Shown in pieces: positions 1-64,000 of a stretch of DNA of 64,000 bases. Both the position numbers and the translations under genes were made by a program. The stretch's first letter is position 1, and the number at the start of each line of letters is the position of its first letter. The stretch covers positions 81 through 64,080 of the forward strand of contig CAVPWX010000013.1 in NCBI GenBank assembly GCA_963709605.1, written 5' to 3'. Below the pieces are notes generated by a model, which was not told the DNA's origin, made no database searches, and saw only the letters and a program-made list of their open reading frames with translations. Origin of the DNA: an uncultured Chloroflexia bacterium. Lineage in GTDB: Bacteria > Chloroflexota > Limnocylindria > Limnocylindrales > CSP1-4.

Positions 1-117
1 TCCAGGGGCCGCCGCCCGGTCGTGGTCGTCGGCCGGGAGGGGCGGTCGTACCCGGAACTCTACTACCCGGGGCCAAGAAGGGCGACGGGCCGCGTCGCCG
101 GCCGGATGCCGTGCTCC

Positions 118-1602
118 TCAGCCCCGGACGAGCGCCTCCCCGGCGGCCACGCAGGCGTCGGCGACGTCCGCGGACGTCGCCTCCGTGTAGACGCGGACGA
201 GCGGCTCCGTGCCGCTGAAGCGAACGAGCAGCCACGAGCCGTCGCCGACGTAGAACTTGAAGCCGTCGCCGGTGGCCAGCGCGATCGTCTGTGTCACGGG
301 CTGGCCGGCAAGGGCCGCCGGCGCCTTGTCCACGAGCTCGACCAGGAGGCGGTCCTTGACGGCCGGGTAGATCGCCCTGTCGACGTGGACGTCGACGCGC
401 CGGTAGAAGGACGGCCCGGCGATCTCGTGGAGATGCGCGATCGCCTTCGAGACCGGCCAACGGCCGGCCGCGCGCTCGCGGAGGAACAGGTCGAGAAGGA
501 GCAGGTCGGCGTAGATCCCGTCGCGCTCGGGCAGGTGCATCCCGAAGCCGTAGCCGCCGGATTCCTCGCCGCCGTACATCGCCCCGGTCTCGATCATCTT
601 CGGCCCCACGTACTTGAAGCCGACCGGCGTCTCGTGGACGGCGATGCCGTAGCGCGCGCCGAGCCGCTCCGCCATGGACGTCTCGTTCACGCTCTTCACC
701 ACCGGGTCGCGCATCCCGCGATGCTCGGCCAGGTAGTACATGAGCAGGCCGTAGACCTGCAGCTGGTGGATGAAGACGCCGCGCTCGTCGACGGCCCCGG
801 CCCGGTCCGCGTCGCCGTCGAGGAGGAGGCCGAGGTCGAACCCGCCGCGGGCAACGATCCCCAGCGCCTCGTCGACGTGCGGGCGGATCGGCTCCGGGTT
901 GACGCCCCCGAAGTAGGGGTTCCGCTCGGTGTGGATCTCGACGACCTCGATCCGCCCGCCGGCGAGGAGCCGGCTGATCCACCCGGCGCCCGAGCCCCAG
1001 AGCGGCTCCACGAGGACCCGCGCCTCGGCGGCCCGCAGGGCGTCGAGGTCGAGGCTTCGCCGGACGAAGCGCTCGTAGCCGGGGTAGGGGTCGAAGCGCT
1101 CGACGAGGCCGGCGGCCTCGGCGTCGGCCATCGGCCGCGACGGGATCGCCCGACCGCCGTTCTCGCGGATGACGGCCTCCAGGGTGGCGAGCATCTCCGG
1201 GCCGGCCGCGGCTCCCGTCGGCGACTTCACCTTGAAGCCGTTGTCGGTCCAGGGGTTGTGGCTGGCCGTGATGACGACCCCGGCCGCTGCCCCCCGCTCG
1301 ACCACCTCGTAGCTCGACATCTGGGTCGGCACCGCGTCGACGGCGAAGGCCACCGGGATATCGTAGGCCAGCAGGACCTCGGCCGCGGCGGCGGCGAAGT
1401 GCTCCGAAGCGAAGCGGCGGTCGTAGGCGACCACGACCCCCTTCGCCTGCTCGCCCCTGTCGGCGACGTAGCGGGCGACGCCCTCCGCGCAGCGGCGAAC
1501 GTTCACGAACGTGTAGTCGTCGGCGACCCTCGCCCGCCACCCGTCGGTGCCGAAGACGATCGTGGTCGGGGCAAAGGGGGCCCCGGCGCGCGGCGTGGTC
1601 AC
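118..1602 (-). CDS. Phosphoglucomutase/phosphomannomutase family protein
   Basis: FGTDGWR, TASHNP (catalytic Ser), DGDADR metal loop, GEESGG and RFSGTEP motifs; GTG start overlaps upstream stop, GGAGG RBS. Confidence 0.92.
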   Translation of the reverse strand: MTTPRAGAPFAPTTIVFGTDGWRARVADDYTFVNVRRCAEGVARYVADRGEQAKGVVVAYDRRFASEHFAAAAAEVLLAYDIPVAFAVDAVPTQMSSYEVVERGAAAGVVITASHNPWTDNGFKVKSPTGAAAGPEMLATLEAVIRENGGRAIPSRPMADAEAAGLVERFDPYPGYERFVRRSLDLDALRAAEARVLVEPLWGSGAGWISRLLAGGRIEVVEIHTERNPYFGGVNPEPIRPHVDEALGIVARGGFDLGLLLDGDADRAGAVDERGVFIHQLQVYGLLMYYLAEHRGMRDPVVKSVNETSMAERLGARYGIAVHETPVGFKYVGPKMIETGAMYGGEESGGYGFGMHLPERDGIYADLLLLDLFLRERAAGRWPVSKAIAHLHEIAGPSFYRRVDVHVDRAIYPAVKDRLLVELVDKAPAALAGQPVTQTIALATGDGFKFYVGDGSWLLVRFSGTEPLVRVYTEATSADVADACVAAGEALVRG

Positions 1603-2675
1603 GAATCCTCCTCCGCGGCCCGGGCAAGCTCCTCGGCGATCGCGCGGACCTCCTGGGAGCGGTCCGCGGCGCACACCAGCAGCGCATCCGGCGTGTCGAC
1701 GACGATGGTATCCCGGAGCCCCAGGGTCACGACGAGCCGCCCGCCGGCGAGGACGAGGGTGCCCTCCGACCCGACGTCGCGGCGAGGCCCGGACCCCACC
1801 GCGCCGGCCGGCTCGCCCTCGGCACGGGCCCGGGCGACGAGCGCGTCGCGGAGGGCGGCCCAGCTCCCGAGGTCGCTCCAGCCGACGTCGGCCCGGACCA
1901 TCGCCACGCGCCCCGCCAGCGATGCCGGCTCGAGCACCGCGTAGTCGATGGATGTCGCCCGGACGGTCGCGTAGGCGGCGTCCAGCGCGGCCGGGCCCCC
2001 CGCGACCCAGGCCCGGACGGTGGCCAGGATGTCAGGCGCCGATGCCGCGAGCGCCCCCAGGATGGCGTCGCGCCGCCACAGGAAGATGCCCGCGTTCCAG
2101 GCGACCGGCGCGGGCCCGGCCAGGAGCGCCGCCGCGGCGGCGGCGGCGGGCTTCTCGACGAAGCGGGCGACGGCGTACGCGCCGGGCTCGTCCCGCTCCG
2201 CGGCCGCGACGACGTAGCCGTAGCCGGTCTCCGGCCCGGTCGGCGCGATCCCCAGCGTCACCAGGGGTCCGTCGGCCGCGGCGGCCACCGCGGCCGCGCG
2301 GGCCAGGACGTCTCGGAACCCGGCGACGTCGGCGACGAGATGGTCCGCCGGCAGGACGGCCATGACCTCGCCCGCCTCGCGGTCGAGGGCGAGGGCGGCG
2401 AAGGCGACCGCGGCGGCCGTGTTGCGCCCCGCCGGCTCGGCGAGGACGTTGCCGGGCGGGAGCTCGGGCAGCTCGGCCCGGACCAGCTCGACGTGCCGGC
2501 GGTCGACGACGACGGCGACGTCCTGCGGCCCACCGAGCGCCGGCAGGACGCGCTCGAACGTCGCCCGCAGCAGCGTGCGTTCGCCGAGCAGGGGCAGAAA
2601 CGGCTTGGGCCGGTCGGGCCGGGAGAGCGGCCACAGCCGGGTGCCCCCGCCGCCGGCCAGGATGACGGCGTACAT
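1599..2675 (-). CDS. manC: Mannose-1-phosphate guanylyltransferase
   Basis: ILAGGGGTRLWPLSR..PKPFL, EPAGRNTA, FVEKP, WNAGIF, WSDLGSW motifs. Confidence 0.9.
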   Translation of the reverse strand: MYAVILAGGGGTRLWPLSRPDRPKPFLPLLGERTLLRATFERVLPALGGPQDVAVVVDRRHVELVRAELPELPPGNVLAEPAGRNTAAAVAFAALALDREAGEVMAVLPADHLVADVAGFRDVLARAAAVAAAADGPLVTLGIAPTGPETGYGYVVAAAERDEPGAYAVARFVEKPAAAAAAALLAGPAPVAWNAGIFLWRRDAILGALAASAPDILATVRAWVAGGPAALDAAYATVRATSIDYAVLEPASLAGRVAMVRADVGWSDLGSWAALRDALVARARAEGEPAGAVGSGPRRDVGSEGTLVLAGGRLVVTLGLRDTIVVDTPDALLVCAADRSQEVRAIAEELARAAEEDS

Positions 2676-2774
2676 CCCGCTGATTCTACGGGCCCGGAGA
2701 CGCGCCCATCGGGGCCCTGGCGGGGCCGGGGCGGCGGCCGGGCGTCGCTGATGGTCCCGCCGGCCCGCGCGCCG

Positions 2775-3962
2775 TCAGGCCTCCGGCGGATCGGGGACGG
2801 GGAGCCCGCACTCCGCGGCCAGGAGCTCCGCCTTGTCGGTCCGCTCCCACGGCAGGTCAAGGTCCGGGCGCCCGAAGTGGCCGTAGACGGCGGTCTGGCG
2901 GTAGATGGGGGTCAGCAGGTCGAGCGCCTCGATGATGCACGCCGGGCGCAGGTCGAAGTGGCGGTCGATGACGGCCCGGATCTGCTCGTCGGGCACCCGC
3001 CCGGTCCCGAAGGTCTCGATCGAGAGGGAGAGCGGGTGGGCGATCCCGATCCCGTAGGCGACCTCGAGCTCGAAGCGATCGGCCAGCCCGGCGGCGACGA
3101 CGTTCTTGGCCACCCAGCGCGCCGCGTACGCCGCCGAGCGATCGACCTTCGTGGGGTCCTTGCCGGAGAAGGCGCCGCCCCCGTGGCGGGCCATCCCGCC
3201 GTACGTGTCGACGATGATCTTGCGCCCGGTCAGGCCGGCGTCGCCCATCGGACCGCCGATGACGAAGCGTCCGGTCGGGTTGATGTGCATCACGGGGTCG
3301 GTCGGGCGGAGCTCGTGGGGGATGACGGGGAGGATGACCGCCTCGACGAGGTCGTCGCGCATGTGCGCCGGCGCGTCGGGATCGTGCTGGGCCGCGATGA
3401 GGACGGTCGGCACCCGGACCGGTCGGCCGTGCTCGTACTCCACGGTGACCTGGGTCTTGCCGTCGGGCCGCAGCCAGGGGAGCTGCCCCGACTTGCGAGC
3501 CTCGGCCAGCCGGCGCGCCAGCCGGTGGGCGAGGGCGATCGGCAGCGGCATCAGCTCCGGCGTCTCGCGGCAGGCGAAGCCGAACATCATTCCCTGGTCG
3601 CCCGCGCCGAGCTCGGCGGCGTCCACCCCGCGGGCGATGTCGGGCGACTGCTCCTTGATGCTCACCAGCGCGCCGCAGGTCTGGTAGTCGAAGCCGTAGT
3701 CGGCCTTCGTGTACCCGATCTCGCGCACCGTCTCCCGGATGACGGCCTGGAAGTCGACGTAGGTCTCGGTCGTGATCTCGCCGAGGACGGCGACAAGGCC
3801 GGTGGTCGTGGCCGCCTCGCAGGCCACGCGGGCGTGGGGATCCTCGCGGATGATCGCGTCCAGGATCGCGTCCGAGATCTGGTCGCACATCTTGTCCGGG
3901 TGGCCCTCGGTGACCGACTCGGACGTGAACAGGTAGCTCGGCGCGTCGATGATGCTCGTCAT
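2775..3962 (-). CDS. metK: S-adenosylmethionine synthetase
   Basis: [35 protein letters not shown] signatures. Confidence 0.97.
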
Positions 3963-3985
3963 GGCGGCGGGGAGCGTAGCACGAG

Positions 3986-4049
3986 CGCGTGGCGGCCTCT
4001 CCGCGTGGCGGCCTCTCCGCGTGGCGGCCTCTCCGCGTGGCGGCCTCTC
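3986..4049. repeat. Perfect tandem repeat, 4 x 16 bp (CGCGTGGCGGCCTCTC)
   Basis: Units at 3986, 4002, 4018, 4034, between the sortase-like gene stop and the metK promoter. Confidence 0.95.
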
Positions 4050-4782
4050 ACCGCCCGCAGACGCGGGGCTTCGCCGCCGGCTGGGCCTCGGCCTCCGGCG
4101 CCAGCACCGGATCGCCGACCTGGCGGGCCACGAGCATCACCTTGGTCCCGGTCCGGTACTGGTTCTCGGAGGTCTGGAGGACGAGCGAGTTCGGGGGCAG
4201 GGCGAAGGCCCAGTCGAGCGACTTCTTCGACGGTCGCACGGAGCTGATCCGGTACGTGTAGCGATGGTCGTTCGCGGTCCAGACGGTGACCCGGTCGCCG
4301 AGCATGGCCCGCCCGCCGTTCCGGCGCGAGGCGAGCAGGATCGGCAGGAACATCCCCTCCTGGGCGTGGGCGTAGATGTAGGTCACGCCGCCGGCGCCCG
4401 GGTGCTGGAATGTCGGCGGCCGGAAGTACTCGGCCACGTCGCAGAGGGGCCACGTGGAGTTGCGGGGAGGGGCCACGACCGGGAGGTCGATGCCGAGGCT
4501 CGGGATCGCGACCCGCGTCGGCGCGCCCGCGCGGCCGCTCGCCGGGACCGGCGTGGGCGTCGACGTCGGCTCCGGGGTGACGCCCGGGTCGTAGGCAGGC
4601 GGCGGCCCCGCCGGCCCGGCCGGCGATGGGTCCGGCGACGCGGTGGGCGCCGGCGTCGGGGTCGGGGCTGCGATCGGCGACGGGGCGGGCGGCGACGACG
4701 GGGTCGAGGTGGCCGGGGTCGCGCAGCCGGTCACGACCGCGGCCACCAGGAGCGCCGCCGCGGTGGCGCGTCCGGGGCTCAC
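4048..4782 (-). CDS. Sortase-like lipoprotein with atypical active site (LQTS)
   Basis: Lipobox-like VVTGC, Pro/Thr/Ser-rich linker, then [39 protein letters not shown] sortase-fold pattern; GTG overlaps upstream stop. Confidence 0.75.
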
Positions 4783-6746
4783 CCGGGCGTGCCGCGCCAG
4801 GGCAGCTCCGGAAGGTCGTCCGCCGGCGCGAACCCGAAGACGCCCCCGTAGAAGGCGAGCTCCGCCTGGACTGCGCGGACGATGTTCGCCGCCTGGCGGA
4901 ACCCGTGGTCCTCGCCCTCGAACGCCAGGTAGACGTGGGGGATCCCCTTGGCCGCCAGGGCCGCGACGATCCGTTCCGCCTCGCTGGGCGGCACGACCCG
5001 GTCGTCGAGCCCCTGCAGGACGAGGACCGGGCAGGAGAAGCCGTCGGCGTGGAAGATCGGCGACCGGGCGAGGTAGCGCTCGCGCTCGGCCGGGTACCGG
5101 CCGACGAGACGGTCGAGGTAGCGCGACTCGAACTTGTGGGTCTCGGTCACGAAGGCCTCGAGGTTGCCGATCCCGAAGTAGCTGACGCCCGCCCGGAAGA
5201 CGTCCCGGAAGGCGAGCGCGGCGAGCGTCGTGAAGCCCGAGGCGCTCCCACCCTCGATGGCCAGGCGCCGGGGGTCGGCCTCGCCCCGGCGGGCCATCTC
5301 GAGCGCGCCGGCGACGCAGTCGTCCACGTCGACGATCCCCCATGCGCCCTCGAGGCGCTTGCGGTAGGCCTTCCCGTAGCCGGTGCTGCCGCCGTAGTCG
5401 ACGTCGAGGACGGCGACGCCGCGGCTGGTGAGCACCTGGACCGGGAGGTGGAGCCCCGTGAAGGCGCCGGAGGTCGGGCCCCCGTGGCTCGTCACGACGA
5501 GCGGCGGCAGCTCACCCGCGGGGGCCCGGAACGCCGGGTTCGTGGGCCGGTACAGGATCCCGTGGGCGGTCCGCTCGCCGCTGGTCGGGAACTCGACGGG
5601 CTCGCCGACCGAGACGACGGCCGGATCGAGGACGAGGTCTGACGAGGCGCGGACGACCGTCCAGGCGCCGGTCCCGAGGTCGATCCGGACGAGGCTCCGG
5701 AAGATCGTCGGCGAGGCGACGATGGCGGCCGCCTCCGAACCCCGAACGGCCAGGTCGCCGATCGCGGTGAACGGCAGGTCGAGGGCGACGGGCGGGCGTC
5801 CGCCGGACGGGTCGATCCGCCACAGCCGGTCGCGCCCGGCGGAGCGCCCCACGGCGATGATGGTGCCGTCGCCGGCGGCCCCGTGCGTGGACAGCCCGAA
5901 GACCCAGTCGGGGCCCACGAACTCCGCGGCGATCCCCGCGGTCAGGGGCACCAGGCCCGCGCCGTCCCAGCGGTGCAGGCCGATCCACTCGCCGGGCTCC
6001 GAGGCAAGCACCAGCGAGCCGTCGGGGGCCCAGCGCGGCTGGGCGGTCCACGTCGACGCGTCGCCTGCGACGACCTGCCCCGGGCCCGGCCGCCCGGCCG
6101 CGTCGAGGGCCGCGACGGCGCACTCGGTGCCGTCCCAGGGGAGGTTCGGGTGATCCCAGCGCAGCCAGGCGAGGCGCGAGCCGTCGGGCGCCAGCCGCGG
6201 GGACGAAACGAAGTCGCTGCCGGCGACGAGCACCTCGACGGCGGCCGGGTCGGCCGCCGCGGCGCCGTCGAGCGGGACGGCCACGATCGCGTTGCTCGCC
6301 TCGCCCGGCCCGGAATGGTCCTCCCGGACGGCGAGAAGCCGGCGGCGCGCGGCGTCGAGCTCCAGGTCGGCGAAGCGGAAGGGACCGTCGGGGGTGAGCG
6401 GCACGGCCGTCCGGCCGGGCGCCACGCGCAGCAGGCGGCCCGTCGCGAAATCGGAGACCACGACGACGTCGCCGGCAGCGAGGTACGCCCCGCCGCCGTA
6501 CTCGTGGACGCGCGTCCGGACGTTGACCCCGGGCGGGCTCACATCCACCGGCTCCCCGCCCGGGCGGAGCCGGACCAGCGTCGCCCGCCCGCCGTCATCC
6601 GGTCGACCCTCCAGCCAGAGGAGGTCGTCGCCGTCCCAGCGCGCCTCGGCCAGGCGCACGAACCCGGCTGTCACCGCTTCGATCGGGATCGCGGAGCGCC
6701 AGCTCCCGCACGGCGCCACGACCCGATCAGGCGCTCCGTTCGTCAT
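4779..6746 (-). CDS. S9 family (prolyl oligopeptidase/acylaminoacyl) peptidase
   Basis: HGGPT, GSTGYG, GGSASG nucleophile elbow, QGLDDRVV, GEDHGF. Confidence 0.92.
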   Translation of the reverse strand: MTNGAPDRVVAPCGSWRSAIPIEAVTAGFVRLAEARWDGDDLLWLEGRPDDGGRATLVRLRPGGEPVDVSPPGVNVRTRVHEYGGGAYLAAGDVVVVSDFATGRLLRVAPGRTAVPLTPDGPFRFADLELDAARRRLLAVREDHSGPGEASNAIVAVPLDGAAAADPAAVEVLVAGSDFVSSPRLAPDGSRLAWLRWDHPNLPWDGTECAVAALDAAGRPGPGQVVAGDASTWTAQPRWAPDGSLVLASEPGEWIGLHRWDGAGLVPLTAGIAAEFVGPDWVFGLSTHGAAGDGTIIAVGRSAGRDRLWRIDPSGGRPPVALDLPFTAIGDLAVRGSEAAAIVASPTIFRSLVRIDLGTGAWTVVRASSDLVLDPAVVSVGEPVEFPTSGERTAHGILYRPTNPAFRAPAGELPPLVVTSHGGPTSGAFTGLHLPVQVLTSRGVAVLDVDYGGSTGYGKAYRKRLEGAWGIVDVDDCVAGALEMARRGEADPRRLAIEGGSASGFTTLAALAFRDVFRAGVSYFGIGNLEAFVTETHKFESRYLDRLVGRYPAERERYLARSPIFHADGFSCPVLVLQGLDDRVVPPSEAERIVAALAAKGIPHVYLAFEGEDHGFRQAANIVRAVQAELAFYGGVFGFAPADDLPELPWRGTPG

Positions 6747-6765
6747 CGCTTCCGTTCGCCTCAGC

Positions 6766-8043
6766 CTACGTTCCGCTGTGCCAGGAGGCGACGTAGACCT
6801 TCTGCTCGTCGGTCATGTCGTCGATGTGGATCCCGAGGGCCTCGAGCTTGAGGCGAGCCACCTCCGCGTCGATCGCCTCGGGGACGACGTAGACGGTCGG
6901 CTCGAGCTCGCCGTGGTGGGCCACGACATACTCGGCGGAGAGCGCCTGGTTGGCGAAGCTCATGTCCATGACCGCCGCGGGGTGACCCTCGGCCGCCCCC
7001 AGGTTCACCAGCCGGCCCTCCGCGATGAGGTGCAGCTTCTTGGGGCCGAGGTCGAACTCCTGGACGTTCTCGCGGACCTCGCGGACGTGGCCCTCGGCGA
7101 GGGCGCGCAGGGCCACGAGGTCGAGCTCGGCGTCGAAGTGGCCGCTGTTGGCCATGATCGCCCCGTCCGGCATGGCCACGAAATGCTCGCGGCGGAAGAC
7201 GTTGACGTTGCCCGTGGCGGTCACGAAGAGCTCGCCCCAGGGCGCGGCCTGGTCGACCGTCTTCACCTCGAAGCCGTCCATGAGCGCCTCCAGCGCCCGG
7301 ACCGGGTTCACCTCCACGATGGCGACGTGGGCCCCGTGCCCCTTGAGGCGGGCCGCGATCCCCTTCCCCACCCAGCCGTAGCCGGCGACGACGGCGCGAC
7401 GGCCGGCGATCAGGATGTTCGTGGCCCGCAGGATCCCGTCGAGCGTGCTCTGGCCGGTCCCGTACCGGTTGTCGAAGAGGTGCTTCGTCTCGGCTTCGTT
7501 GACGGCCACCACCGGGAAGCGCAGCGCGCCGTCGCGGGCCATCGCCCGGAGGCGGATGACGCCGGTCGTCGTCTCCTCGGTCCCGGCGAGGACGCCGTCG
7601 AGCAGGTCGGTCCGCTCGCTGTGGAGGAGGCTGACGAGGTCGCACCCGTCGTCCATCGTGATGTGGGGCTTCGTGTCGGCGATCGCGTTGAGGTGCGCGT
7701 AGTAGGTGTCGCGGTCCTCGCCCCGCCGGGCGAAGACGCCGATCCCGTAGCGCGCGGTGAGCGCCGCCGCCACGTCGTCCTTCGTGGAGAGCGGGTTGCT
7801 CGCCGCGAGGGAGACCTCCGCCCCGCCGGCCGCCAGCGTGCGGACCAGGTTGGCCGTCTCGGTCGTGACGTGGAGACAGGCCGCGACCCGGATCCCGGCC
7901 AGCGGCCGCTCCCGGGCGAATCGCTCGCGGATGAGGCGCAGGACGGGCATCTCGCGCTCCGCCCACTCGATGCGGCGGACGCCCTCGTCGGCGAGGCCAA
8001 GGTCGGTGACATCGTGGGGCGGCAGGGCGGTCGGGGTGGTCAT
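6766..8043 (-). CDS. ahcY: Adenosylhomocysteinase
   Basis: [42 protein letters not shown]. Confidence 0.97.
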
Positions 8044-8117
8044 CGGGGGTGGGATCTCCGGGCGGGGACCGGCGGACAGGCGGCCGGCGGCCAGCCGATT
8101 ATGCCCGAGCGACGCGA

Positions 8118-8987
8118 TCAGCCGTCACGCCGCAGGAGGCGCCGGATCGGGCCTGCCAGGGAGCGCACCAGCCCGCCCCCGACAGCGGCCCGGTGCACGA
8201 GCCGTTCTTCGAACCGGACGTGCTCGCGGAATCCCAGCTTGCGATAGGCCTGGATGGCGGGCGGGTTGTCGGAGCGGACGTTGAGGACGACCTCGTCGCA
8301 GGACCGCAGCAGCTCGGCGGTGACGGCCGCCGTGACGGCGGTGGCGTAGCCGCGGCCGCGGAAGTCCGTGTGGGTCATGACGTTTCCCACGACGCCCAGG
8401 CGGGCCTCGGGCGAGATGACGTGGGTCCCCGCGGCCGCAACCAGCCGCCCGTTCACCCGGATGCCGTAGTAGACCCCCTCGGCGATCGCCGAGGGAGGCA
8501 GCCAGGCCGTGAAGCCGAGCTGGTAGAGGCGGTTGAGGTCGCTGATCTCGACCGGGAGGAGGCGCGCCACGTCCGCCGGATACGGGCGGAACGAGGCCCG
8601 GTCGACCCACATCCGGAGCATCGGCGCGCCCGGCTCGACGCGGTAGTGGGCCTCCAGGGCCGGCAGGGCTGCCGGGAGGAGGGCGGCGTACGCCGCCCGG
8701 GGCCGGATCACGTCGCGCAGGATCGCCGATATCCCCGCGTTCTCCCCCATGGCGAAGAGGGGTTGCGGTGAGTGCCCGGCGTACTCCAGGACGACCGCGA
8801 TCGGCTCCGGGCCTGCCATGGCGACGCCCCAGTGCGTCCTGGAGAACTCGCGGACGTCGAGGTCGCACAGGGCGTAGGCGGCGAAGAGCCGGTCTCGCTC
8901 GAGGAAGGCCCGCAGGAGGGCCCGGTCCTCGGTCGCGCGTGCGGTGACGCCGGGGCCTGCGACGGAGGAGGTCGCCGCGGTCGCCAT
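8118..8987 (-). CDS. GNAT family N-acetyltransferase (FR47-like C-terminal domain)
   Basis: [16 protein letters not shown] acetyl-CoA motif A; [13 protein letters not shown] motif B. Confidence 0.85.
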
Positions 8988-8988
8988 G

Positions 8989-10444
8989 TCAGGAGGCCGA
9001 GGCCGCGTCGGGCGGCAGGTCGGGGCGGGGCGGGCCGTCGGGGCGGGGCGGGCCGTCGGGGCCTCGCGGGCCGTCGGGGCCGGGCGGAGGCGCCGGGAGG
9101 CGCGCCGGCGCCGGCCGGCGCGCCTCCCGGGTGGCCACGGCCCCCGCGATCGCCGGCCCGTACGGGGCGCGCAGGACGCCGGCCTCGGTGACGATGGTCG
9201 TGATCAGCTCGGCCGGGGTGACGTCGAAGGAGGGGTTGATCGCGGCGGCGCCCGCGGGCGTGATACGGCGGCCCCCGAAGCCGGTGACTTCCCCGGCGCC
9301 CCGCATCTCCACCGGGATCCGCGACCCGTCGGGGCACTCCCCGTCCAGGGTCGACGTCGGGGCGACGACATGGAAGGGCACCCCGTGGCGGGCGGCGAGG
9401 ACCGCCAGCGGGTAGGTGCCCACCTTGTTCGCCGTATCACCGTTCGCCGCGATCCGGTCGGCACCGACGAGGACGGCATCGACGTCGCCGGTCGCCAGGA
9501 GCCAGCCCGCCGCGGCGTCGGCCAGGAGCGTGTACGGGATCCCGGCCTGGCCGAGCTCCCACGCCGTCAGCCGGGCCCCCTGGAGCCAGGGCCGCGTCTC
9601 GTCGACGTAGACGTGGACGTCGCGACCGTCGGCGGCGAGGGCCTGGACGACGCCGAGGGCGGTTCCCACCTGGCCGCAGGCGAGGGGCCCGGTGTTGCAG
9701 TGGGTGAGGAGCCGCAGCGGGCGCCCCTCGGGCACCGGGAGGAGCTCGACGCCCCAGCGGGCCATCGCCGCGTGGTCCAGCGTTGCCTCGCCGATGATCG
9801 CCTCGGCCTCGGCTCGAAGCGCGGCCGCGATGGCCGGGCCGTCCTCGCCGAGCTCGCCCATCTCGGCGTAGCGGTCCAGCATCCGGTTCGTCGCCCAGCG
9901 GATGGAGACGGCCGTCGGCCGGGCGTTGACGAGCGCGTTGGCCGAGCCCCGGAGGATCGCCCGGCGCGCGTACGGCTTCGACGCCGTGGCCCGACCTGCC
10001 GCCAGCGCGAGCCCGGCGGCCGCCACCTGGCCCAGCGCCGGTGCGCCCCGGACGACCATCTCGCGGATCGCCTGGGCGACGTCGCCCGCCGACTCGCAGA
10101 CGACCTCCACGAGCTCGTCGGGCAGGCGACGCTGGTCGACGAGGACGAGCCGGTCGGCCTCGAGGCGGAACGGGCTCCGGAACCCCGGCGGGGACGCCGG
10201 AGCGGCGGGCGAACCGCCCGTTGCGACGCCCCCTGCCGCGCCCGGACCCGCCTCGGCGAGAATCCCGATCGGCCACCTCCCGGGTGGTCTCGCGCAGCAC
10301 CCCCGCGGCGCCCACGAGCGTCGCCGCGGTGCGCACCGCGTCGTCCGCCATCGTCCTGAAGAAGCGGCGCCGGGCGAGACGGAGCGCCTCGTCCGGGTCG
10401 GGCGCCGGCGGGGGCGGATCGGCGGGGCGGTCCGCGTCACTCAT
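8989..10444 (-). CDS. mtnA: S-methyl-5-thioribose-1-phosphate isomerase with N-terminal extension; apparent frameshift near 10268
   Basis: VRGAPALG, RPTAV, THCNTG, DETRP.LQGARLTAWEL, GADRIAANGDTANKVG, NPSFDVTP; the protein-like N-terminus (MSDADRPAD...) is in a different frame from the catalytic domain. Confidence 0.85.
9007..9085. repeat. Imperfect 18-bp tandem repeats encoding PDGPRG/PDGPPR in the MtnA C-terminal tail
   Basis: GCGGGCCGTCGGGGC core repeated three times at 18-bp spacing. Confidence 0.75.
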
Positions 10445-10486
10445 GGCACGGGCGGGGGGACGCGGGGCCGGCAGGCGGACCGTGGC

Positions 10487-11008
10487 TCAGTACTGGATGA
10501 CCGAGGAGACCACCAGCTCGGTCAGCCGCTCGCGGCCCTTGAGGAACGAGAGCTCGACGAGGAAGGCCAGGCCCACGATGTCGCCGTGCAGCCGCTGCAC
10601 GAGCTCGACGGTTCCCCGGACCGTCCCGCCGGTGGCCAGCAGGTCGTCGACGATGAGGACCTTCTGGCCGGGCTGGATCGCGTCCCGGTGGACCTCGAGG
10701 GTGTTGGAGCCGTACTCGAGGGCGTATTCGACGCTGATCGTCTCCGCCGGCAGCTTGCCGAGCTTGCGCACGGGGACGAGCCCGGCGCCGATCTGGTACG
10801 CCATCGGGGCGGAGAAGATGAACCCGCGGGACTCCATGCCCACGACGATGTCGACCTTCTGGCCCGCATAGGGCGCCAGCATCGCGTCGATGGCCGCGCG
10901 GTACGCGGCGGGGTCCTTGAGGAGCGTGGTGATGTCGTAGAACAGGATCCCCGGCTTCGGGAAGTCCGGGATCTCGCGGATCTTCGCGCGGAGCTCGTCC
11001 GGGGTCAT
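10487..11008 (-). CDS. apt: Adenine phosphoribosyltransferase
   Basis: IPDFPKPGILFYDIT, ESRGFIF, RKLGKLP, YALEYG, VDDLLATGGT. Confidence 0.97.
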   Translation of the reverse strand: MTPDELRAKIREIPDFPKPGILFYDITTLLKDPAAYRAAIDAMLAPYAGQKVDIVVGMESRGFIFSAPMAYQIGAGLVPVRKLGKLPAETISVEYALEYGSNTLEVHRDAIQPGQKVLIVDDLLATGGTVRGTVELVQRLHGDIVGLAFLVELSFLKGRERLTELVVSSVIQY

Positions 11009-11146
11009 CGTCGCGGAAACCTCCAGGGCGCCGGCCGGCGCCGGGATGTGGCGGTCGCGGGCGGCCGGGCGCCGCCCCGCCGGAAGTCTACCGCAGCGGC
11101 GCGCCTGCTTGACCCGCAGGCCGCCGGCGGGTCGCGAGCCCGTCGC

Positions 11147-11764
11147 TCACCTTGCCCCGAACTTCCGTTCCTCACCGCGTCGCAGGCGCCCGATGTTGTC
11201 GAGGTGGAAGAGCCAGACGAGGATCGGCGCTCCGATCGAGAACCCCAGCAGGGCGAGCGGCAGGTCCGTGGCCAGGATCTGGACCGTGAAGGCCGCGCCG
11301 CCGATCGCGGCGCCGGTGAGCGAGGCGACCGACGTGTACCGCGTGATGGCCAGGGTCGCGATGAAGACGGCGAGGGTCACCACCGCGGCCAGCGGACCGA
11401 GCACGAGCGCCGCCCCGAACGCGGCCGAGACGCCGCGCCCGCCGGAGAAGCCCAGGAAGGGCGACCGGCTGTGGCCGATGATCACCGCGAGGCCCGCCAG
11501 CACCTCGACCTCCACGCCGGCGCCGAGGACCCGGGCAAGAAGGACCGCGACCGTCCCCTTGAGCATGTCGAGGATCCCCGAAAGCAGGGCAAGGCGCGGA
11601 CCGAGGGCGCGCATGACGTTCGCGCCGCCTGTGCGGCCGCTGCCGATGGTGCGCGGGTCGGGGCCCCCGGTGAGGCGGGCGACGATGACGCCCCACGGGA
11701 TACCGCCGATGGCATAGGCGGCGAGCACGATCGCGACGGCGCGGGCCGCAACGAGGGGATCCAT
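11147..11764 (-). CDS. plsY: Glycerol-3-phosphate acyltransferase PlsY
   Basis: Hydrophobic; GSGRTGGANVMR, DMLKG, GHSRSPFLGFSGGRGV, HLDNIGRLRRGEE motifs. Confidence 0.9.
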   Translation of the reverse strand: MDPLVAARAVAIVLAAYAIGGIPWGVIVARLTGGPDPRTIGSGRTGGANVMRALGPRLALLSGILDMLKGTVAVLLARVLGAGVEVEVLAGLAVIIGHSRSPFLGFSGGRGVSAAFGAALVLGPLAAVVTLAVFIATLAITRYTSVASLTGAAIGGAAFTVQILATDLPLALLGFSIGAPILVWLFHLDNIGRLRRGEERKFGAR

Positions 11765-11785
11765 GGCCGCCGAGTATAGGCGCCG

Positions 11786-13584
11786 TCAGGCGGCCGGACC
11801 CGCCTCCTCCGGCCCGGCTGCCGCGCGCGCAAGCAGGGCGCCCGCGGCCGCGCGGACCGCCGCCGCGTCGGGCGCCGCGAGGGCCCCGCGAGCCAGCTCC
11901 GCGAGCTCCTCCCCGCTCACGGCGGCGAGGGCGACGCGGACCTCGTCGAGCGAGCCGGCGTCGGCCGAGAGCTCGTCCACGCCGAGGCCGACCAGGACGA
12001 GGGCGCCCGCCGGGTCGCCGGCCAGCTCGCCGCACACGGCGACGGGGATCCCCGCCGCGTCCGCTCCCGCCACCACGCCGGCCACCGCCCGCAGCACCGC
12101 CGGGTGAAGGGCGTCCTGGAGGTACCCCAGCGTGGCGTTGCCCCGGTCGGCAGCCATGACGTACTGCGTCAGGTCGTTCGTGCCGATGCTGAAGAAGGCG
12201 ACCCGCCGCGCCAGCTCGGGGGCCAGGAAGGCGGCGGCGGGAACCTCGACCATGATCCCGGTGACCATCCGGTCCGCGCAGGGCTGGCCGGCGGCGACGA
12301 CGGCCGCCCGGGCGTCGTCGCGGAGCGACTCCAGGAGGGCCACGTCGTCGAGGGTCGCCACCATCGGCGCCATGACGTGGGGCACCACCCCGGCGAGGCC
12401 GCCCGCCCGCCAGATCGCCCGCAGCTGCGTCCGGAGGAGCTCTGGATCGCCGTAGGCCAGGCGGATCGCGCGGACGCCGAGGAAGGGGTTGGCCTCCGCC
12501 GGCAGGCGAAGGTAGGGGATCCCCTTGTCGCCGCCGATGTCGGCCAGGCGGACGACGACGGGCCGCTCGGGCCCGAACGCCTCGAAGACCCGGCGATAGG
12601 CGGCGACCTGCTCGTCCTCGGTCGGCGGCGCCTGGCGCTGCATGAAGAGGAACTCCGTGCGGAAGAGGCCGACGCCTTCGGCGCCCGCCTCGAGAGCCCG
12701 CGGCGCGTCGTCCGGCGTGCCGATGTTGGCGACCAGGAGCACCCGTTGCCCGTCGGCGGTGGCGCCCGGCCGGCCACGCGCCGCAGCCGCGCGCGCGCGA
12801 CGCCGGGCCAGCGCCGCGTCGCGGGCCGCGAAGGCGGCGCGCTCCGCGGCGTCGGGCGCCAGGACGACCTCGCCCGTGTCGCCGTCCACGGCGAGATCGA
12901 CGTCGCCGCCGCCGGCCGCCCGGCCCGCGGCGTCGAGCGCGGCGAGGATGCCGGACGTGCCGACGATCGCCGGGATCCCCAGGCTGCGGGCGAGGATGAC
13001 CGCGTGGGCGGTGCGTGAGCCGCCCTGCAGGACGATCCCGCGCAGCAGCCCCGCCGGGATCTCGGCCGTCACCGACGGCGGGAGGTCGTCGGCGACCGCG
13101 ATCGCAGGCGCCGCGGGCAGCCGCAGCTGCTCGCCGCGCAGGATGCGGGCGATGCGGGCGCCCACGTCGCGCACGTCCGCGGCGCGTGCCGCCAGGAGCT
13201 CGTCGTCGAGCGCGGCGAGGACCTCGGCCGCGGCATCGGCGGCGGCGACGACCGCGTCCGGCGGCGGCGCGCCCGCCTCCACCCGCTCGACGGCGTCGTC
13301 GACGAGCGTGGGGCTGATCGCGAGGAGCGCCTGGCCGTCGAAGATCCCCGCCTCCTCGTCCCGGCCCGTCGCCCGCACGCGGTCGGCGAGGGCCTCGAGC
13401 TCACGCGGCGGCCGTCTCGGCGGCGGCCCGGACCGCCCCGGCCGGGTCGGGCGCGGCCGGCCGGCCGGCGGCAGCCACGCCATCGGCCGCGGCCGCCGAG
13501 CCGCCCTCCTCGTAGCGCCAGGCCGGGGCGATCGCGATCCCGGGCGCGGCCCCGACGCCCGGCCAGGCGGAGCGTCGCGGTCAT
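11786..13584 (-). CDS. ptsP: PTS enzyme I (PEP-protein phosphotransferase); two apparent frameshifts near 13558 and 13405
   Basis: GGSRTAHAVILAR (phospho-His), GVGLFRTEFLF, EANPFLGVRAIR, SIGTNDLTQY, VCGELAGD; reconstructed N-terminus MTATLRLAGVGAAPGIAIAP with ATG overlapping HPr stop. Confidence 0.9.
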
Positions 13585-13865
13585 TCCAGCGTCTCCCCCA
13601 GGCCGCTCTCGATCAGCGCCTGGAGGCCGGCGATCGCCGCCTCCTCGTCCTCGCCCTCGGCGACGATCCGGACGGTGTCGCCCCTGGCGGCCTTGCCGTG
13701 CGAGAGGACCGCCAGGGCGTCCTTGGCGTTCACGGCCCGGCCGCCGCGGGTGACGTTCTCGAGGGTGATGGCGGAGCGGTAGGCCGCCGCCCCCTTGACG
13801 AAGGTCCCGGCGGGTCGGAGGTGGATGCCGGACGGGTTGCGGATCTCGATCTCGAGGGTGCGCAT
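13581..13865 (-). CDS. ptsH: HPr family phosphocarrier protein
   Basis: 94 aa; NPSGIHLRPA with His15; VNAK motif; AEGEDEEAA. Confidence 0.92.
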   Translation of the reverse strand: MRTLEIEIRNPSGIHLRPAGTFVKGAAAYRSAITLENVTRGGRAVNAKDALAVLSHGKAARGDTVRIVAEGEDEEAAIAGLQALIESGLGETLE

Positions 13866-13879
13866 CGCAGGAATCCTCC

Positions 13880-14969
13880 ACGCGGTGGTCGAGTGTCGGG
13901 GACGGATCGGACGAGGCGCCGTCCACCAGCTCGGCGATGCGCGCCGGGCGGCGGGCCAGCTCGGCGCGGAGCGCCGGATCGGAGGCCGTCGCGTCGAGCA
14001 GGCGGGCGAGCGCGGCGTTCACGGGGGTCGGCACGCCCGCCACGCGGCCCGCGCGGACGACCGCCCCGTTCAGCCAGGACGCCTCGGTGGGGCCCTCGGC
14101 CGACCGCAGGTGGAGCCGCAGCGAGGGCGACTTCCCGCCGCGTGCCCGGCCCACGACGACGGCGGAGGACGGCCCGGGAGAGGGGCGCCGGCAGGCGGAT
14201 GGCAAGCGCCAGGAGCCGCACGTCGGCGCCGGGGAGGGCCACCACCGGCAGGCGCGCGGCGCGCATGACCGCGAGAGCCTCCAGCAGCTGGCGTCGCTCG
14301 ACCGCGAAGAGACGCGGGTCGGCGTAGACGGCGGCCGGGTCGCGGTCCGCCAGGGCGCTGAGGGCGTTCCCCGCCAGGTTGCCGAGGAGCTTCGACCACT
14401 TCATGGCCCGCGGATCCGCGAGCCGCCTGGCCGGGAGCCCGGCCCCCGAGAACGCGGCGACCAGCGCGTCGACGAGGTGCGTCGACCGGGCCCGCCGCCG
14501 GCGCCAGGGCGATGCCGCCCCGACCGCGCCAGCGAACCTCCGCGGGACCGGGTCGCTCGACGGGTGAGGTGAGCGAGCCCGCGATGAGCCCGATCCCCGG
14601 GCGCGCGGAGGCCACGAGCTCCTCCGCCCCGATCCCGTTCTGGATCGTCAGAACCGGCGCGGCCGGCCACACAGCCAGGTCGTCGAGGGCCCCCGCCAGG
14701 TCGAACATCTTGACGGCCACGACGACGAGGTCCGGGGCCCCGGCGAGCTCCGCCGGGGCGACGGCCCGGCTGACCCGCGCCTCGATGGTGCGGCCGTCGG
14801 GCTCGTGGAGCGTGAGCGTCTCGGGCGCGTCGCGGGGGACCCGCCGGTCGACGAGCGTCACGGAGCTGCCCGCCGCGGCGAGGAGGCCGCCCAGCAGCGT
14901 CCCGACGGCGCCCGCCCCGAGGACGGCGACGCGCCGCGGCGCCTCCCCGGCCGCCGCGGCGGCGCTCAC
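13880..14969 (-). CDS. Ketopantoate reductase (ApbA/PanE)-family oxidoreductase; apparent frameshifts near 14483 and 14165; 3' end uncertain
   Basis: VLGAGAVG Rossmann motif, VAVK, IQNGIG, KWSKLLGN, PSL..HL, TEASWLNGAVV, PTPVN spread over three frames. Confidence 0.8.
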
Positions 14970-15373
14970 TCGGGCAGCTTCGGGAGGCTCGCCGCGCCCT
15001 CGGCCGCCGCAAGCACGACGTCGAGGGGGTCGCCGATGCTCGCCTGGAGGGCGGCCACGACGGCACCCTCCACGAGCGGCCCCCCGGAGAGGCGGACCCG
15101 CCCGGCGACCTCCTCGCCGAGGAGCTCGAGGGCCGTCTGGGTGGCGAGGACGGCGCTGCCGAGGTCGACGAGGACGAGCACCCCCGCCCCGCCGTCCGCG
15201 GCCTCGATCGCCGCCATGATCGCCGCGGCGTCGGTGCCGAGCGACCCGTCGGCGATTCCCCCGGTCCCCTCGATGCGCAGGTCCGGGCCCGCCATCTGGC
15301 GGGCGAGCTCCACGGTCCCCGCGGCAATCTGCGCGGAGTGGCTGACGACGACGATCCCGACGAGCGGCTCCAT
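14966..15373 (-). CDS. dhaM: PTS-dependent dihydroxyacetone kinase phosphotransferase subunit (EIIA-Man-like DhaM), copy 1
   Basis: GIVVVSHS, LARQMA, GSLGTD, VDLGSAVL, GPLVEGAVVAA. Confidence 0.9.
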   Translation of the reverse strand: MEPLVGIVVVSHSAQIAAGTVELARQMAGPDLRIEGTGGIADGSLGTDAAAIMAAIEAADGGAGVLVLVDLGSAVLATQTALELLGEEVAGRVRLSGGPLVEGAVVAALQASIGDPLDVVLAAAEGAASLPKLPE

Positions 15374-15383
15374 GGCCGAGATC

Positions 15384-15770
15384 CTACGACGCGTCGTTGA
15401 TGATCGCCGCCAGCAGGGCAACCCCGTAGACGACGGTGACGATCCCGACGACCACGAGGACGTTCGTGATGCGCCGCTCCGTCCGCTCCGAGAACCCGAA
15501 GTCGAAGAGGATCGCGCGCACGCCGAGGAGGGCGTGGTACGTCACCGTCCCGAGGAAGGCGACCTCGACCACGACGACCACCGGGTTCCCGAGCCAGGCG
15601 ATGACGTCGTCGTAGAAGCGAAGGCCCGTGGGCACGATGAAGTGCTGGGCGACCATGTGGAGCGCCAGGAGCACGAGCAGCGCGACGCCCGTGACGACCT
15701 GGACGACGAAGGCCGGGATCCCGCGGGATCCGGCGGCCGGGCGCTCGAGCGCCGGCTGGTCGGTGGTCAT
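15384..15770 (-). CDS. SdhD-like hydrophobic membrane anchor
   Basis: Three hydrophobic helices; QVVTG, LHMVAQH, YHALLGVRAILFDF pattern of complex II anchors. Confidence 0.85.
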   Translation of the reverse strand: MTTDQPALERPAAGSRGIPAFVVQVVTGVALLVLLALHMVAQHFIVPTGLRFYDDVIAWLGNPVVVVVEVAFLGTVTYHALLGVRAILFDFGFSERTERRITNVLVVVGIVTVVYGVALLAAIINDAS

Positions 15771-15777
15771 GGCTCTC

Positions 15778-16200
15778 CTACCCCTCCCCGCCGAAGATGC
15801 GGAGGGCGCCGACGAGGGTGACCAGGCCGGCGACGACGAACGCGGCGATGAAGAGCGCCCGCTGGCGACTCACCACCAGGCCCATCCCCACGAGGCCGAC
15901 GCGGATCCCGTTCAGCCCGTGGAACAGCATCCCGGCGAGGAGGACCACGTCGAACACGAGGACCGGCGGGCTCAGGGCGATCTCGACGAAGGCGTCCCAG
16001 GCGCCGGGGCCCTGGACCAGCAGCGACAGGATCACCAGGTGCATGTACAGGTACACGACGAGGCCGATCCCGCTCAGGCGGTTCAGGATGAAGGCATAGC
16101 CCCCGAGGCGGCGGCCGCGGGGATCGAACCAGCCGACGAAGCCCCGGCGCCGGGCCGGGCCGGGCTCCGGCCGCCTCGGCTCGACGGTCGTGCTGGCCAT
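15778..16200 (-). CDS. SdhC-like cytochrome b subunit
   Basis: NRLSG, YLYMH, FHGLNGIR; three TM helices; ATG overlaps the SdhB-like stop. Confidence 0.88.
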   Translation of the reverse strand: MASTTVEPRRPEPGPARRRGFVGWFDPRGRRLGGYAFILNRLSGIGLVVYLYMHLVILSLLVQGPGAWDAFVEIALSPPVLVFDVVLLAGMLFHGLNGIRVGLVGMGLVVSRQRALFIAAFVVAGLVTLVGALRIFGGEG

Positions 16201-16946
16201 CAGCGTGTCCCTCCGAAGGAGAAGAGGCGTCGCGCCCGGGCGGCGGTTGCCGCCCGGCGCAGCCGCATGATCGCGGCGGCCGGGTCGACCCCCGACGGGC
16301 AGGCCTCGGTGCACTCCCAGGCCAGGTGGCAGCGCCACGCGGCCTGCTCGTCGTCCATCAGCCGCAGGACCGGGCCGGGGTCCCGCCCGCGGGGCTCGTC
16401 GACGAGGCGCCAGGCCGCGGCAAGGGCGGCCGGCCCCACGTAGCGCGGGTCGCTGCCGGCCACCGGGCAGGCGGAGAGGCAGATCCCGCACTCGATGCAG
16501 TCCTCGTAGCGCTCGAGCTCGTCGATCCCCTCGGCCATCTCGGCGCCCGGGATCATCTCCGAGACCCGCACGAGCGGGCGGCCGGCTTCGTCGAACTCGT
16601 CGTAGAAGGCGTCCATGTCGACGACGAGGTCGGTGACCACGGGGATGTTGCCGAGCGGCTCCACCGTGACCTCGCCGCCCTCGGGGACGGGGGTCACGCA
16701 GGCGAGGCCCTCCCGGCCGTTCACCCGCATCCCGCAGGTCCCGCACGACGCGTGGAAGCAGGAGTGGCGGAACGTCAGGGTCGGGTCCAGCTCGCGGCGG
16801 ATGGAGACGAGCGAGTCGAGGATCGTGGAGCGCGGCCCCACGGCCACGTCGAAGGTGTCGTAGCGGAGCTCCCCGGGGTCGTCGCCCTCCTTGCGGCGCG
16901 AGACGACGAAACGGGTGGTGCGGAGCTCCGCGGCAGTCTCGGTCAT
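16200..16946 (-). CDS. SdhB/FrdB-like iron-sulfur subunit
   Basis: DPTLTFRHSCFHASCGTC..LAC (2Fe-2S), DLVVD, CIECGICLSACP and CHLAWECTEACP (4Fe-4S/3Fe-4S). Confidence 0.93.
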   Translation of the reverse strand: MTETAAELRTTRFVVSRRKEGDDPGELRYDTFDVAVGPRSTILDSLVSIRRELDPTLTFRHSCFHASCGTCGMRVNGREGLACVTPVPEGGEVTVEPLGNIPVVTDLVVDMDAFYDEFDEAGRPLVRVSEMIPGAEMAEGIDELERYEDCIECGICLSACPVAGSDPRYVGPAALAAAWRLVDEPRGRDPGPVLRLMDDEQAAWRCHLAWECTEACPSGVDPAAAIMRLRRAATAARARRLFSFGGTR

Positions 16947-16956
16947 CGCTCCGCCC

Positions 16957-18144
16957 CTACGCCGCGTAGTAGGCGGTGTGGGGAAGGGTGACGATCTCCC
17001 GGGTCTGGCACGCCGCCTCGACGCCGAGCTTGCGGCAGATCACGTCGGCCGTCGTCTCGGCCATCGCCCGCAGGGTGGTGCCCTTGCCGCCGGAGATCGT
17101 CACGAAGCCCTCGACGCCGTCGGTCTCGCGGTGGTCGAAGCACTTGAACGTCCGGCTCAGCTCGCGGCCCGTGTCAGCATCTCGCGACCCGATGAGCGGG
17201 CGCGCCGCCGACCAGGCGGCCCGGCGCTCGGCGTGGCGGACGGCGGGGACCATCTTCGAGCCCTCGCTGTACATCCGCTCGACGTGGTCCTCGGGCACGC
17301 CGAGGTCGTCGGGATCGTCCACGACCCAGGAGCTGGTGCCGACCACGGAGAGCCCGCGCTGGGGGACGATGATGTCGCCGTCGCCCGAGGGGTGCAGGCG
17401 GTTGATCACCATGTTGCAGACGCGGCCGCGGACGGCGAGCAGGACGCCGGGCGACGGCCGGATCGGCACGTCGCAGCCCGCCATCACGGCGAGCTGCTCG
17501 GCCCACGGCCCGGTGGCGTTCACGACGAGATCGCCGCGGATCTCATCGTCGACGCCGTTCACGAGGTCGCGGACGCGGATCCCGGAGACGAGGCGGTCGT
17601 GGACCAGCAGCTCGGTCACCAGGGTCCAGGGACGGATGACCGCGCCCCCGGCCTTCGCGCTGGCGAAGAACCGGAGGGGCATCCGCATGGCGTCCATCGT
17701 GGCGTCGGGGACCTGGACGGCCATCTTGACCTCGGGGTTGAGGTTCGGCTCCAGGCGGAGCGCCTCCTCGCGGCTGACCCGGCGGGCCGGGATGCCGCTG
17801 GCAAGGCACGATTCGAAGAAGAGCGGCTCGTAGGCCACGTCCTCGTCCGTGATGGCGACGAAGAGGCCGTCGTTCTCCTCGAACGACCCGGGGCAGACCC
17901 GGCGGAGGATCTCGCGCTCCTCGATGCACTCGACGGCGGACTCGCGGTCCTTGACCGCGTAGCGCGCGCCGGAGTGGAGCAGGCCGTGGTGCCGGCCGGT
18001 GGTGCCCGAGGTGAGCTCGCCGCGCTCGACGAGCGTGACCCGGAAGCCGCGCAGGATCAAGTCGTGAGCGAGGGCGCCCCCGGTGCCGCCGCCGCCCACG
18101 ATGACGACGTGATAGGGCTGCCGGGGAAGTCGCGTGATGGTCAT
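16957..18144 (-). CDS. glpA: FAD-dependent glycerol-3-phosphate dehydrogenase, short GlpA type (395 aa)
   Basis: IVGGGGTG, GTTGRHHGLLHSGARYAVKD, NATGPWA, SGDGDIIVP, TISGGKGTTLRAMAE; directly downstream of glpK. Confidence 0.88.
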   Translation of the reverse strand: MTITRLPRQPYHVVIVGGGGTGGALAHDLILRGFRVTLVERGELTSGTTGRHHGLLHSGARYAVKDRESAVECIEEREILRRVCPGSFEENDGLFVAITDEDVAYEPLFFESCLASGIPARRVSREEALRLEPNLNPEVKMAVQVPDATMDAMRMPLRFFASAKAGGAVIRPWTLVTELLVHDRLVSGIRVRDLVNGVDDEIRGDLVVNATGPWAEQLAVMAGCDVPIRPSPGVLLAVRGRVCNMVINRLHPSGDGDIIVPQRGLSVVGTSSWVVDDPDDLGVPEDHVERMYSEGSKMVPAVRHAERRAAWSAARPLIGSRDADTGRELSRTFKCFDHRETDGVEGFVTISGGKGTTLRAMAETTADVICRKLGVEAACQTREIVTLPHTAYYAA

Positions 18145-18170
18145 CTGCTGCGCTCCGCGCCCGGGTAGGT

Positions 18171-18205
18171 GCTGCCCGGGGCCCCGCGACGGGGCCCCGG
18201 GCAGC
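18171..18205. terminator. Perfect 16-bp GC stem-loop between glpK and glpA (terminator or mRNA-stabilising hairpin; no U-tract)
   Basis: GCTGCCCGGGGCCCCG-cga-CGGGGCCCCGGGCAGC. Confidence 0.5.
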
Positions 18206-18218
18206 GGGGGTGGGGGTG

Positions 18219-19718
18219 CTAGTCGACCCAGCCGAACGTGCGGGTGACGGCCTTCTTCCACTGCGCGTACTCGGCGTCGACCTGGGCGGCGTCCATCGTC
18301 GGATGCCACTCGTGGTCCTTCGCCCAGTTCGCGCGGAGGTCCTCGACCTCAGCCCAGTACCCGACCGCCAGGCCGGCCGCGTAGGCCGCCCCGAGGGCCG
18401 TCGTCTCGGCGACCTTCGGCCGGATGACCGGGACCTTCAGGACGTCGGACTGGAACTGCATGAGGAGGTTGTTGTAGACCATGCCACCGTCGACCTTGAG
18501 GGCCGTCAGCGGAACGCCGGAGTCGGCGTTCATCGCGTCGAGCACCTCGCGGGTCTGCCAGGCGGTCGCCTCGAGGACGGCCCGGGCGATGTGGCCCTTG
18601 TTGACGTACCGGGTGAGGCCCGCGATGACGCCGCGGGCATCGTTCTTCCAGTACGGCGCGAAGAGCCCGCTGAACGCCGGGACGAAGTAGACGCCGCCGT
18701 TGTCCTCGACGGTGGCCGCGAGGGCCTCGATGTCGGGGGACTTCGCGATCAGCCCGATGTTGTCGCGGATCCACTGCACGAGGGCGCCGGTGATGGCGAT
18801 CGAGCCCTCGAGCGCGTACACGGCCGGCTGGTCGCCGATCTTGTACGCGAGCGTCGTGAGGAGGCCGCTCTTGCTCGGGACCGCCTTCGTGCCCGTGTTG
18901 AGGAGCATGAAGCAGCCCGTGCCGTACGTGTTCTTCGCCTCGCCGGGCGAGAAGCACGTCTGGCCGAAGAGGGCGGCCTGCTGGTCGCCCAGGTCGCCGG
19001 CGACGGGGACGCCGGCGAGATCGCCGACGGCCATGCCGTAGATCTGGGACGAGGCCTTGACGGCCGGGAGCATCTTCTCCGGCACGCCGAGGAGCGCCGT
19101 GATCTCCGGGTCCCAGGCGAGGGTGGTGTAGTTGAACATGAGCGTCCGGCTCGCGTTGGAGACGTCCGTCACGTGGACGCCGCCGTTCACGCCGCCGGTG
19201 AGGTTCCAGATGCACCAGGTGTCGATGTTGCCGAAGAGCAGGTTCCCCGCCTCGGCCTCGGCGCGCGCGCCGGCGACGTTGTCGAGGACCCACTTGGCCT
19301 TCGGGCCGGAGAAGTAGGTCGCCAGCGGCAGGCCGGTCTTCGGGCGGAGGCGGTCCGGGCCACCGTCCTTCTCGAGGGCGTCGCAGATGTCCTTCGTCCG
19401 GGTGTCCTGCCAGACGATCGCGTTGTAGACCGGCTTGCCGGTCCGCTTGTCCCAGACGACCGTCGTCTCGCGCTGGTTGGTGACGCCGACGGCGGCGAGG
19501 TCCGCGGCGCTGAGGTGGGCCTTGCCGAGGGCGGCCTTGATGACATCCAGGCTGCGCGCCCAGATCTCCATCGGGTCGTGCTCGACCCAGCCCGGCTTCG
19601 GATAGATCTGCTCGTGCTCCATCTGATCGACCGCCACGACCTCGCCGGCGTGGTTGAAGATCATGAAGCGGGTGCTCGTGGTCCCCTGGTCGAGGGCCCC
19701 CACGAAGTTCCTTGGCAT
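18219..19718 (-). CDS. glpK: Glycerol kinase
   Basis: [57 protein letters not shown]. Confidence 0.97.
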
Positions 19719-19756
19719 GTGTGTCTCCCGATATCGGTTGACCCCGATTTGCCGGG

Positions 19757-20389
19757 CTAGCGCCCGGCCCAGACCTCTGCGGCGGACCGCAGGAGGAGAT
19801 GCGAGGACGTCGCGCCGGGATCCTGGTGCCCGGCCGACCGCTCGCCCAGGTAGCTCGCCCGGCCCTTGCGGGCGACGAGCGGCACCGTGGCGAGCATGCC
19901 CTCCTGCGCCCCATCGGCCATCCGGGCCACGGCATCCCCGACGGACGCTCCGTCGGCGATCGCGGCCCGGAGGGCGTCCCGGGCGGGGATGAGGGCGTCG
20001 ACCATCGTCTTGTCCCCGGGCTCGGCCTTCCCGATCCGGAGGACCCCGCCGAGGCCTGTCTCAAAGGCCCCCGCGAACTCCTCCAGGGTCAGGGCTTCCT
20101 TTCCGGCAACGGCGCCCCCCATCTGCATGAAGAACATCCCGTAGAGCGGGCCGCTGGCGCCCCCGACCGTCGAGACGAGGGTGGTGCCGACGGTCTTGAG
20201 CGTCTGGCCGATGTCCCCACCGGGGAGGCCGTCCAGCTTGCCGATCACGGCCGTGAAGCCACGATCCATGTTGATCCCGTGATCGGCGTCTCCGATCGCC
20301 GAATCCAGCTCCGTGAGGTACGCCTTGTTCTCCGTCACGACGGCGGCGAACCGGCGAACCCAGGCGAGGATGTCGTCGTGCGAGATCAT
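19757..20389 (-). CDS. dhaL: Dihydroxyacetone kinase ADP-binding subunit DhaL, copy 1
   Basis: [48 protein letters not shown]. Confidence 0.95.
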
Positions 20390-20443
20390 CGGCGGCTCCG
20401 TTCCCGCGCTGCGGGTGTCAGCGGTGAATGACGACGTGCGGTC

Positions 20444-21442
20444 CTAGACGCCCCAGCGGAGGCCCGGCGTGTTGACCGGCGCATCCCAGTACTTCGTCAG
20501 CTCGTCATCGAGGCGGAGCAGGGTGATCGAGCAGCCGGCCATCTCGAGCGAGGTGATGTAGCTGCCGACCAGGTTGCGGGCGATCGTGATCCCACGGGCG
20601 TCGAGGATCTTCTTGAGCTCCGCGAAGATGACGTAGAGCTCGATGAGCGGCGTGCCGCCCATCCCGTTGACGAAGGCCAGGACCTTGTCGCCGGCCTTGA
20701 AGGGGAGGTCGTCGAGGATCGGCGTGGCGAGCATGCCGGTGACCTCGGCCGCGGTGGCGACCTTCATCCTGGTCCGGCCCGGCTCGCCGTGGATCCCGAT
20801 GCCGATCTCCATCTCGTCGTCGCCGAGCTCGAAGGTCGGCTTGCCGGCCTGCGGGACGGTGCAGCTCGTGAGAGCCATGCCCATCGAGCGGACGTTGTCC
20901 TGGACCTTCTGGCAGAGCGCGGTGACCGTCGCGAGGTCGGCGCCCGCCTCGGCGGCGGCACCGACGATCTTCTCGGCGAGGACGGTGCCGCCCACGCCGC
21001 GGCGGCCCGCGGTGTAGAGCGAGTCCTTGACCGCGACGTCGTCGGCGATGACGACGCTGGTGACCTCGATCCCCTCGGCCCGGGCCATCTCGGCCGCGAG
21101 CTCGAAGTTCATGATGTCGCCGGTGTAGTTCTTGACGATGTGCAGGACACCGGCGCCGCCGTCGACCGCCTTGGTCGCGGCGAGCATCTGGTCCGGCACG
21201 GGCGAGGTGAAGACGGCGCCGGGGCAGGCAGCATCGAGCATGCCCATCCCGACGAAGCCGCCGTGCATCGGCTCGTGGCCGCTGCCGCCGCCCGAGATCA
21301 CGCCGACCTTGCCCTTCTTGGGGGCGTCGGCGCGCACGACGACGTTGGGCTCGATGACGCGGACGAGATCCGCGTGCGCCGCGGCGACGCCGAGCAGGGC
21401 GTCGTCGACGACCGTCTCGGGAGCATTGATGAGCTTCTTCAT
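20444..21442 (-). CDS. dhaK: Dihydroxyacetone kinase subunit DhaK
   Basis: [51 protein letters not shown]; GGAGG RBS. Confidence 0.96.
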
Positions 21443-21570
21443 CCGTTCCTCCAATGACATGGTGCCGGGTGCTCGGGAACGTGTGCTGGACGGGTGCGCG
21501 CCGGCGGCGAGGCCGTCGTGCCGCCGGCGCGCGATGCGTGCAGGGTCAGGCCGAGACGATCAGGCGCTGA

Positions 21571-22336
21571 TCAGCTCGGGACGACCAGGGGGATGAACCC
21601 ATACTGGTACACGAGCGCCGCGACGAAGCCGCCGACGAGCGGGACCGACCACCGGGATCCAGGAGTACCCCCAGTCGGAGCCGCCCTTGCCCGCGATCGG
21701 CAGGATCGCGTGCATGATGCGCGGCCCCAGGTCGCGGGCCGGGTTGATCGCGTATCCGGTCGTCCCGCCGAGGGACAGGCCGATGACCAGGACGAGCAGG
21801 GCCACGTTCAGCGCGCCCATGTCGCCCATCGCGCCGCTGTTGCCGAAGGTGAGGATCACGAAGACCAGGACGAAGGTCCCGATGACCTCGGAGACGAAGT
21901 TCCAGGCGGGGTTGCGGATGGCCGGCGCGGTGCAGAAGACCGCCAGCTTGAGGCCCTTGTCTTCCGTCTCGGCCCAGTGCGGGTAGTAGTGAAGGAAGAC
22001 GAGGAAGGCGCCGATGAACGCGCCGACGAACTCGCCGGCCACGTAGATCCCGGCATACACGGACTCGAGGTCGCCCCCGGCGATCGCCGTGTTGACGAGC
22101 AGGCCCAGGGTCACCGCCGGGTTCAGGTGCGCGTTGCCGAGCGGCAGGTCGCCGCCCACGCCGGCCGCCACGATGACGCCGACGAAGACGGCCATTGCCC
22201 ACGCGAAGGTGATGACGATCCAGCCGCTGGCATTCGCCTTCGACTTGGCGAGGAGAACGCCTGCGACCACGCCGTCGCCGAGGAGGATCAGGATCATCGT
22301 CCCGAAGACCTCGGACATGAAGATATTCAGTTCCAT
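21571..22336 (-). CDS. glpF: MIP family glycerol uptake facilitator; one extra base near 21643
   Basis: HLNPAVT and AINPARD (aquaglyceroporin-type); removing one base restores WIPVVGPLVGGFVAALVY...TGA at 21571. Confidence 0.92.
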
Positions 22337-22564
22337 GCTCTCTCCCTCTTGGATGAAGGAAGCGCGCCGTTCGCGCGGAGGGCGACACGTCGTCGCCGAT
22401 CGACTGAGGAACCGGCGGGCGAGCACCCGGTTCGGGCCCGCCGGGCAGGGCACAGCACGATCTGCCGGGGTGCGTCCCTCCCGTTCGTATCGCGGCCACG
22501 GCCTCGGGCCGCGCGACCGTCTGGGCGCGGTCGGCGCACGGTGCCCGCCGGCACCGTTGCGAGA

Positions 22565-22612
22565 AGGGTACGACCGGGCACGGCCGGGAAACGTCAAGAC
22601 TTCGTCCAGATT
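22565..22612 (-). promoter_or_regulatory. Putative glpF-operon promoter: 11-bp-period direct repeat upstream of a -10-like TACCCT
   Basis: Minus strand AATCTGGACGA|AGTCTTGACGT (22612-22591) and TACCCT (22570-22565); spacing typical of OmpR/PhoB-family sites. Confidence 0.45.
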
Positions 22613-22660
22613 CGGCGGGCAGGCCGCGCGACGGGGCTCGTCGCCGGCGCGGCGAGCAGG

Positions 22661-23335
22661 TCAGACGTCGGCGGGGACGGCGGGGTCGGCGGCTGCGTCG
22701 GCCAGGGCCCGCAGCAGGATCGCGCTCGAGGCCGCCCCCGGGTCGAGGTGGCCGATGGAGCGCTCGCCGAGGTAGCTCGCCCGGCCCTTCGTGGCCAGCA
22801 GGGGGATCGTCCGCTGGGCGCCCGCCTCCGCTGCGGCGGCCGCGCGTGCCGTCGCGCCGGCGAGGGTGGCACCCTCCTCCAGCGCCGCCGCGTATGCCGC
22901 CCGGGCCGGGACGAGGGCGTCGAGCATCGTCTTCTCGCCCGGCGTCGCCCGCCCCAGCGCCGCGACCGCGTCCACTGCCGAGGCGAAGGCGGCGGCGGCC
23001 CTCGCCTCGCGGGCGACGGGATACCCGGCGACCTCCCTCTGGTCGAGCTCCGCCAGGGCGGCCCCGGCGCGCTGGAACGCCCGCCCGTAGAGGGCGCCGC
23101 TGGCTCCGCCGACGGTCCCCATGAGGACGCGCCCGGCGGCAGCCAGCACCGCCGCCGGCGGCTCGCCGGGCAGGTCGTCGGCGTCGATCCGGCGGGCCAG
23201 CTCGCGGAAGCCCCGGTCGAGGTTGATCCCGTGGTCACCGTCGCCGATCGCGGCGTCGAGGTCGGTGAGCCGCTCGCGGGCCTCGGCGACGCGCCCGGCG
23301 GCCAGCCGCAGCCAGCGGGGCAGGAGCCCGTCCAT
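22661..23335 (-). CDS. dhaL: DhaL paralogue, copy 2
   Basis: [51 protein letters not shown]. Confidence 0.9.
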   Translation of the reverse strand: MDGLLPRWLRLAAGRVAEARERLTDLDAAIGDGDHGINLDRGFRELARRIDADDLPGEPPAAVLAAAGRVLMGTVGGASGALYGRAFQRAGAALAELDQREVAGYPVAREARAAAAFASAVDAVAALGRATPGEKTMLDALVPARAAYAAALEEGATLAGATARAAAAAEAGAQRTIPLLATKGRASYLGERSIGHLDPGAASSAILLRALADAAADPAVPADV

Positions 23336-23763
23336 CAGGCCGCGGGCCCGGCGAGCCAGTCCGGCGGCAGCTTGTCGGCCTCGCGCTCGGCGTCGGCGAC
23401 GGCGAGGACGCGGTCGAGAGACGCCCCGCCGGCCGCCTCGACCGCCGCTCGCACGGCACCTTCCACGAGCGGGCCACGGCTGACCCGGATGCGGGTCCGC
23501 TCGGCGGCCGACATCTCCTCGAGCGCCATCTCGAGGGCGAGGACCGCGCTGCCGAGGTCGAGGAGGACCACCGCGCCGTCGCCGCCGGAGGCCGCCAGCG
23601 CCGCGCGCATCGCGTCGCGGATCGCCGGGCTGCTCGTCCCGAGGTTGCCCACCGCGGTCCCGCCCGCGATCGCCACCGGCACCGCCGGGGCGCTCTGGGC
23701 GACCATCGCCCGCAGCGCCCGGAGCAGCTCGGGGCTGTGGCCCACCAGCACCAGGGAGGTCAT
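23335..23763 (-). CDS. DhaM-like EIIA paralogue, copy 2
   Basis: MTSLVLVGHS, GNLGTS, LDLGSAVL, GPLVEGAV; stop overlaps dhaL2 start. Confidence 0.85.
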   Translation of the reverse strand: MTSLVLVGHSPELLRALRAMVAQSAPAVPVAIAGGTAVGNLGTSSPAIRDAMRAALAASGGDGAVVLLDLGSAVLALEMALEEMSAAERTRIRVSRGPLVEGAVRAAVEAAGGASLDRVLAVADAEREADKLPPDWLAGPAA

Positions 23764-23844
23764 CCCTCTCGCTCCCTCCGGTCCCGCGGCGACGACGGCC
23801 GGGCGTCGCGTCCCGCGGCTCGCCGCCGTAGACTCAGGCGGCCC

Positions 23845-24558
23845 ATGAACAGGATAGGGTCTGCCGGGCCCCGCCCGCCCGCCGGTGCCGCTCCGGCCCG
23901 CATCGATGCGTTCGCCGCGGCGGACGTCGTCCGCTTCGTCGAGCGCGCGGCTTCGTCCCTGGCGCGGCACGAGGCGCTCCTCGATCGCCTCGACGCGGCG
24001 CTCGGCGACGGCGACCACGGCGCCAACATGACGATCGGGTTCGGCGTCGCCCTCCCCGCCGTGCGGGCCGGGCTCGCCGAGCGGCCCGACGACGTCGGCG
24101 AGCTGCTGCGGCTCCTGGGCCACAGCCTCGTCGCGAGCGTCGGCGGCGCCAGCGGACCCCTCTACGGCACCGCCTTCATCGAGGCGGGGTTCGCTCTCGC
24201 CGGGAGCCCGGCCGCGGGACCCCGCGAGCTCGCGGACGCGCTCGAGGCCGGGCGGGCGGGGCTGGCTCGCCGGGGGCGCTGCGCGATCGGCGACAAGACG
24301 ATCCTCGACGCCCTCGACCCTGCGGTCCGGGCGCTCCGCGCGCAGGCCGACGCCGGCGCCCCGCTCGACGCCTGCGTCGCCGCCGCCGCCGCCGGCGCGG
24401 CGGGCGGGATGCGGGCGACGATCCCGCTCGTCGCCCGCCGCGGGCTGGCGCTCCGTCTCGGCGAGCGATCCCGCGGCCACCGCGACCCCGGCGCCGTCTC
24501 GTGCTTCCTGCTCCTCGGGGCGATGGCCCGCGCCGTCCGCGGCGAGGCGACGACGTGA
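23845..24558 (+). CDS. DhaL paralogue, copy 3 (degenerate GRASY motif)
   Basis: [52 protein letters not shown]; ATG 10 nt after TAGACT. Confidence 0.88.
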   Translation: MNRIGSAGPRPPAGAAPARIDAFAAADVVRFVERAASSLARHEALLDRLDAALGDGDHGANMTIGFGVALPAVRAGLAERPDDVGELLRLLGHSLVASVGGASGPLYGTAFIEAGFALAGSPAAGPRELADALEAGRAGLARRGRCAIGDKTILDALDPAVRALRAQADAGAPLDACVAAAAAGAAGGMRATIPLVARRGLALRLGERSRGHRDPGAVSCFLLLGAMARAVRGEATT

Positions 24559-26279
24559 CCGACGATCCGATCTCCGCGGGAACCCGGGCCGGACAGCCGG
24601 CGCCGGCCGCCGACGCCGCGGCGCTCGAGGCGCGGATCCACGAGCTCGAAGCGGAGCGCCGCCGCGTCTTCGAGGACGCCCAGCGGGAAGCGGACGCAGT
24701 CTTCGCCCAGTACCAGCTGAGCCAGCTCCTGGCCGCGGGGGGCAGCGTCGACGACATGGCCGCAGCGGTCCTCGCCGAGGTGGCCCGGGCCGTGGGAGCC
24801 CACGCCGCCGCCCTGTGGCTGGCACGGCCGGCGACGACGACGCTCGAGCTCGTGGCCACCTTCCCCGGCCCTGCCGAGACGATCGAGGCGCGGAACCGCC
24901 AGGCCATCCGGGGCGCGTTCGCGGACCTCGCCGCGGCCCGCGGCTGGACCGCGGCCCGCGGCTGGAGCGGGGTGACCCTGCCCGAGGGTCGCGCCGTGGG
25001 GGGAGGCGGGCCGGACGGCGCCGAGCCGGGCGTCGTCGGCTACCTGGCCGTCGGCCCCGACGAGGGGGCCGCCCTCGAGCCGGCGCACACCCGCTACCTC
25101 GCCAGCGTCCGCCTGGAGCTGGCGGTCACCCTGCGGGCGGCCCAGCTGCGGGCGTCGCTGGCCCGCGAGCAGGCGACGCTCGCCGCCATCCTCGAAGGCG
25201 CCACGGACGCGATCGTGGCCGTCGATGCGCACCGCCGGGTCGTCCGCCTCAACGGGGCGGCGGCGGAGCTCGTCGGGACGCCCGCCCGCGCCGGGACCGG
25301 GATGCACTGCTCCGAGTTCCTCGGCTGCGCCCGACCGCCCGCGGACGGGACGCCGGCCGGCGAGCCGCTCTGCGGCCCGCGGTGCCCGTTCCTCGACGTG
25401 CTGGATGCCGGCCGGCCGATCGTCGGCCGCGAGATGCGCGTCCGCCACCGCGACGGGTCCGCCATCCCCGTCGCCGCGAGCATCTCGCGGATGCCGGCGC
25501 CCGACGGGGGCGCGGTCGCGATCCTCCGCGACCTGCGGGCCGCGCGATCGCTGGACGAGGCCAAGACGAGCTTCGTCGCCGCCGTCTCGCACGAGCTCCG
25601 CACGCCGCTCGCGCTCATCGACGGGTACACCCAGAGCCTGCTCCATCTCGACCTCGACGCCCCCACGGCGCGCCGCCACGTCGAGCGGATCGCCGGGGCG
25701 GCCCAGCGCCTGGCCAGCCTCATCGACGACATCATCGACGTCAGCCAGGTCGAGAGCGACGCCCTCGTCCTGCGCCGGACGCCGCTGGCCCTCGACGGCC
25801 TCCTGCGGGCCTACGTCGCGGAGCGCGCCGAGCTCCCCGACGTCGGGGCCGTGGCGCTGACGCTGCCGCGCTGGCTGCCGGCGGTGGACGCCGACGCGAC
25901 GCGGATCCGCCAGGTGATCGGCAACCTGGTCCAGAACGCGGAGAAGCACGCCGGGCGGGCGGCGACGATCGAGATCCGGGCCCGGCGACTCGATCGCGGG
26001 ACGGTGGTGGTCACGGTCGCCGACAACGGGCGCGGCATCGCCCCCGAGGATCGCGACCGCGCCTTCGAGCGCTTCTACCGCGGCCAGCGGGTCCGCGAAT
26101 CGCACGTCCCCGGGAGCGGCCTGGGCCTCTACCTCTGTCGCCGCATCGTCGAGGCCCACGGGGGGTGGATCCGCCTCGACGCGACGACGCGGGGAACCTC
26201 GATCTCCTTCGGCCTCCCCGTGGCCCAGTTCACCGGCGAGGGCGGCCCCGGGCGCGACGGGCCGGAGGCGCCGGCGTGA
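24555..26279 (+). CDS. Soluble PAS-domain sensor histidine kinase (possible N-terminal GAF-like region)
   Basis: AILEGATDAIVAVD..LNGAA (PAS), VSHELRTPL (H box), NLVQNAEKH, DNGRGI, FERFYR, GSGLGL; no TM helix; GTG overlaps dhaL3 stop. Confidence 0.93.
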   Translation: MTDDPISAGTRAGQPAPAADAAALEARIHELEAERRRVFEDAQREADAVFAQYQLSQLLAAGGSVDDMAAAVLAEVARAVGAHAAALWLARPATTTLELVATFPGPAETIEARNRQAIRGAFADLAAARGWTAARGWSGVTLPEGRAVGGGGPDGAEPGVVGYLAVGPDEGAALEPAHTRYLASVRLELAVTLRAAQLRASLAREQATLAAILEGATDAIVAVDAHRRVVRLNGAAAELVGTPARAGTGMHCSEFLGCARPPADGTPAGEPLCGPRCPFLDVLDAGRPIVGREMRVRHRDGSAIPVAASISRMPAPDGGAVAILRDLRAARSLDEAKTSFVAAVSHELRTPLALIDGYTQSLLHLDLDAPTARRHVERIAGAAQRLASLIDDIIDVSQVESDALVLRRTPLALDGLLRAYVAERAELPDVGAVALTLPRWLPAVDADATRIRQVIGNLVQNAEKHAGRAATIEIRARRLDRGTVVVTVADNGRGIAPEDRDRAFERFYRGQRVRESHVPGSGLGLYLCRRIVEAHGGWIRLDATTRGTSISFGLPVAQFTGEGGPGRDGPEAPA

Positions 26280-27013
26280 CCGCCGCGCCGCCCGTGCCCG
26301 GGCCGATCGCCGGGCGGGGCGAGCGGATCCTGGTCGTCGAGGACGAGCCGGCCTTCGCCGAGCTGATCTCGCTCTGGCTGGAGCGGCACGGCTGGCAGAC
26401 CGAGATCGCCCCGGACGGCGCCCACGCCCTCCGCGCCGTCGAGGAGCGCCTGCCGGACCTCATCGTCCTCGACCTGAGCCTGCCGCGCGTCGACGGCTGG
26501 AAGGTCATCGAGCGGGTCCGCGAGCAGAGCCTCGTGCCGATCATCGTCGTCACGGCCCGCGGATCGGAGGCGGACAAGGTGCGCGGGCTGGCCAGCGGCG
26601 CGGACGACTACGTGACGAAGCCGCTCAGCTTCCCCGAGCTGGTGGCCCGCGTGGCGGCCGCCCTCCGCCGCGCCCGTGGCGCGCCAGCCATGCCCGGCGC
26701 GACCGCCACGCTCGAGCATCCCGGGATCCGGATCGACGGGTTGAGCCACCGGGTCGAGGTCGGCGATCGGCTGGTCCACCTCACGCCCACCGAGTACCGG
26801 CTCCTCCGTCACCTCGCGGAGCGGCCGGGAGTGCTCGTGCCCCACGCCGACCTCCTGGTGGCGGTCTGGGGACCCGGCTACCGCGACGACCACCACCTCC
26901 TGCGGGTGGCGATCCGCAACCTGCGGGCCAAGCTCGCGAGCGGGGCGGGCGGCCGCCGCTACATCGAGACGGAGTACGGGCTTGGCTACCGCTTCTCCGC
27001 CGCCGAGGGCTGA
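26276..27013 (+). CDS. OmpR/PhoB-family response regulator
   Basis: ILVVEDE, LDLSLP, GADDYVTKP, LTPTEYRLL, IETEYGLGYRF; GTG overlaps kinase stop. Confidence 0.95.
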   Translation: MTAAPPVPGPIAGRGERILVVEDEPAFAELISLWLERHGWQTEIAPDGAHALRAVEERLPDLIVLDLSLPRVDGWKVIERVREQSLVPIIVVTARGSEADKVRGLASGADDYVTKPLSFPELVARVAAALRRARGAPAMPGATATLEHPGIRIDGLSHRVEVGDRLVHLTPTEYRLLRHLAERPGVLVPHADLLVAVWGPGYRDDHHLLRVAIRNLRAKLASGAGGRRYIETEYGLGYRFSAAEG

Positions 27014-30000
27014 CGCCCGCCCACGGCGCCGTCGCCCGGCCCGCCGTCGCCCTGCCCGCCGCCCGGGGCAGCGCCGCCGTCGCCCGTCCCGCGCGCCTCC
27101 CGCGCCGCCGCGACCCGCGCGACGAGCGCCTGGGTGAGGGCCCACGCCCGGGCCGGGTCGCGCGGGGCGCGGATCCGGACCTGGCTGGCGGCGAACGTGA
27201 CGTCGCCGGGCCGGACGCCCGGCAGGGGAGCCCCGGCGACGAGGCGCATCGCCTCCCCACGCGAGAGCCCGCTCCCGAAGCGGACGACGAGGAGCCCCTC
27301 CTCGCGGGCGAGCGAGGCGATCCCCGCCGCCTCGGCGGCCAGGCGGAGCTCGGCGACCTCCACGAGGCGAAGGACCGGCGGCGGCAGGGGCCCGAACCGA
27401 TCGACGACCTCCTGGCGGAAGGCCGCCAGGTCTCCCGCGGTCCGGGCCCGCGCGAGACGCCGGTAGAGCTCCAGCTTCTGGGCCTCGTCCGGGACGTAGG
27501 AGTCGGGCAGGTGCGCGTCCACCGGCAGGTCCACCGTGGCCCCGGGCGACGGGCGGAGGGGCTCCCGACCCTCCCAGCTCGCCTTGCGCTCCTCGACCGC
27601 CTCGGCGAGGAGCCGCGTGTAGAGATCGAAGCCGACGTCGGCCATGTGACCCGACTGCTCGCCGCCGAGGATGTTCCCGGCGCCCCGGATCTCGAGGTCG
27701 GCGAGGGCGATCTGGAAGCCGGCCCCCAGCTCCGAGGCGTTGAAGATCGCCTGCAGCCGCTTGCGCGCCTCGTCGGAGATGCGGTCGCGGCGCCGGTAGA
27801 GCAGGTACGCGTAGGCACGCCGGTTGCTCCGCCCGACCCGCCCCCGCAGCTGGTAGAGCTGGGCCAGGCCGAGGGCGTCGGCGCGGTCGATGATGATCGT
27901 GTTCGCGTTCGGGATGTCCAGGCCGGACTCGATGATGGTGGTGCAGACGAGGACGTCCGCCTCTCCTGCCGCGAAGGCCCGCATCACCGTCTCGAGGGCC
28001 CCCTCGCTCATCTGGCCGTGCCCGACGACGATCCGCGCGGCGGGCAGGAGCCGCCGCAGCTGGTCCGCCTGGGCCTCGATCGTCTCGACCCGGTTGTGGA
28101 CGAAGAAGACCTGGCCGCCGCGGTCGAGCTCGCGCAGGATGGCGTCCTTCACGAGGCCCGCCGAGGCCTCGGCGACGCGCGTCTGGATCGGCAGGCGGTC
28201 CTCCGGGGGCGTCTCGATCACCGACAGGTCGCGGACCCCGACGAGGGCCAGGTTGAGGGTCCGCGGGATCGGCGTCGCCGAGAGGGTCAGGACGTCCACC
28301 TCGGTCCGCAGCTGCTTGAGGCGCTCCTTGGCGGCCACGCCGAAGCGCTGCTCCTCGTCCACGACGAGCAGGCCGAGGTCGCGGAAGCGGACGTCGCTGG
28401 AGAGGAGCCGGTGGGTCCCCACCACGAGGTCGACGGAGCCCGCAGCCAGGCCGGCCAGCGTCGCCGTCCTCTCCCGCGCCGGGACGGCCCGGGAGAGGAG
28501 CCGGACCGTGGCGGGGAAGGCGGCGAAGCGCTGGTCGAACGTCCGGACGTGCTGGTCCGCCAGCACGGTGGTCGGCACGAGGACGGCCACCTGGCGCCCG
28601 TCCTCGATCGCCTTGAAGGCCGCCCGCAGGGCGATCTCGGTCTTCCCGTACCCCACGTCGCCCACCACGATCCGGTCCATCGGGCGGGCCGTCTCCATGT
28701 CGGCCTTGACCTCGGCAACCGCCCGCAGCTGGTCGACCGTCTCCTCGTAGGGGAACGAGGCCTCCAGCTCCTGCTGCCACGGCGTGTCCTGGCCGAAGGC
28801 GTGGCCCTCCGCCGCGGCGCGGGCCGCGTAGAGGCGGAGGAGGTCGTCGGCGAGGTCGGCGACGGCGCGCCTGACGCGGGCGGTCGTGCGGGCCCACTCG
28901 GTCCCGCCGAGGCGGGAGAGCGACGGGTCGCTCGGCGCCGGCGTAGCGCGTGACGCGGGTCACCTGCTCCACGGGCACGAAGATCCGGTCGCCGGCGGCG
29001 AAGGAGAGCTCGAGGTAGTCGCGCTCCTCGCCGGCGCCGCCCCGGCGCAGCATCCGCTCGTAGCGGGCGATGCCGTGGTCGACATGGACGACGAGGTCGC
29101 CGGGGGTGAGCCGCTCCAGGATGTCGCGGGGGACGACCCGCCGGAGGGCCTTCGGGCGGCGGACCCGCACGTTCCCGAAGAGCTCCCGGTCGGTGACCAC
29201 GACGAGGCCGTCGGGGCCGCCCGAGAACCCGGCATTGAGGCTGCGCCCGACGAGCGCGACGGCGCCCGGCGGCGGCACGCCGGGGCGCATCGTGACCCCG
29301 GCAGGGATGCCGGCCTCGCCGAGGAGCTCCGCGAGGCGGGTCGCCTGGTCGGACGCCAGGACGATCCGCGGCGCGGACGCCGGCCCTCCCGCCCGCCAGC
29401 GCTCGACGGCCCGGGCGAGTCCGGCGCTGCGGCCCGGCGGGAGGATCGGCTCGCGCCAGCCGAAGGCGTCCTCGAGAACGGCCCCGCCGCCGATGGCGGC
29501 GACCGGGCCCGACTCCCAGGTCAGCTCCAGGGTCCGACCGGCGAGGAGCCGACCCTTCCAGTCGCGGGGGGCGAGATAGGCGTCCGGCCACGCCGCCGGG
29601 AGCTCGCCGGCGGCGACGAGGTCGCGGCGCCGCTCCGCGGCCTGGTCCCACAGGAACTCGGCGGCGGCGGCCACCTCGCCCGGCTCGTCCAGCACGAGGA
29701 GCGTCGCCGGATCGAGGTGGTCGAGCCCGCTGGCCGGGCAGGCGAAGGCGGCCCAGACCTCGGCGGCGTCGCCGACGTCGAGCGCCCGCGTCGGGGCCCG
29801 ACCCGGCAGCCCGGCGGAGGCCGCCCGGCGCGGGGCCGCGGGCGCCTCGCCCTGGGCGGCCCCTCCCTCGAGCCGGGCGAGATCCTCCGCGAGGCGATCC
29901 GGCAGCCGGGCGGCCAGGCGCCCGAGCCGCGCCCGGAGCTCCTCGACGCCGCCGGCCGGGACGAGGAACTCGCTCGCCGGCAGCAGCTCCACCGCGTCCG

Positions 30001-30742
30001 TCGAGCGGACGGTGCGCTGGTCCGTCGGGTCGAAGACGCGGATCTCGTCGATCTCGTCGCCGAAGAGCTCGACGCGCGCCGGGAGGTCGGCGCCGGCCGG
30101 GAAGACGTCGACGAGGCCGCCCCGGCGGGCCATCTCGCCGCGGCCCGCGACCTCCAGGACGGGCTCGTAGCCGAGCCGCAGCAGCTCCGCCAGCAGGTCC
30201 TCCTGGCGGATCCGGTCGCCGCGCCGGAGGACGCGCGGGGACGAGGGAAGGTCGGCGGGGAGGATCGTCGGCTGGAGGAGCGCCTGGACGGATGCCACGA
30301 GGACCCGACCGCGGCCGCTGCGCCAGCGGGCAAGCGTGGCCACGCGCGCCGCCAATTCGTCGCGGATCAGCTCGCTTCGCTCGTAGGCGAGGGCGGAGCG
30401 CGGCTCGAGGACCGCGACGGCGTCCGGCTCGCCGAGCCAGGCCACGAGCTCGTCGGCGACACGGTCGCCGATCTCCGCGTCGCGGGCGATCCAGCAGACC
30501 CGCTCGCCCCGCGCCAGAGCGAGGGCAGCCACGAGGAACGACTTCGCGCCGTGCGGAGCGGCGGTCACGGCGGCGTGCCGGCCGCGGGTCCCCGGGGCGC
30601 CGGCGAGCACGGCGTCGAGCGCGCCGAACGGCGCCGTCTCGCGCAGGAGCGGCGGCAGGGCGGACAGGTCGGGGATGCGTCGCGCGGGCGTGCCCCCCGC
30701 GGGTCCCGGCGGGGGCGCCGCGCGGCGGACCCGGCCCGTCAT
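26986..30742 (-). CDS. mfd: Transcription-repair coupling factor; one extra base near 28926
   Basis: UvrB-like RGEMARRGGLVDVF, GDLVVHVDHGI, GDVGYGKTE, DEEQRFGV, LSATPIPRT, QLRGRVGR, DLEIRGAGNILG across two frames. Confidence 0.93.
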
Positions 30743-31425
30743 CGGTCGTCGGCGGCGGGCCGGATGCGGCGCCAGCCCGTCCGCGTGCGCCGCACGCCGT
30801 CGGGGCCGGGGGGTCCGTCGACCTCCCCGGGCGGCGCCGTGCGGGACTCGTCGGCCGGCCGGAGCTGGAAGGCGTTGAAGCGGTTGGCCGCTTTCGAGAC
30901 ACCCTCGCGGGCCCAGGCCTCGACAGCGTCGGCGGCGGCGTCCAGCAGCTCGTCGAGCCGCTGCCGCTCCTCCGGACGGAAGACCGAGAGCACGTGGTCG
31001 ACCGCTCCGCGGTCGGGCTCGCCGATGCCGATCCGGAGCCGCGGGAAGGCCTCCGTGCTGAGCTCCTCGACGATCGAGCGGAGGCCGTTGTGGCCGCCGT
31101 GGCTGCCGCCCTCGCGGAAGCGCATCTTGCCGAACGGCAGGCTGAAGTCGTCCGTCACGACCAGGACCTCGTGGAGCGGGGCCCGCTCGCGGGCGATCAG
31201 CTTGCGGACGGCGATCCCGGAGTCGTTCATGTAGGTCAGCGGCTTGGCCAGGACGACATCCAGCCCGCGGTAGCGGCCCTGGACGACCGCGCTGGCGTCG
31301 CGCGTGCGGCCGCGCCCGGCCCAGCCGGCCCGGTCGGCGAGCCGGTCCAGCGTCATCCAGCCGATGTTGTGGCGAGTCTTGGCGTACTGCTCGCCCGGGT
31401 TGCCGAGCCCGATGACGACCTTCAC
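30739..31425 (-). CDS. pth: Peptidyl-tRNA hydrolase
   Basis: GLGNPG..Y..TRHNIG, KPLTYMNDSG, GGHNGLRSI, RLRIGIG; GGAGGAG RBS. Confidence 0.95.
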   Translation of the reverse strand: MKVVIGLGNPGEQYAKTRHNIGWMTLDRLADRAGWAGRGRTRDASAVVQGRYRGLDVVLAKPLTYMNDSGIAVRKLIARERAPLHEVLVVTDDFSLPFGKMRFREGGSHGGHNGLRSIVEELSTEAFPRLRIGIGEPDRGAVDHVLSVFRPEERQRLDELLDAAADAVEAWAREGVSKAANRFNAFQLRPADESRTAPPGEVDGPPGPDGVRRTRTGWRRIRPAADDR

Positions 31426-31521
31426 GTCTCCTCCGTGCGGGGGCGCGCCGGGCTGCGGCACGCCGAACGGCCCGCATCCGCCGCGGACCCGGGCCTCGCG
31501 GCTGATGGTACCCGGCGGCCG

Positions 31522-32115
31522 TCAGCCCGTCGTCGCGTCCCGCAGCACGTTCCGCTCGAGGGCCCGCATCGCCGCCTCCTCGGCCGGCTCGGCATGGTCC
31601 CAGCCGCAGAGGTGGAGGCCGCCGTGGACGACGAGGAGCCGCAGCTCGTCGGCCGCTGCCCAGCCGACGTCGCCGGCCTGGCCGCCGCGCCCGGCGGCGG
31701 CCTGCTCGATCGCCCGCTCCACCGAGACCACGACGTCGCCGAGGTGGAGCCGCGTCCCGGGCGGGAGCAGGAAGGCGCGCCGCTCGTCGGCCCGTCGGGC
31801 GGCGCCGGTCCCGGCCGCCGGCCGCGGCGGGCCGCCCTCGTGGGGCGGGAACGCCTCGGGCGGCAGGAGGGGGAACGAGAGGACGTCCGTGGGACCACGC
31901 GTCCCCAGGTGGGCCGCGTTGAGACGGGCCAGCTCGGCGTCGTCGGCAAGCACCAGGCCGACCGACGAGGGCTCCGGCGCCCCGCCGGCGAGCAGCGCGG
32001 CGCGCAGCGTCCGGGCCAGGGCGGTCACCGGGAGCAGCCTTGGGACGCCCGGCCGGACGTCGAGGTCGACGCGGAACGGCGGCAGGTAGTGGGCGCGGGG
32101 CCCGGGGCCGCTCAC
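31522..32115 (-). CDS. ybeY: rRNA maturation RNase YbeY
   Basis: PTDVLSFP, LGDVVVS, VHGGLHLCGWDH zinc motif. Confidence 0.9.
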   Translation of the reverse strand: MSGPGPRAHYLPPFRVDLDVRPGVPRLLPVTALARTLRAALLAGGAPEPSSVGLVLADDAELARLNAAHLGTRGPTDVLSFPLLPPEAFPPHEGGPPRPAAGTGAARRADERRAFLLPPGTRLHLGDVVVSVERAIEQAAAGRGGQAGDVGWAAADELRLLVVHGGLHLCGWDHAEPAEEAAMRALERNVLRDATTG

Positions 32116-32123
32116 CGGGCGGC

Positions 32124-34274
32124 TCAGGCGCCGGGTCCCACGACGTTCCGGCGGGCCTCCAGCTCGACCACCTTGTTCTGGGGATAGGCGATCCGCTGGT
32201 GGTACATCCCGAGAAGCTGGGCCACGAACGCCTCCCGGATCCGCTCGACGTCGCGGAGGGTCAGGTCGCACTCGTCGAACTGACCGTCCTCGAGACGCTC
32301 CTCGATGATCCGCGAGACCATCGCCCGGATCGTCGGCTCGTCGTGGCTCGCGAGCGAGCGCACGGCCGCCTCCACACCGTCGGCGAGCATCAGGATGGCC
32401 GCCTCGCGCGTCTGCGGCTTCGGCCCGCTGTGCCGGAAGCGCCGCTCGTCGAGCCGGTCGGCCGTCGCCCGGCCGGCGGCGGTGTCGAGCCCCCCGAACG
32501 GGGCGGCGGCCTGCTCGCGGGCCTTGGCGTAGAAGTAGCCGATGCGGGCCGTGCCGTGGTGCTGCGGGATGAAGGCGATGAGCGGCTTCGGCAGCTTCGC
32601 CTTGTAGGCGATGTCGATCCCGTCGGCGGCGTGCGCCCGGAGGATCTGGGCGCTCACCTCGGGCGGCAGCTCGTCGTGCACGTTCACGCCGCCGGCCTGG
32701 TTCTCGATGAAGGCACCCGGGTTCGCCAGCTTGCCGACGTCGTGGTAGTACGCCGCCACGCGGGCCAGGAGCGGGTCGGCCCCGACCGCCTCGGCGGCGC
32801 GCTCGGCGAGGTTGCCGACCATCAGAGAGTGGTGGTACGTCCCGGGCGTCTCGAGGAGCAGGCGCCGCAGGAGCGGCTGCGATGGGTTGGCCAGCTCCAG
32901 GAGCTGGAAGACCGTGAGGATGCCGAAGAGGTTCCCGACGACGTGGAAGGTGCCGACCGCCGCGACCGCGGACCCGACGCCGGCCGCCAGGGAAGCCCCC
33001 CACAGCTGGAGGATGCCGGTCAGGTCCCGCGTTCCGAGCAGCGAGAAGATCGAGACCACGACGATGTTGGCGACGACGATCGCGAGCCCGGCCTGCAGGA
33101 AGATCCCCACCCGGTCGCCCCGCCGCACGGCGATGATCCCGGTGATCCCGCCCACGAGGACGTACGTCGCCAGCTCCAGCGACAGGTCGTTGACGGCGCC
33201 GGCAAGGATCGCCAGCAGGGCAGTCGTGATCGTCGCGGGTCCCGCGCCAAGGAGGATCGCGACCAGCATCGACGCCCCGGCGCCCGGGACGAAGAAGGGG
33301 AGGATGGAGCGGCCGGCCGTCAGCTGGTAGGCGAGCGCGGTGACCAGCAGGACGAGCCCCAGCAGGGTCAGGGCCCGGGCCCGGTGCCAGAGCTCCTGGC
33401 GATAGCGCCAGATCCAGGCCAGGAGGAGGACGACGACGAGGGTCGCGAGCAGGAACCAGCCGGCGACGCGCGCCACGTCGAGCTTCGCCTCGGTCAGGCT
33501 GAACGCCTCGAGCTTCGCGATCTCGAGGGCCGTCACCTGGCGGCCGGCCTCGACGATCAGCTCGCCCTGCCGGATCGTGTACGAGACGGGCTCCACGGCC
33601 TGCGCCGCCGCGTCGCGCGCTGCGCTCGTCAGGGCCTCGCTGTAGGTGGCGTTCGGCACGAGGAGCGGGGCCACGATCTCGGTGGCGAGGCGGCGCTCGT
33701 CGTCCGTGAGCGCCGCCGAGAAGCGCTCGCCCAGGTTGCGCCGGACCGCCTCCAGCTCCGCGTCGCGGAGCTCGGCCCGCTGGACGAGGCCGAGGACCCG
33801 GGCCGCCTCGGCGCCGACGAGCGCCCAGCGCTCGGGGGCCAGCGCCTGCAGCGTCGCCCGCGCCGAGGGGCTCAGGTCGGGCGGCTGCTCGGCCAGGACC
33901 ACCTGGCGCTCCTCCGGGGTGACCGCGGGGTCGAAGGCCGCGTCCACCGGGGCGAGCGCCTCGGCGAGCACGCCGAGCTGGCGGTTCGTCAGGTTGGCGG
34001 CCGTCTCCGCCCGGTAGTTGTACTGGGGCGGGACGGCCTCGCGCGCGGCCTCGCGCGCGGCTTCCGTCTCGATCTCGCTGGCGAAGACGATGGTCCGCGG
34101 CGCCGCCACGTCGGCGGGGGCCAGGTCGCCGACGTCGAGGTCGACCGCGGTCGGCAGGTCGTTCATCGCCAGGACCGCGGTGAGGCCGGTGACGAGCAGG
34201 GCGGCGGCAACGACGAGGCGCACGGCGTCGCGCCGGGTGAATGCGGTGACGCGGTCGAGTCGTCGGGAGAGCAT
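32124..34274 (-). CDS. 7TM-HD membrane phosphohydrolase (PgpH/YqfF-like c-di-AMP phosphodiesterase family)
   Basis: N-terminal TM, extracellular domain, multi-TM block, then PGTYHHS, YYHDVGK, QHHGT, GPKPQTRE, LADGVEAA; usual position upstream of ybeY. Confidence 0.88.
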   Translation of the reverse strand: MLSRRLDRVTAFTRRDAVRLVVAAALLVTGLTAVLAMNDLPTAVDLDVGDLAPADVAAPRTIVFASEIETEAAREAAREAVPPQYNYRAETAANLTNRQLGVLAEALAPVDAAFDPAVTPEERQVVLAEQPPDLSPSARATLQALAPERWALVGAEAARVLGLVQRAELRDAELEAVRRNLGERFSAALTDDERRLATEIVAPLLVPNATYSEALTSAARDAAAQAVEPVSYTIRQGELIVEAGRQVTALEIAKLEAFSLTEAKLDVARVAGWFLLATLVVVLLLAWIWRYRQELWHRARALTLLGLVLLVTALAYQLTAGRSILPFFVPGAGASMLVAILLGAGPATITTALLAILAGAVNDLSLELATYVLVGGITGIIAVRRGDRVGIFLQAGLAIVVANIVVVSIFSLLGTRDLTGILQLWGASLAAGVGSAVAAVGTFHVVGNLFGILTVFQLLELANPSQPLLRRLLLETPGTYHHSLMVGNLAERAAEAVGADPLLARVAAYYHDVGKLANPGAFIENQAGGVNVHDELPPEVSAQILRAHAADGIDIAYKAKLPKPLIAFIPQHHGTARIGYFYAKAREQAAAPFGGLDTAAGRATADRLDERRFRHSGPKPQTREAAILMLADGVEAAVRSLASHDEPTIRAMVSRIIEERLEDGQFDECDLTLRDVERIREAFVAQLLGMYHQRIAYPQNKVVELEARRNVVGPGA

Positions 34275-34291
34275 GACGATCCCGGCCGGGC

Positions 34292-34789
34292 CTAGCCCCG
34301 GCCGCCCTCCTCGTGGCCGCCTGCGTCGTGGGCGACGAGGTCGGCGCGGGCGAGGGCCGCGGCCACGAGGCCGGAGACGACCTTCCCGTCGGCGCGGCCG
34401 CGCGTTCGCGGGCTCAGCCAGCCCATCGCCTTCCCGAGATCGCGCGCCGACGACGCGCCGGTCGCGGCGATGGCCTCGTCGACGAGCGCGGCGAGCTCGT
34501 CCTCGGTCAGCGCCCGGGGGAGGAAGGTCGTGATGATCGCGATCTCCGCCTCCTCCTTCGCCGCGAGGTCCTCGCGGCCGCCCTTGCGGTACGCCTCGAC
34601 CGACTCGCGGCGGGTCTTCACCTCGCGCGAGAGGACGGCGATGGCCTGGTCGTCGGTGAGGGTCGTCCGGTCGCGCTTCTCGGCGTTGTAGACGGCGCTC
34701 CAGACCATCCGGAGGGTGTCGCGGCGCAGCGCGTCGCCCGACCGCGTGGCGGCGGTCATCTCCTCGTGAAGGCGGTCTCGTAAGGACAC
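34292..34789 (-). CDS. GatB/YqeY domain protein
   Basis: REVKTRRESVEAY..GGREDLA..E..EI, DLGKAMG, GRADGK; follows rpsU. Confidence 0.9.
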   Translation of the reverse strand: MSLRDRLHEEMTAATRSGDALRRDTLRMVWSAVYNAEKRDRTTLTDDQAIAVLSREVKTRRESVEAYRKGGREDLAAKEEAEIAIITTFLPRALTEDELAALVDEAIAATGASSARDLGKAMGWLSPRTRGRADGKVVSGLVAAALARADLVAHDAGGHEEGGRG

Positions 34790-34931
34790 CGGGGCGGCTC
34801 CTCCGCCGGGGTGCGCGGTCCGGGGACGACGCACCGGCTGCGATGGACCTCCGGGGCCCGGGAACGGGCCGGGGAAGCAGGTGGACCGGCGGCGGGGCGG
34901 TGACGCGGCCCCGGGGCGCCGATCCCGGCGG

Positions 34932-35114
34932 CTAACCCTGCTGGCGGGTGGCCTTCTTGCGCTTGGCTTCCTTGCGCTTGCGCTTCACGCTCGGCTTCTC
35001 GTAGTGCTCGCGACGGCGAGCCTCGGCGAGGATGCCGGACTGCTGGATCTTCTTGTTGAAGCGACGCAGGGCGCTCTCGAAGGTCTCGTTCTCACCAACG
35101 CGGATCTCTGCCAA
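34932..35114 (-). CDS. rpsU: 30S ribosomal protein S21
   Basis: [30 protein letters not shown]; TTG start after GGAGGTGA. Confidence 0.95.
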
Positions 35115-35231
35115 TGCCGGGATCACCTCCTCCGCCCTGGATTCCTGTTCCGACGCCGGCCGCCGGGCGAGATCGGCAGGCGCGAACGCCCACCGACGCA
35201 CGGTTCCGTCGCGCGCCGGCGAGCCCGGCGG

Positions 35232-35260
35232 AGCATAGACCGACACCCCGGGCCGGTCAA
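35232..35260 (-). promoter_or_regulatory. Sigma70-type promoter of rpsU
   Basis: TTGACC-17 nt-TATGCT on minus strand. Confidence 0.7.
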
Positions 35261-35333
35261 ACGTGCCGAAGGTCATGGAGCTGGCCCCGGCCGCGCTGCC
35301 CACCGCGGAAAGGGCGCCGCGCCCACCTCGGCG

Positions 35334-35660
35334 TCAGGCCTCCGCCGGCAACAGGTAGAGCGCCAGGCGGAGCGGCGTTCGGGCCCGGATCGAGTGTGCC
35401 ATCCGGGCCGGCATGCGGAACCACGTTCCCGGCATCAGCGCGTGCGGCGAGCCGCCGACGATCGCGTCGCCCTCGCCGTCGAGGACGTGGACGACGGCGG
35501 GGCGAGCCGCCGTGTGCTCCGAGAGCTCCTCCCCCGGCGCGAAGGCGAACAGGACGAGCCGCAGGTCGGGGCCGTCGTAGAGGGTCTGGCTGTGGATCCC
35601 GCGGTGGACGTGCGGGGCCACTGCGGCGAGATCCTCGAAGAACAGGGCGGGCTCGGGCAT
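35334..35660 (-). CDS. Cupin domain protein
   Basis: LFAFAPGEELSEHT, VHVLDGEG, MPARMAHSIRA. Confidence 0.82.
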   Translation of the reverse strand: MPEPALFFEDLAAVAPHVHRGIHSQTLYDGPDLRLVLFAFAPGEELSEHTAARPAVVHVLDGEGDAIVGGSPHALMPGTWFRMPARMAHSIRARTPLRLALYLLPAEA

Positions 35661-35741
35661 CGGCTGCACCTCCGCCGTCAACGGTACGACGGGGGCCGGA
35701 AGGCCGTTGCGCCCCGCCGGCACGTCCGCCACGATGCGCCC

Positions 35742-37442
35742 ATGAGACCGTTCCGGCCGTCGCACCGCACCCTCGTCGACGTCCTCGAAGGGGCAGTGAC
35801 CCGGTTCGGCGACCAGCCGGCTGTGCGACTCCGCACCGACGACGGCAGCACGATGACGTGGAGCTACCGTGAGCTGGATCGGCGCAGCCGTCTCGCGGCC
35901 TGGCGACTGCGGTCGCGCGGCCTGCTGCCCGGCGATCGGCTGCTCACGTGGGCCCCCTCCGGGCCCGAGCTGGCCGCCGTCTACTTCGGGGCGATCCGGG
36001 CCGGCGTCGTCTTCGTGCCGCTCGACCTCCACATGACACCCGACGCCATCCGGCGCATCGCCGACCGTTCCGGCGCCAGCCAGCTCGTCGTGGGGACCGG
36101 GCGCGACGCTCCCGATCCTGCCGACGCCGACCTCGACAACCTTCCGCGCACCACCACGTCGGACCTGTGCGCCGATCCCGGCGCCGGCATGCCGGCCGAC
36201 TGGGAGGCCCAGGTGGCGGCCTGGGATCGGCCGCGGCGGGAGGACGTCTACCTGCTCATCTACACGAGCGGGACGACCGGGGCCCCGAAGGGCGTCATGC
36301 TGACCCACGAGAACGCCGTCTCCGGGATCGACGCCTTCCACCCCATCGTGCCGGACATCGAGTACCGGATCGTCTCGATCCTCCCGATGTCGCACCTCTA
36401 CGCGATCGGCGTGGAGCTCTTCTTCACCCTCGACCTCGGCGCCGACATCATGTACGTGCGGAGTCGGAACCCGCGCGTCGTGTTCGAGACGATCCGCGAG
36501 CATCGGATGTCGGCGATGCTGGTCTTCCCCCAGGTCCTCGACCTGTTCTGGACCGCGGTCGAGCGCGAGGTCGAGCGCCAGGGCAAGGGCCTGTTCTTCC
36601 GGCGGGTTCGTCCGATCGCGCGTCGCCTGCCGATGGCTGCCCGGCGCCGGATCTTCCGCAGCGTCCACGAGCGGTTCGGCGGCGGTCTCCGGCTGTTCGT
36701 CTGCGCCGGCGCCTTCCTCCCGCCGCCGACCCAGCAGGCGTGGGAGGACCTCGGGGTCGTCGTCATGCAGGCGTACGGGGCAACCGAGACAGGATCAGGG
36801 ACCATCAACTCGTGGCAGGACCACCCGTTGGGGACCGTGGGCCGACAGCTCGCCGGCGTCGAGATGCGGATCGCCTCGGACGGCGAGGTCCAGTTCCGCG
36901 GCCCGACGGTCACGAGAGGCTACTGGGAGGATCCCGAGGCCACCGCGGCGGCCTTCACCGATGACGGCTTCTACAGGACCGGCGACCTCGGCCGCCTCGA
37001 CCCACAGGGTCGCCTCGTCCTCCACGGCCGCAAGCGCGACATGATCGTCCTGCCCAACAGCCTCAACGTCTTCCCCGAGGACATCGAGAACGCCCTGCGG
37101 GTCGCGGGGATCCGGGACTCGGTCGTCCTCGAGACAGAGCCGGGCCGGATCGAGGCGATCGTCCTGGCGCCGGCCACCCCCGACCGCGTCTCGACCGGGG
37201 GAGCGGGAGCGCCGATCGTCGGAGCGTTCACTCCCGGCGCCGACCTCGACCGCGTCCGCGACGAGGTGGACGCGGCGGTGAAGGCGGCGAACGCAACCCT
37301 GGCCGTCCACGCCCGGGTCGCCGCCTGGCGATTCTGGCCCGACATGGATTTCCCCCGGACCCACACGCTCAAGGTGAAGCGCGACCAGGTGCGGGCGTGG
37401 GCGGCCGTCGCCGCGCCCCTGCCGGTGACCGAGGCGACATGA
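35742..37442 (+). CDS. Long-chain acyl-CoA synthetase (AMP-binding enzyme)
   Basis: YTSGTTGAPKGV, QAYGATE, FYRTGDLG, GRKRDMIV, FPRTHTLK. Confidence 0.9.
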   Translation: MRPFRPSHRTLVDVLEGAVTRFGDQPAVRLRTDDGSTMTWSYRELDRRSRLAAWRLRSRGLLPGDRLLTWAPSGPELAAVYFGAIRAGVVFVPLDLHMTPDAIRRIADRSGASQLVVGTGRDAPDPADADLDNLPRTTTSDLCADPGAGMPADWEAQVAAWDRPRREDVYLLIYTSGTTGAPKGVMLTHENAVSGIDAFHPIVPDIEYRIVSILPMSHLYAIGVELFFTLDLGADIMYVRSRNPRVVFETIREHRMSAMLVFPQVLDLFWTAVEREVERQGKGLFFRRVRPIARRLPMAARRRIFRSVHERFGGGLRLFVCAGAFLPPPTQQAWEDLGVVVMQAYGATETGSGTINSWQDHPLGTVGRQLAGVEMRIASDGEVQFRGPTVTRGYWEDPEATAAAFTDDGFYRTGDLGRLDPQGRLVLHGRKRDMIVLPNSLNVFPEDIENALRVAGIRDSVVLETEPGRIEAIVLAPATPDRVSTGGAGAPIVGAFTPGADLDRVRDEVDAAVKAANATLAVHARVAAWRFWPDMDFPRTHTLKVKRDQVRAWAAVAAPLPVTEAT

Positions 37443-37464
37443 CGTTCCCGCCGCCCGGGGCCGA

Positions 37465-38019
37465 TCAGCCCCGCGGGATGGGCACCTCCGTGCCCACCGT
37501 TGAGACGGCCGCGGCCAGGTCCGCCGTGCGCGAGTCCGGCGACGACGCCGGCGACCAGGGGAAGAAGACGACCGTCGATCCCGCCTGACGGAGGACGAGG
37601 CGCACGTCGGGCGGGTACTGGACGCGCCCCGGGCCGCTCGTGACGTGAGCGGCAAGATCCGTCGCGGCCGTGGCCGCGGCCCCAGGATCCGGGAGCTCGT
37701 AGACGACGATCAGCCCGCCCGCCGGGTCGTCCGGCAGGATCGCCCGGAAGGCGGTCCGCGGCACGCCGGCGAAGGACGGCGGCTCGCCGGGGCGGACCGT
37801 CAGCTCGGTCTGCTGCAGGACCAGGCCGCGGGCCCGGAGAGCCCCGTCGAGCTGGACCTGCGTGGCGGCGACGGCGGGGGAGATCGTCGGGCGGGGCGTG
37901 GGGTCCGGCTCCGGCGGCGACGTCGCCGCGGCACGGCAGCCGGCAACGACGAGCCCCAGCGCCAGGAGGAGGACGACCAGGGCCGGGCGGCCGGGCGGCA
38001 TGCCGGCTGCCCACCTCAT
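37465..38019 (-). CDS. Hypothetical lipoprotein
   Basis: Hydrophobic signal ending VVAGC; start overlaps HIT stop. Confidence 0.7.
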   Translation of the reverse strand: MRWAAGMPPGRPALVVLLLALGLVVAGCRAAATSPPEPDPTPRPTISPAVAATQVQLDGALRARGLVLQQTELTVRPGEPPSFAGVPRTAFRAILPDDPAGGLIVVYELPDPGAAATAATDLAAHVTSGPGRVQYPPDVRLVLRQAGSTVVFFPWSPASSPDSRTADLAAAVSTVGTEVPIPRG

Positions 38020-38363
38020 CCGGGCGGCCAGTCGAAGGCCCGGCCGCCCATCAGGTGGAGGTGGAGGTGCGGCACGGACTGCCCGCCCCAGGCACCCACG
38101 TTCGAGGTGATGCGGTAGCCCCGGTCGACGATCCCCTCGGCGCGGGCGATCTCCGCGGCGACGGCGAAGAGGCGCCCCAGGAGCGGGCCGTGGGCCTCGG
38201 TGAGCTCGGCCGCGGAGGCAACGTGCTCCCGCGGCATCAGGAGCACGTGGGTCGGTGCCCGCGGGGAGATGTCGCGGATCGCGACGACGAGGTCGTCCTC
38301 GCGGACCACGGTGGCGGGGATCTCGCCGGCGACGATCCGGCAGAAGAGGCAGTCGGCGCTCAT
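38016..38363 (-). CDS. HIT (histidine triad) nucleotide-binding protein
   Basis: CLFCRI, GQSVPHLHLHLMGG. Confidence 0.95.
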   Translation of the reverse strand: MSADCLFCRIVAGEIPATVVREDDLVVAIRDISPRAPTHVLLMPREHVASAAELTEAHGPLLGRLFAVAAEIARAEGIVDRGYRITSNVGAWGGQSVPHLHLHLMGGRAFDWPPG

Positions 38364-39865
38364 GACGGCAAGGGTACGACGGGCAGGTCGCGGCCGGTGC
38401 CGGCAGGCCGGGGGAGCAGCCGCTCCAGCCGCCCCCGGGCCTGGTCGACCCTCAGCGGGTCGGGTCCGCCAACGGCCACGACGCCGATCTCGCCCTCCAA
38501 CGGTCGCCGTTCCGGGGCCGGCACGCGGACGAGCACATAGTCCTCGGCGTGCCCGATCCAGCCGGCGGCCGGGTCGGCGGGGTCGGCGGGCTCCTCGAAG
38601 AGCACGAGCCGGCGCCCGCCGGTCGCCCGGGCCGCGAACCGCGCCCGCGCTGCCGCAGCCTCGGCCAGCAGGACAGCGGCTCGCCCCCGACGGACCGCCT
38701 CCGGCACCCCCCCGGTCATCCGCGTCGCCGGCGTCCCGGGCCGCGCCGAGTAGCGGAAGACATGGAGGCCGGCCGGGTCGAGCTCCCGGATGAACGCCAG
38801 CGACCGCCCGAAGGCCGCGTCGTCCTCGGTCGGGAAGCCGGCGATCACGTCGGCGTGGATCGCCACGCCGGGGATCGCGGCGCGCACCCGCTCGACGACC
38901 CGCCGGTATTCGTCCGCGGTGTAGCGGCGACCCATCCGCCGCAGCACCCCGTCGTCGCCCGACTGGAGGGGCAGATGGAAGTGGGGAAGGCAGCGCCCGG
39001 CTCCCGCTCCCGCCCACGCGGCGAGCAGCTCGTCGTCGACGTGCTGCGGCTCGATCGAGGAGAGCCGGATCCGCTCGACCGGCGTCTCGGCAAGGATCCG
39101 CCGGACGAGGCCGGCGAGCGAGAGGGCGGCCCGCGCGTGGGACCCGCGGACACCCAGCTCCGACCAGCCACCGTCGTACGTCCCGATGTTGATGCCCGTC
39201 AGCACGACCTCGCGGTGGCCGGCGGCGAGCGCGCGTCGCACGTCCTCGAGCACGATCTCCGGGGCCAGGGAACGCTCGGGGCCGCGGGCCAGCGGGATGA
39301 TGCAGTAGGTGCAGTGGAAGCTGCAGCCGTCCTGGACCTTGACGTAGGCGCGCGTCCGGTCGATCCGCGCCCGCCCGTCGGCAACCCCCTCGATCTCGAC
39401 GCCGGCCAGGGTCGGGAGGGCCGCATCGAGGGGGCCGTGCGGCCCCTCGGCGCCGTCCCCGGGGAGCCCGAGGAGCCGCTCGACCTCGGCGAGCAGGCCG
39501 TCCTTCGCCTCGTTGCCGACGAGCAGCGCTGCGGCGTCGGCGGCGGCGAACGCCTCGCGGTCCACCTCCACCGAGCAGCCCGTCACGATCACGGCGGCAC
39601 CGGGGCTGGCCCGGCGGGCGCGCCGGACCGCCTTGCGCGACTTCTCGTCGGCGACCGCCGTCACGGTGCAGGTGTTCACGAGGTGCAGGTCGGCGGCCCG
39701 TCCGTCGCGAACGACCTCCACCCCGCGGGCCCGCAGGAGCCGCTCGACCGCGTCCATCTCGGACTGGTTGACCTTGCAGCCCAGGTTGGTGATGGCGGCC
39801 CGGCGAACCGGGCGCACGCCGCCCGACCCCGCTCCGCCCGCCGGCGTCGTCGCGCGCCCGCTCAT
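38360..39865 (-). CDS. mtaB: tRNA t6A37 methylthiotransferase (radical SAM)
   Basis: LGCKVNQ, VNTCTVT, VTGC, VQDGCSFHCTYC, PLQSG, HVFRYSARPGT. Confidence 0.9.
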   Translation of the reverse strand: MSGRATTPAGGAGSGGVRPVRRAAITNLGCKVNQSEMDAVERLLRARGVEVVRDGRAADLHLVNTCTVTAVADEKSRKAVRRARRASPGAAVIVTGCSVEVDREAFAAADAAALLVGNEAKDGLLAEVERLLGLPGDGAEGPHGPLDAALPTLAGVEIEGVADGRARIDRTRAYVKVQDGCSFHCTYCIIPLARGPERSLAPEIVLEDVRRALAAGHREVVLTGINIGTYDGGWSELGVRGSHARAALSLAGLVRRILAETPVERIRLSSIEPQHVDDELLAAWAGAGAGRCLPHFHLPLQSGDDGVLRRMGRRYTADEYRRVVERVRAAIPGVAIHADVIAGFPTEDDAAFGRSLAFIRELDPAGLHVFRYSARPGTPATRMTGGVPEAVRRGRAAVLLAEAAAARARFAARATGGRRLVLFEEPADPADPAAGWIGHAEDYVLVRVPAPERRPLEGEIGVVAVGGPDPLRVDQARGRLERLLPRPAGTGRDLPVVPLPS

Positions 39866-39869
39866 CGGC

Positions 39870-40358
39870 TCACCAGAGGGCCGGCTTCGTCGACATGAGG
39901 AAGGCGATGAGGCCGACCGCGGTGGTGATGGCGTAGGCGATGTAGCGCTGGTGCCGCGCCTTCGCCCGCCAGGCCGCGCGATCGGTGTCGCTGACGAGCC
40001 CCTCCCGCGCCTGCAGCCGGCGCAGCCCGGGACGCTGGACGGCGAAGGCGACCACGGCGGTGACCGCGTACGTGGCGAGGCTCACCATGAGCCAGGGCTG
40101 CTCGAGGATCCGCGAGCCCAGGACGGCGAGCATGGCGAGCCCGGTGAGCGCCAGGCCGGCGCCGATCACGACCGTCCCGTGCGCCTGCAGCCACTGCAGG
40201 AGCCGCACGAAGCGCCCGGGGGGTTCCGGCAGCACTCCCCGCTCCACGGACCGGTTCCGCAGCGTGAAGGGCAGCAGGAGGCCGGGCACGAAGAGCGAGA
40301 TGGCCAGCGTCACGTGGATCGCCAGGATGTACGGGAAGAGCGGGGCGAGGTTCGGCAT
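39870..40358 (-). CDS. Four-helix membrane protein (DUF2269-like)
   Basis: Four hydrophobic segments, His in first helix, C-terminal FLMSTKP. Confidence 0.7.
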   Translation of the reverse strand: MPNLAPLFPYILAIHVTLAISLFVPGLLLPFTLRNRSVERGVLPEPPGRFVRLLQWLQAHGTVVIGAGLALTGLAMLAVLGSRILEQPWLMVSLATYAVTAVVAFAVQRPGLRRLQAREGLVSDTDRAAWRAKARHQRYIAYAITTAVGLIAFLMSTKPALW

Positions 40359-40541
40359 CCGGTCTGAGGGGTCGGGGGGCTGCGGCGGGGCGGAGCGGAC
40401 TTCGGGCCCAAGATCGTAGCGCAGCCCTGCCGAACGGCCGTTCCGCGGGCCCGCGCGGGTGGCGTACGGTGCCGGTGCGTCCCGGCGGTACCTATCGGCG
40501 ACCGGGGACGTTGCCCCGCCGGGCGGAGAGGGATTCATCCG

Positions 40542-41291
40542 GTGGTTGCCACCATCCGTCCGCGCCGGCTCGGCCTGCTCGCGGGGGTCGGGGTCGTCGT
40601 GCTCCTCGCGCTGGCCGGGCCCGTCTCGGCCGCGGACCCGCCCGCCGAGGCGAACATCACCGGCCCGTGCACGCTCGCCGCCACCTCGACTGACGAGGCC
40701 GGCACCGACCTCGACACGCTGGCCGGCCCCGGGACGAGCGACCCCAACAACCCCTTCGACGTCGATCGGAAGGGCAGCGTCGCCTGGTCGGGCACCGGCC
40801 CGGCGATCACGAGCGGTACCTTCTCGGTCACCGTCTACGGCGTTCCCGTCTGGTCGGGCGACATCGACAACCCGGACGGGAAGACGAGCGCCGATGGGAC
40901 CCTCGATCTGGCGGAGATCCTCTCCGTCGTGCCCATCGACCTGGTGGGCGTGGTGGAGGTCAGCGGGAGCGTGAGCGGAACGGGCGGCTCGTGCAGCGGC
41001 AGCGCCTGGGTCCGGATCGGCGGCGACCCGCTCACCTCGATCCCCGGGCTCGTGGGGCTCGGGGCCGCCATCCTCGGCCTCGTCGGTGTGCTCAGCGCGG
41101 TCCCCGGCCGCCATCCCGGGCGCGGGCTCATCTTCGGGATCCTGCTCGGGCTCGGAGCCGGCGTCCTCACCCTCGTCTTCGGGATCGTTCCCCTGGGGTC
41201 GCTGAGCCCGGTCGTCGCCATCGTCGGCGGCGGGCTGATCGGCCTCGTCGCAGGGCTCCTGCCCGTCGGCGGAGGCGCGGCGGCGGCCTGA
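40542..41291 (+). CDS. Hypothetical exported protein with C-terminal membrane helices
   Basis: Signal peptide, beta-rich Gly/Ser/Thr/Asp domain with two Cys, three C-terminal TM segments. Confidence 0.7.
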   Translation: MVATIRPRRLGLLAGVGVVVLLALAGPVSAADPPAEANITGPCTLAATSTDEAGTDLDTLAGPGTSDPNNPFDVDRKGSVAWSGTGPAITSGTFSVTVYGVPVWSGDIDNPDGKTSADGTLDLAEILSVVPIDLVGVVEVSGSVSGTGGSCSGSAWVRIGGDPLTSIPGLVGLGAAILGLVGVLSAVPGRHPGRGLIFGILLGLGAGVLTLVFGIVPLGSLSPVVAIVGGGLIGLVAGLLPVGGGAAAA

Positions 41292-41316
41292 CGCGCCCGG
41301 CCGGGGCGGGCCGGCG

Positions 41317-42405
41317 TCACGCAGGCGGGCGCTCGGCCTCCAGGGCAACCCAGTCGCCCTCGGCGTCCCGGCGCGCGACATGCATGCCTGCCGCCTCGAA
41401 GGCGGCATGGACCTCGCTCTCACGGTCGACGAAGATGCCCGAGGCAAGGAGCCGGCCGGCCGGCGCGAGCTCGGCCGCGAGCAGGCCGGCGAGTGCCACC
41501 AGCACGGACGCGATGAGGTTCGCCGCCACGAGGTCGAACGGCCCGTCGCCCGTGGGGAGCGAGCCCTGGCGCGCCCGGAGCCGCCGCGCGAGCCGGTTGC
41601 GCCGGGCGTTGGCGGCCGTCGCCTCGATCGCGATCGGGTCGGTGTCCACGCCGAGGAGCTCGCCGGCCCCCAGCAGCCCGGCCGCGATCGCCAGGATCCC
41701 GGAGCCGCAGCCGACGTCGAGAAGGCGGGCCCGCCCGTCGGGCGCGCCCCCCCGGCCGAGGAGCCCCTCGTCGGCCCAGCGCTCGATCCCGGCGAGGCAG
41801 AGGCGGGTCGTCGGGTGGAGCCCGGTCCCGAAGGCCATCCCGGGATCCATCGCGATCACCGTGTCGCCCGGGCGCCGGTGGTGGCGGCGCCACGTCGGCC
41901 GGATCACGATGCCCCGCCCGATCCGCATGACCCGGACGTGGCGCTTCCACGCGCTCGCCCAGTCGGACTCGTGGACGACCTGCGTCCGGAGCTCCCCGAT
42001 GTCGCGCAGCCCGAAGGCCTGGAGGTGGCCGAGCGCACGGTCGACCTCTTCCGTCGCCCGGCGGACGGCGCCGGCGTCGCGGGCCGGAAGGTAGGCCCGC
42101 ACGGTCGCGGGGGCGGTGGGATCGACGGCCGCGCCGAGGCCCTCGTCGAGGAGCGTGAAGCCGGCCTCGACGCTCACGCCCCCCGGCGCGACGCGGGCGA
42201 GGATCTCGCTGACCGCTTCGACGGCCTCCGCGTCGCAGGCGACCGCCAGCTCCAGCCAGGCCTCCTCGCCGACGAGGCCGTCGAGCGCCGGGTCGGCCGT
42301 GCCGGCGGCCGTTGCGGGGCCCCCGGTCGTTGCGGGGCCCCCGGTCGCCGGGTCCGGCCCGAGGCCCCCGGTCGCCGGGTCCGGGCCGAGGCCCGCCGGC
42401 GTCAC
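41317..42405 (-). CDS. prmA: Ribosomal protein L11 methyltransferase
   Basis: DWASAWK, DPGMAFGTGLHPTT, LDVGCGSGILAI, VAANL; GTG overlaps dnaJ stop. Confidence 0.93.
   Translation of the reverse strand: MTPAGLGPDPATGGLGPDPATGGPATTGGPATAAGTADPALDGLVGEEAWLELAVACDAEAVEAVSEILARVAPGGVSVEAGFTLLDEGLGAAVDPTAPATVRAYLPARDAGAVRRATEEVDRALGHLQAFGLRDIGELRTQVVHESDWASAWKRHVRVMRIGRGIVIRPTWRRHHRRPGDTVIAMDPGMAFGTGLHPTTRLCLAGIERWADEGLLGRGGAPDGRARLLDVGCGSGILAIAAGLLGAGELLGVDTDPIAIEATAANARRNRLARRLRARQGSLPTGDGPFDLVAANLIASVLVALAGLLAAELAPAGRLLASGIFVDRESEVHAAFEAAGMHVARRDAEGDWVALEAERPPA
42311..42394. repeat. Nested 27-bp (x2) and 18-bp (x2) tandem repeats in the PrmA N-terminus
   Basis: Encode GLGPDPATG-GLGPDPATG-GPATTG-GPATAA. 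Confidence 0.75.
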
Positions 42406-43532
42406 CCCAGGGCGTCCTTGAGCCGGTCGAGCACGCCGCCCCTCCCGCCGCCGACGTTCGTCTCGCCCGAGGCCGCCGCGTAGGCCTCGAGCGCCTCGCG
42501 CTGCTCGCGCGAGAGCTTCGTCGGCACGCGGACGTCCACGAGCACGTGCAGATCGCCGCGGGCCCCGGCCCGGCGCAGGTGCGGGGCGCCGCGCCCCCGC
42601 AGCCGGATCTCCGTCCCGGGCTGGGTGCCGGGCTTGATCTCGATCTCCTCCTCGCCCTCGGCCGTCGGAACCCGCACGGTCGTGCCGAGAGCGGCCTGGG
42701 CGATCGAGATGTCGAGCTCGTGGTAGAGCTCGGTCCCCTCGCGGCGGAGATGCGGGTGGGCGGTGACGTGAATGGCCACGTACAGACTGCCCGGCGGGCC
42801 GCCCCGCGGGCCCACCTCGCCCTCGGCCGAGAGCCGGATCTGGTGGCCGTCGTCGATGCCGGCCGGCACGGCGACGCGCAGCCGCTTCGTGCGCTTCGTG
42901 CGCCCCTCGCCGCTGCAGGTCTCGCAGGGCGACTCGACGATCTTCCCCTCGCCGCGGCAGCGCGGACAGGTGACCACGTTGACCATCTGCCCCAGCATCG
43001 TCTGGCGGACGTGGCGGATCTCGCCCCGGCCACCGCACTGGGGGCACGCCTGCGATGCGGTACCGCTCTTCGCGCCGCTCCCTGAGCACGCGGCGCAGCG
43101 GTCGAGGACCGGGAACTCGATCTCCTTCTCGGTGCCCCGGATTGACTCCTCGAAGGTGATCCGGAGGTCGTAGCGGAGGTCGGATCCGACGGCCGGGCGT
43201 CCCCGGCGGACGCCGCCGGCGGCACTCCCCCCGAAGAAGGCGTCGAAGAGGTCGGAGAAGGCGCCGAAACCGGCGCCGGCGCCCGGCTCGAAGCCGCCCG
43301 GTCCCGCGCCGACGCCGGCCCGGCCGAACATGTCGTAGGCCTGCCGCCGCTGAGGGTCGGACAGGACCTGGTAGGCCTCGTTGATCTCCTTGAAGCGCTC
43401 GTCGGCCTGGTCCGCCCGGTTCACGTCCGGGTGCCACTGCTGGGCGAGCTTGCGGAAGGCCTTCTTGATGTCGGCGTCGGTGGCGCCGCGCTCGACGCCG
43501 AGGATGTCGTAGTAGTCGCGCTGGGTGGTCAT
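42402..43532 (-). CDS. dnaJ: Chaperone DnaJ
   Basis: DYYDILGV, WHPD, G/F region, four CxxCxGxG repeats. Confidence 0.96.
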   Translation of the reverse strand: MTTQRDYYDILGVERGATDADIKKAFRKLAQQWHPDVNRADQADERFKEINEAYQVLSDPQRRQAYDMFGRAGVGAGPGGFEPGAGAGFGAFSDLFDAFFGGSAAGGVRRGRPAVGSDLRYDLRITFEESIRGTEKEIEFPVLDRCAACSGSGAKSGTASQACPQCGGRGEIRHVRQTMLGQMVNVVTCPRCRGEGKIVESPCETCSGEGRTKRTKRLRVAVPAGIDDGHQIRLSAEGEVGPRGGPPGSLYVAIHVTAHPHLRREGTELYHELDISIAQAALGTTVRVPTAEGEEEIEIKPGTQPGTEIRLRGRGAPHLRRAGARGDLHVLVDVRVPTKLSREQREALEAYAAASGETNVGGGRGGVLDRLKDALG

Positions 43533-43905
43533 CTGCGAGGCGAAGTCTACGGGGAGCGACCCTGACGGTCCGGGCGACGGGGCACCGCCGGCACCGCGGG
43601 CCCTCGTCGTCCCGTCGGGCCGGCCGCGGGACGGGGCCGGCTCCGCCCGCGGGCGCCGCCGTTCTCCGCCGGCGATCCCCCCGGGGATCGGGGCGCCCCG
43701 CTCCGAGCGTGGAACCCTGCGCGAAGCCGCCGGATCGGCCCGTTCGGGCCGGCGTTCCGTGCGGCGAGCGGCTGATGGCGATCCCGGGGAGGATCGCGGG
43801 GGCGACCGGTGCAGGCGCGGCGGGCGCCACCGGCGCGGCGGCGCGGCGCGGCGCCAGACCGGCGGGTGCAGGCGCGGCGCGGCTCGGCCGCGGCCGCCGG
43901 CGGCG

Positions 43906-44888
43906 TCAGTGCCTCGGCGCAGCCGGGTGCCCGCGTGACCGCCCGCGGCGAGGGCCGCCCCGATGATCCCCGAGGTGTTGAGGAACGTGGCCGTCACGAT
44001 CGGCGCGCGCGACGTCAGCCACTTCGCGTACTTCGCGTGCTCCTTGCTGACCCCGCCGCCGAGGATGACGAGGTCGGGCCAGAACCACCTCTCCAGGAGG
44101 GCGAGGTACTCGCTGAACTCGCGGGCCCAGCGCCGCCAGCCGAGCTTGCGCCGCTCGCGCGCCGCGCCGGAGACCAGCAGCTCACCGTCCTTGCCGCGGT
44201 ACGTGATGTGCCCGAACTCGGTCGAGTCGAGGAGCCGCCCGTCGACGAGGAGGGCGCTCCCGATCCCGGTCCCGATCGTGAGGAGAAGGACCGTGCCGGG
44301 GACGCCCTTCGCCGCGCCGAAGGCGACCTCCGCGAGCCCGGCCGCGTCCGCGTCGTTGATGAGGCGGACGGGACGCCCGATGCGGACCCCGAGGGTCTCC
44401 CGCACCGGGTAGTCGACCCACGAGGCGTCGATGTTCGCGGCCGTCTTGAGGAAGCCGCCCTTCACGACGCCGGGGAGGCCGACGCCGGCCGGCATGTCGG
44501 GGCCGACGTGACCGCCCTCGACGAGGCGGTCGACGATTCGGCCGGCGACCTCGATGACCGCCTCCGGGGTGGCCGGCTGCGGGGTCTTCTCGCGGATTCG
44601 CGGCGAGACGAGCTCGCCGGTCGCGAGGTCGACGACGGCGGCCTTCACGCCGGTCCCGCCGACGTCGATCCCGATCGCACGGTGGTGGAGCGGCCGAGGC
44701 GCAGGTGCGGGCCCCGGCGCAGGTGCGGGCCCCGGCGCCGGCTCGGGGGCCGAATTGGGCCTGGGTGCGGATGGGACGATGGGCGCCCCGGGGACCGCCT
44801 CGGGTGCCCGCTCGGGCTCGGTCGCCGGCGGCTCCGGCTCCGGCGCCGCGTCGGCCGGGGGCGTCGGGGCGGCCTTCGGCTTGCTCAT
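43906..44888 (-). CDS. ppgK: Polyphosphate glucokinase (ROK family) with Pro/Ala-rich N-terminus; 3' end uncertain
   Basis: GIDVGGTGVK, TPQPATP, TAANID.SW, INDADAAGLAE, TIGTGIGSA, TEFGH, LGGGVSK; no in-frame stop before dnaJ in this sequence. Confidence 0.82.
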
Positions 44889-44919
44889 GCGCGGAGGATA
44901 GCGTGCCGGCCGACCGGCC

Positions 44920-45067
44920 TCAGAGCGAGCCGCGCGGGGCCGCCCAGCGGATCGGCTGGCCGGTCAGCACGGCGATCGTGTCGTCGTCCGAGTCGTGGTG
45001 CAGGAGCGTCATCCGGCCAGCTCGGCGGCGGCGATCAGCAGGTCGGCATGCTTCACGCGGCGGACCC
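44920..45067 (-). pseudogene. C-terminal remnant of a PIN-domain (VapC-like) gene
   Basis: Two adjoining frames give VKHADLLIAAAELAG / MTLLHHDSDDDTIAVLTGQPIRWAAPRGSL*, matching the DLLIAA..E...TxLHYDxD...I...TGQP..W.. tail of VapC proteins; no N-terminal part. Confidence 0.7.
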
Positions 45068-45868
45068 CTACTTCAGCAGGAGCCGCTCCAGGCGCCGCGA
45101 GGTGATCGCGAGGCCGACAAGGCCCATCGCCGCGAGGTAGGCAACGTGGACCAGGAGGCCTGGCCCGACGTTCCCCGTCGTCAGTCCCCGGATGAGGTCG
45201 ACGCCGTGGTAGAGCGGCGTCAGCTGCACGAGCACCTGGATCGGCTCCGGGTATGTCGTGATCGGGTAGAAGGTGGCGGAGAAGAGGAAGAGTGGCAGGA
45301 TCACCAGCTGGACCAGGTCGAAGTCCTGCCACGTCCGCATGAAGCTCGTGGCCGCCATCCCCGCCGCGCCGAAGGCGAAGCCGACCAGCAGCGCCGCGGG
45401 GAACGCCAGCACCGCCCACGGCGAGAGGACCATGCCCAGCACGACCATCACGAGCAGGAACGCGGCGGCGTAGATCCCGCCCCGGATCAGCGCCCAGCCG
45501 ATCTCGCCGAGCGCCACGTCCCCCACGCCGACCGGCGTCGCGAGGATCGCGTCGTACGTCTTCGCGTAGTTGAGCTTGAAGAAGACGTTGAAGGTCGAGT
45601 CGTAGATCGCCCCGTTCATCGCCGAGGAGGCCAGGAGCGCCGGGGCGACGAAGGCCGTGTAGGGGATCTCCCCGCCGTCGACCGTCACCCCGCCGACGAG
45701 GGCGCCGATGCCGAGCCCGATCGAGAGGAGGTAGAAGAGGGGCTCGAAGAAGCCCGAGACGATGATCAGCCAGCCCCGCCGGTAGACGAGCAGGTTCCGC
45801 TCGATGAGGAGGCCGGCACGGCGGCCGCCGAAGAGGACGGGCGGCGCGATGCGGGCGAGGAGGGTCAT
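45068..45868 (-). CDS. ABC-2 type exporter permease (NodJ-like)
   Basis: Multi-TM; FVAPALLAS, ILATP, PLFLFSATFYP, PLYHGVDL. Confidence 0.9.
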   Translation of the reverse strand: MTLLARIAPPVLFGGRRAGLLIERNLLVYRRGWLIIVSGFFEPLFYLLSIGLGIGALVGGVTVDGGEIPYTAFVAPALLASSAMNGAIYDSTFNVFFKLNYAKTYDAILATPVGVGDVALGEIGWALIRGGIYAAAFLLVMVVLGMVLSPWAVLAFPAALLVGFAFGAAGMAATSFMRTWQDFDLVQLVILPLFLFSATFYPITTYPEPIQVLVQLTPLYHGVDLIRGLTTGNVGPGLLVHVAYLAAMGLVGLAITSRRLERLLLK

Positions 45869-45908
45869 CGGCCGGGCCTCGGAGCGGCCGCGAGCGCCGT
45901 GCGCCCGC

Positions 45909-46712
45909 TCACTTCACGAGCCGCCGGCGGAAGGCGACGAAGGCGGCCCAGACGCCCAGCCCGGTCATCGTCCCGAGGTACGCCAGGTGGATCGCCGTCA
46001 GGGCCGGCTCCGCCGTCCCGAGCGCGAGCGAGCGGCACAGGTCGACCCCGTGCCAGAGCGGGGTCAGCACGGCGACGACCTGGAGCAGCTCCGGCAGCTG
46101 GCTGATCGGGAAGAACGTCCCCGAGAAGAGGAAGAGCGGGATGACCCCGAATCGGAAGAGGCTGTTGAAGCCGTTGGCGTCCTTCTGCGTCGCCGAGAAC
46201 GCCGCGATCGGGGCCGCGAACGCCAGCCCGGTGAGGAGGGCCGCGGGCACCGCGAGGAGGGCCGCCGGGCGGCTGATCGCGCCGAACGCCACGGTGACGA
46301 GGAAGAAGACGCTCGTCACCAGCAGGAGACGGAGCCCGATGTAGGCGAGCTTGCCTATCACCACGTCGGCCGTCCGGATCGGCGTCGCCAGCATCCCGTG
46401 GTAGCTCTTGACCCAGACGATGCCGGCCATCACCGGGAAGGTCGACTCGCTGGCCGCTGTCTGCATGGCGGTCGAGGCGAGGAGCCCCGGGGCCAGGAAT
46501 GCGAGATAGGTCACGCCGGCCAGCGCGGCGGCGCTCGCGCCGGGCGTCGACGTGCCCGCCGCCGCGCTCGCGTCGACGAGGCTGCCGAGTCCCAGGCCCA
46601 TCGCCGCCAGGAACAGGACCGGGTTCAGGAACGAGGAGAAGAGGCTCCCCCGCCAGACGCGGCGGTAGACGAGCAGCTCGTGCTCGAGGACCCGCACCGC
46701 CGGCGCCGCCAC
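45909..46712 (-). CDS. ABC-2 type exporter permease (NodJ-like)
   Basis: Multi-TM; FLAPGLLAS, MLATP, PLFLFSGTFFP, PLWHGVDL. Confidence 0.9.
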   Translation of the reverse strand: MAAPAVRVLEHELLVYRRVWRGSLFSSFLNPVLFLAAMGLGLGSLVDASAAAGTSTPGASAAALAGVTYLAFLAPGLLASTAMQTAASESTFPVMAGIVWVKSYHGMLATPIRTADVVIGKLAYIGLRLLLVTSVFFLVTVAFGAISRPAALLAVPAALLTGLAFAAPIAAFSATQKDANGFNSLFRFGVIPLFLFSGTFFPISQLPELLQVVAVLTPLWHGVDLCRSLALGTAEPALTAIHLAYLGTMTGLGVWAAFVAFRRRLVK

Positions 46713-46725
46713 TCCCCCTCCCTCC

Positions 46726-47664
46726 TCAGTCGACGAGGCTGCGGCCGGTGAGCCGGAGGAAGACGTCCTCGAGCGAGGAGCGCCGGACCAGGACCATCTC
46801 CGGGCGGAGGCCGCGGGCGTGGGCCTGCTCGGACGCAGCCTCGCCGTCGTCGGCGTAGACGAGGACGCGGTCCGGCAGGCGCTCCACCCGCTCGCCGAGG
46901 CCCTCGAGCTGCCCGTCGAGCGTCTCCTGGACGCCGACCGGGAACCGCATCTCGAGGACCTCGCGGGTCGAATGCTCCTCGATGAGCCGGCGTGGGCTCC
47001 CCTCGGCGACGATCTTCGCGTGGTCCATCACCACGAGGCGGTCGCAGAGCTGCTCGGCCTCGTCCATGTAGTGGGTGGTCAGGACGAGGGTCACGCCCCG
47101 CTGCTTCAGGCGGTAGAGGCGGTCCCAGAGCAGGTGCCGGGCCTGGGGGTCGAGGCCGGTCGTGGGCTCGTCGAGGAGGAGCAGGTCCGGCTCGTTGACG
47201 AGGCTGCGGGCGATCGTGAGGCGGCGCTTCATGCCCCCCGAGAGCGGCTCGACCTGGTCCTTCGAGCGCTCCGTCAGCTGGACGAAGTCGAGGAGCTCGT
47301 CGACGCGCTGGCGGATCACCGGTCGCGGGAGGTCGAAGTAGCGGCCGTAGATCAGCAGGTTCTCGCGGACCGTCAGCTCCATGTCCAGGGTGTCCTGCTG
47401 GGGGACGACGCCGATCCGGGCCCGGATCCGGGGACCATCGGCCAGCGGGTCCATCCCCAGCACGCGGAGCGTGCCGCCGGTCAGTGGGGAGACGCAGGCG
47501 ATCATCCGCATCGCGCTGGTCTTGCCGGCCCCGTTGGGGCCCAGGAAGCCGAAGGACTCGCCGGGCGCCACGTCGAAGTCGATCGCGTCGACCGCGGTGA
47601 ACCCGCCGAACCGCTTCGTCAGGCCGCGGGCATGGATGAGAGAGCTGCTCGGGGCCTCCGTCAT
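46726..47664 (-). CDS. ABC exporter ATP-binding protein (NodI-like)
   Basis: [33 protein letters not shown]. Confidence 0.95.
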
Positions 47665-47683
47665 GGGACGGGGAGTGTACCCC

Positions 47684-49519
47684 TCAGCGGACGACGATCG
47701 GTTGTGCCGAATCCCATGGCCCGGGTGGCAGCCGGCCGGCGAAGAGGCGTGCAGCGAGGGGTTCCGTGTCAAGCACCTCGACCGCGACCAGCGGGCGCGG
47801 CGCGCCGCCGGTCTCGCGGGGTGGCGTGGCCAGGTAGAGGAGCCGACCGTCGGGGCTCAACGCCATCGCGGCATACGGCTCGGGCGAGGTCGGCAGCGAG
47901 CCACGCGAGACCAGGTCGACCCCGGAGACGACCTCGATCCAGGCTCCTCGTCCGTCGGCGTCGGGCGCCAGCAGGTAGAGGCGATCCGCCGCGACGTCGA
48001 TCCCCACGACCGGTCGCGACGCCGGCCCGGGGTCCGCGACCCCGGGGTCGCCCGTCCCCGTCGGTCGGTCCCACCCGAGCGCCACCGAGTCGGCCACGGC
48101 ACGTGCGTGGGGCGGGGCGAGCAGGTCGATGGCCCAGAGGAGGCGGGTCGCCGGCTCCCAGCGGTAGTAGCGGCCGCGCAGGCGATCGATCGCCTCGCCG
48201 TCGCCGGCCAGCAGGAGCGCGTCGGCGACGCCGCTCGCGGCGTTGAAGAGCGTCTCGTCCACGACGGCAGCCCGGACGGACGCACCGCCCGAACCCGGGT
48301 CGGCGGCAGCCGCGGGGAGCATGACCCGTCGGAAGACGGAGGGCCGGCCGGCGCAGACGAGGTAGAGCGTCTCGTCCGTGGCCCAGCCCTCGCCGAGCGC
48401 GCCCCCGCAGGCCGTCCCATCGTCCCGGGCCACGTCGGCGGGCCCGGTCGCGTTGGAGGTGACCTCCGGCGGCAGGGCCCGGGCCTCCCCGACTGCGCCG
48501 CCGGCCGCCGCCCCGGCGTCGATGCGCAGGACTGCCAGCCGCCGCACGCTGGGCGCCGGCGAGGTCCTCGTCACGGTCACCCCGACGAGGGCCGTGCCGC
48601 CGTCCGGGGAGACGCTCACCGCGAGATCCGCGAGGGATGTCGGCCCCAGCTCGTCCTCGAGCGGCAGCGCCAGCACCTCTCGCGAGCCGGTCGCGACGGC
48701 CGCCCCATCCCCGACGACGTAGCGGTCCAGGCCGACGCGATAGCCGCCGTCGCCGAGGACGGCCCACGCGAGGAGGAGGCTGTCCGGTTCCGCGCCGGGC
48801 GCCGGGGCGACGGCCACCGGGTCGCCGAAGGCGAGGTCCCGCCGTCCGACCAGCTTCGTCAGCGGGACGGCCGGCTCGACGCCCTCTCCGACGCTGGGTG
48901 GCGTGCTCGCCCACGGCTCCGCCGGTGCCGGCCGAGAGCGTCCGAGCGTCACGATCGAGAGGTCGTAGGTGGCCCACGTCGAGCCCGGAGGGCGGCCCTT
49001 CTGCCGGGCCACGCAGACGATTCGCCCGCCGGCCAGCACGAGCGGCCGCTCCAGCTCGCAGCCGGTCGCGACATCGACCGTCCCGGTCCCGAGGTCGATC
49101 CACCGCCCACCGAGAAGGAGATACCGATCGTCGGGGAGCGTCCCGGCAAGGCGAAGCCGTGGGACCGGCGTCCCCGCGACCGCCGGGGGCGTCGCCGACG
49201 GCGAGCCGGCAGGCCCCGGGCTGGCTGCCGGGGAGGCGGGCGGGTCGGCCGGGACGGGCTCCTCGCGGGACGGCACCTTGGGGCCCAGGAGGCCCGCTCC
49301 CACGATCACGACGGCAAGGCCGGCGACCGCGAGGACCGGCAGCCACCTCCCGATCCCCGGGCGACCGGTTCCCGTGCGGCCGGTCCCACCGCCACCGGTC
49401 CCATCGCCGCCGGGCTCCGGGCCCCGACCAGGCGCACCCGCGCCCGGGCCGACGGCGGCGACCTCCTCGATCCCGGCCGCGGCTGCACGCTCCTCGCGGC
49501 TGGATCGCTGCGTGTCCAT
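47684..49519 (-). CDS. Hypothetical membrane-anchored protein, possible beta-propeller ectodomain
   Basis: Single TM (WLPVLAVAGLAVVIVGAGLL), Pro-rich linker, VSPDGG and LSPDGRLLY blade-like motifs. Confidence 0.65.
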   Translation of the reverse strand: MDTQRSSREERAAAAGIEEVAAVGPGAGAPGRGPEPGGDGTGGGGTGRTGTGRPGIGRWLPVLAVAGLAVVIVGAGLLGPKVPSREEPVPADPPASPAASPGPAGSPSATPPAVAGTPVPRLRLAGTLPDDRYLLLGGRWIDLGTGTVDVATGCELERPLVLAGGRIVCVARQKGRPPGSTWATYDLSIVTLGRSRPAPAEPWASTPPSVGEGVEPAVPLTKLVGRRDLAFGDPVAVAPAPGAEPDSLLLAWAVLGDGGYRVGLDRYVVGDGAAVATGSREVLALPLEDELGPTSLADLAVSVSPDGGTALVGVTVTRTSPAPSVRRLAVLRIDAGAAAGGAVGEARALPPEVTSNATGPADVARDDGTACGGALGEGWATDETLYLVCAGRPSVFRRVMLPAAAADPGSGGASVRAAVVDETLFNAASGVADALLLAGDGEAIDRLRGRYYRWEPATRLLWAIDLLAPPHARAVADSVALGWDRPTGTGDPGVADPGPASRPVVGIDVAADRLYLLAPDADGRGAWIEVVSGVDLVSRGSLPTSPEPYAAMALSPDGRLLYLATPPRETGGAPRPLVAVEVLDTEPLAARLFAGRLPPGPWDSAQPIVVR

Positions 49520-49675
49520 GCCCTCCATTCGCGCGGGCGCGCAATCCGGTTCGGGCCCGACATCCTCACGGTGCGCCCCGATCGCGCCGACGGCAGATGG
49601 CCGGGAATCCCGAGGCCCGGGGATCGCCCGGGCCTCGCGTGGTGCGCCGAGAGCGCGGACGCGCCGCGGCCCCCG

Positions 49676-51604
<1,929 letters not shown>

Positions 51605-51666
51605 TGGATCGTGCTGCTCCTCTCGCGGGGTGGTTTCGTGGTTCGGGGTTGTTGCGGTGGTGGTCG

Positions 51667-52293
51667 TCAGTTCGGCCGGTCGGCCGGCCCGCCGGATCCG
51701 TCGCTGACCGCGACGAGGGCCGGGCGAAGGACCCGATCGCGGATCCGGTAGCCTCGCCGGATCTCGCCCACGACCTCGTCCTCGGGACGGCCGGTGCCCG
51801 GCACGTGGGCCACGGCTTCGTGGACCTGGGGGTCGAACGGCCGGCCGAGAGCCTCGATGGGCGTCACGCCCTCGCTCTCGAGGAGGCTGCGCAGCTTCCG
51901 GTCGATGGCGGCGATCCCCTCCAGCCAGGGCGTCTCGCGCGCCTCGGCCGGGACGTGCTCGATCGCGAGGTCGAAGTCGTCGGCGAGGGCCACGACCTTC
52001 GTCAGCAGCACCTCGTTGGCGAGGCCGAGCATGGCATCGCGCTCCTCCGCGCTGCGGCGCCTGAGATTCGCGTAGTCGGCCTGGGCGCGCTGGGCCAGGG
52101 CCAGGTGCTCGGCGGCCTTCTCGAGCGCGGCGTCGCGCTCCGCCGTGAGGGCCTCGACCTGGGCGACGAGGGCCGTCGGGCTGACGTCGAGCTCGGCGAT
52201 CCGCTCCTCGGCGCGGGTCCGGCGGTGAGGGGCGCGCTCGTCCACCCGCGGGAGGCGGTCCGGCTGGTCGGGCTGGTCGGGCTTGCTGGGCAT
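51667..52293 (-). CDS. grpE: Nucleotide exchange factor GrpE
   Basis: [32 protein letters not shown]. Confidence 0.95.
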
Positions 52294-52310
52294 GCGGCGT
52301 CCCCGGTGCT

Positions 52311-53384
52311 TCAGGCGTACAGGTGGTCGACGAGATCGTTCATGAGGCCGGCGACGAAGCGGACCGAGCCGATGGCCTGCGGGTAGCGAAGGCGCGTGGG
52401 GCCCAGGACGCCCACCACGCCGACGGCGGCCCCCGGGCGGCCGTAGGGGGCCAGGACGAGGGTGACGTCGGCCATCTCCTCCGGCGGGTTCTCGCGCCCG
52501 ATGAAGACCCGCAGCTCGCCGGCGCGGGTCACGTCCTCGATGAGCTCCCCCAGGTACTGCCGGTTCTCGAGCGCCGTGAACACGCGGCGCAGCTTCGCCG
52601 AGGCGGCGAACTCGGGCTCGGCCATGACGTGGAGGAGGCCGTCGCTGAAGAGCTGCTCCACGGTCGCGGCGTCGAAATCGCGGAGGATCTGCAGGGCCCG
52701 CGCCCCGGCCCGCCGCACCAGCGTGAAGACCGGGTCATCGGCCGGGGCCTCCTCGAACCAGCGCAGCCGCTCGGCGAGGTCGGCGGCGGCGAGGCCGGCA
52801 CAGCTGCGGTTCAGCCGCTGGGCGGCCTCGGCGAGCTCGTCCTCGGTGGTGCCGGGGTCGGTCGCCAGGAGCGCCTGCTTGAGCGACCCCTCGCTCAGGA
52901 CGACGATGAGGCTGGCCATCCGCTCCCCGATCGCCACCAGCTCCAGGCGCCGGATCCGGGCAGCACGTGGCTTGGCCGGGGTGGCGAGGCCGGCGGCGCG
53001 CGTGGCGGAGGCCAGGGTGGTCGCCGCGAGGCGGAACCACTGGTCCGTGGCGAACTCCACCTGCCCGAACTGGTGGCGGATCATGAGCTGCTCGATCGGC
53101 GGGAGCGGCAGGTCGCCGACCAGCGACTCCACGTAGAAGCGGTAGCCGGCGTCGGTCGGGACGCGGCCCGCGGACGTGTGCGGGTGGCCGAGGAAGCCCT
53201 CCCGCTCCAGCTCGGAGAAGACGGTTCGGACCGTCGCGGAGCTCACCCCGAACGGGTAGCGCTCCACGAGGGTCTGCGAGCCCACCGGAGCGGCGGTCGC
53301 CACGTATTCCTCGATGACGGCCCGCAGGATCGCCTGCATTCGGGCGTCGAGCGGACCGCTGCTGCGGCGGATTCCTCGCGCCAC
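52311..53384 (-). CDS. hrcA: Heat-inducible transcription repressor HrcA
   Basis: [39 protein letters not shown]; GTG after GAGGAG. Confidence 0.95.
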
Positions 53385-53437
53385 GGCACAGCTCCTCTGC
53401 GGGCGGTCCGGGCCCCCGGGACGCCCTGCGATCTTGT

Positions 53438-53464
53438 CTAGCACTCCAATGTGCTGAGTGCTAA
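53438..53464. promoter_or_regulatory. CIRCE element (HrcA operator)
   Basis: Minus strand TTAGCACTC-N9-GAGTGCTAG, one mismatch to consensus, upstream of hrcA-grpE-dnaK. Confidence 0.95.
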
Positions 53465-53477
53465 CGGAAACGGCCGA

Positions 53478-53507
53478 ATCCTAGCAGTCTCGGTGGTCGA
53501 GTGTCAA
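53478..53507 (-). promoter_or_regulatory. Sigma70-type hrcA promoter overlapping a second, degenerate CIRCE
   Basis: TTGACA-18 nt-TAGGAT; the same bases read TTGACACTC-N9-GACTGCTAG. Confidence 0.75.
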
Positions 53508-53597
53508 CGCATCGACGAGGGTCACGCTCGAGGCGGCCGGACGGCCGCAGTCCGTCCGGCACTCCCCCGCGGGCCCCGCCGGCAGTAGCGTGGGGCG

Positions 53598-55060
53598 ATG
53601 AGGAACCGGCCGGCGCGGCCCGCGGTCGCGCTCCTGCTCGGGATCGTCGCGCTCCTGATCCCGCTCGTCGCAACGGCATGCGGGGTTCCCCCCGCCCCCA
53701 CGGCGGCGCCGCCGGACCCCGGCGAGGTCGCGGCGGCCATCACCGAGGAGGGCCTCCGGGCCCGCCTGGTGGACCTGGCGGCAGCGACCGGTGACGCCGC
53801 GCCCTACCGCGCGGTGGGCTCCGCGGGCTACGACGCAGCCGCGGAGATGGTGGAGCGCGAGCTGCGCGCTGCCGGCTGGACCGTGACCCCCGACGAGTAC
53901 GCCGGCGCCGGCTTCGTGGACGAGGGTGGCACGTCCCTGGAGGTCGGCGGCCTGACCTTCGGCGATGCCGACCTCCGCGCCATGATCTTCGCGCCCGCCG
54001 GCGAGGTCGAAGGGCCCGTCATCACGCTCGACAAGCAGCTCGACGCCCCCGTCGGCAGCGCCAAGGGCTGCGCCGTCACCCACTACAGCCTCCTCCCGGA
54101 GAACGCGATCGTCGTCGTGAGCCAGGGCCCGTGCCCGCGTCGCGACCAGGTCATCGCCGCGCAGAAGGCAGGTGCCGCCGCGTTCGTGGCGGTCCACCCC
54201 GGGGTCCCGAGCGGCGTCGTCTTCCGCCCGACGCTCATCGAGCCCCGCGCCCTCGAGATCCCGGCGGTCGCCGTCTCGCGCGATGTCGCGGCCGCGCTCC
54301 TCGAGGCGGGCGCGACGCGGGAGACGGCCCGGCTCGTGACCCGTGCGCGCACGCGAGAGGTCCCGACCTGCTCGATCATCGCCGAGCTGCCGGGAACCGA
54401 GCCCGGCGCGGTGATCATGCTGGGGGCGCATCTCGACTCGGTGCTCGACGGCCCGGGGATCAACGACGACGGCTCCGGCGTCGCGGCCCTGCTCGAGATC
54501 GCGCGGGCCCTCGGCGGACGCGCCCTCGGGCGACGATCCGCCTCGCATTCTGGAGCGGCGAGGAGCTCGGACTGCACGGCTCGTATCGCTACGCGACCAC
54601 CCTCTCGAGCGAGGATGCGCGGCTCATCCTCGTCTATGCCAACGTCGACATGATCGCCTCGCCGAACGGGTTCGCCGGCGTCTACGACGAGCCGGGCGCG
54701 CCGGTGGGCTCGGCGGCCGCGCGCGAGCTGCTCGCCTCCGCGGTCGAACGCGCGGGCGGCACGCCGATCGGCGTCGACCTGGGCGGCGGATCGGACCACC
54801 GCGCGTTCGCCGAATCGGGAGTGGCCACGGCCGGCGTCTTCTCGGGCGCCGGCGAGCCGGTCTCGGCGGAGCAGGCTGCCGCGTCGGGGGCGCAGGCTCC
54901 GGGCTCCGGCGCCGTGGCAGGCCAGCCGGCAGACGCCTGCTACCACCAATCCTGCGACGATCTCGCGAACGCGAACCTGCGCCTCGCCCGGGTCCTGGCG
55001 GCGGGCCTCGCCGACTTCACCGTCCGGGTGGCCAACAACCCGGAGCTGCTGCGCCACTGA
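53598..55060 (+). CDS. M28 family aminopeptidase with PA domain, lipoprotein; apparent frameshift near 54517
   Basis: Lipobox-like ATAC, GAHLDSV..GPGINDDGSG, then next frame FWSGEELGL, NVDM, GSDH, CYHQSCD. Confidence 0.88.
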
Positions 55061-55161
55061 GGAGGGCGCTGCGCCGCGGGCGACGCTGCGGCAGCTGGCC
55101 GATACTGGGTCGGCGTGTTCCTCGATGGAGCAAGGACACCACGCGCCAGGAGGGGACCTCG

Positions 55162-55725
55162 ATGACCGACCCGCGAACGATCATGGGCCCGATGGCCGAC
55201 TCGCTCGAGGCGACGACCGGCCGCTCCGTGGATGACTGGCTGGCGATCGTGCGCGGCCTGGGCCTCCAGCGCCACGGCGAGATCCTGGCCGCCCTCAAGC
55301 GCGACCACGGCCTCACCCACGGCTACGCGAACCTGCTGGCGCTGGTCGCCACCGGCTACGGCCAGCAGGGCGAGGCCGAGCTCGTCGAGGGCCTCTTCGC
55401 CGGCCCCAGGGCGGGCCTCCGGCCGCTCTACGACCGGACCCTCGAGATCGCGACCGGCATGGGCGACGACGTCGCCATCGCCCCGAAGAAGACGATGGTC
55501 AGCTTCCGCCGGACGAAGCAGTTCGCCTGCTTCACGCCGATGTCGGCCAAGCGTGTCGACCTGGGAGTCAACCTGCGGGGCGACCTGGCCGACGAGGCGG
55601 TGGGCGTGGCGCGCCTGCGACCGACGCCCGGCGGCATGGCCAGCCACGTCTTCGCGATCACGACCCCGGAGGAGATCGACGACGAGGTCATTGCCTGGAT
55701 CCGCCGCGCCTACGACGTGAACTGA
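55162..55725 (+). CDS. Hypothetical protein (DUF4287-like N-terminus, DUF5655-like C-terminus)
   Basis: [40 protein letters not shown]; AGGAGG RBS. Confidence 0.75.
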
Positions 55726-55809
55726 GCCGACCGCACCGGCCGGCCCTCTCCCCGCCCTCTGCTACGCTTCGGCCTCCGACCGACCGCCACCACCCGGAGC
55801 CGCAGCGCC

Positions 55810-57259
55810 GTGTCCGAGCGTCCGCCCGCGCACCCTCGTCGAGAAGATCTGGGACGACCACGTCGTCGCCCAGGACGAGGGCTCGCCCGCCGTCCTGGCC
55901 ATCGACCTCCACCTCGTCCACGAGGTGACCTCGCCCCAGGCGTTCACGAGCCTGCGCGCCCGCGGGCTGCGCGTTCGCCGGCCCGAGCGGACCGTCGCCA
56001 CGGCCGACCACTCCACGCCGACCACTCCCCGCGGCCTCCCGATCATCGATCCGATGGCCGCCGCCCAGGTGAAGCAGCTGGAGACGAACTGCGCGGACTT
56101 CGGCATCCCGATCCACGCCTACGGCTCGGACACCCAGGGGATCGTCCACGTCATCGGCCCGGAGCTCGGGCTCACCCAGCCCGGCATGACGATCGTCTGC
56201 GGCGACAGCCACACCGCGACCCACGGCGCGTTCGGGGCCCTTGCGTTCGGCATCGGGACGAGCGAGGTCGAGATGGTCCTCGCCACCCAGACCCTGCTGC
56301 AGCGGCAGCCGAAGACCTACGAGGTCCGCGTCGACGGGCGCCTGCGGCCGGGCGTCGGGGCCAAGGACATCATCCTCGCCCTCATCGCCCGGATCGGGAT
56401 CGGCGGCGGAACCGGCCACGTCTTCGAGTACCGGGGCGAGGCGATCCGCGCGCTCTCGATGGAGCAGCGGATGACGATCTGCAACATGAGCATCGAGGGC
56501 GGCGCCCGCGCCGGCCTCGTCGCCCCCGACGACGCCACCTTCGAGTACGTCCACGGCCGCCGCCACGCCCCGCAGGGCGCGGCCTGGGACGCGGCGGTCG
56601 CCCGCTGGCGGAGGCTCCCGACCGACGACGGAGGGACCTTCGACACGTCGATCACGCTCGATGCGAACACCCTCGAGCCGATGATCACCTGGGGCACGAA
56701 CCCCGGGATGGGGATCCCGATCTCCGGGCGGGTCCCCCGCCCCGAGGAGGCCGCCGATCCCGCCGCCCGGCGAGCGCTCGAGCGGGCGCTCGAGTACATG
56801 GGCCTGCAGCCCGGCCAGCCGATCGCCGGCCAGCCGGTGGAGGTCGTCTTCATCGGGAGCTGCACCAACTCGCGGATCAGCGACCTGCGGCTCGCGGCGT
56901 CGGTCCTCGAGGGCCGCCACGCGGCCGAGGGCGTGCGGCTGATGGTCGTCCCGGGCAGCCAGCAGGTGAAGGCCCAGGCCGAGCGCGAGGGCCTCCACGA
57001 GATCTTCCGCGCGGCCGGCGCCGAGTGGCGCGACTCGGGCTGCTCGATGTGCATCGCCATGAACGGCGACCAGCTCTCGCCCGGCCAGTACGCCGTCAGC
57101 ACGAGCAACCGCAACTTCGAGGGGCGCCAGGGCAAGGGCGGACGGACGCTCCTGGCCTCGCCGCTGACCGCGGCGGCGACCGCGATCGCCGGGGTCGTGA
57201 CCGACCCCCGGACGCTCCCCGGGATCGAGCAGCCGGCGCCCGTCGGCGGGGGGTACTGA
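55810..57259 (+). CDS. leuC: 3-isopropylmalate dehydratase large subunit; one extra base near 55822-55828
   Basis: [58 protein letters not shown]. Confidence 0.93.
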
Positions 57260-57262
57260 GCC

Positions 57263-57898
57263 GTGGCCGAGCCGTTCCGCCAGTTCACCAGCAGGGTCGT
57301 CCCGCTCCCGGCGGAGAACGTCGACACGGACCAGGTCGTCCCGGCGCGCTACCTCAAGATCACCGACAAGGCGGACCTCGCGAACGCCCTCTTCCACGAC
57401 TGGCGCTTCGACGACGACGGGACGCTCAAGGACCCGCCGTTCGTCCTCGACCGGCCGGAGATGGCCGGCCGGCAGATCCTCCTCGTCGGCGACAACTTCG
57501 GGACCGGCTCGTCGCGCGAGCACGCCCCGTGGGCGCTCACGGCATGGGGGATCCGGGCCGTCCTCTCCACCGGCTTCGCCGACATCTTCCGCAACAACGC
57601 CCTCAAGAACGGGGTCCTGCCGATCGTCGTCGACCCGGCGACCCACGCCCGGCTCTTCGAGATGGTCGAAGCCGACCCCGACGCCCGCCTGACGGTCGAC
57701 CTCGCCGAGCAGGGGGTCCTGCTCCCCGACGGGAGCACGCTCGACTTCGCGATCGATCCGTTCGCGAAGCGGATGCTCCTCGCCGGCACCGATGAGATCG
57801 GCTACGTCGTCGCGAAGCTCCCCGAGATCGAGGCCTGGGAGGCGACCCATCCGGCGCGGGTCGACACGCGCATCGGGACGCCGCTCGCCGCCGGCTGA
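57263..57898 (+). CDS. leuD: 3-isopropylmalate dehydratase small subunit
   Basis: NVDTDQVVPARYL, NFGTGSSREHAPWAL, FADIF.NN..KNG. Confidence 0.95.
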   Translation: MAEPFRQFTSRVVPLPAENVDTDQVVPARYLKITDKADLANALFHDWRFDDDGTLKDPPFVLDRPEMAGRQILLVGDNFGTGSSREHAPWALTAWGIRAVLSTGFADIFRNNALKNGVLPIVVDPATHARLFEMVEADPDARLTVDLAEQGVLLPDGSTLDFAIDPFAKRMLLAGTDEIGYVVAKLPEIEAWEATHPARVDTRIGTPLAAG

Positions 57899-58014
57899 CG
57901 GCGCCGTCCGCGCGCGGCGGCCGCCTGGCGCGCGGTCGCCGATCGCGACCGATCGGCCCCAGCTCGGGCCGTCCGACTCGTGCCTTTGGCGCGGCAGCGG
58001 CGCACCATCAGGCC

Positions 58015-58577
58015 GTGCTCGATCCACTGCCGCCCGTCCCGCCGCGCGTAACGATCCGGCCGGAGCGCCGCGACGACCCCGCCGACGTCGGGGCCATCAG
58101 GGCTGTCCACCTCGCCGCCTTCCCCACCCCGGCCGAGGCGGACCTGGTCGATGCCCTGCGGGAGGCCGGCGAGATCGACTGCGAGCGATCCCTGGTCGCC
58201 GAGGTGGAGAGCGCGATCGTCGGCCACTGCCTGCTGACCGCGACGGCCCTCGAGCGCCCCGACGGGTCGCGGGTCATCGGGCCGATCGTGGCGCTGGGGC
58301 CGATCGCCGTGCTCCCCGCCTGGCAGCACCGGCACGTCGGGACGACGCTCATGCACGCCGCCCTGGGTCGCTGCGACCTGGACGGCGCCGCGGCCGTCGT
58401 CCTCGTCGGCAGCCCGACCTACTACCTGCGGTTCGGCTTCGGGCCGGCCCGCGACGTGGGGCTCCTGCCGCCCGGCCACTGGCCCGACGACGTCTGGCTG
58501 GCCCGCCTCCTCTCGGCCTGGACGCCCGCCGTCGGCGGCGTCGTCCACTACGCCCGCCGTTCATGGAGATGCCGTAG
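58015..58577 (+). CDS. GNAT family N-acetyltransferase (YhbS-like); apparent frameshift near 58556
   Basis: AF...EADLVDALR, LGPIAVLPAWQHRHVG, VLVGSPTYYLRFGF; expected end HYAPPF in shifted frame, stop at 58577. Confidence 0.82.
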
Positions 58578-58725
58578 CGGCCTGACCCGGCCTGCCGCCC
58601 GGTCGTTGAGCCGACGACAGGAGCGAGGGACGCTCGAGCGGCTTCTCCAGCAAATGCTCGTGAGGAAGGCGAGGCGCCGCAGGTCCGTCCAGAGGCTGAG
58701 CGCCTCGCTGACCGGGACCCCTCGA

Positions 58726-59404
58726 TCAGGTCCCGGCGGCGCGGGCGTCGCGCACCCAGCCGAGGAATGCACGCGTCCGGCGGGCGATCTCCGCGCGGTC
58801 GCGCGAGGTGACGAGGTCCGCCGGATAGAGGTGGCCGGCGACCCCCAGGCAGGCGGCCCCCGCGGCGATCCAGGCGCGGGTCGCCTCCTCGGTCGCCACG
58901 ACGTTGGTCGGCATCACCCGCGACCCGGGGCTGGGGCCCAGGAAGTTGCGCACGAACGCCGGGCCGTCGTACGCAGCCGCCGGGAAGAGCTTGACGATCT
59001 CGCAGCCGAGCTCCTCCGCGGCCGCGATCTCGGTCGCGGTGCCGCAGCCGGGGATGTAGACGACGCGCCGCCGGTTGCAGAGCCGGGCGACCTCCTCGCT
59101 GAGCGACTGCCCGACGACGAAGCGCGCCCCGGCGGCGATGAAGAGCGCGGCGGTCGGCGCGTCGATGATCGTCCCGGCGCCCAGGGTCACCGCGGGCAGC
59201 TCGGCGGCGACCCGGCCGCGCGAGCTGGGCGAACGTCTCGTAGGCGCCCTCGCCCCGGTTGGTGAACTCGACGACGCGCGAGCCGCCGGTCGCGCAGCCC
59301 GCGACCATCTCGAAGGCGGTCTCCGCGTCGGGGGCGCTGAACGTGGGGACCGCCCCGTCCTCGAGGATCGTGCGCAGGACGGCGAGGCGGTCGGGGGCGG
59401 GCAT
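58726..59404 (-). CDS. eda: KDPG/KHG aldolase family protein; apparent frameshift near 59214
   Basis: VVEFTNRG, then next frame LGAGTI, GARFVV, PGCGTATEI, IVKLFPA (Schiff-base Lys). Confidence 0.85.
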
Positions 59405-59513
59405 CGGCGGGCGGCTCCTCGGCGGCGGGTCGCAGGCGGCGGGCGCCGGCGTGGCGGCTCGGGCGACCGGGGCCATGGTGCCGGAATCGGAGCCGTCGCG
59501 CACGATCGACGCG
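59402..59513. repeat. Dispersed direct repeat, copy 1 (eda upstream region)
   Basis: 59461-59513 matches 63140-63192 at 48/53 nt; a second block (GGGCGGCTCCTCGGCG.CGGGTCGC) also matches. Confidence 0.85.
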
Positions 59514-59654
59514 CTGGGCCGCCAGTCCGGTCCGCACGGCCGCGTCCGTCCCCGGCGCCCGCCTCTGAGACAATGAGGCGAGTCTCCAGCGGGCGAGATC
59601 GCGCGGCACGAGCCGTGACCCTCCGACCCGAACCGAGGATGACGGAGGTCGCCG

Positions 59655-61577
59655 ATGAGCCACGGGACCAACGGGACGATCCTTCGCGTCGACCTCACCG
59701 CCGGGTCGATCTCCACCGAGTCCTTCGATGACGGCTTCTACCGCCGCTACCCCGGCGGCAAGGCGCTCGCGGCGTACCACCTCCTGCGGGAGCTCCGGCC
59801 GGGCGTCGATCCGCTGGGCCCCGAGAACCTCCTCGTCCTCGCGACGGGCCTGCTGACGGGTGCCCCGATCTCAACCGCGACGCGCTTCAACGCGATCGCC
59901 CGCTCGCCCCTCACCGGCGGCTTCGGCGAATCGGAGGCCGGCGGCTACTGGGGACCCGAGCTCAAGATGGCCGGCCTCGACGCCATCCTCGTCACCGGCC
60001 GGTCGCCCGATCCCGTCTACCTCTGGGTGAAGGACGGCGTGGCGGAGATCCGCGACGCGCGGCACCTCTGGGGCCAGGACCCGCCGGCGGTCCAGGCCGC
60101 CATCCGCGAGGAGCTCGGCGACCGCCTGGTCCGCGTCCTCCAGATCGGGCGCGCCGGGGAGAACCGCGTGCGCTACGCGATGCTGATGAACGAGCTGCGC
60201 CACTACAACGGGCGGACCGGCATGGGCGCCGTCATGGGCTCCAAGAACCTCCGCGCCGTCGCCGTGCGCGGCAGCCGCCGCTACGGCGACCTTGCCCGCG
60301 ACCCGGGCGCCCTGGCCGAGCTCGGGCGGCGCCTGGCGAAGCAGATCCCCGAGCACCCCCAGGCCTGGGACCTGCGCACGAAGGGGACGCCGGGGCTGAC
60401 CGACGCGATGAACGCCGGCGGCATCCTGCCCACCCGCAACTTCCGGCAGGGCGCCTTCGAGCGCGTCGACGAGATCGACTTCGCGGCCTACCTGGCGCTG
60501 CGCAGCGGGACCCGCTCCTGCTACGCCTGCGCCGTGCGCTGCAAGCCGGAGATGGCCTTCAGCGACCGGCACACCGTCACCGACACGTACGACGGTCCCG
60601 AGTACGAGGCCGTCGCCGGCTTCGGGTCCGACTGCGCGATCGGCGACCTGCAGGCAGTCGCCCGGGCGAACGAGCTGTGCAACGAGCTGGGCCTCGACGT
60701 CATCTCGACGGCCGGGACCATCGCCTTCGCCATGGAGTGCTTCGAGCACGGCCTCATCGGGCCGGGCGACACCGACGGCCTCGAGCTGCGCTTCGGGAAC
60801 GCCGAGGCCGTGCTGGAGATCGTCCCCCGCATCGCCGACCGCAGCGGGTTCGGCGAGCTTCTGGCCCAGGGCTCGCGGCGGGCGGCCGAGGCGATCGGGG
60901 GCGACGCTCCGTCCTTCGCCATGCACGTGAAGGGCCAGGAGCTCCCGATGCACGAGCCACGGGGCAAGGTGGGGGTGGGCCTCGGCTACGCCACGAACGA
61001 GGCCGGCGCCGACCACCTCGTGGGCTTCCACGACCCGCTCTTCGTGAAGCCGGACTCGGTGCCGTTCCGGTCCGTCGCCGACCTCGGCATCACGGAGCCG
61101 ACCGGGGTGCTCGATCTCGGCGAGAAGAAGGTCCGGATCTGGCACACCAGCGAGCGCTGGAACAGCGCCGAGAAGGTCCTCGGCCTCTGCTTCTTCGGCC
61201 CCGTCCCGCGGTCGCTCATCCAGGTCGCCGACGTCGTCGCGGCCGTGCGCGCCGCGACGGGCTGGGACATGACGGCGGACGAGCTGCTCGAGGTCGGCGA
61301 ACGGGCCGTCAACATGGCCCGCGTCTTCAACGTCCGGGAGGGCTTCACCCGGGCCGACGACCGGCTCCCCGACCGGCTCTTCAGCCCGCTCGAGAACGGC
61401 GCGCTGGCGGGGACGGCCATCCCGCGCGACGACTTCGAGCGGGCCCTCACGAACCTCTACCTGCTCAAGGGCTGGGACCCCCAGACGGGGATCCCCACGG
61501 AGGCGCGCCTGCGCGAGCTCGGGCTCGAATGGACGGCGGACACGCCGGTCGCCGGCGGGGCGGTCGCCGGCGGCTGA
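59655..61577 (+). CDS. Aldehyde:ferredoxin oxidoreductase family protein (AOR, usually tungstopterin)
   Basis: ILRVDL, SPLTGGFGES.AGG, GRTGMGAVMGSKNL, CYACAVRC, GPEYE, GLDVIS, VKGQELPMHEPRG, DDRLP. Confidence 0.93.
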   Translation: MSHGTNGTILRVDLTAGSISTESFDDGFYRRYPGGKALAAYHLLRELRPGVDPLGPENLLVLATGLLTGAPISTATRFNAIARSPLTGGFGESEAGGYWGPELKMAGLDAILVTGRSPDPVYLWVKDGVAEIRDARHLWGQDPPAVQAAIREELGDRLVRVLQIGRAGENRVRYAMLMNELRHYNGRTGMGAVMGSKNLRAVAVRGSRRYGDLARDPGALAELGRRLAKQIPEHPQAWDLRTKGTPGLTDAMNAGGILPTRNFRQGAFERVDEIDFAAYLALRSGTRSCYACAVRCKPEMAFSDRHTVTDTYDGPEYEAVAGFGSDCAIGDLQAVARANELCNELGLDVISTAGTIAFAMECFEHGLIGPGDTDGLELRFGNAEAVLEIVPRIADRSGFGELLAQGSRRAAEAIGGDAPSFAMHVKGQELPMHEPRGKVGVGLGYATNEAGADHLVGFHDPLFVKPDSVPFRSVADLGITEPTGVLDLGEKKVRIWHTSERWNSAEKVLGLCFFGPVPRSLIQVADVVAAVRAATGWDMTADELLEVGERAVNMARVFNVREGFTRADDRLPDRLFSPLENGALAGTAIPRDDFERALTNLYLLKGWDPQTGIPTEARLRELGLEWTADTPVAGGAVAGG

Positions 61578-61816
61578 TGGAGGTCCACCTCGGCGGCCAC
61601 CTCGCCTTCTACGACCCGCAGAAGCGCTCGCGCTTCGAGGTGCACCTGGACGCCGAGACACCGCTCCTCGAGGTGATCCGGATGCTGGGCGTCCCGGAGG
61701 CGGAGATCGCGGTCGCCGCGGTCAACCGGGCGGTCGTCGCGCTGGCGGAGGCCCGGGTGGGCGACGCCGACCGTCTCGACCTCTACCCTCCGATGAGCGG
61801 CGGCGCCCGTCGCTAG
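61577..61816 (+). CDS. MoaD/ThiS-family ubiquitin-like sulfur carrier
   Basis: 79 aa, ATG overlaps AOR stop; AVN, DRLDLYPPMSGG followed by ARR. Confidence 0.85.
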   Translation: MEVHLGGHLAFYDPQKRSRFEVHLDAETPLLEVIRMLGVPEAEIAVAAVNRAVVALAEARVGDADRLDLYPPMSGGARR

Positions 61817-63081
61817 CCCGCGCCGAGCTCCCAGACCGTCACCTCCGCGCCGGCCGGGAGCGAGGCGGGCACGAAGGCCAGCCCGTTCGCGGCGGCCAGC
61901 GACGCGAGCATGTAGGAGTCCTGGCCGCCCGACGAGCGGGCCACGAGCCCGTTCGGGTGGTCCGGATCGGGCTCGAGGACGACCCGGGCGAGAGTCAGCC
62001 GCCCGGGCGACCCGGCCAGGGGCTCGGCGAGGCGGGCGCGTCGCACGGGACGATCGAAGACCCGGGCGTGACCGGCCAGCGCGCGGAGCATGGGCCGCAC
62101 GAAGAGCTCGAACGTCACGAAGACGCTCACGGGGTTCCCGGGGAGCCCGAAGAGCGCCACGTCGCGCTCCCCCGAGCGGGCCCGGGCGAAGGCGAACGGG
62201 CGCCCGGGCTTGATCGCCACCCGCCACAGGGACATCGTGCCCAGCGTCGCGAAAGCCGTCTTCACGTGGTCGTGGGCGCCCACGGAGACGCCCCCGCTGA
62301 GCACCACGACGTCGGCCCACGAGACCGCCTCCTCGAGAAGCCCCAGCAGGTCGGCGAGGGTGTCGCGGGCGATCCCCAGCCGGCGCACCTCGGCGCCGGC
62401 GGCCCGCGCCTGGGCGGCGAGCGCGGGGCCGTTGCTGTCGTGGATCTGGGCCGGGCCCAGCGGCTCGCCCAGGGGCACCAGCTCGTCGCCGGTCGAGAGG
62501 ACCGCCACGCGCGGCCGGCGGCGGACCTCGACCGTCGCGTGCCCGGTGGCCCCGAGCAGGGCGACCGCCGCGGGGCCGATCGCGAACCCGGCAGGCAGGA
62601 GCGGCGCCCCGGCCACGACGTCGGTGCCGGCCCGGCGGACGTTGGCGCCCGCGGCCGCGGCGGCCCGGATCCCGACCTCTTCCGGGAGCGCGGCCTGCCC
62701 GGGCTCGGCATCGGTGTCCTCCACCGGCACCACGGCGTCCGCTCCCGCGGGCATCATCGCCCCCGTCATGATCCGCAGCGCCGACCCCGGCTCAACCCTC
62801 GCGCCCGCGGGCCCCCCGGCGGGGATCTCGCCGAGGACGCGCAGAGTCACCGGCGCGGCGACGCTGGCGGCGGCCACGTCCGCGCTGCGCACGGCGAACC
62901 CGTCCATGGCGCTGTTGTCCCAGGGCGGGACCGTCAGCGTCGAGCGAACCGCCCCGGCCAGCACCCGGCCGGCCGCGTCGTCGACGCCGACGCGCTCCGT
63001 GGGCAGCGGCGTCACGCCCGCGAGGACGCGACCCTGCGCCTCCTCGAGCGGGATCAGCGGGGGCAGGCCGGCGTCGGTCAT
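61813..63081 (-). CDS. moeA: Molybdopterin molybdenum/tungsten transferase MoeA
   Basis: PPWDNSAMDGFAV, IMTGA, STGDEL, SGGVSVG, AIKPGRP, FGLPGNPVS. Confidence 0.95.
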   Translation of the reverse strand: MTDAGLPPLIPLEEAQGRVLAGVTPLPTERVGVDDAAGRVLAGAVRSTLTVPPWDNSAMDGFAVRSADVAAASVAAPVTLRVLGEIPAGGPAGARVEPGSALRIMTGAMMPAGADAVVPVEDTDAEPGQAALPEEVGIRAAAAAGANVRRAGTDVVAGAPLLPAGFAIGPAAVALLGATGHATVEVRRRPRVAVLSTGDELVPLGEPLGPAQIHDSNGPALAAQARAAGAEVRRLGIARDTLADLLGLLEEAVSWADVVVLSGGVSVGAHDHVKTAFATLGTMSLWRVAIKPGRPFAFARARSGERDVALFGLPGNPVSVFVTFELFVRPMLRALAGHARVFDRPVRRARLAEPLAGSPGRLTLARVVLEPDPDHPNGLVARSSGGQDSYMLASLAAANGLAFVPASLPAGAEVTVWELGAG

Positions 63082-63192
63082 CGTGGGGGCGGCTCCTCGG
63101 CGACGGGTCGCGGCCGGCGGACGGGGGTGGGGCCGGGCCGGGCAACCGGCGCCATGGTGCCGGAATCGGGGCCGTCGCGCACAATCGTCGCG
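63079..63192. repeat. Dispersed direct repeat, copy 2 (moeA / marP-like intergenic region)
   Basis: Homologous to 59402-59513 from the minus-strand start codon outward. Confidence 0.85.
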
Positions 63193-64000
63193 ATGGATCT
63201 CCTGCCCATCAACACGATCGACCTGCTCGTCCTGCTCGTCGCGATCGCCGCGGCGATCGTCGGCTACCGCTCGGGCGCCATCCCGCAGGTGCTCGGCCTG
63301 GCGGCGGTCGGGCGGAGCCGTCGTGCTCATCGTCCTCTTCGCGCCCCAGATCACCAACGCGCTGGCCGGGCTCGAGCAGCCCGCCCGCGCCCTGGTCGCG
63401 ATCGGCGGGGCCTTCCTCGTCGTGGCCATGGCGGAGGCGATCGGCTCGGGGGTCGGGGCCGCCGTCCGCGACCAGGCGGACGGCGTGGCCGGCGGGGTCG
63501 ACAGCGCCCTCGGCGCATTCCTCGGGGCCGGCCAGGCGCTCGTCGTGGCCTGGCTCGTCGGCGGGCTCCTCGCGACGAGCTCCATCCCCGTCGTCTCCAC
63601 CCTGGCCCAGCGGTCGGTCGCGGTGCGCTGGCTGCTGGAAACGCTGCCGCCGCCCGGCGACGTGATCGGCGAGGTCGGTGTCATCCTCGACGAGAGCGGC
63701 CTGCCGCAGGTCTTCTCCGGCATCGAGCCGCTCCCCGCGCCGCCGGTCGACGTGCCGGGCGGCGGCGACGCTTCGGGGATCGCCGCCCGGGCCGTCGGCA
63801 GCACGGTGCGGGTGGAGGCGCAGGGCTGCGGGGCGTCGTTCACGGGGACCGCCTTCTCGGTCGCCGACGGCTACTTCGTGACGAACGCCCACGTCGTGGC
63901 CGGGGCCGAGCGGATCACCCTCCGGGGCGTCGGATCGAGCGCCCGGGGGACGGTCGTCCTGTTCGACCCGGATCTCGACGTCGCAGTCGTCCGGGCGGCC
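63193..64000 (+). CDS. MarP-like membrane serine protease (CvpA-like TM domain + trypsin-like domain), partial; apparent frameshift near 63311
   Basis: MDLLPINTIDLLV..GYRSG, then DSALGAFLG, GLPQVFSGIEP, STVRVEAQGC, FVTNAHVVAG, FDPDLDVAV; runs off window end. Confidence 0.85.
   Translation, partial: MDLLPINTIDLLVLLVAIAAAIVGYRSGAIPQVLGLAAVGRSRRAHRPLRAPDHQRAGRARAARPRPGRDRRGLPRRGHGGGDRLGGRGRRPRPGGRRGRRGRQRPRRIPRGRPGARRGLARRRAPRDELHPRRLHPGPAVGRGALAAGNAAAARRRDRRGRCHPRRERPAAGLLRHRAAPRAAGRRAGRRRRFGDRRPGRRQHGAGGGAGLRGVVHGDRLLGRRRLLRDERPRRGRGRADHPPGRRIERPGDGRPVRPGSRRRSRPGG

What the first reader, a model, noticed from the sequence alone, without database searches (positions are those of the whole stretch)
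15384..18144. Hybrid respiratory complex: GlpA-type G3P dehydrogenase paired with SdhB/C/D-like subunits, no SdhA
Seen: glpK is followed by a 395-aa GlpA-type flavoprotein, then (gaps of 10 nt or less, one overlap) an SdhB-like protein with all three Cys clusters and SdhC- and SdhD-like anchors. No sdhA/frdA, glpB or glpC is in the window, and glycerol/DHA genes flank the block on both sides. Known: characterised G3P oxidation uses GlpD, GlpABC or GlpO, and SdhBCD normally partner an SdhA/FrdA-family flavoprotein. Inference: the G3P dehydrogenase has taken the place of SdhA on a complex-II Fe-S wire and membrane anchor, giving a four-subunit G3P:quinone oxidoreductase. I know of no characterised example, but cannot search the literature.
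Basis: partly seen in the sequence, partly recalled or inferred. Interest (0 to 1): 0.92.

Follow-up and report, generated by a model that had tools for sequence, protein, structure and literature searches.

The report
Glycerol-phosphate dehydrogenase borrowing complex II parts
A soil-type Chloroflexota bacterium carries a glycerol operon in which a shortened glycerol-3-phosphate dehydrogenase sits next to its own copies of the iron-sulfur and membrane subunits of respiratory complex II, an untested enzyme design that was so far noted in print only for a few archaea.

Summary
On the minus strand, glpK is followed by a 395-aa GlpA that lacks the usual C-terminal domain. Next come an SdhB-like protein with all 11 cluster cysteines and two Sdh_cyt anchor proteins, with gaps of 10 nt or less.

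- glpA-sdhB-sdhC-sdhD is conserved in 28 of 28 loci found through the SdhB-like protein, in 17 of 20 short-GlpA loci from a 401-genome Chloroflexota sample, and in 16 genomes of a 401-genome sample of a second phylum (Actinomycetota).
- Long GlpA genes in the same phylum keep glpB instead.
- The linked SdhB copies form their own clade (100/100 support).
- Every carrier genome tested also has a separate canonical SdhB.
- A complex model scores 0.90 against 0.25 for the best control, with the 2Fe-2S loop docked on GlpA.
- Natural GlpA-SdhB fusion proteins exist.
- The anchors resemble the diheme type A anchor of M. smegmatis Sdh2, and four histidines are invariant.

It is not unprecedented. Schmerling et al. 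2025 drew "GlpA-SdhBCD" for Thermofilum pendens from synteny and stated that bacterial glpA goes with glpBC. I found no biochemical test in print. My verdict is a bacterial member of a predicted, uncharacterised kind, of moderate interest.

The parts
21560..22336 (-). glpF-like glycerol facilitator (258 aa from the ATG at 22336)
   Evidence: PF00230 MIP 112.1 bits; start found.
20444..21460 (-). dhaK (dihydroxyacetone kinase, Dak1 subunit)
   Evidence: PF02733 451.9 bits.
19757..20389 (-). dhaL (Dak2 subunit)
   Evidence: PF02734 183.1 bits.
18219..19718 (-). glpK glycerol kinase, 499 aa
   Evidence: TIGR01311 729.5 bits, cut-off 590.35.
18171..18205 (-). GC-rich hairpin (15-16 bp stem) in the 74-nt glpK-glpA spacer, with no U-tract after it
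   Evidence: Sequence read. The fold is -47.5 kcal/mol, z = -3.32. In the 11 closest relative loci folded, a hairpin sits at the same place but with different stem letters.
16957..18144 (-). Short GlpA-type FAD-dependent glycerol-3-phosphate dehydrogenase, 395 aa, without the C-terminal domain of canonical GlpA
   Evidence: PF01266 150.5 bits. TIGR03377 427.7 bits over model positions 1-374 of 530. Closest solved chain is GlpD 3da1_A, E = 1.8e-23.
16200..16946 (-). SdhB-like iron-sulfur subunit, 248 aa, with ligands for 2Fe-2S, 4Fe-4S and 3Fe-4S clusters
   Evidence: TIGR00384 181.9 bits, cut-off 88. The 11 cysteines are invariant in 29 of 29 aligned sequences. Best solved match is E. coli SdhB 1nek_B, E = 5.4e-38.
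15778..16200 (-). SdhC-like membrane anchor, 140 aa from the ATG at 16200, with His54 and His94 (His55/His95 in the 141-aa translation used in the calls)
   Evidence: PF01127 46.8 bits. Best solved match is 6lum_C, E = 3.8e-12, with both histidines aligned to His47 and His87 of that chain. Both are invariant in 43 of 43 sequences.
15384..15770 (-). SdhD-like membrane anchor, 128 aa, with His38, His43 and His79
   Evidence: PF01127 52.1 bits. Best solved match is 6lum_C, E = 3.4e-9. The three histidines are invariant in 40 of 40 sequences.
14966..15373 (-). dhaM (EIIA-Man-type phosphoryl donor of DHA kinase)
   Evidence: TIGR02364 123.5 bits, cut-off 98.25. The ATG at 15373 lies 10 nt after the sdhD stop.
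13581..13865 (-). HPr
   Evidence: PF00381 82.3 bits.
11786..13483 (-). ptsI (enzyme I)
   Evidence: PF02896 327.8 bits, plus PF00391 and PF05524.

Best explanation
The four genes encode one membrane-bound glycerol-3-phosphate:quinone oxidoreductase built from two lineages. Menaquinone as the acceptor is inferred from knowledge of the phylum.

Proposed path:
1. Glycerol enters through GlpF and is phosphorylated by GlpK.
2. The short DAO-fold flavoprotein GlpA oxidises glycerol-3-phosphate to DHAP.
3. Instead of using its own C-terminal 2Fe-2S domain plus GlpB and GlpC, GlpA docks on a dedicated SdhB paralogue.
4. Electrons run from FAD through 2Fe-2S, 4Fe-4S and 3Fe-4S into a two-subunit SdhC/SdhD-type anchor and on to the quinone pool. 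The anchor has four invariant histidines and probably holds two b hemes, as in type A complex II.

What is shown here: the genes, their domains and ligand residues, conserved linkage, a separate SdhB clade, the existence of fusions, and a supportive interface model.

What is inferred: the substrate, complex formation in the cell, heme content, the quinone species, and whether the quinone is reduced at the proximal or the distal site.
For: (1) Domains and ligands.

(2) Conserved linkage.
- 28 of 28 loci found through the SdhB-like protein (40-88% identity) have glpA immediately upstream and sdhC plus sdhD downstream.
- In a 401-genome Chloroflexota sample, 20 short-GlpA loci (50-100% identity) were examined. 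19 have sdhB-like next to glpA and 17 have sdhB, sdhC and sdhD.
- 0 of 10 long-GlpA loci have it. 2 of 2 long ones tested are full-length GlpA followed by GlpB.
- In a 401-genome sample of the phylum of G401 (Actinomycetota by record title and treekit), 16 genomes have the four-gene block.

(3) No alternative partner.
- The own genome has no GlpB, GlpC or GlpD match over cut-off.
- sdhA lies on another contig with its own sdhB and anchor-like genes.
- 5 of 5 other carrier genomes hold a second, higher-scoring SdhB elsewhere: 251-266 bits against 154-189 bits.

(4) Trees. The 57 linked SdhB copies separate from 9 unlinked copies at a branch with 100/100 support. In the GlpA tree the label needs only 2 changes.

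(5) Complex model. The ipSAE is 0.90 (median of three runs) against a best control of 0.25. That mark was reached by 58 of 80 solved complexes and by 2 of 110 mismatched pairs. The runs share at least 82% of their contacts, and the partner pLDDT is at least 80. The interface is SdhB residues 58-70 and 83-84, which is the 2Fe-2S cysteine loop, against GlpA residues 42-51, 151-154, 235-245, 261-267, 308-311 and the C-terminal tail 389-395.

(6) Fusions. 13 of 44 long relatives (695-752 aa) carry PF01266 plus PF13085 in one chain. 4 of 4 rescanned were confirmed. Their SdhB part is 54% and 43% identical to the window's SdhB-like protein.

(7) Co-inheritance. Identities of GlpA and SdhB to the window across the same 28 loci track each other: Spearman 0.69, Pearson 0.94. 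These loci are kin, so this shows co-inheritance only.
Against: - No experiment exists for any member, so substrate, cofactors and assembly are all inferred.
- The complex score is a model's own confidence. SdhA-SdhB complexes are abundant among solved structures, so docking at the 2Fe-2S domain may partly be learned likeness. My own alignments were used, so the calibration counts hold only roughly.
- One short GlpA (L059) has no sdhB next to it. One locus (L056) has sdhB but no recognisable sdhC/sdhD in the 600 bases held.
- Some 'fusions' could be gene-calling read-through in high-GC DNA. P0014 (1486 aa) looks like merged ORFs. The linkers are long and low in complexity.
- The linked-versus-unlinked tree holds only 9 unlinked SdhB copies from two phyla, so it is not a global phylogeny.
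- The canonical sdh locus of this genome is frame-broken in the assembly. Its state in the living cell is unknown.
Confidence: 0.75

Rival explanations
1. The short GlpA works alone, or with some other anchor, as a monotopic enzyme like GlpD or the Sulfolobus GlpA-CoxG. In this reading the adjacent sdhB/C/D-like genes serve a succinate dehydrogenase or fumarate reductase flavoprotein encoded elsewhere.
For: Short GlpA-type enzymes can reduce quinones without partner Fe-S subunits in Sulfolobus (PMC11962113, passages seen). One short GlpA (L059) lacks sdhB next to it.
Against: The sdhA of this genome has its own sdhB and anchors beside it. 5 of 5 carrier genomes have a second SdhB. Linkage holds down to about 40% SdhB identity and across two phyla. 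Fused GlpA-SdhB chains exist. The model places GlpA on the 2Fe-2S loop.
Confidence: 0.06
2. The complex forms as proposed, but the flavoprotein oxidises a substrate other than sn-glycerol-3-phosphate, such as another small hydroxy or amino compound handled by DAO-family enzymes.
For: The protein falls below the GlpA equivalog cut-off: 427.7 bits against 552.8. No substrate-binding residue was mapped here. DAO-family enzymes have diverse substrates (the list of weaker family matches).
Against: The shortfall is explained by the missing C-terminal domain, because model positions 1-374 match end to end. glpK lies directly upstream in 25 of 28 loci, and the other 3 start at a contig end. The genome shows no other G3P dehydrogenase over cut-off, although it does carry glpK and glpF.
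Confidence: 0.08
3. The complex forms and uses G3P/DHAP, but physiologically it runs with a different partner or direction. It might act as a quinol:DHAP reductase, or pass electrons through the two hemes to an acceptor other than the membrane quinone pool.
For: Diheme anchors support transmembrane electron transfer, and complex II enzymes are reversible (PMC7447783, passages seen). A diheme wire is not obviously needed for an exergonic G3P-to-menaquinone reaction. That last point rests on recalled redox potentials, not on a call.
Against: The operon is catabolic in make-up: glpF, glpK and the DHA kinase system. No gene for another acceptor was seen in the conserved block.
Confidence: 0.07

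Closest known systems
Predicted 'GlpA-SdhBCD' glycerol-3-phosphate dehydrogenase of Thermofilum pendens and relatives (Schmerling et al., Commun Biol 2025, PMC11962113; section 11 read in full, plus passages)
   Same: A GlpA-type gene with a divergent or short C-terminus is followed by homologues of succinate dehydrogenase subunits b, c and d. The paper proposes that these provide membrane anchoring and electron transfer, inferred from synteny.
   Different: That case is archaeal, and the paper states that in Bacteria glpA consistently goes with glpB and glpC. This one is bacterial (Chloroflexota, also found in Actinomycetota). I could not obtain Thermofilum sequences, so common descent is untested. 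Neither case has been tested biochemically.
GlpABC anaerobic glycerol-3-phosphate dehydrogenase (E. coli type)
   Same: The catalytic subunit is closest to the GlpA family: TIGR03377 is the best family match at 427.7 bits. Electrons leave the flavoprotein through Fe-S clusters to the quinone pool.
   Different: The C-terminal third of GlpA is missing (model positions 375-530). No GlpB or GlpC is found in the genome. The Fe-S wire and anchor come from the complex II family instead. Canonical GlpA-GlpB loci coexist in the same phylum.
Type A (diheme, two-anchor-subunit) succinate:menaquinone oxidoreductase, M. smegmatis Sdh2, PDB 6LUM (PMC7447783, passages)
   Same: The SdhB has three clusters. 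The SdhC/SdhD-type anchors give their best solved matches to 6lum_C. Histidines align with the published heme ligands His C47 and His C87.
   Different: The flavoprotein is a DAO-fold GlpA, not an SdhA/FrdA-family protein. The substrate is presumably G3P. No SdhF was looked for. The SdhD-like protein matches 6lum_D only weakly (E = 0.28).
GlpD (aerobic, monotopic) and the GlpA-CoxG enzyme of Sulfolobus acidocaldarius
   Same: These are FAD-dependent G3P dehydrogenases of the same superfamily that feed the quinone pool. The Sulfolobus enzyme is likewise a truncated GlpA (PMC11962113).
   Different: Those enzymes reduce quinone directly from the flavoprotein and use no Fe-S subunit or heme anchor. 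No CoxG-type partner is in this block.

Membership tests
GlpA/GlpD-type FAD-dependent glycerol-3-phosphate dehydrogenases (DAO superfamily) | DAO-type FAD-binding fold with an N-terminal dinucleotide-binding motif | tested here: met
   PF01266 150.5 bits over residues 12-343, cut-off 27.9. G17, G19 and G22 are at least 90% conserved in 29 sequences.
GlpA/GlpD-type FAD-dependent glycerol-3-phosphate dehydrogenases (DAO superfamily) | Oxidises sn-glycerol-3-phosphate to DHAP | not testable with these tools
   This is inferred from the best family match (GlpA) and from glpK lying directly upstream in 25 of 28 loci.
Canonical GlpABC | Full-length GlpA with a C-terminal Fe-S domain, scoring over the equivalog cut-off | tested here: not met
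   427.7 bits against a cut-off of 552.8, with only model positions 1-374 of 530 matched. Long relatives in the same phylum score 673-677 bits over positions 1-528.
Canonical GlpABC | GlpB and GlpC partners encoded with glpA | tested here: not met
   No TIGR03378 or TIGR03379 match over cut-off in the genome, which is 80% complete. The only GlpC-model match is the ferredoxin part of the SdhB-like gene itself.
Complex II superfamily (succinate:quinone oxidoreductase / fumarate reductase) | Iron-sulfur subunit with ligands for 2Fe-2S, 4Fe-4S and 3Fe-4S | tested here: met
   TIGR00384 181.9 bits, cut-off 88. 11 cysteines are invariant in 29 of 29 sequences.
Complex II superfamily (succinate:quinone oxidoreductase / fumarate reductase) | Sdh_cyt-type membrane anchor subunit(s) | tested here: met
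   PF01127 46.8 and 52.1 bits, cut-off 25.8. There are about three hydrophobic stretches in each protein (crude hydropathy).
Complex II superfamily (succinate:quinone oxidoreductase / fumarate reductase) | SdhA/FrdA-family flavoprotein as the catalytic subunit | tested here: not met
   The adjacent flavoprotein is DAO family. Its PF00890 match is weak (32.1 bits, Rossmann part only). The true sdhA lies on contig C7.
Type A (diheme) complex II anchors | Two histidines in each of the two anchor subunits as axial ligands of hemes bP and bD | tested here: inconclusive
   The residues are present, invariant (43 of 43 and 40 of 40) and aligned to His47/His87 of 6lum_C. Heme binding itself cannot be tested here, and the SdhD-like protein aligns to chain C rather than chain D.
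Predicted GlpA-SdhBCD type of Thermofilales (PMC11962113) | glpA followed by sdhB, sdhC and sdhD homologues | tested here: met
Predicted GlpA-SdhBCD type of Thermofilales (PMC11962113) | Same clade as the Thermofilum proteins | not testable with these tools
   No Thermofilum sequence could be fetched.

The most novel reading that the evidence does not exclude
This would be a third, widespread bacterial class of respiratory glycerol-3-phosphate dehydrogenase. A DAO-fold flavoprotein has replaced SdhA on a complete complex II chassis. The two hemes carry electrons across the membrane to a distal menaquinone site, so that G3P oxidation is coupled to, or gated by, the membrane potential. The module would be mobile between Chloroflexota, Actinomycetota, Bacillota and Archaea, and sometimes fused into a single GlpA-SdhB chain.
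Probability: 0.25. Interest if true: 0.7.

Novelty: new member of a known kind. Interest (0 to 1): 0.5.

Why it matters
Textbook bacterial G3P oxidation uses GlpD, GlpABC or GlpO. This block adds a fourth design to bacteria.

- It is present in about 4-5% of the genomes sampled in two large soil phyla.
- It corrects the printed generalisation that bacterial glpA always travels with glpBC.
- It is a clean natural case of module swapping in respiratory enzymes. The Fe-S wire and heme anchor of complex II accept a flavoprotein of a different fold. This bears on how complex II evolved and on which features of SdhB define its flavoprotein interface.
- It makes annotation more accurate. These 'succinate dehydrogenase' subunits should not be counted as TCA-cycle genes in metabolic reconstructions of Chloroflexota and Actinomycetota genomes.
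- A fused form is named by its source as coming from an Actinotalea strain, so the hypothesis may be testable at the bench.

Tried and rejected
- Comparison with the archaeal Thermofilum genes was not possible.
- The ESM Atlas look-up listed short DAO/GlpA-like clusters in several phyla, including Thermoplasmatota. It gives no context, so I treat it only as a lead.
- I did not map G3P-binding residues. The solved GlpD chain 2qcu_A ranked sixth, and only the top alignment was printed. I did not want to cite residue numbers from memory.
- P0014 (1486 aa; DAO, Fer2_3, HPr and enzyme I domains) was rejected as evidence of fusion because it looks like merged ORFs.
- I considered whether the C7 sdh locus is the orthologue of the canonical sdhB of the same-genus genome G253. 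It is only 38-46% identical in protein, so it is probably a different paralogue. That genus-level question was left open.
- FAD-to-2Fe-2S distance could not be measured because the complex tool returns contacts only.
- Literature searches for a bacterial or biochemical description found only PMC11962113 and its preprint. PMC5059525 (passages) only tabulates GlpA/GlpD presence by phylum.
- The supplements of PMC11962113, which hold the sequence lists behind its Figs 8-9, could not be seen. They may contain bacterial members of the Thermofilum subcluster.
Full report
**What is in the window**

The region lies in DNA of about 75% G+C. On the minus strand there is one tightly packed gene row:
- glpF (21560-22336)
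- dhaK (20444-21460)
- dhaL (19757-20389)
- glpK (18219-19718)
- a 395-aa GlpA-type flavoprotein (16957-18144)
- an SdhB-like protein (16200-16946)
- an SdhC-like protein (15778-16200)
- an SdhD-like protein (15384-15770)
- dhaM (14966-15373)
- HPr (13581-13865)
- ptsI (11786-13483)

All were assigned by Pfam or NCBIfam.

The junctions were read directly. There are 10 nt between glpA and sdhB. The sdhB stop and the sdhC start overlap by 1 nt. There are 7 nt between sdhC and sdhD, and 10 nt between sdhD and dhaM. The glpK-glpA spacer is 74 nt and holds a hairpin.

**The four proteins**

The flavoprotein is a DAO-family enzyme (PF01266, 150.5 bits). Its best family is GlpA (TIGR03377, 427.7 bits), but only model positions 1-374 of 530 are matched and the score stays under the 552.8 cut-off. 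It is a GlpA without the C-terminal domain. The nearest solved chain is a GlpD (3da1_A, E = 1.8e-23). No solved structure is close.

The SdhB-like protein passes the SdhB/FrdB family cut-off (181.9 bits against 88). Its best solved matches are E. coli SdhB (1nek_B, 5.4e-38) and M. smegmatis Sdh2 SdhB (6lum_B, 1.4e-37). In an alignment of 29 sequences spanning 42-100% identity, all 11 cluster cysteines are invariant.

Both anchor proteins match PF01127. Their best solved match is chain C of 6LUM (E = 3.8e-12 and 3.4e-9). The 6LUM paper gives the heme ligands as His D107-His C87 (bP) and His D65-His C47 (bD) (PMC7447783, passage seen). In the printed alignments, His55 and His95 of the SdhC-like translation align with C47 and C87. 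These are His54 and His94 when counted from the ATG. His38 and His79 of the SdhD-like protein align with the same two positions.

These four histidines, and also His43 of the SdhD-like protein, are invariant in 43 of 43 and 40 of 40 homologues. The anchor therefore looks like a two-subunit, two-heme (type A) anchor. Heme binding itself is inferred.

**Is the linkage conserved?**

A scan of one genome per species using the SdhB-like protein gave 28 loci. All are Chloroflexota MAGs by record title, except one labelled Actinomycetes. SdhB identity runs from 40 to 88%.
- In 28 of 28 loci, tblastn finds glpA immediately upstream, sdhC and sdhD immediately downstream, and dhaM after them.
- glpK is upstream in 25 loci. 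The other 3 loci begin at a contig end.

A second survey started from GlpA, not SdhB, over 401 Chloroflexota genomes including the window's own. It found 22 places in 21 genomes with 50-100% identity and open frames of about 400-640 aa. It then found a separate band of 38-46% identity with open frames of mostly 520-610 aa.
- Of the 20 short-type loci fetched, 19 have the sdhB-like gene next to glpA.
- 17 of them have sdhB, sdhC and sdhD.
- One locus ends inside sdhB (L055), one has sdhB only (L056), and one has none (L059).
- Of the 10 long-type loci fetched, none has sdhB.
- Two long ones that I tested are full-length GlpA (673 and 677 bits, model positions 1-526 and 1-528) followed by GlpB.

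A third survey covered 401 genomes of the phylum of G401, the genome behind the 'Actinomycetes' record; treekit names it Actinomycetota. It found 19 genomes with a strong SdhB-like match. 16 of them have glpA-sdhB-sdhC-sdhD, and most have dhaM as well. The 3 weakest (38-39% identity) have no glpA.

The block is thus a conserved module in two bacterial phyla, and it alternates with the canonical glpAB arrangement.

**Is there another partner for these subunits?**

The window's genome is 3.17 Mb in 21 contigs and 80% complete. No GlpB, GlpC or GlpD match reaches its cut-off. The only PF01127 matches are the two genes here.

A true sdhA lies on contig C7. It is followed by two anchor-like reading frames and its own sdhB. 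In this assembly all of them are split between frames. I cannot tell whether that reflects assembly error or decay.

In 5 of 5 other carrier genomes, a second SdhB is found elsewhere. It scores higher against the family model than the linked copy does: 251-266 bits against 154-189 bits.

That scenario is not what is seen.

**Trees**

The SdhB tree held 66 different copies from loci L014-L041 and L048-L107. Rows with under 180 aligned residues, rows with stops, and duplicates were dropped. The 57 GlpA-linked copies separate from the 9 unlinked ones at a branch with 100/100 support.

The unlinked sample is small and comes from two phyla. This shows a distinct paralogue, not its place in the whole family. 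The Actinomycetota copies sit inside the Chloroflexota copies, but the relevant fork has 91/83 support and is not starred. Transfer between the phyla is therefore suggested, not shown.

The quick GlpA tree held 60 rows, with 19 near-duplicate loci left out. In it, the label 'sdhB next door' needs two changes. One is the split between short and long GlpA. The other is L059.

**Physical association**

A two-chain model was built from my alignments A1 and A2. It gave ipSAE 0.91, 0.90 and 0.89, with a median of 0.90, against a best control of 0.25.
- The tool's mark was reached by 58 of 80 solved complexes and by 2 of 110 mismatched pairs.
- The runs share at least 82% of their contacts, and the partner pLDDT is at least 80.
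- The tool's verdict is that the model supports binding but does not show it.

The confident contacts put SdhB residues 58-70 and 83-84 against the GlpA segments 42-51, 151-154, 235-245, 261-267 and 308-311, plus the C-terminal tail. The SdhB residues form the loop that carries the 2Fe-2S cysteines.

In DAO-family enzymes the segment after the first Rossmann strand lies by the flavin. That point is recalled, not tested here. The geometry therefore suits FAD-to-2Fe-2S transfer. No DAO-fold/SdhB complex appeared among the solved chains that the sequence searches returned. Learned likeness to SdhA-SdhB complexes still cannot be excluded.

Independent of the model, a search among proteins of 693-2000 aa found 44 relatives of the GlpA at E ≤ 1e-30.
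- 13 of them (695-752 aa) carry PF01266 together with PF13085, the SdhB 2Fe-2S domain. One is named by NCBI as from Actinotalea sp. and one as from a Bacillota MAG.
- I rescanned four, and all four have DAO, then Fer2_3, then Fer4_8 in that order.
- The C-terminal halves of two are 54% and 43% identical to the window's SdhB-like protein.
- Most of the other long hits carry PF04324 and look like GlpA-GlpB fusions.

Fusion of the two partners in other genomes is classical evidence that they work together. The caveat is that the linkers are long and of low complexity. One 1486-aa entry is probably merged ORFs.

**Mechanism proposed**

Glycerol enters through GlpF and is phosphorylated by GlpK. 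G3P is then oxidised at the FAD of the short GlpA. Electrons pass through the three clusters of the dedicated SdhB paralogue into the SdhC/SdhD-type anchor and on to the quinone pool. DHAP joins glycolysis.

The DHA kinase genes (dhaK, dhaL, dhaM, HPr, enzyme I) are interleaved in the same row and give a second route to DHAP.

Menaquinone as the acceptor rests on recalled knowledge of these phyla. So does the statement that G3P-to-menaquinone transfer is exergonic (about -190 mV to about -74 mV). Whether the quinone is reduced near the 3Fe-4S cluster or at a distal site beyond the second heme, as in 6LUM, is open. This is the most interesting unknown, because a distal site would couple the reaction to the membrane potential.

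**Comparison with what is known**

The literature searches found one relevant work: Schmerling et al., Commun Biol 2025 (PMC11962113) and its preprint. I read its section 11 in full and passages of the abstract, introduction, results and discussion.
- It characterises the Sulfolobus GlpA-CoxG enzyme.
- From phylogeny and synteny, it describes a subcluster of 'Thermofilum-related species' in which glpA is followed by putative sdhB, c and d. This is drawn as 'GlpA-SdhBCD (T. pendens)' in Fig. 9b.
- It states that in Bacteria canonical glpA consistently co-occurs with glpB and glpC.
- In what I read, it reports no experiment on the SdhBCD type.

The architecture is therefore known as a prediction. 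What is new here:
- it occurs in Bacteria, at about 4-5% of sampled genomes in two phyla;
- the short-GlpA/SdhBCD versus long-GlpA/GlpB partition holds within one phylum;
- the anchor looks diheme;
- fused forms exist;
- the interface model is supportive.

I file it as a new member of a known, still uncharacterised, kind.

**Verdict**

Novelty is moderate because of the 2025 archaeal description. Interest is 0.5. The hypothesis is clear, widespread and directly testable, and it corrects both annotation practice and a printed generalisation, but it is not a new category.

Noticed in passing
window 18171-18205 (minus strand), glpK-glpA spacer: A perfect GC-rich hairpin (15-16 bp stem, -47.5 kcal/mol, z = -3.3) sits just after the glpK stop, with no U-tract. 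In the 11 closest relative loci folded there is a hairpin at the same place with different stem letters, which suggests a conserved RNA structure. It could be a partial terminator, a processing site or an mRNA stabiliser that sets the glpK-to-glpA expression ratio.
   Followed up: partly
window 22661-24558: Just upstream of the operon lie extra DHA-kinase paralogues. There is a second DhaL (22661-23335, minus), an EIIA-Man/DhaM-like domain at the C-terminal end of the ORF ending at 23335 (23335-23757, minus), and a third DhaL-domain protein on the plus strand (23737-24558). All were confirmed by Pfam. No second DhaK was looked for.
   Followed up: partly
G000 contig C7, 562220-565804 (outside the window): The genome's other sdh locus (sdhA, two anchor-like frames, sdhB) is split between reading frames in every gene in this assembly. 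The glpA-sdhBCD block is intact. Its SdhB pieces are only 38-46% identical to the canonical SdhB of a same-genus genome, so it may be a different paralogue. I cannot tell assembly error from gene decay.
   Followed up: partly
L088, L090-L104 (genomes G401-G777) compared with L050-L054: The Actinomycetota GlpA copies are 67-76% identical to the window's GlpA (L104: 52%). That is closer than those of Anaerolineae-type Chloroflexota (46-52%). In the SdhB tree they nest among Chloroflexota copies at a fork that is not starred. This hints at transfer of the whole module between phyla.
   Followed up: partly
P0015-P0044: About 30 long proteins (927-1066 aa) look like single-chain GlpA-GlpB fusions. 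Most have precomputed PF01266 plus PF04324 and further FAD-domain families, and some are named GlpA or GlpB by their sources. They parallel the GlpA-SdhB fusions.
   Followed up: no
L040 and L041 (Anaerolineae MAGs), about 1378-4580: Two tandem glpK copies (78-79% identical to the window's GlpK) precede the glpA-sdhBCD block in these two loci.
   Followed up: no
G205: One genome of the window's family holds two short-type GlpA genes (74% and 64% identity) on different contigs. Only the first locus was fetched and shown to have sdhBCD.
   Followed up: no

Follow-up and report, generated by a model that had tools for sequence, protein, structure and literature searches.

A conserved DhaL paralogue as possible co-sensor of a soluble histidine kinase beside the glycerol/DHA genes of Ca. 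Limnocylindria

In Lactococcus lactis, DhaQ, a dedicated and non-catalytic paralogue of DhaK, co-regulates the dha operon with the TetR-type protein DhaS. Accessory proteins are also known to gate histidine kinases, namely PII with NtrB and both KipI and Sda with KinA. To our knowledge, none of PII, KipI and Sda is a Dak2-fold protein, none of them couples a PTS-dependent DHA kinase to a two-component system, and trigger-enzyme control of the dha operon is known only with one-component regulators, these being DhaR, and DhaS with DhaQ. For DhaR, passages of one account describe activation by DhaL and repression by DhaK, depending on the ATP/ADP load of DhaL (PMC10084136).

The window, that is the whole 64-kb stretch of DNA analysed here, carries beside its glycerol/DHA genes a conserved cluster in which a dhaL paralogue, dhaL3, precedes the genes of a histidine kinase and a response regulator. 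This arrangement suggests two-component control whose input is an enzyme subunit and not a small molecule, and the core idea of a DhaL paralogue gating a histidine kinase is supported in silico. By analogy, the locus would be a case of DhaR-type trigger-enzyme control with a two-component kinase as the receiver and a dedicated copy of DhaL. No published description of an arrangement of DhaL paralogue and histidine kinase was found. As in E. coli DhaR, DhaL would be a protein ligand of the dha regulator, whose genes are divergent from the dha operon. The receiver may also follow the build of DhaR, in which a coiled-coil linker helix connects a GAF-like and a PAS domain: a fold search with the kinase sensor places the DhaR(N) chains 4lrx, 4lrz and 4lry at ranks 2-4 (E about 4e-8), with TM-scores of only 0.24-0.27 and alongside generic tandem PAS proteins, and the sensor has no match to the DhaR sequence at E<=10. 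However, DhaR is a one-component regulator of the enhancer-binding type, whereas the output here is not of its AAA+/HTH type and consists of HisKA/HATPase_c and a separate Response_reg/Trans_reg_C protein of the OmpR/PhoB type. Furthermore, the ligand of DhaR is the catalytic DhaL itself, while a dedicated and diverged paralogue would play this role here, and an additional N-terminal helix is part of the predicted docking site. The locus shares with DhaS/DhaQ a dedicated paralogue of a DHA kinase subunit as co-regulator, but joins a DhaL paralogue to a two-component kinase instead of a DhaK paralogue to a one-component TetR-family protein. As for PII/NtrB and KipI/Sda-KinA, a small cytoplasmic protein carrying a metabolic signal would bind a soluble kinase and change its output.

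On the plus strand, dhaL3 is followed by the kinase and regulator genes, and this group diverges from dhaM2-dhaL2 on the minus strand, which is followed after 325 nt (dhaL2 to glpF) by glpF-dhaK-dhaL1-glpK (Table 1). All genes named in the first-pass annotation of this DNA were recovered in the window. Its proposal that start/stop overlaps join dhaL3, kinase and regulator was also correct, both junctions reading GTGA; the dhaM2/dhaL2 junction is a TGATG overlap. Its count of three DhaL, two DhaM and one DhaK holds for the window but not for the source genome (80% complete), in which contig C6 carries a second Dak1 with its own Dak2 alongside and contig C9 a 568-aa open frame matching Dak2. The genes of its catalytic dhaK-dhaL-dhaM set are present, but dhaL1 and dhaM1 are separated by glpK, a glpD-like gene and two Sdh-like genes. 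DhaM2 has His9 within LVLVGHS and scores 90.9 bits with TIGR02364, under the cut-off of 98.25.

Table 1. Features of the locus, with positions in the window
Feature	Position	Strand	Description and evidence
dhaL3	23845-24558	+	237 aa; Dak2 147 bits (cut-off 27); proposed co-sensor of the kinase
DhaL3 residues 198-206, R-R-G-L-A-L-R-L-G	24436-24462	+	In place of the catalytic-type motif
Soluble histidine kinase	24555-26279	+	574 aa; Pfam, AlphaFold2 model, GTGA overlap with dhaL3
Kinase residues 39-79	24669-24791	+	Predicted DhaL3 docking helices; conservation and predicted interface
PAS cysteine cluster C252, C258, C273, C277	25308-25385	+	Alignment, window sequence
OmpR/PhoB-family response regulator	26276-27013	+	245 aa; Response_reg 97 bits, Trans_reg_C 70 bits
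Divergent promoter region	23764-23856	.	Block conserved in 16 genus-level sequences
dhaM2, EIIA-man-type DhaM	23763-23335	-	142 aa; EIIA-man 55.9 bits
dhaL2, catalytic-type DhaL	23335-22661	-	224 aa; Dak2 166.5 bits
Candidate regulator box	22589-22610	-	Two 11-bp direct repeats, TCTGGACGAAG and TCTTGACGTTT; repeat search
glpF 5' leader	22337-22564	-	About 230 nt; conserved in nucleotide alignment of 14 genus sequences
glpF-dhaK-dhaL1-glpK	18219-22336	-	Probable target operon; Pfam MIP, Dak1, Dak2, FGGY; synteny
glpF	22336-21560	-	Pfam MIP
dhaK	21460-20444	-	Dak1 451.9 bits
dhaL1	20389-19757	-	Dak2 183 bits
glpK	19718-18219	-	Pfam FGGY
dhaM1	15421-14966	-	Followed by HPr and ptsI

The kinase matches PAS, HisKA (58 bits) and HATPase_c (101 bits) above the Pfam cut-offs, and SHELRTP, DNGRG and GSGLGL are readable in its translation. 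It has no membrane helix, as had been claimed (highest 19-residue Kyte-Doolittle mean, 1.40). Of the PAS domain and possible preceding GAF-like region proposed at first, the PAS stands; the GAF-like region is seen in the structural model, but scores 20.5 bits with GAF_3, below the cut-off of 27. The AlphaFold2 model of residues 1-345 (pLDDT 88.4) shows an N-terminal helix, a GAF-like sheet, a long linker helix and the PAS domain, followed by HisKA and HATPase according to Pfam. Together, kinase and regulator have the parts of a classical OmpR/PhoB two-component system: HisKA with H-box, HATPase_c, receiver and winged helix. The best NCBIfam model of the regulator is PhoB (191 bits, below the cut-off of 296), and neither protein reaches an NCBIfam equivalog cut-off. 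Residues 39-79 are the most conserved part of the sensor, as was seen before the complex prediction. They include the motif F-x-E-A-Q-R-E-A-D-x-x-F-A-Q-Y-Q-L-S-Q-L-L-A, and A46, D47, F50, A51, Y53, S56, Q57 and E75 do not vary among 68 sequences. In the PAS domain, C252, C258 and C277 show no variation across 68 sequences and C273 is Cys in most rows, not all, of a 12-row alignment; this cluster points to a possible second or alternative input to the kinase.

The host belongs to the class Ca. Limnocylindria of uncultured soil Chloroflexota. Within its genus, dhaL3 lies directly upstream of the kinase gene in 20 of 24 genomes, and the remaining four (67-78% complete) have DhaL of other types only. 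In a 400-genome sample of the phylum, every one of the 11 full-length sensor matches showed the same position; these matches represent six genera in the family and one further family in the class. This position was also found at 77 of the 78 public loci with upstream sequence (80 loci kept), so that the clustering proposed at first is conserved, these counts not being independent events since the MAGs behind all the evidence are related and belong to one class. At 60 of 77 loci, dhaL3 and the kinase gene share an in-frame NTGA overlap, as do the kinase and regulator genes at 60 of 78, and dhaM2 is divergent from dhaL3 in nearly all loci. One locus (L122) has a helix-bearing kinase and no dhaL3 upstream. 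The dhaL3-kinase order is kept while the identity of the kinase drops to about 40% and that of DhaL3 to about 50%, and it persists while the neighbouring dha genes are rearranged across loci. Additional dhaK genes do not explain DhaL3, because 16 distant loci have a single dhaL, dhaK and dhaM each, divergent from dhaL3-kinase-regulator; in the source genome, the dhaK of contig C6 has its own dhaL.

DhaL3 scores 163.4 bits with TIGR02365, above the cut-off of 138.3 (DhaL2, 206.7; DhaL1, 238.1), and matches E. coli DhaL (chain 3pnl_B) at E 3.6e-34. In the DhaL tree, it forms one clade of 73 rows (SH-aLRT 100) whose stem, with a length of 1.31, is the longest inner branch among those listed. Its nucleotide and Mg residues (D50, D55, D57, H58, G100-G104, K151-T152 and D214-A217) are fixed in 72 or all 73 rows and all invariant in the 68-sequence alignment. 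D50, D55, D57, G100-G104 and D214-A217 align with the Mg-binding Asp residues, the glycine loop and D-P-G-A of E. coli DhaL, whose third Mg-binding Asp we take to be Asp30. The Asp residues of E. coli DhaL, Asp35 and Asp37 among them, hold two Mg ions according to passages of a second account (PMC9136124). The motif K-G-R-A-S-Y (E. coli DhaL residues 176-181) is replaced in DhaL3 by R-G-L-A-L-R, in which L201 aligns with Arg178. Among 105 catalytic rows, that is copies sitting beside dhaK or dhaM, K is found in 93% and G, R, S and Y in 100% each, an invariance suggesting that the motif is needed for catalysis; R199, L201, L203 and R204 are in turn fixed in 92-99% of the 73 DhaL3 rows. DhaL2 keeps K-G-R-A-S-Y, and in the tree its clade nests with the DhaL encoded singly in the operons of the 16 distant loci. 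Since it has this motif and this grouping, dhaM2-dhaL2 looks like an ancestral catalytic pair and not a sensor pair, contrary to the first-pass annotation, which had counted DhaL2 among the dedicated sensor paralogues.

The multimer prediction of DhaL3 with the kinase N-terminus passed its controls, with an ipSAE of 0.64 against 0.24 for the best of three controls. This score is the model's own confidence; its mark is reached by 58 of 80 solved complexes and by 2 of 110 mismatched pairs, figures that apply only roughly here because the alignments were custom-built, and part of the score could be memory of the DhaL surface since DhaL-DhaK/DhaR complexes are in the PDB. At least 95% of the contacts agree between runs and the partner pLDDT is at least 87. 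In the predicted interface, the DhaL3 motif and nucleotide face lie against the invariant N-terminal kinase helix, and R199, L201, L203 and R204 all belong to it. Moreover, of 12 positions fixed in DhaL3 and differing from the 105 catalytic copies, five belong to the 20 residues of the predicted interface (one-sided Fisher p 0.0014; odds ratio 10). Two related kinase-regulator pairs beside glpF without adjoining dhaL (L052 and L150) provide natural controls: both kinases are without the N-terminal helix motif, and no DhaL match exists anywhere in one of their genomes, which is 94% complete. Hence, conserved linkage, a long-stem clade and an own motif at the predicted contact surface bear out the dedication of one DhaL paralogue, DhaL3, to the kinase.

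In the divergent promoter region, TAGACT (23829-23834, plus strand) ends 10 nt ahead of the dhaL3 ATG, and AGGATA (23851-23856) reads TATCCT on the minus strand. These divergent hexamers are the putative dhaL3 and dhaM2 promoters; a -10-like hexamer, TAGACT or TACACT, was picked out in 58 of the 65 intergenic sequences and, in those inspected by eye, stands shortly before the start. Upstream of glpF, the TCTGGACGAAG/TCTTGACGTTT box stands 18 nt upstream of a -10-like TACCCT (22570-22565, minus strand). Its repeat is unique in the window at <=3 mismatches (0 expected by chance) and occurs in the same form in 20 of 41 glpF-upstream regions; similarly built repeats precede glpF beside the dhaL-less paralogous systems. 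To judge from this pattern, the regulator may bind the box. The glpF leader has no Rfam match at E<=1; in its 5' hairpin, two pairs are compensatory between two groups of sequences, and its folding z-score is only -1.6.

We consider it probable that DhaL3, a paralogue of the DhaL subunit that binds ADP/ATP in the PTS-dependent dihydroxyacetone kinase, is regulatory, docks through its nucleotide face on the N-terminal helices of the kinase and modulates the kinase/regulator pair controlling the dha genes. DhaL3 would be co-produced with the soluble GAF-like/PAS histidine kinase and the OmpR/PhoB-type regulator, its nucleotide-binding face would dock on the N-terminal helical module, and its state would alter kinase autophosphorylation. 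This state could be bound ADP or ATP, as determined by PTS-supplied DhaM~P and by DHA-carrying DhaK; alternatively, DhaK may compete for the same face of DhaL3. The phosphorylated regulator would act at the direct-repeat box upstream of glpF-dhaK-dhaL1-glpK and probably also at the divergent dhaM2/dhaL3 promoters. We infer real binding, its dependence on nucleotide state and these target promoters; the signal would be the ADP/ATP state, the PTS or DHA.

DhaL3 may instead bind the kinase without reporting DHA or PTS, as a fixed accessory or as a sensor of the ATP/ADP ratio with no DhaK/DhaM exchange, which we regard as unlikely. DhaL3 may indeed have lost contacts with DhaK and DhaM, since the changed K-G-R-A-S-Y is near-invariant in the copies that work with them, and the capping segment of E. 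coli DhaL is described, in passages of the source, as inserting into both (PMC9136124). However, dhaM and dhaK are always the divergently transcribed neighbours of the module, a linkage that a pure energy sensor would not need, and the module is missing from the examined genome without DhaL match. It is more doubtful still that DhaL3 is an ordinary catalytic subunit co-expressed with the regulators, the kinase sensing glycerol, glycerol-3-phosphate or redox through its GAF-like/PAS region. DhaL3 may be catalytically active, since it passes an equivalog cut-off, and its whole nucleotide site is kept; the helix-less paralogous kinases beside glpF imply that the kinase family can work without DhaL, and the PAS holds an invariant cysteine cluster. 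Against this stand the replacement of a motif near-invariant in the 105 catalytic copies, the long stem branch, the presence in the distant loci of one catalytic DhaL per DhaK already, the predicted complex that passed controls, and a kinase helix present with dhaL3 and absent without it. Lastly, all loci are in one class, so that the order could reflect common descent, and two of the 110 mismatched pairs passed in calibration, but a pairing inherited without functional meaning, with a false-positive complex, is very improbable given the order kept despite falling identity and rearranged neighbours, the start/stop overlaps kept in 60 of 77 loci and the interface residues invariant on both partners.

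An origin of DhaL3 as a pseudo-enzyme plug-in is conceivable, although we hold this only tentatively. A glycerol-linked soluble kinase would have gained a docking helix and a DhaL paralogue, whose ADP/ATP load would be written by the PTS via DhaM~P and erased by DhaK-DHA, so that PTS phosphorylation state and substrate flux would become kinase output; the helix-less, DhaL-less paralogues beside glpFK would be the switch without the plug-in.

Automatic annotation names DhaL3 an ordinary DhaL because it passes the TIGR02365 cut-off. If our reading is correct, a DhaL copy gating a histidine kinase would be a third wiring of dha trigger-enzyme control and would connect the PTS directly with a two-component system. 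It would also clearly exemplify how an enzyme subunit, once duplicated, can become a sensor, and the docking module, with about 40 residues in the kinase and about 20 in DhaL3, would be definable and perhaps reusable.

We regard it as rather likely that DhaL3, a diverged DhaL paralogue, acts as a co-sensor docking on a helix of the soluble histidine kinase whose gene follows its own. Since the G+C content of the window is about 75%, reading frames were picked via third-position G+C and then confirmed with Pfam. The resulting gene set agrees with the first-pass annotation, including GTGA at both the dhaL3/kinase and the kinase/regulator junctions and a kinase in which no membrane helix was found.

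Features of the window bearing on the DhaL paralogues and the kinase
Feature	Position	Strand	Remarks
ORF between dhaM1 and HPr	13730-14969	-	N-terminal half, ORF 14070-14969; second part, ORF 13730-14404
HPr	13865-13581	-	ptsI beyond HPr
dhaM1	15421-14966	-	
Sdh_cyt membrane subunit	15384-15770	-	
SdhB-like Fe-S protein	16200-16946	-	
glpD-like flavoprotein (FAD oxidoreductase), then Fe-S protein and Sdh_cyt membrane protein	within 15384-18309	-	
glpK	19718-18219	-	
dhaL1	20389-19757	-	
dhaK	21460-20444	-	
glpF	22336-21560	-	
glpF 5' leader	22337-22564	-	about 230 nt
Paired 11-bp direct repeats	22610-22589	-	TCTGGACGAAG and TCTTGACGTTT; upstream of glpF, 18 nt before TACCCT hexamer
dhaL2/glpF gap			325 nt
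dhaL2	23335-22661	-	Dak2, 166.5 bits (Pfam)
dhaM2	23763-23335	-	EIIA-man, 55.9 bits (Pfam)
TAGACT	23829-23834	+	conserved; 10 nt before dhaL3 ATG
AGGATA (TATCCT on - strand)	23851-23856		conserved; inside dhaL3 codons 3-4
dhaL3	23845-24558	+	Dak2, 147 bits; 81 nt from dhaM2 start codon
Histidine kinase	24555-26279	+	574 aa; PAS, HisKA and HATPase_c above cut-off; GAF_3 20.5 bits, below cut-off
Cys cluster of the kinase	25308-25385		residues 252-277; PAS-domain insertion
Regulator, OmpR/PhoB-type	26276-27013	+	245 aa

The glpD-like, SdhB-like and Sdh_cyt genes suggest a three-subunit, membrane-anchored glycerol-3-phosphate dehydrogenase. Moreover, the ORF between dhaM1 and HPr, which we take to resemble ketopantoate reductase, apparently lies in two reading frames with a break near 14400, owing to either a frameshift or an error in the assembly.

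DhaL3 matches E. coli DhaL at E 3.6e-34 and passes TIGR02365 (163.4 for a cut-off of 138.3), with a score lower than those of DhaL2 and DhaL1. Its nucleotide and Mg residues are all invariant in 68 orthologues. Twelve positions are fixed in DhaL3 and carry a different residue in the 105 copies located after dhaK or dhaM. Four of these form one motif (199-204), R-G-L-A-L-R versus the catalytic K-G-R-A-S-Y, with L201 aligned to E. coli Arg178. DhaL3 could also be a fixed accessory subunit or an energy-charge sensor with no DHA connection, which we consider unlikely. That DhaL3 is an ordinary catalytic subunit, merely co-transcribed with the kinase, is more doubtful still. Dak2 has five matches in the genome (80% complete) and Dak1 two; EIIA-man (DhaM-type) genes were found only twice, both on the contig of the window. 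The second dhaK belongs to a pair on contig C6 (C6:106411-107957; L002, L005) in the order L then K, where it directly follows a dhaL whose product has DGDFG in place of DGDHG. The fifth Dak2 match lies within a 568-aa open frame on contig C9, presumably of the Dak2-fusion type. Since the C6 dhaK has its own dhaL, it does not account for DhaL2 and DhaL3 as spare catalytic subunits, and this objection, foreseen in the first-pass annotation, did not materialise.

The dhaL-kinase-regulator cluster is kept in relatives. DhaL3-type genes (60-81% identical) were found in 20 of the 24 genus genomes, always with the kinase directly after dhaL3 (20/20); dhaM2 is divergent in 19 of these loci and a contig end cuts the twentieth. 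In the remaining four genomes, which are 67-78% complete, only other DhaL types were seen. In a sample of 400 phylum genomes, the kinase sensor was matched over its full length only in the family of the window and one further family of the same class, and all 11 loci with such a match have dhaL3 upstream and the regulator downstream; two unpublished genomes in the sample were given no weight in any conclusion. Furthermore, a species scan with one genome per species gave 153 sensor relatives. Of these, 80 were kept, under record titles of Chloroflexota, Chloroflexi or Chloroflexia, of Ca. Limnocylindrales or Limnocylindria and, in two records, of Anaerolineaceae. Upstream sequence is absent at two of them; dhaL3 lies directly upstream of the kinase in 77 of the 78 scored loci (exception, L122). 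The regulator is downstream of the kinase in 78 of the 80, the other two contigs breaking off within the kinase gene. At 60/77 dhaL3/kinase and 60/78 kinase/regulator junctions, the genes overlap in frame by NTGA. This gene order persists at identities as low as about 40% (kinase) and about 50% (DhaL3).

A Rosetta-stone search for DhaL-kinase fusions gave four proteins with Dak2 and kinase domains (P0006, P0007, P0020 and P0027), all single-member clusters and 55-80% identical to DhaL3. They were not counted as fusions because 4-nt gene overlaps in long-read MAGs suggest indel artefacts. The single contig encoding P0006 is also exactly as long (233,688 nt) as the record from which locus L079 comes. 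Genes in two or three adjacent frames were seen in such MAGs at L073, L079 (where dhaL3 is broken into two frames), L095, L099, L100, L107, L115, L146 and other loci. They are probably due to indel errors, which explain the single-member database proteins. In addition, proteins of about 1040-1060 aa (P0010-P0017) are single chains in which EIIA-man, HPr, the enzyme I domains and Dak2 are fused, with 46-51% identity to DhaL3 across the Dak2 part.

Conservation within the sensor is highest in the N-terminal helix F39-A60, in a 12-sequence alignment as in 68 sequences. The AlphaFold2 model of the kinase (pLDDT 88.4) has two helices (17-61 and 65-80) ahead of a GAF-like sheet, then a long linker helix (178-217) and a PAS domain that runs on into the DHp helix. 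Among PDB fold matches, ranks 2-4 go to chains of E. coli DhaR(N), which align over about 310 columns at E about 4e-8; generic tandem PAS proteins take neighbouring ranks. The modelled sensor appears to be of the same build as DhaR(N), a likeness short of demonstrated homology with TM-scores of just 0.24-0.27. A sequence search of residues 1-352 against PDB chains returned no DhaR, only H-box and PAS matches with E of at least 0.085.

The predicted complex of kinase residues 1-345 with DhaL3 scored 0.64, versus 0.24 for the best of three controls, and this multimer check, proposed in the first-pass annotation, supports DhaL3-kinase binding at the level of models. Runs share at least 95% of contacts and partner pLDDT is at least 87. 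Of 80 solved complexes, 58 reached the mark for this score, as did 2 of 110 mismatched pairs, counts that apply only roughly here because our own alignments fed the prediction; the pass could also partly reflect solved DhaL complexes. The predicted interface sets kinase residues 39-79 against DhaL3 residues 54, 101-116, 139-145 and 198-206, which on the DhaL3 side are its nucleotide face together with the altered motif. Of the 12 DhaL3-specific positions, five are among the 20 interface residues (odds ratio 10, p 0.0014), an enrichment partly independent of the complex model since its input did not include the catalytic paralogues. An inherited gene order combined with a false-positive complex model is, in our judgement, very improbable.

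Two loci of genus g5, from the same family as the window, carry a related kinase-regulator pair divergent beside glpF (L052) or glpF-glpK (L150), and neither locus contains a dhaL gene. At E<=1e-10, no DhaL match was obtained in one of the two genomes, which is 94% complete. The N-terminal helix motif is also missing from both kinases. Therefore, the helix and DhaL3 appear to come and go together, in a small sample with L122 as one counter-example. Both systems have their own 11-bp direct repeats, TTTCGAGAAT and GATTTGAGGAT, then TAGAGT, upstream of glpF.

The repeats upstream of the window's glpF fit an OmpR/PhoB-type activator site, at which such a regulator may bind. Their pattern is found as a single copy in the window and its form recurs in 20 of the 41 glpF-upstream regions examined; the dhaL-less systems have repeats of like build at the same place, with different half-sites. 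The looser GAC-N8-GAC pattern is not above chance (18 found versus 27.7 expected). At the start of dhaL3, TAGACT (+) and TATCCT (-) are -10-like hexamers facing apart with about 20 bp between them (23829-23856), and can be read as two putative overlapping divergent promoters. The position of TATCCT would account for dhaL3 having the rare codons AGG and ATA there. A palindrome, GCCGCC-N9-GGCGGC, flanks TAGACT on both sides in the genus. A direct repeat present twice in the dhaM2/dhaL3 spacer, GTCCCGCGGC, was dropped as a regulator site because relatives do not conserve it. A consensus promoter and terminator scan of 22250-24000 gave nothing.

Within the genus, nucleotide conservation of the glpF leader is far above that of the surrounding proteins, which are 70-80% identical. 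Two base pairs of its 5' hairpin, CAACGGUGCC...GGCACCGUG, change in a compensatory way between two sequence groups, and a GC-rich hairpin then UUCCUUC lie just upstream of the ribosome-binding site; the folding z-score is just -1.6. The leader is a candidate for a new cis-regulatory RNA or a protein-bound leader. An Rfam scan of 13000-28000, covering it, gave no match at E<=1. A GlpP-type antiterminator was rejected as its reader, PF04309 being without match in the 80% complete genome.

At 16 distant loci, a dhaM-(MIP)-dhaK-dhaL operon is divergent from dhaL3-kinase-regulator, so that DhaK, DhaM and a catalytic DhaL are each encoded once per locus, in addition to DhaL3. In a DhaL tree of 179 rows, a branch with SH-aLRT 100 and length 1.31 sets the 73 DhaL3 rows apart; no other inner branch among those printed is as long. 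All 38 dhaL2-type rows group together (SH-aLRT 99) and are nested with the DhaL encoded in the operons of the 16 loci, and the dhaL1 type falls in other groups. The earlier proposal of dedicated DhaL paralogues is supported for the kinase-linked DhaL3, with its separate clade, and finds no support for DhaL2, given its grouping. The dhaM2-dhaL2 pair may be read as a remnant of an ancestral catalytic operon, and the block glpF-dhaK-dhaL1-glpK would have arisen later. We infer this order of events, since the root of the tree is not fixed.

Known systems include the DhaS/DhaQ pair of Lactococcus. The nearest one is E. coli DhaR with DhaL and DhaK (PMC10084136); background on DhaR and DhaL comes partly from that paper and from PMC9136124. 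Full-text searches, at the level of listed titles and abstracts, gave no link between DhaL and a histidine kinase. A term search in a genomic-context paper on the dha regulon found 0 occurrences of "two-component" or "histidine kinase". The kinase also carries a Cys cluster (C-x5-C-x14-C-x3-C), of which three of the four cysteines, C252, C258 and C277, are invariant in the 68 orthologues, and which could be a metal, Fe-S or redox site. As a co-sensor, DhaL3 would take its state from DhaM~P and from DhaK carrying DHA or, alternatively, DhaK would compete for the same DhaL3 face; whichever reading is right, the invariant cysteines suggest that the kinase may receive a further input.
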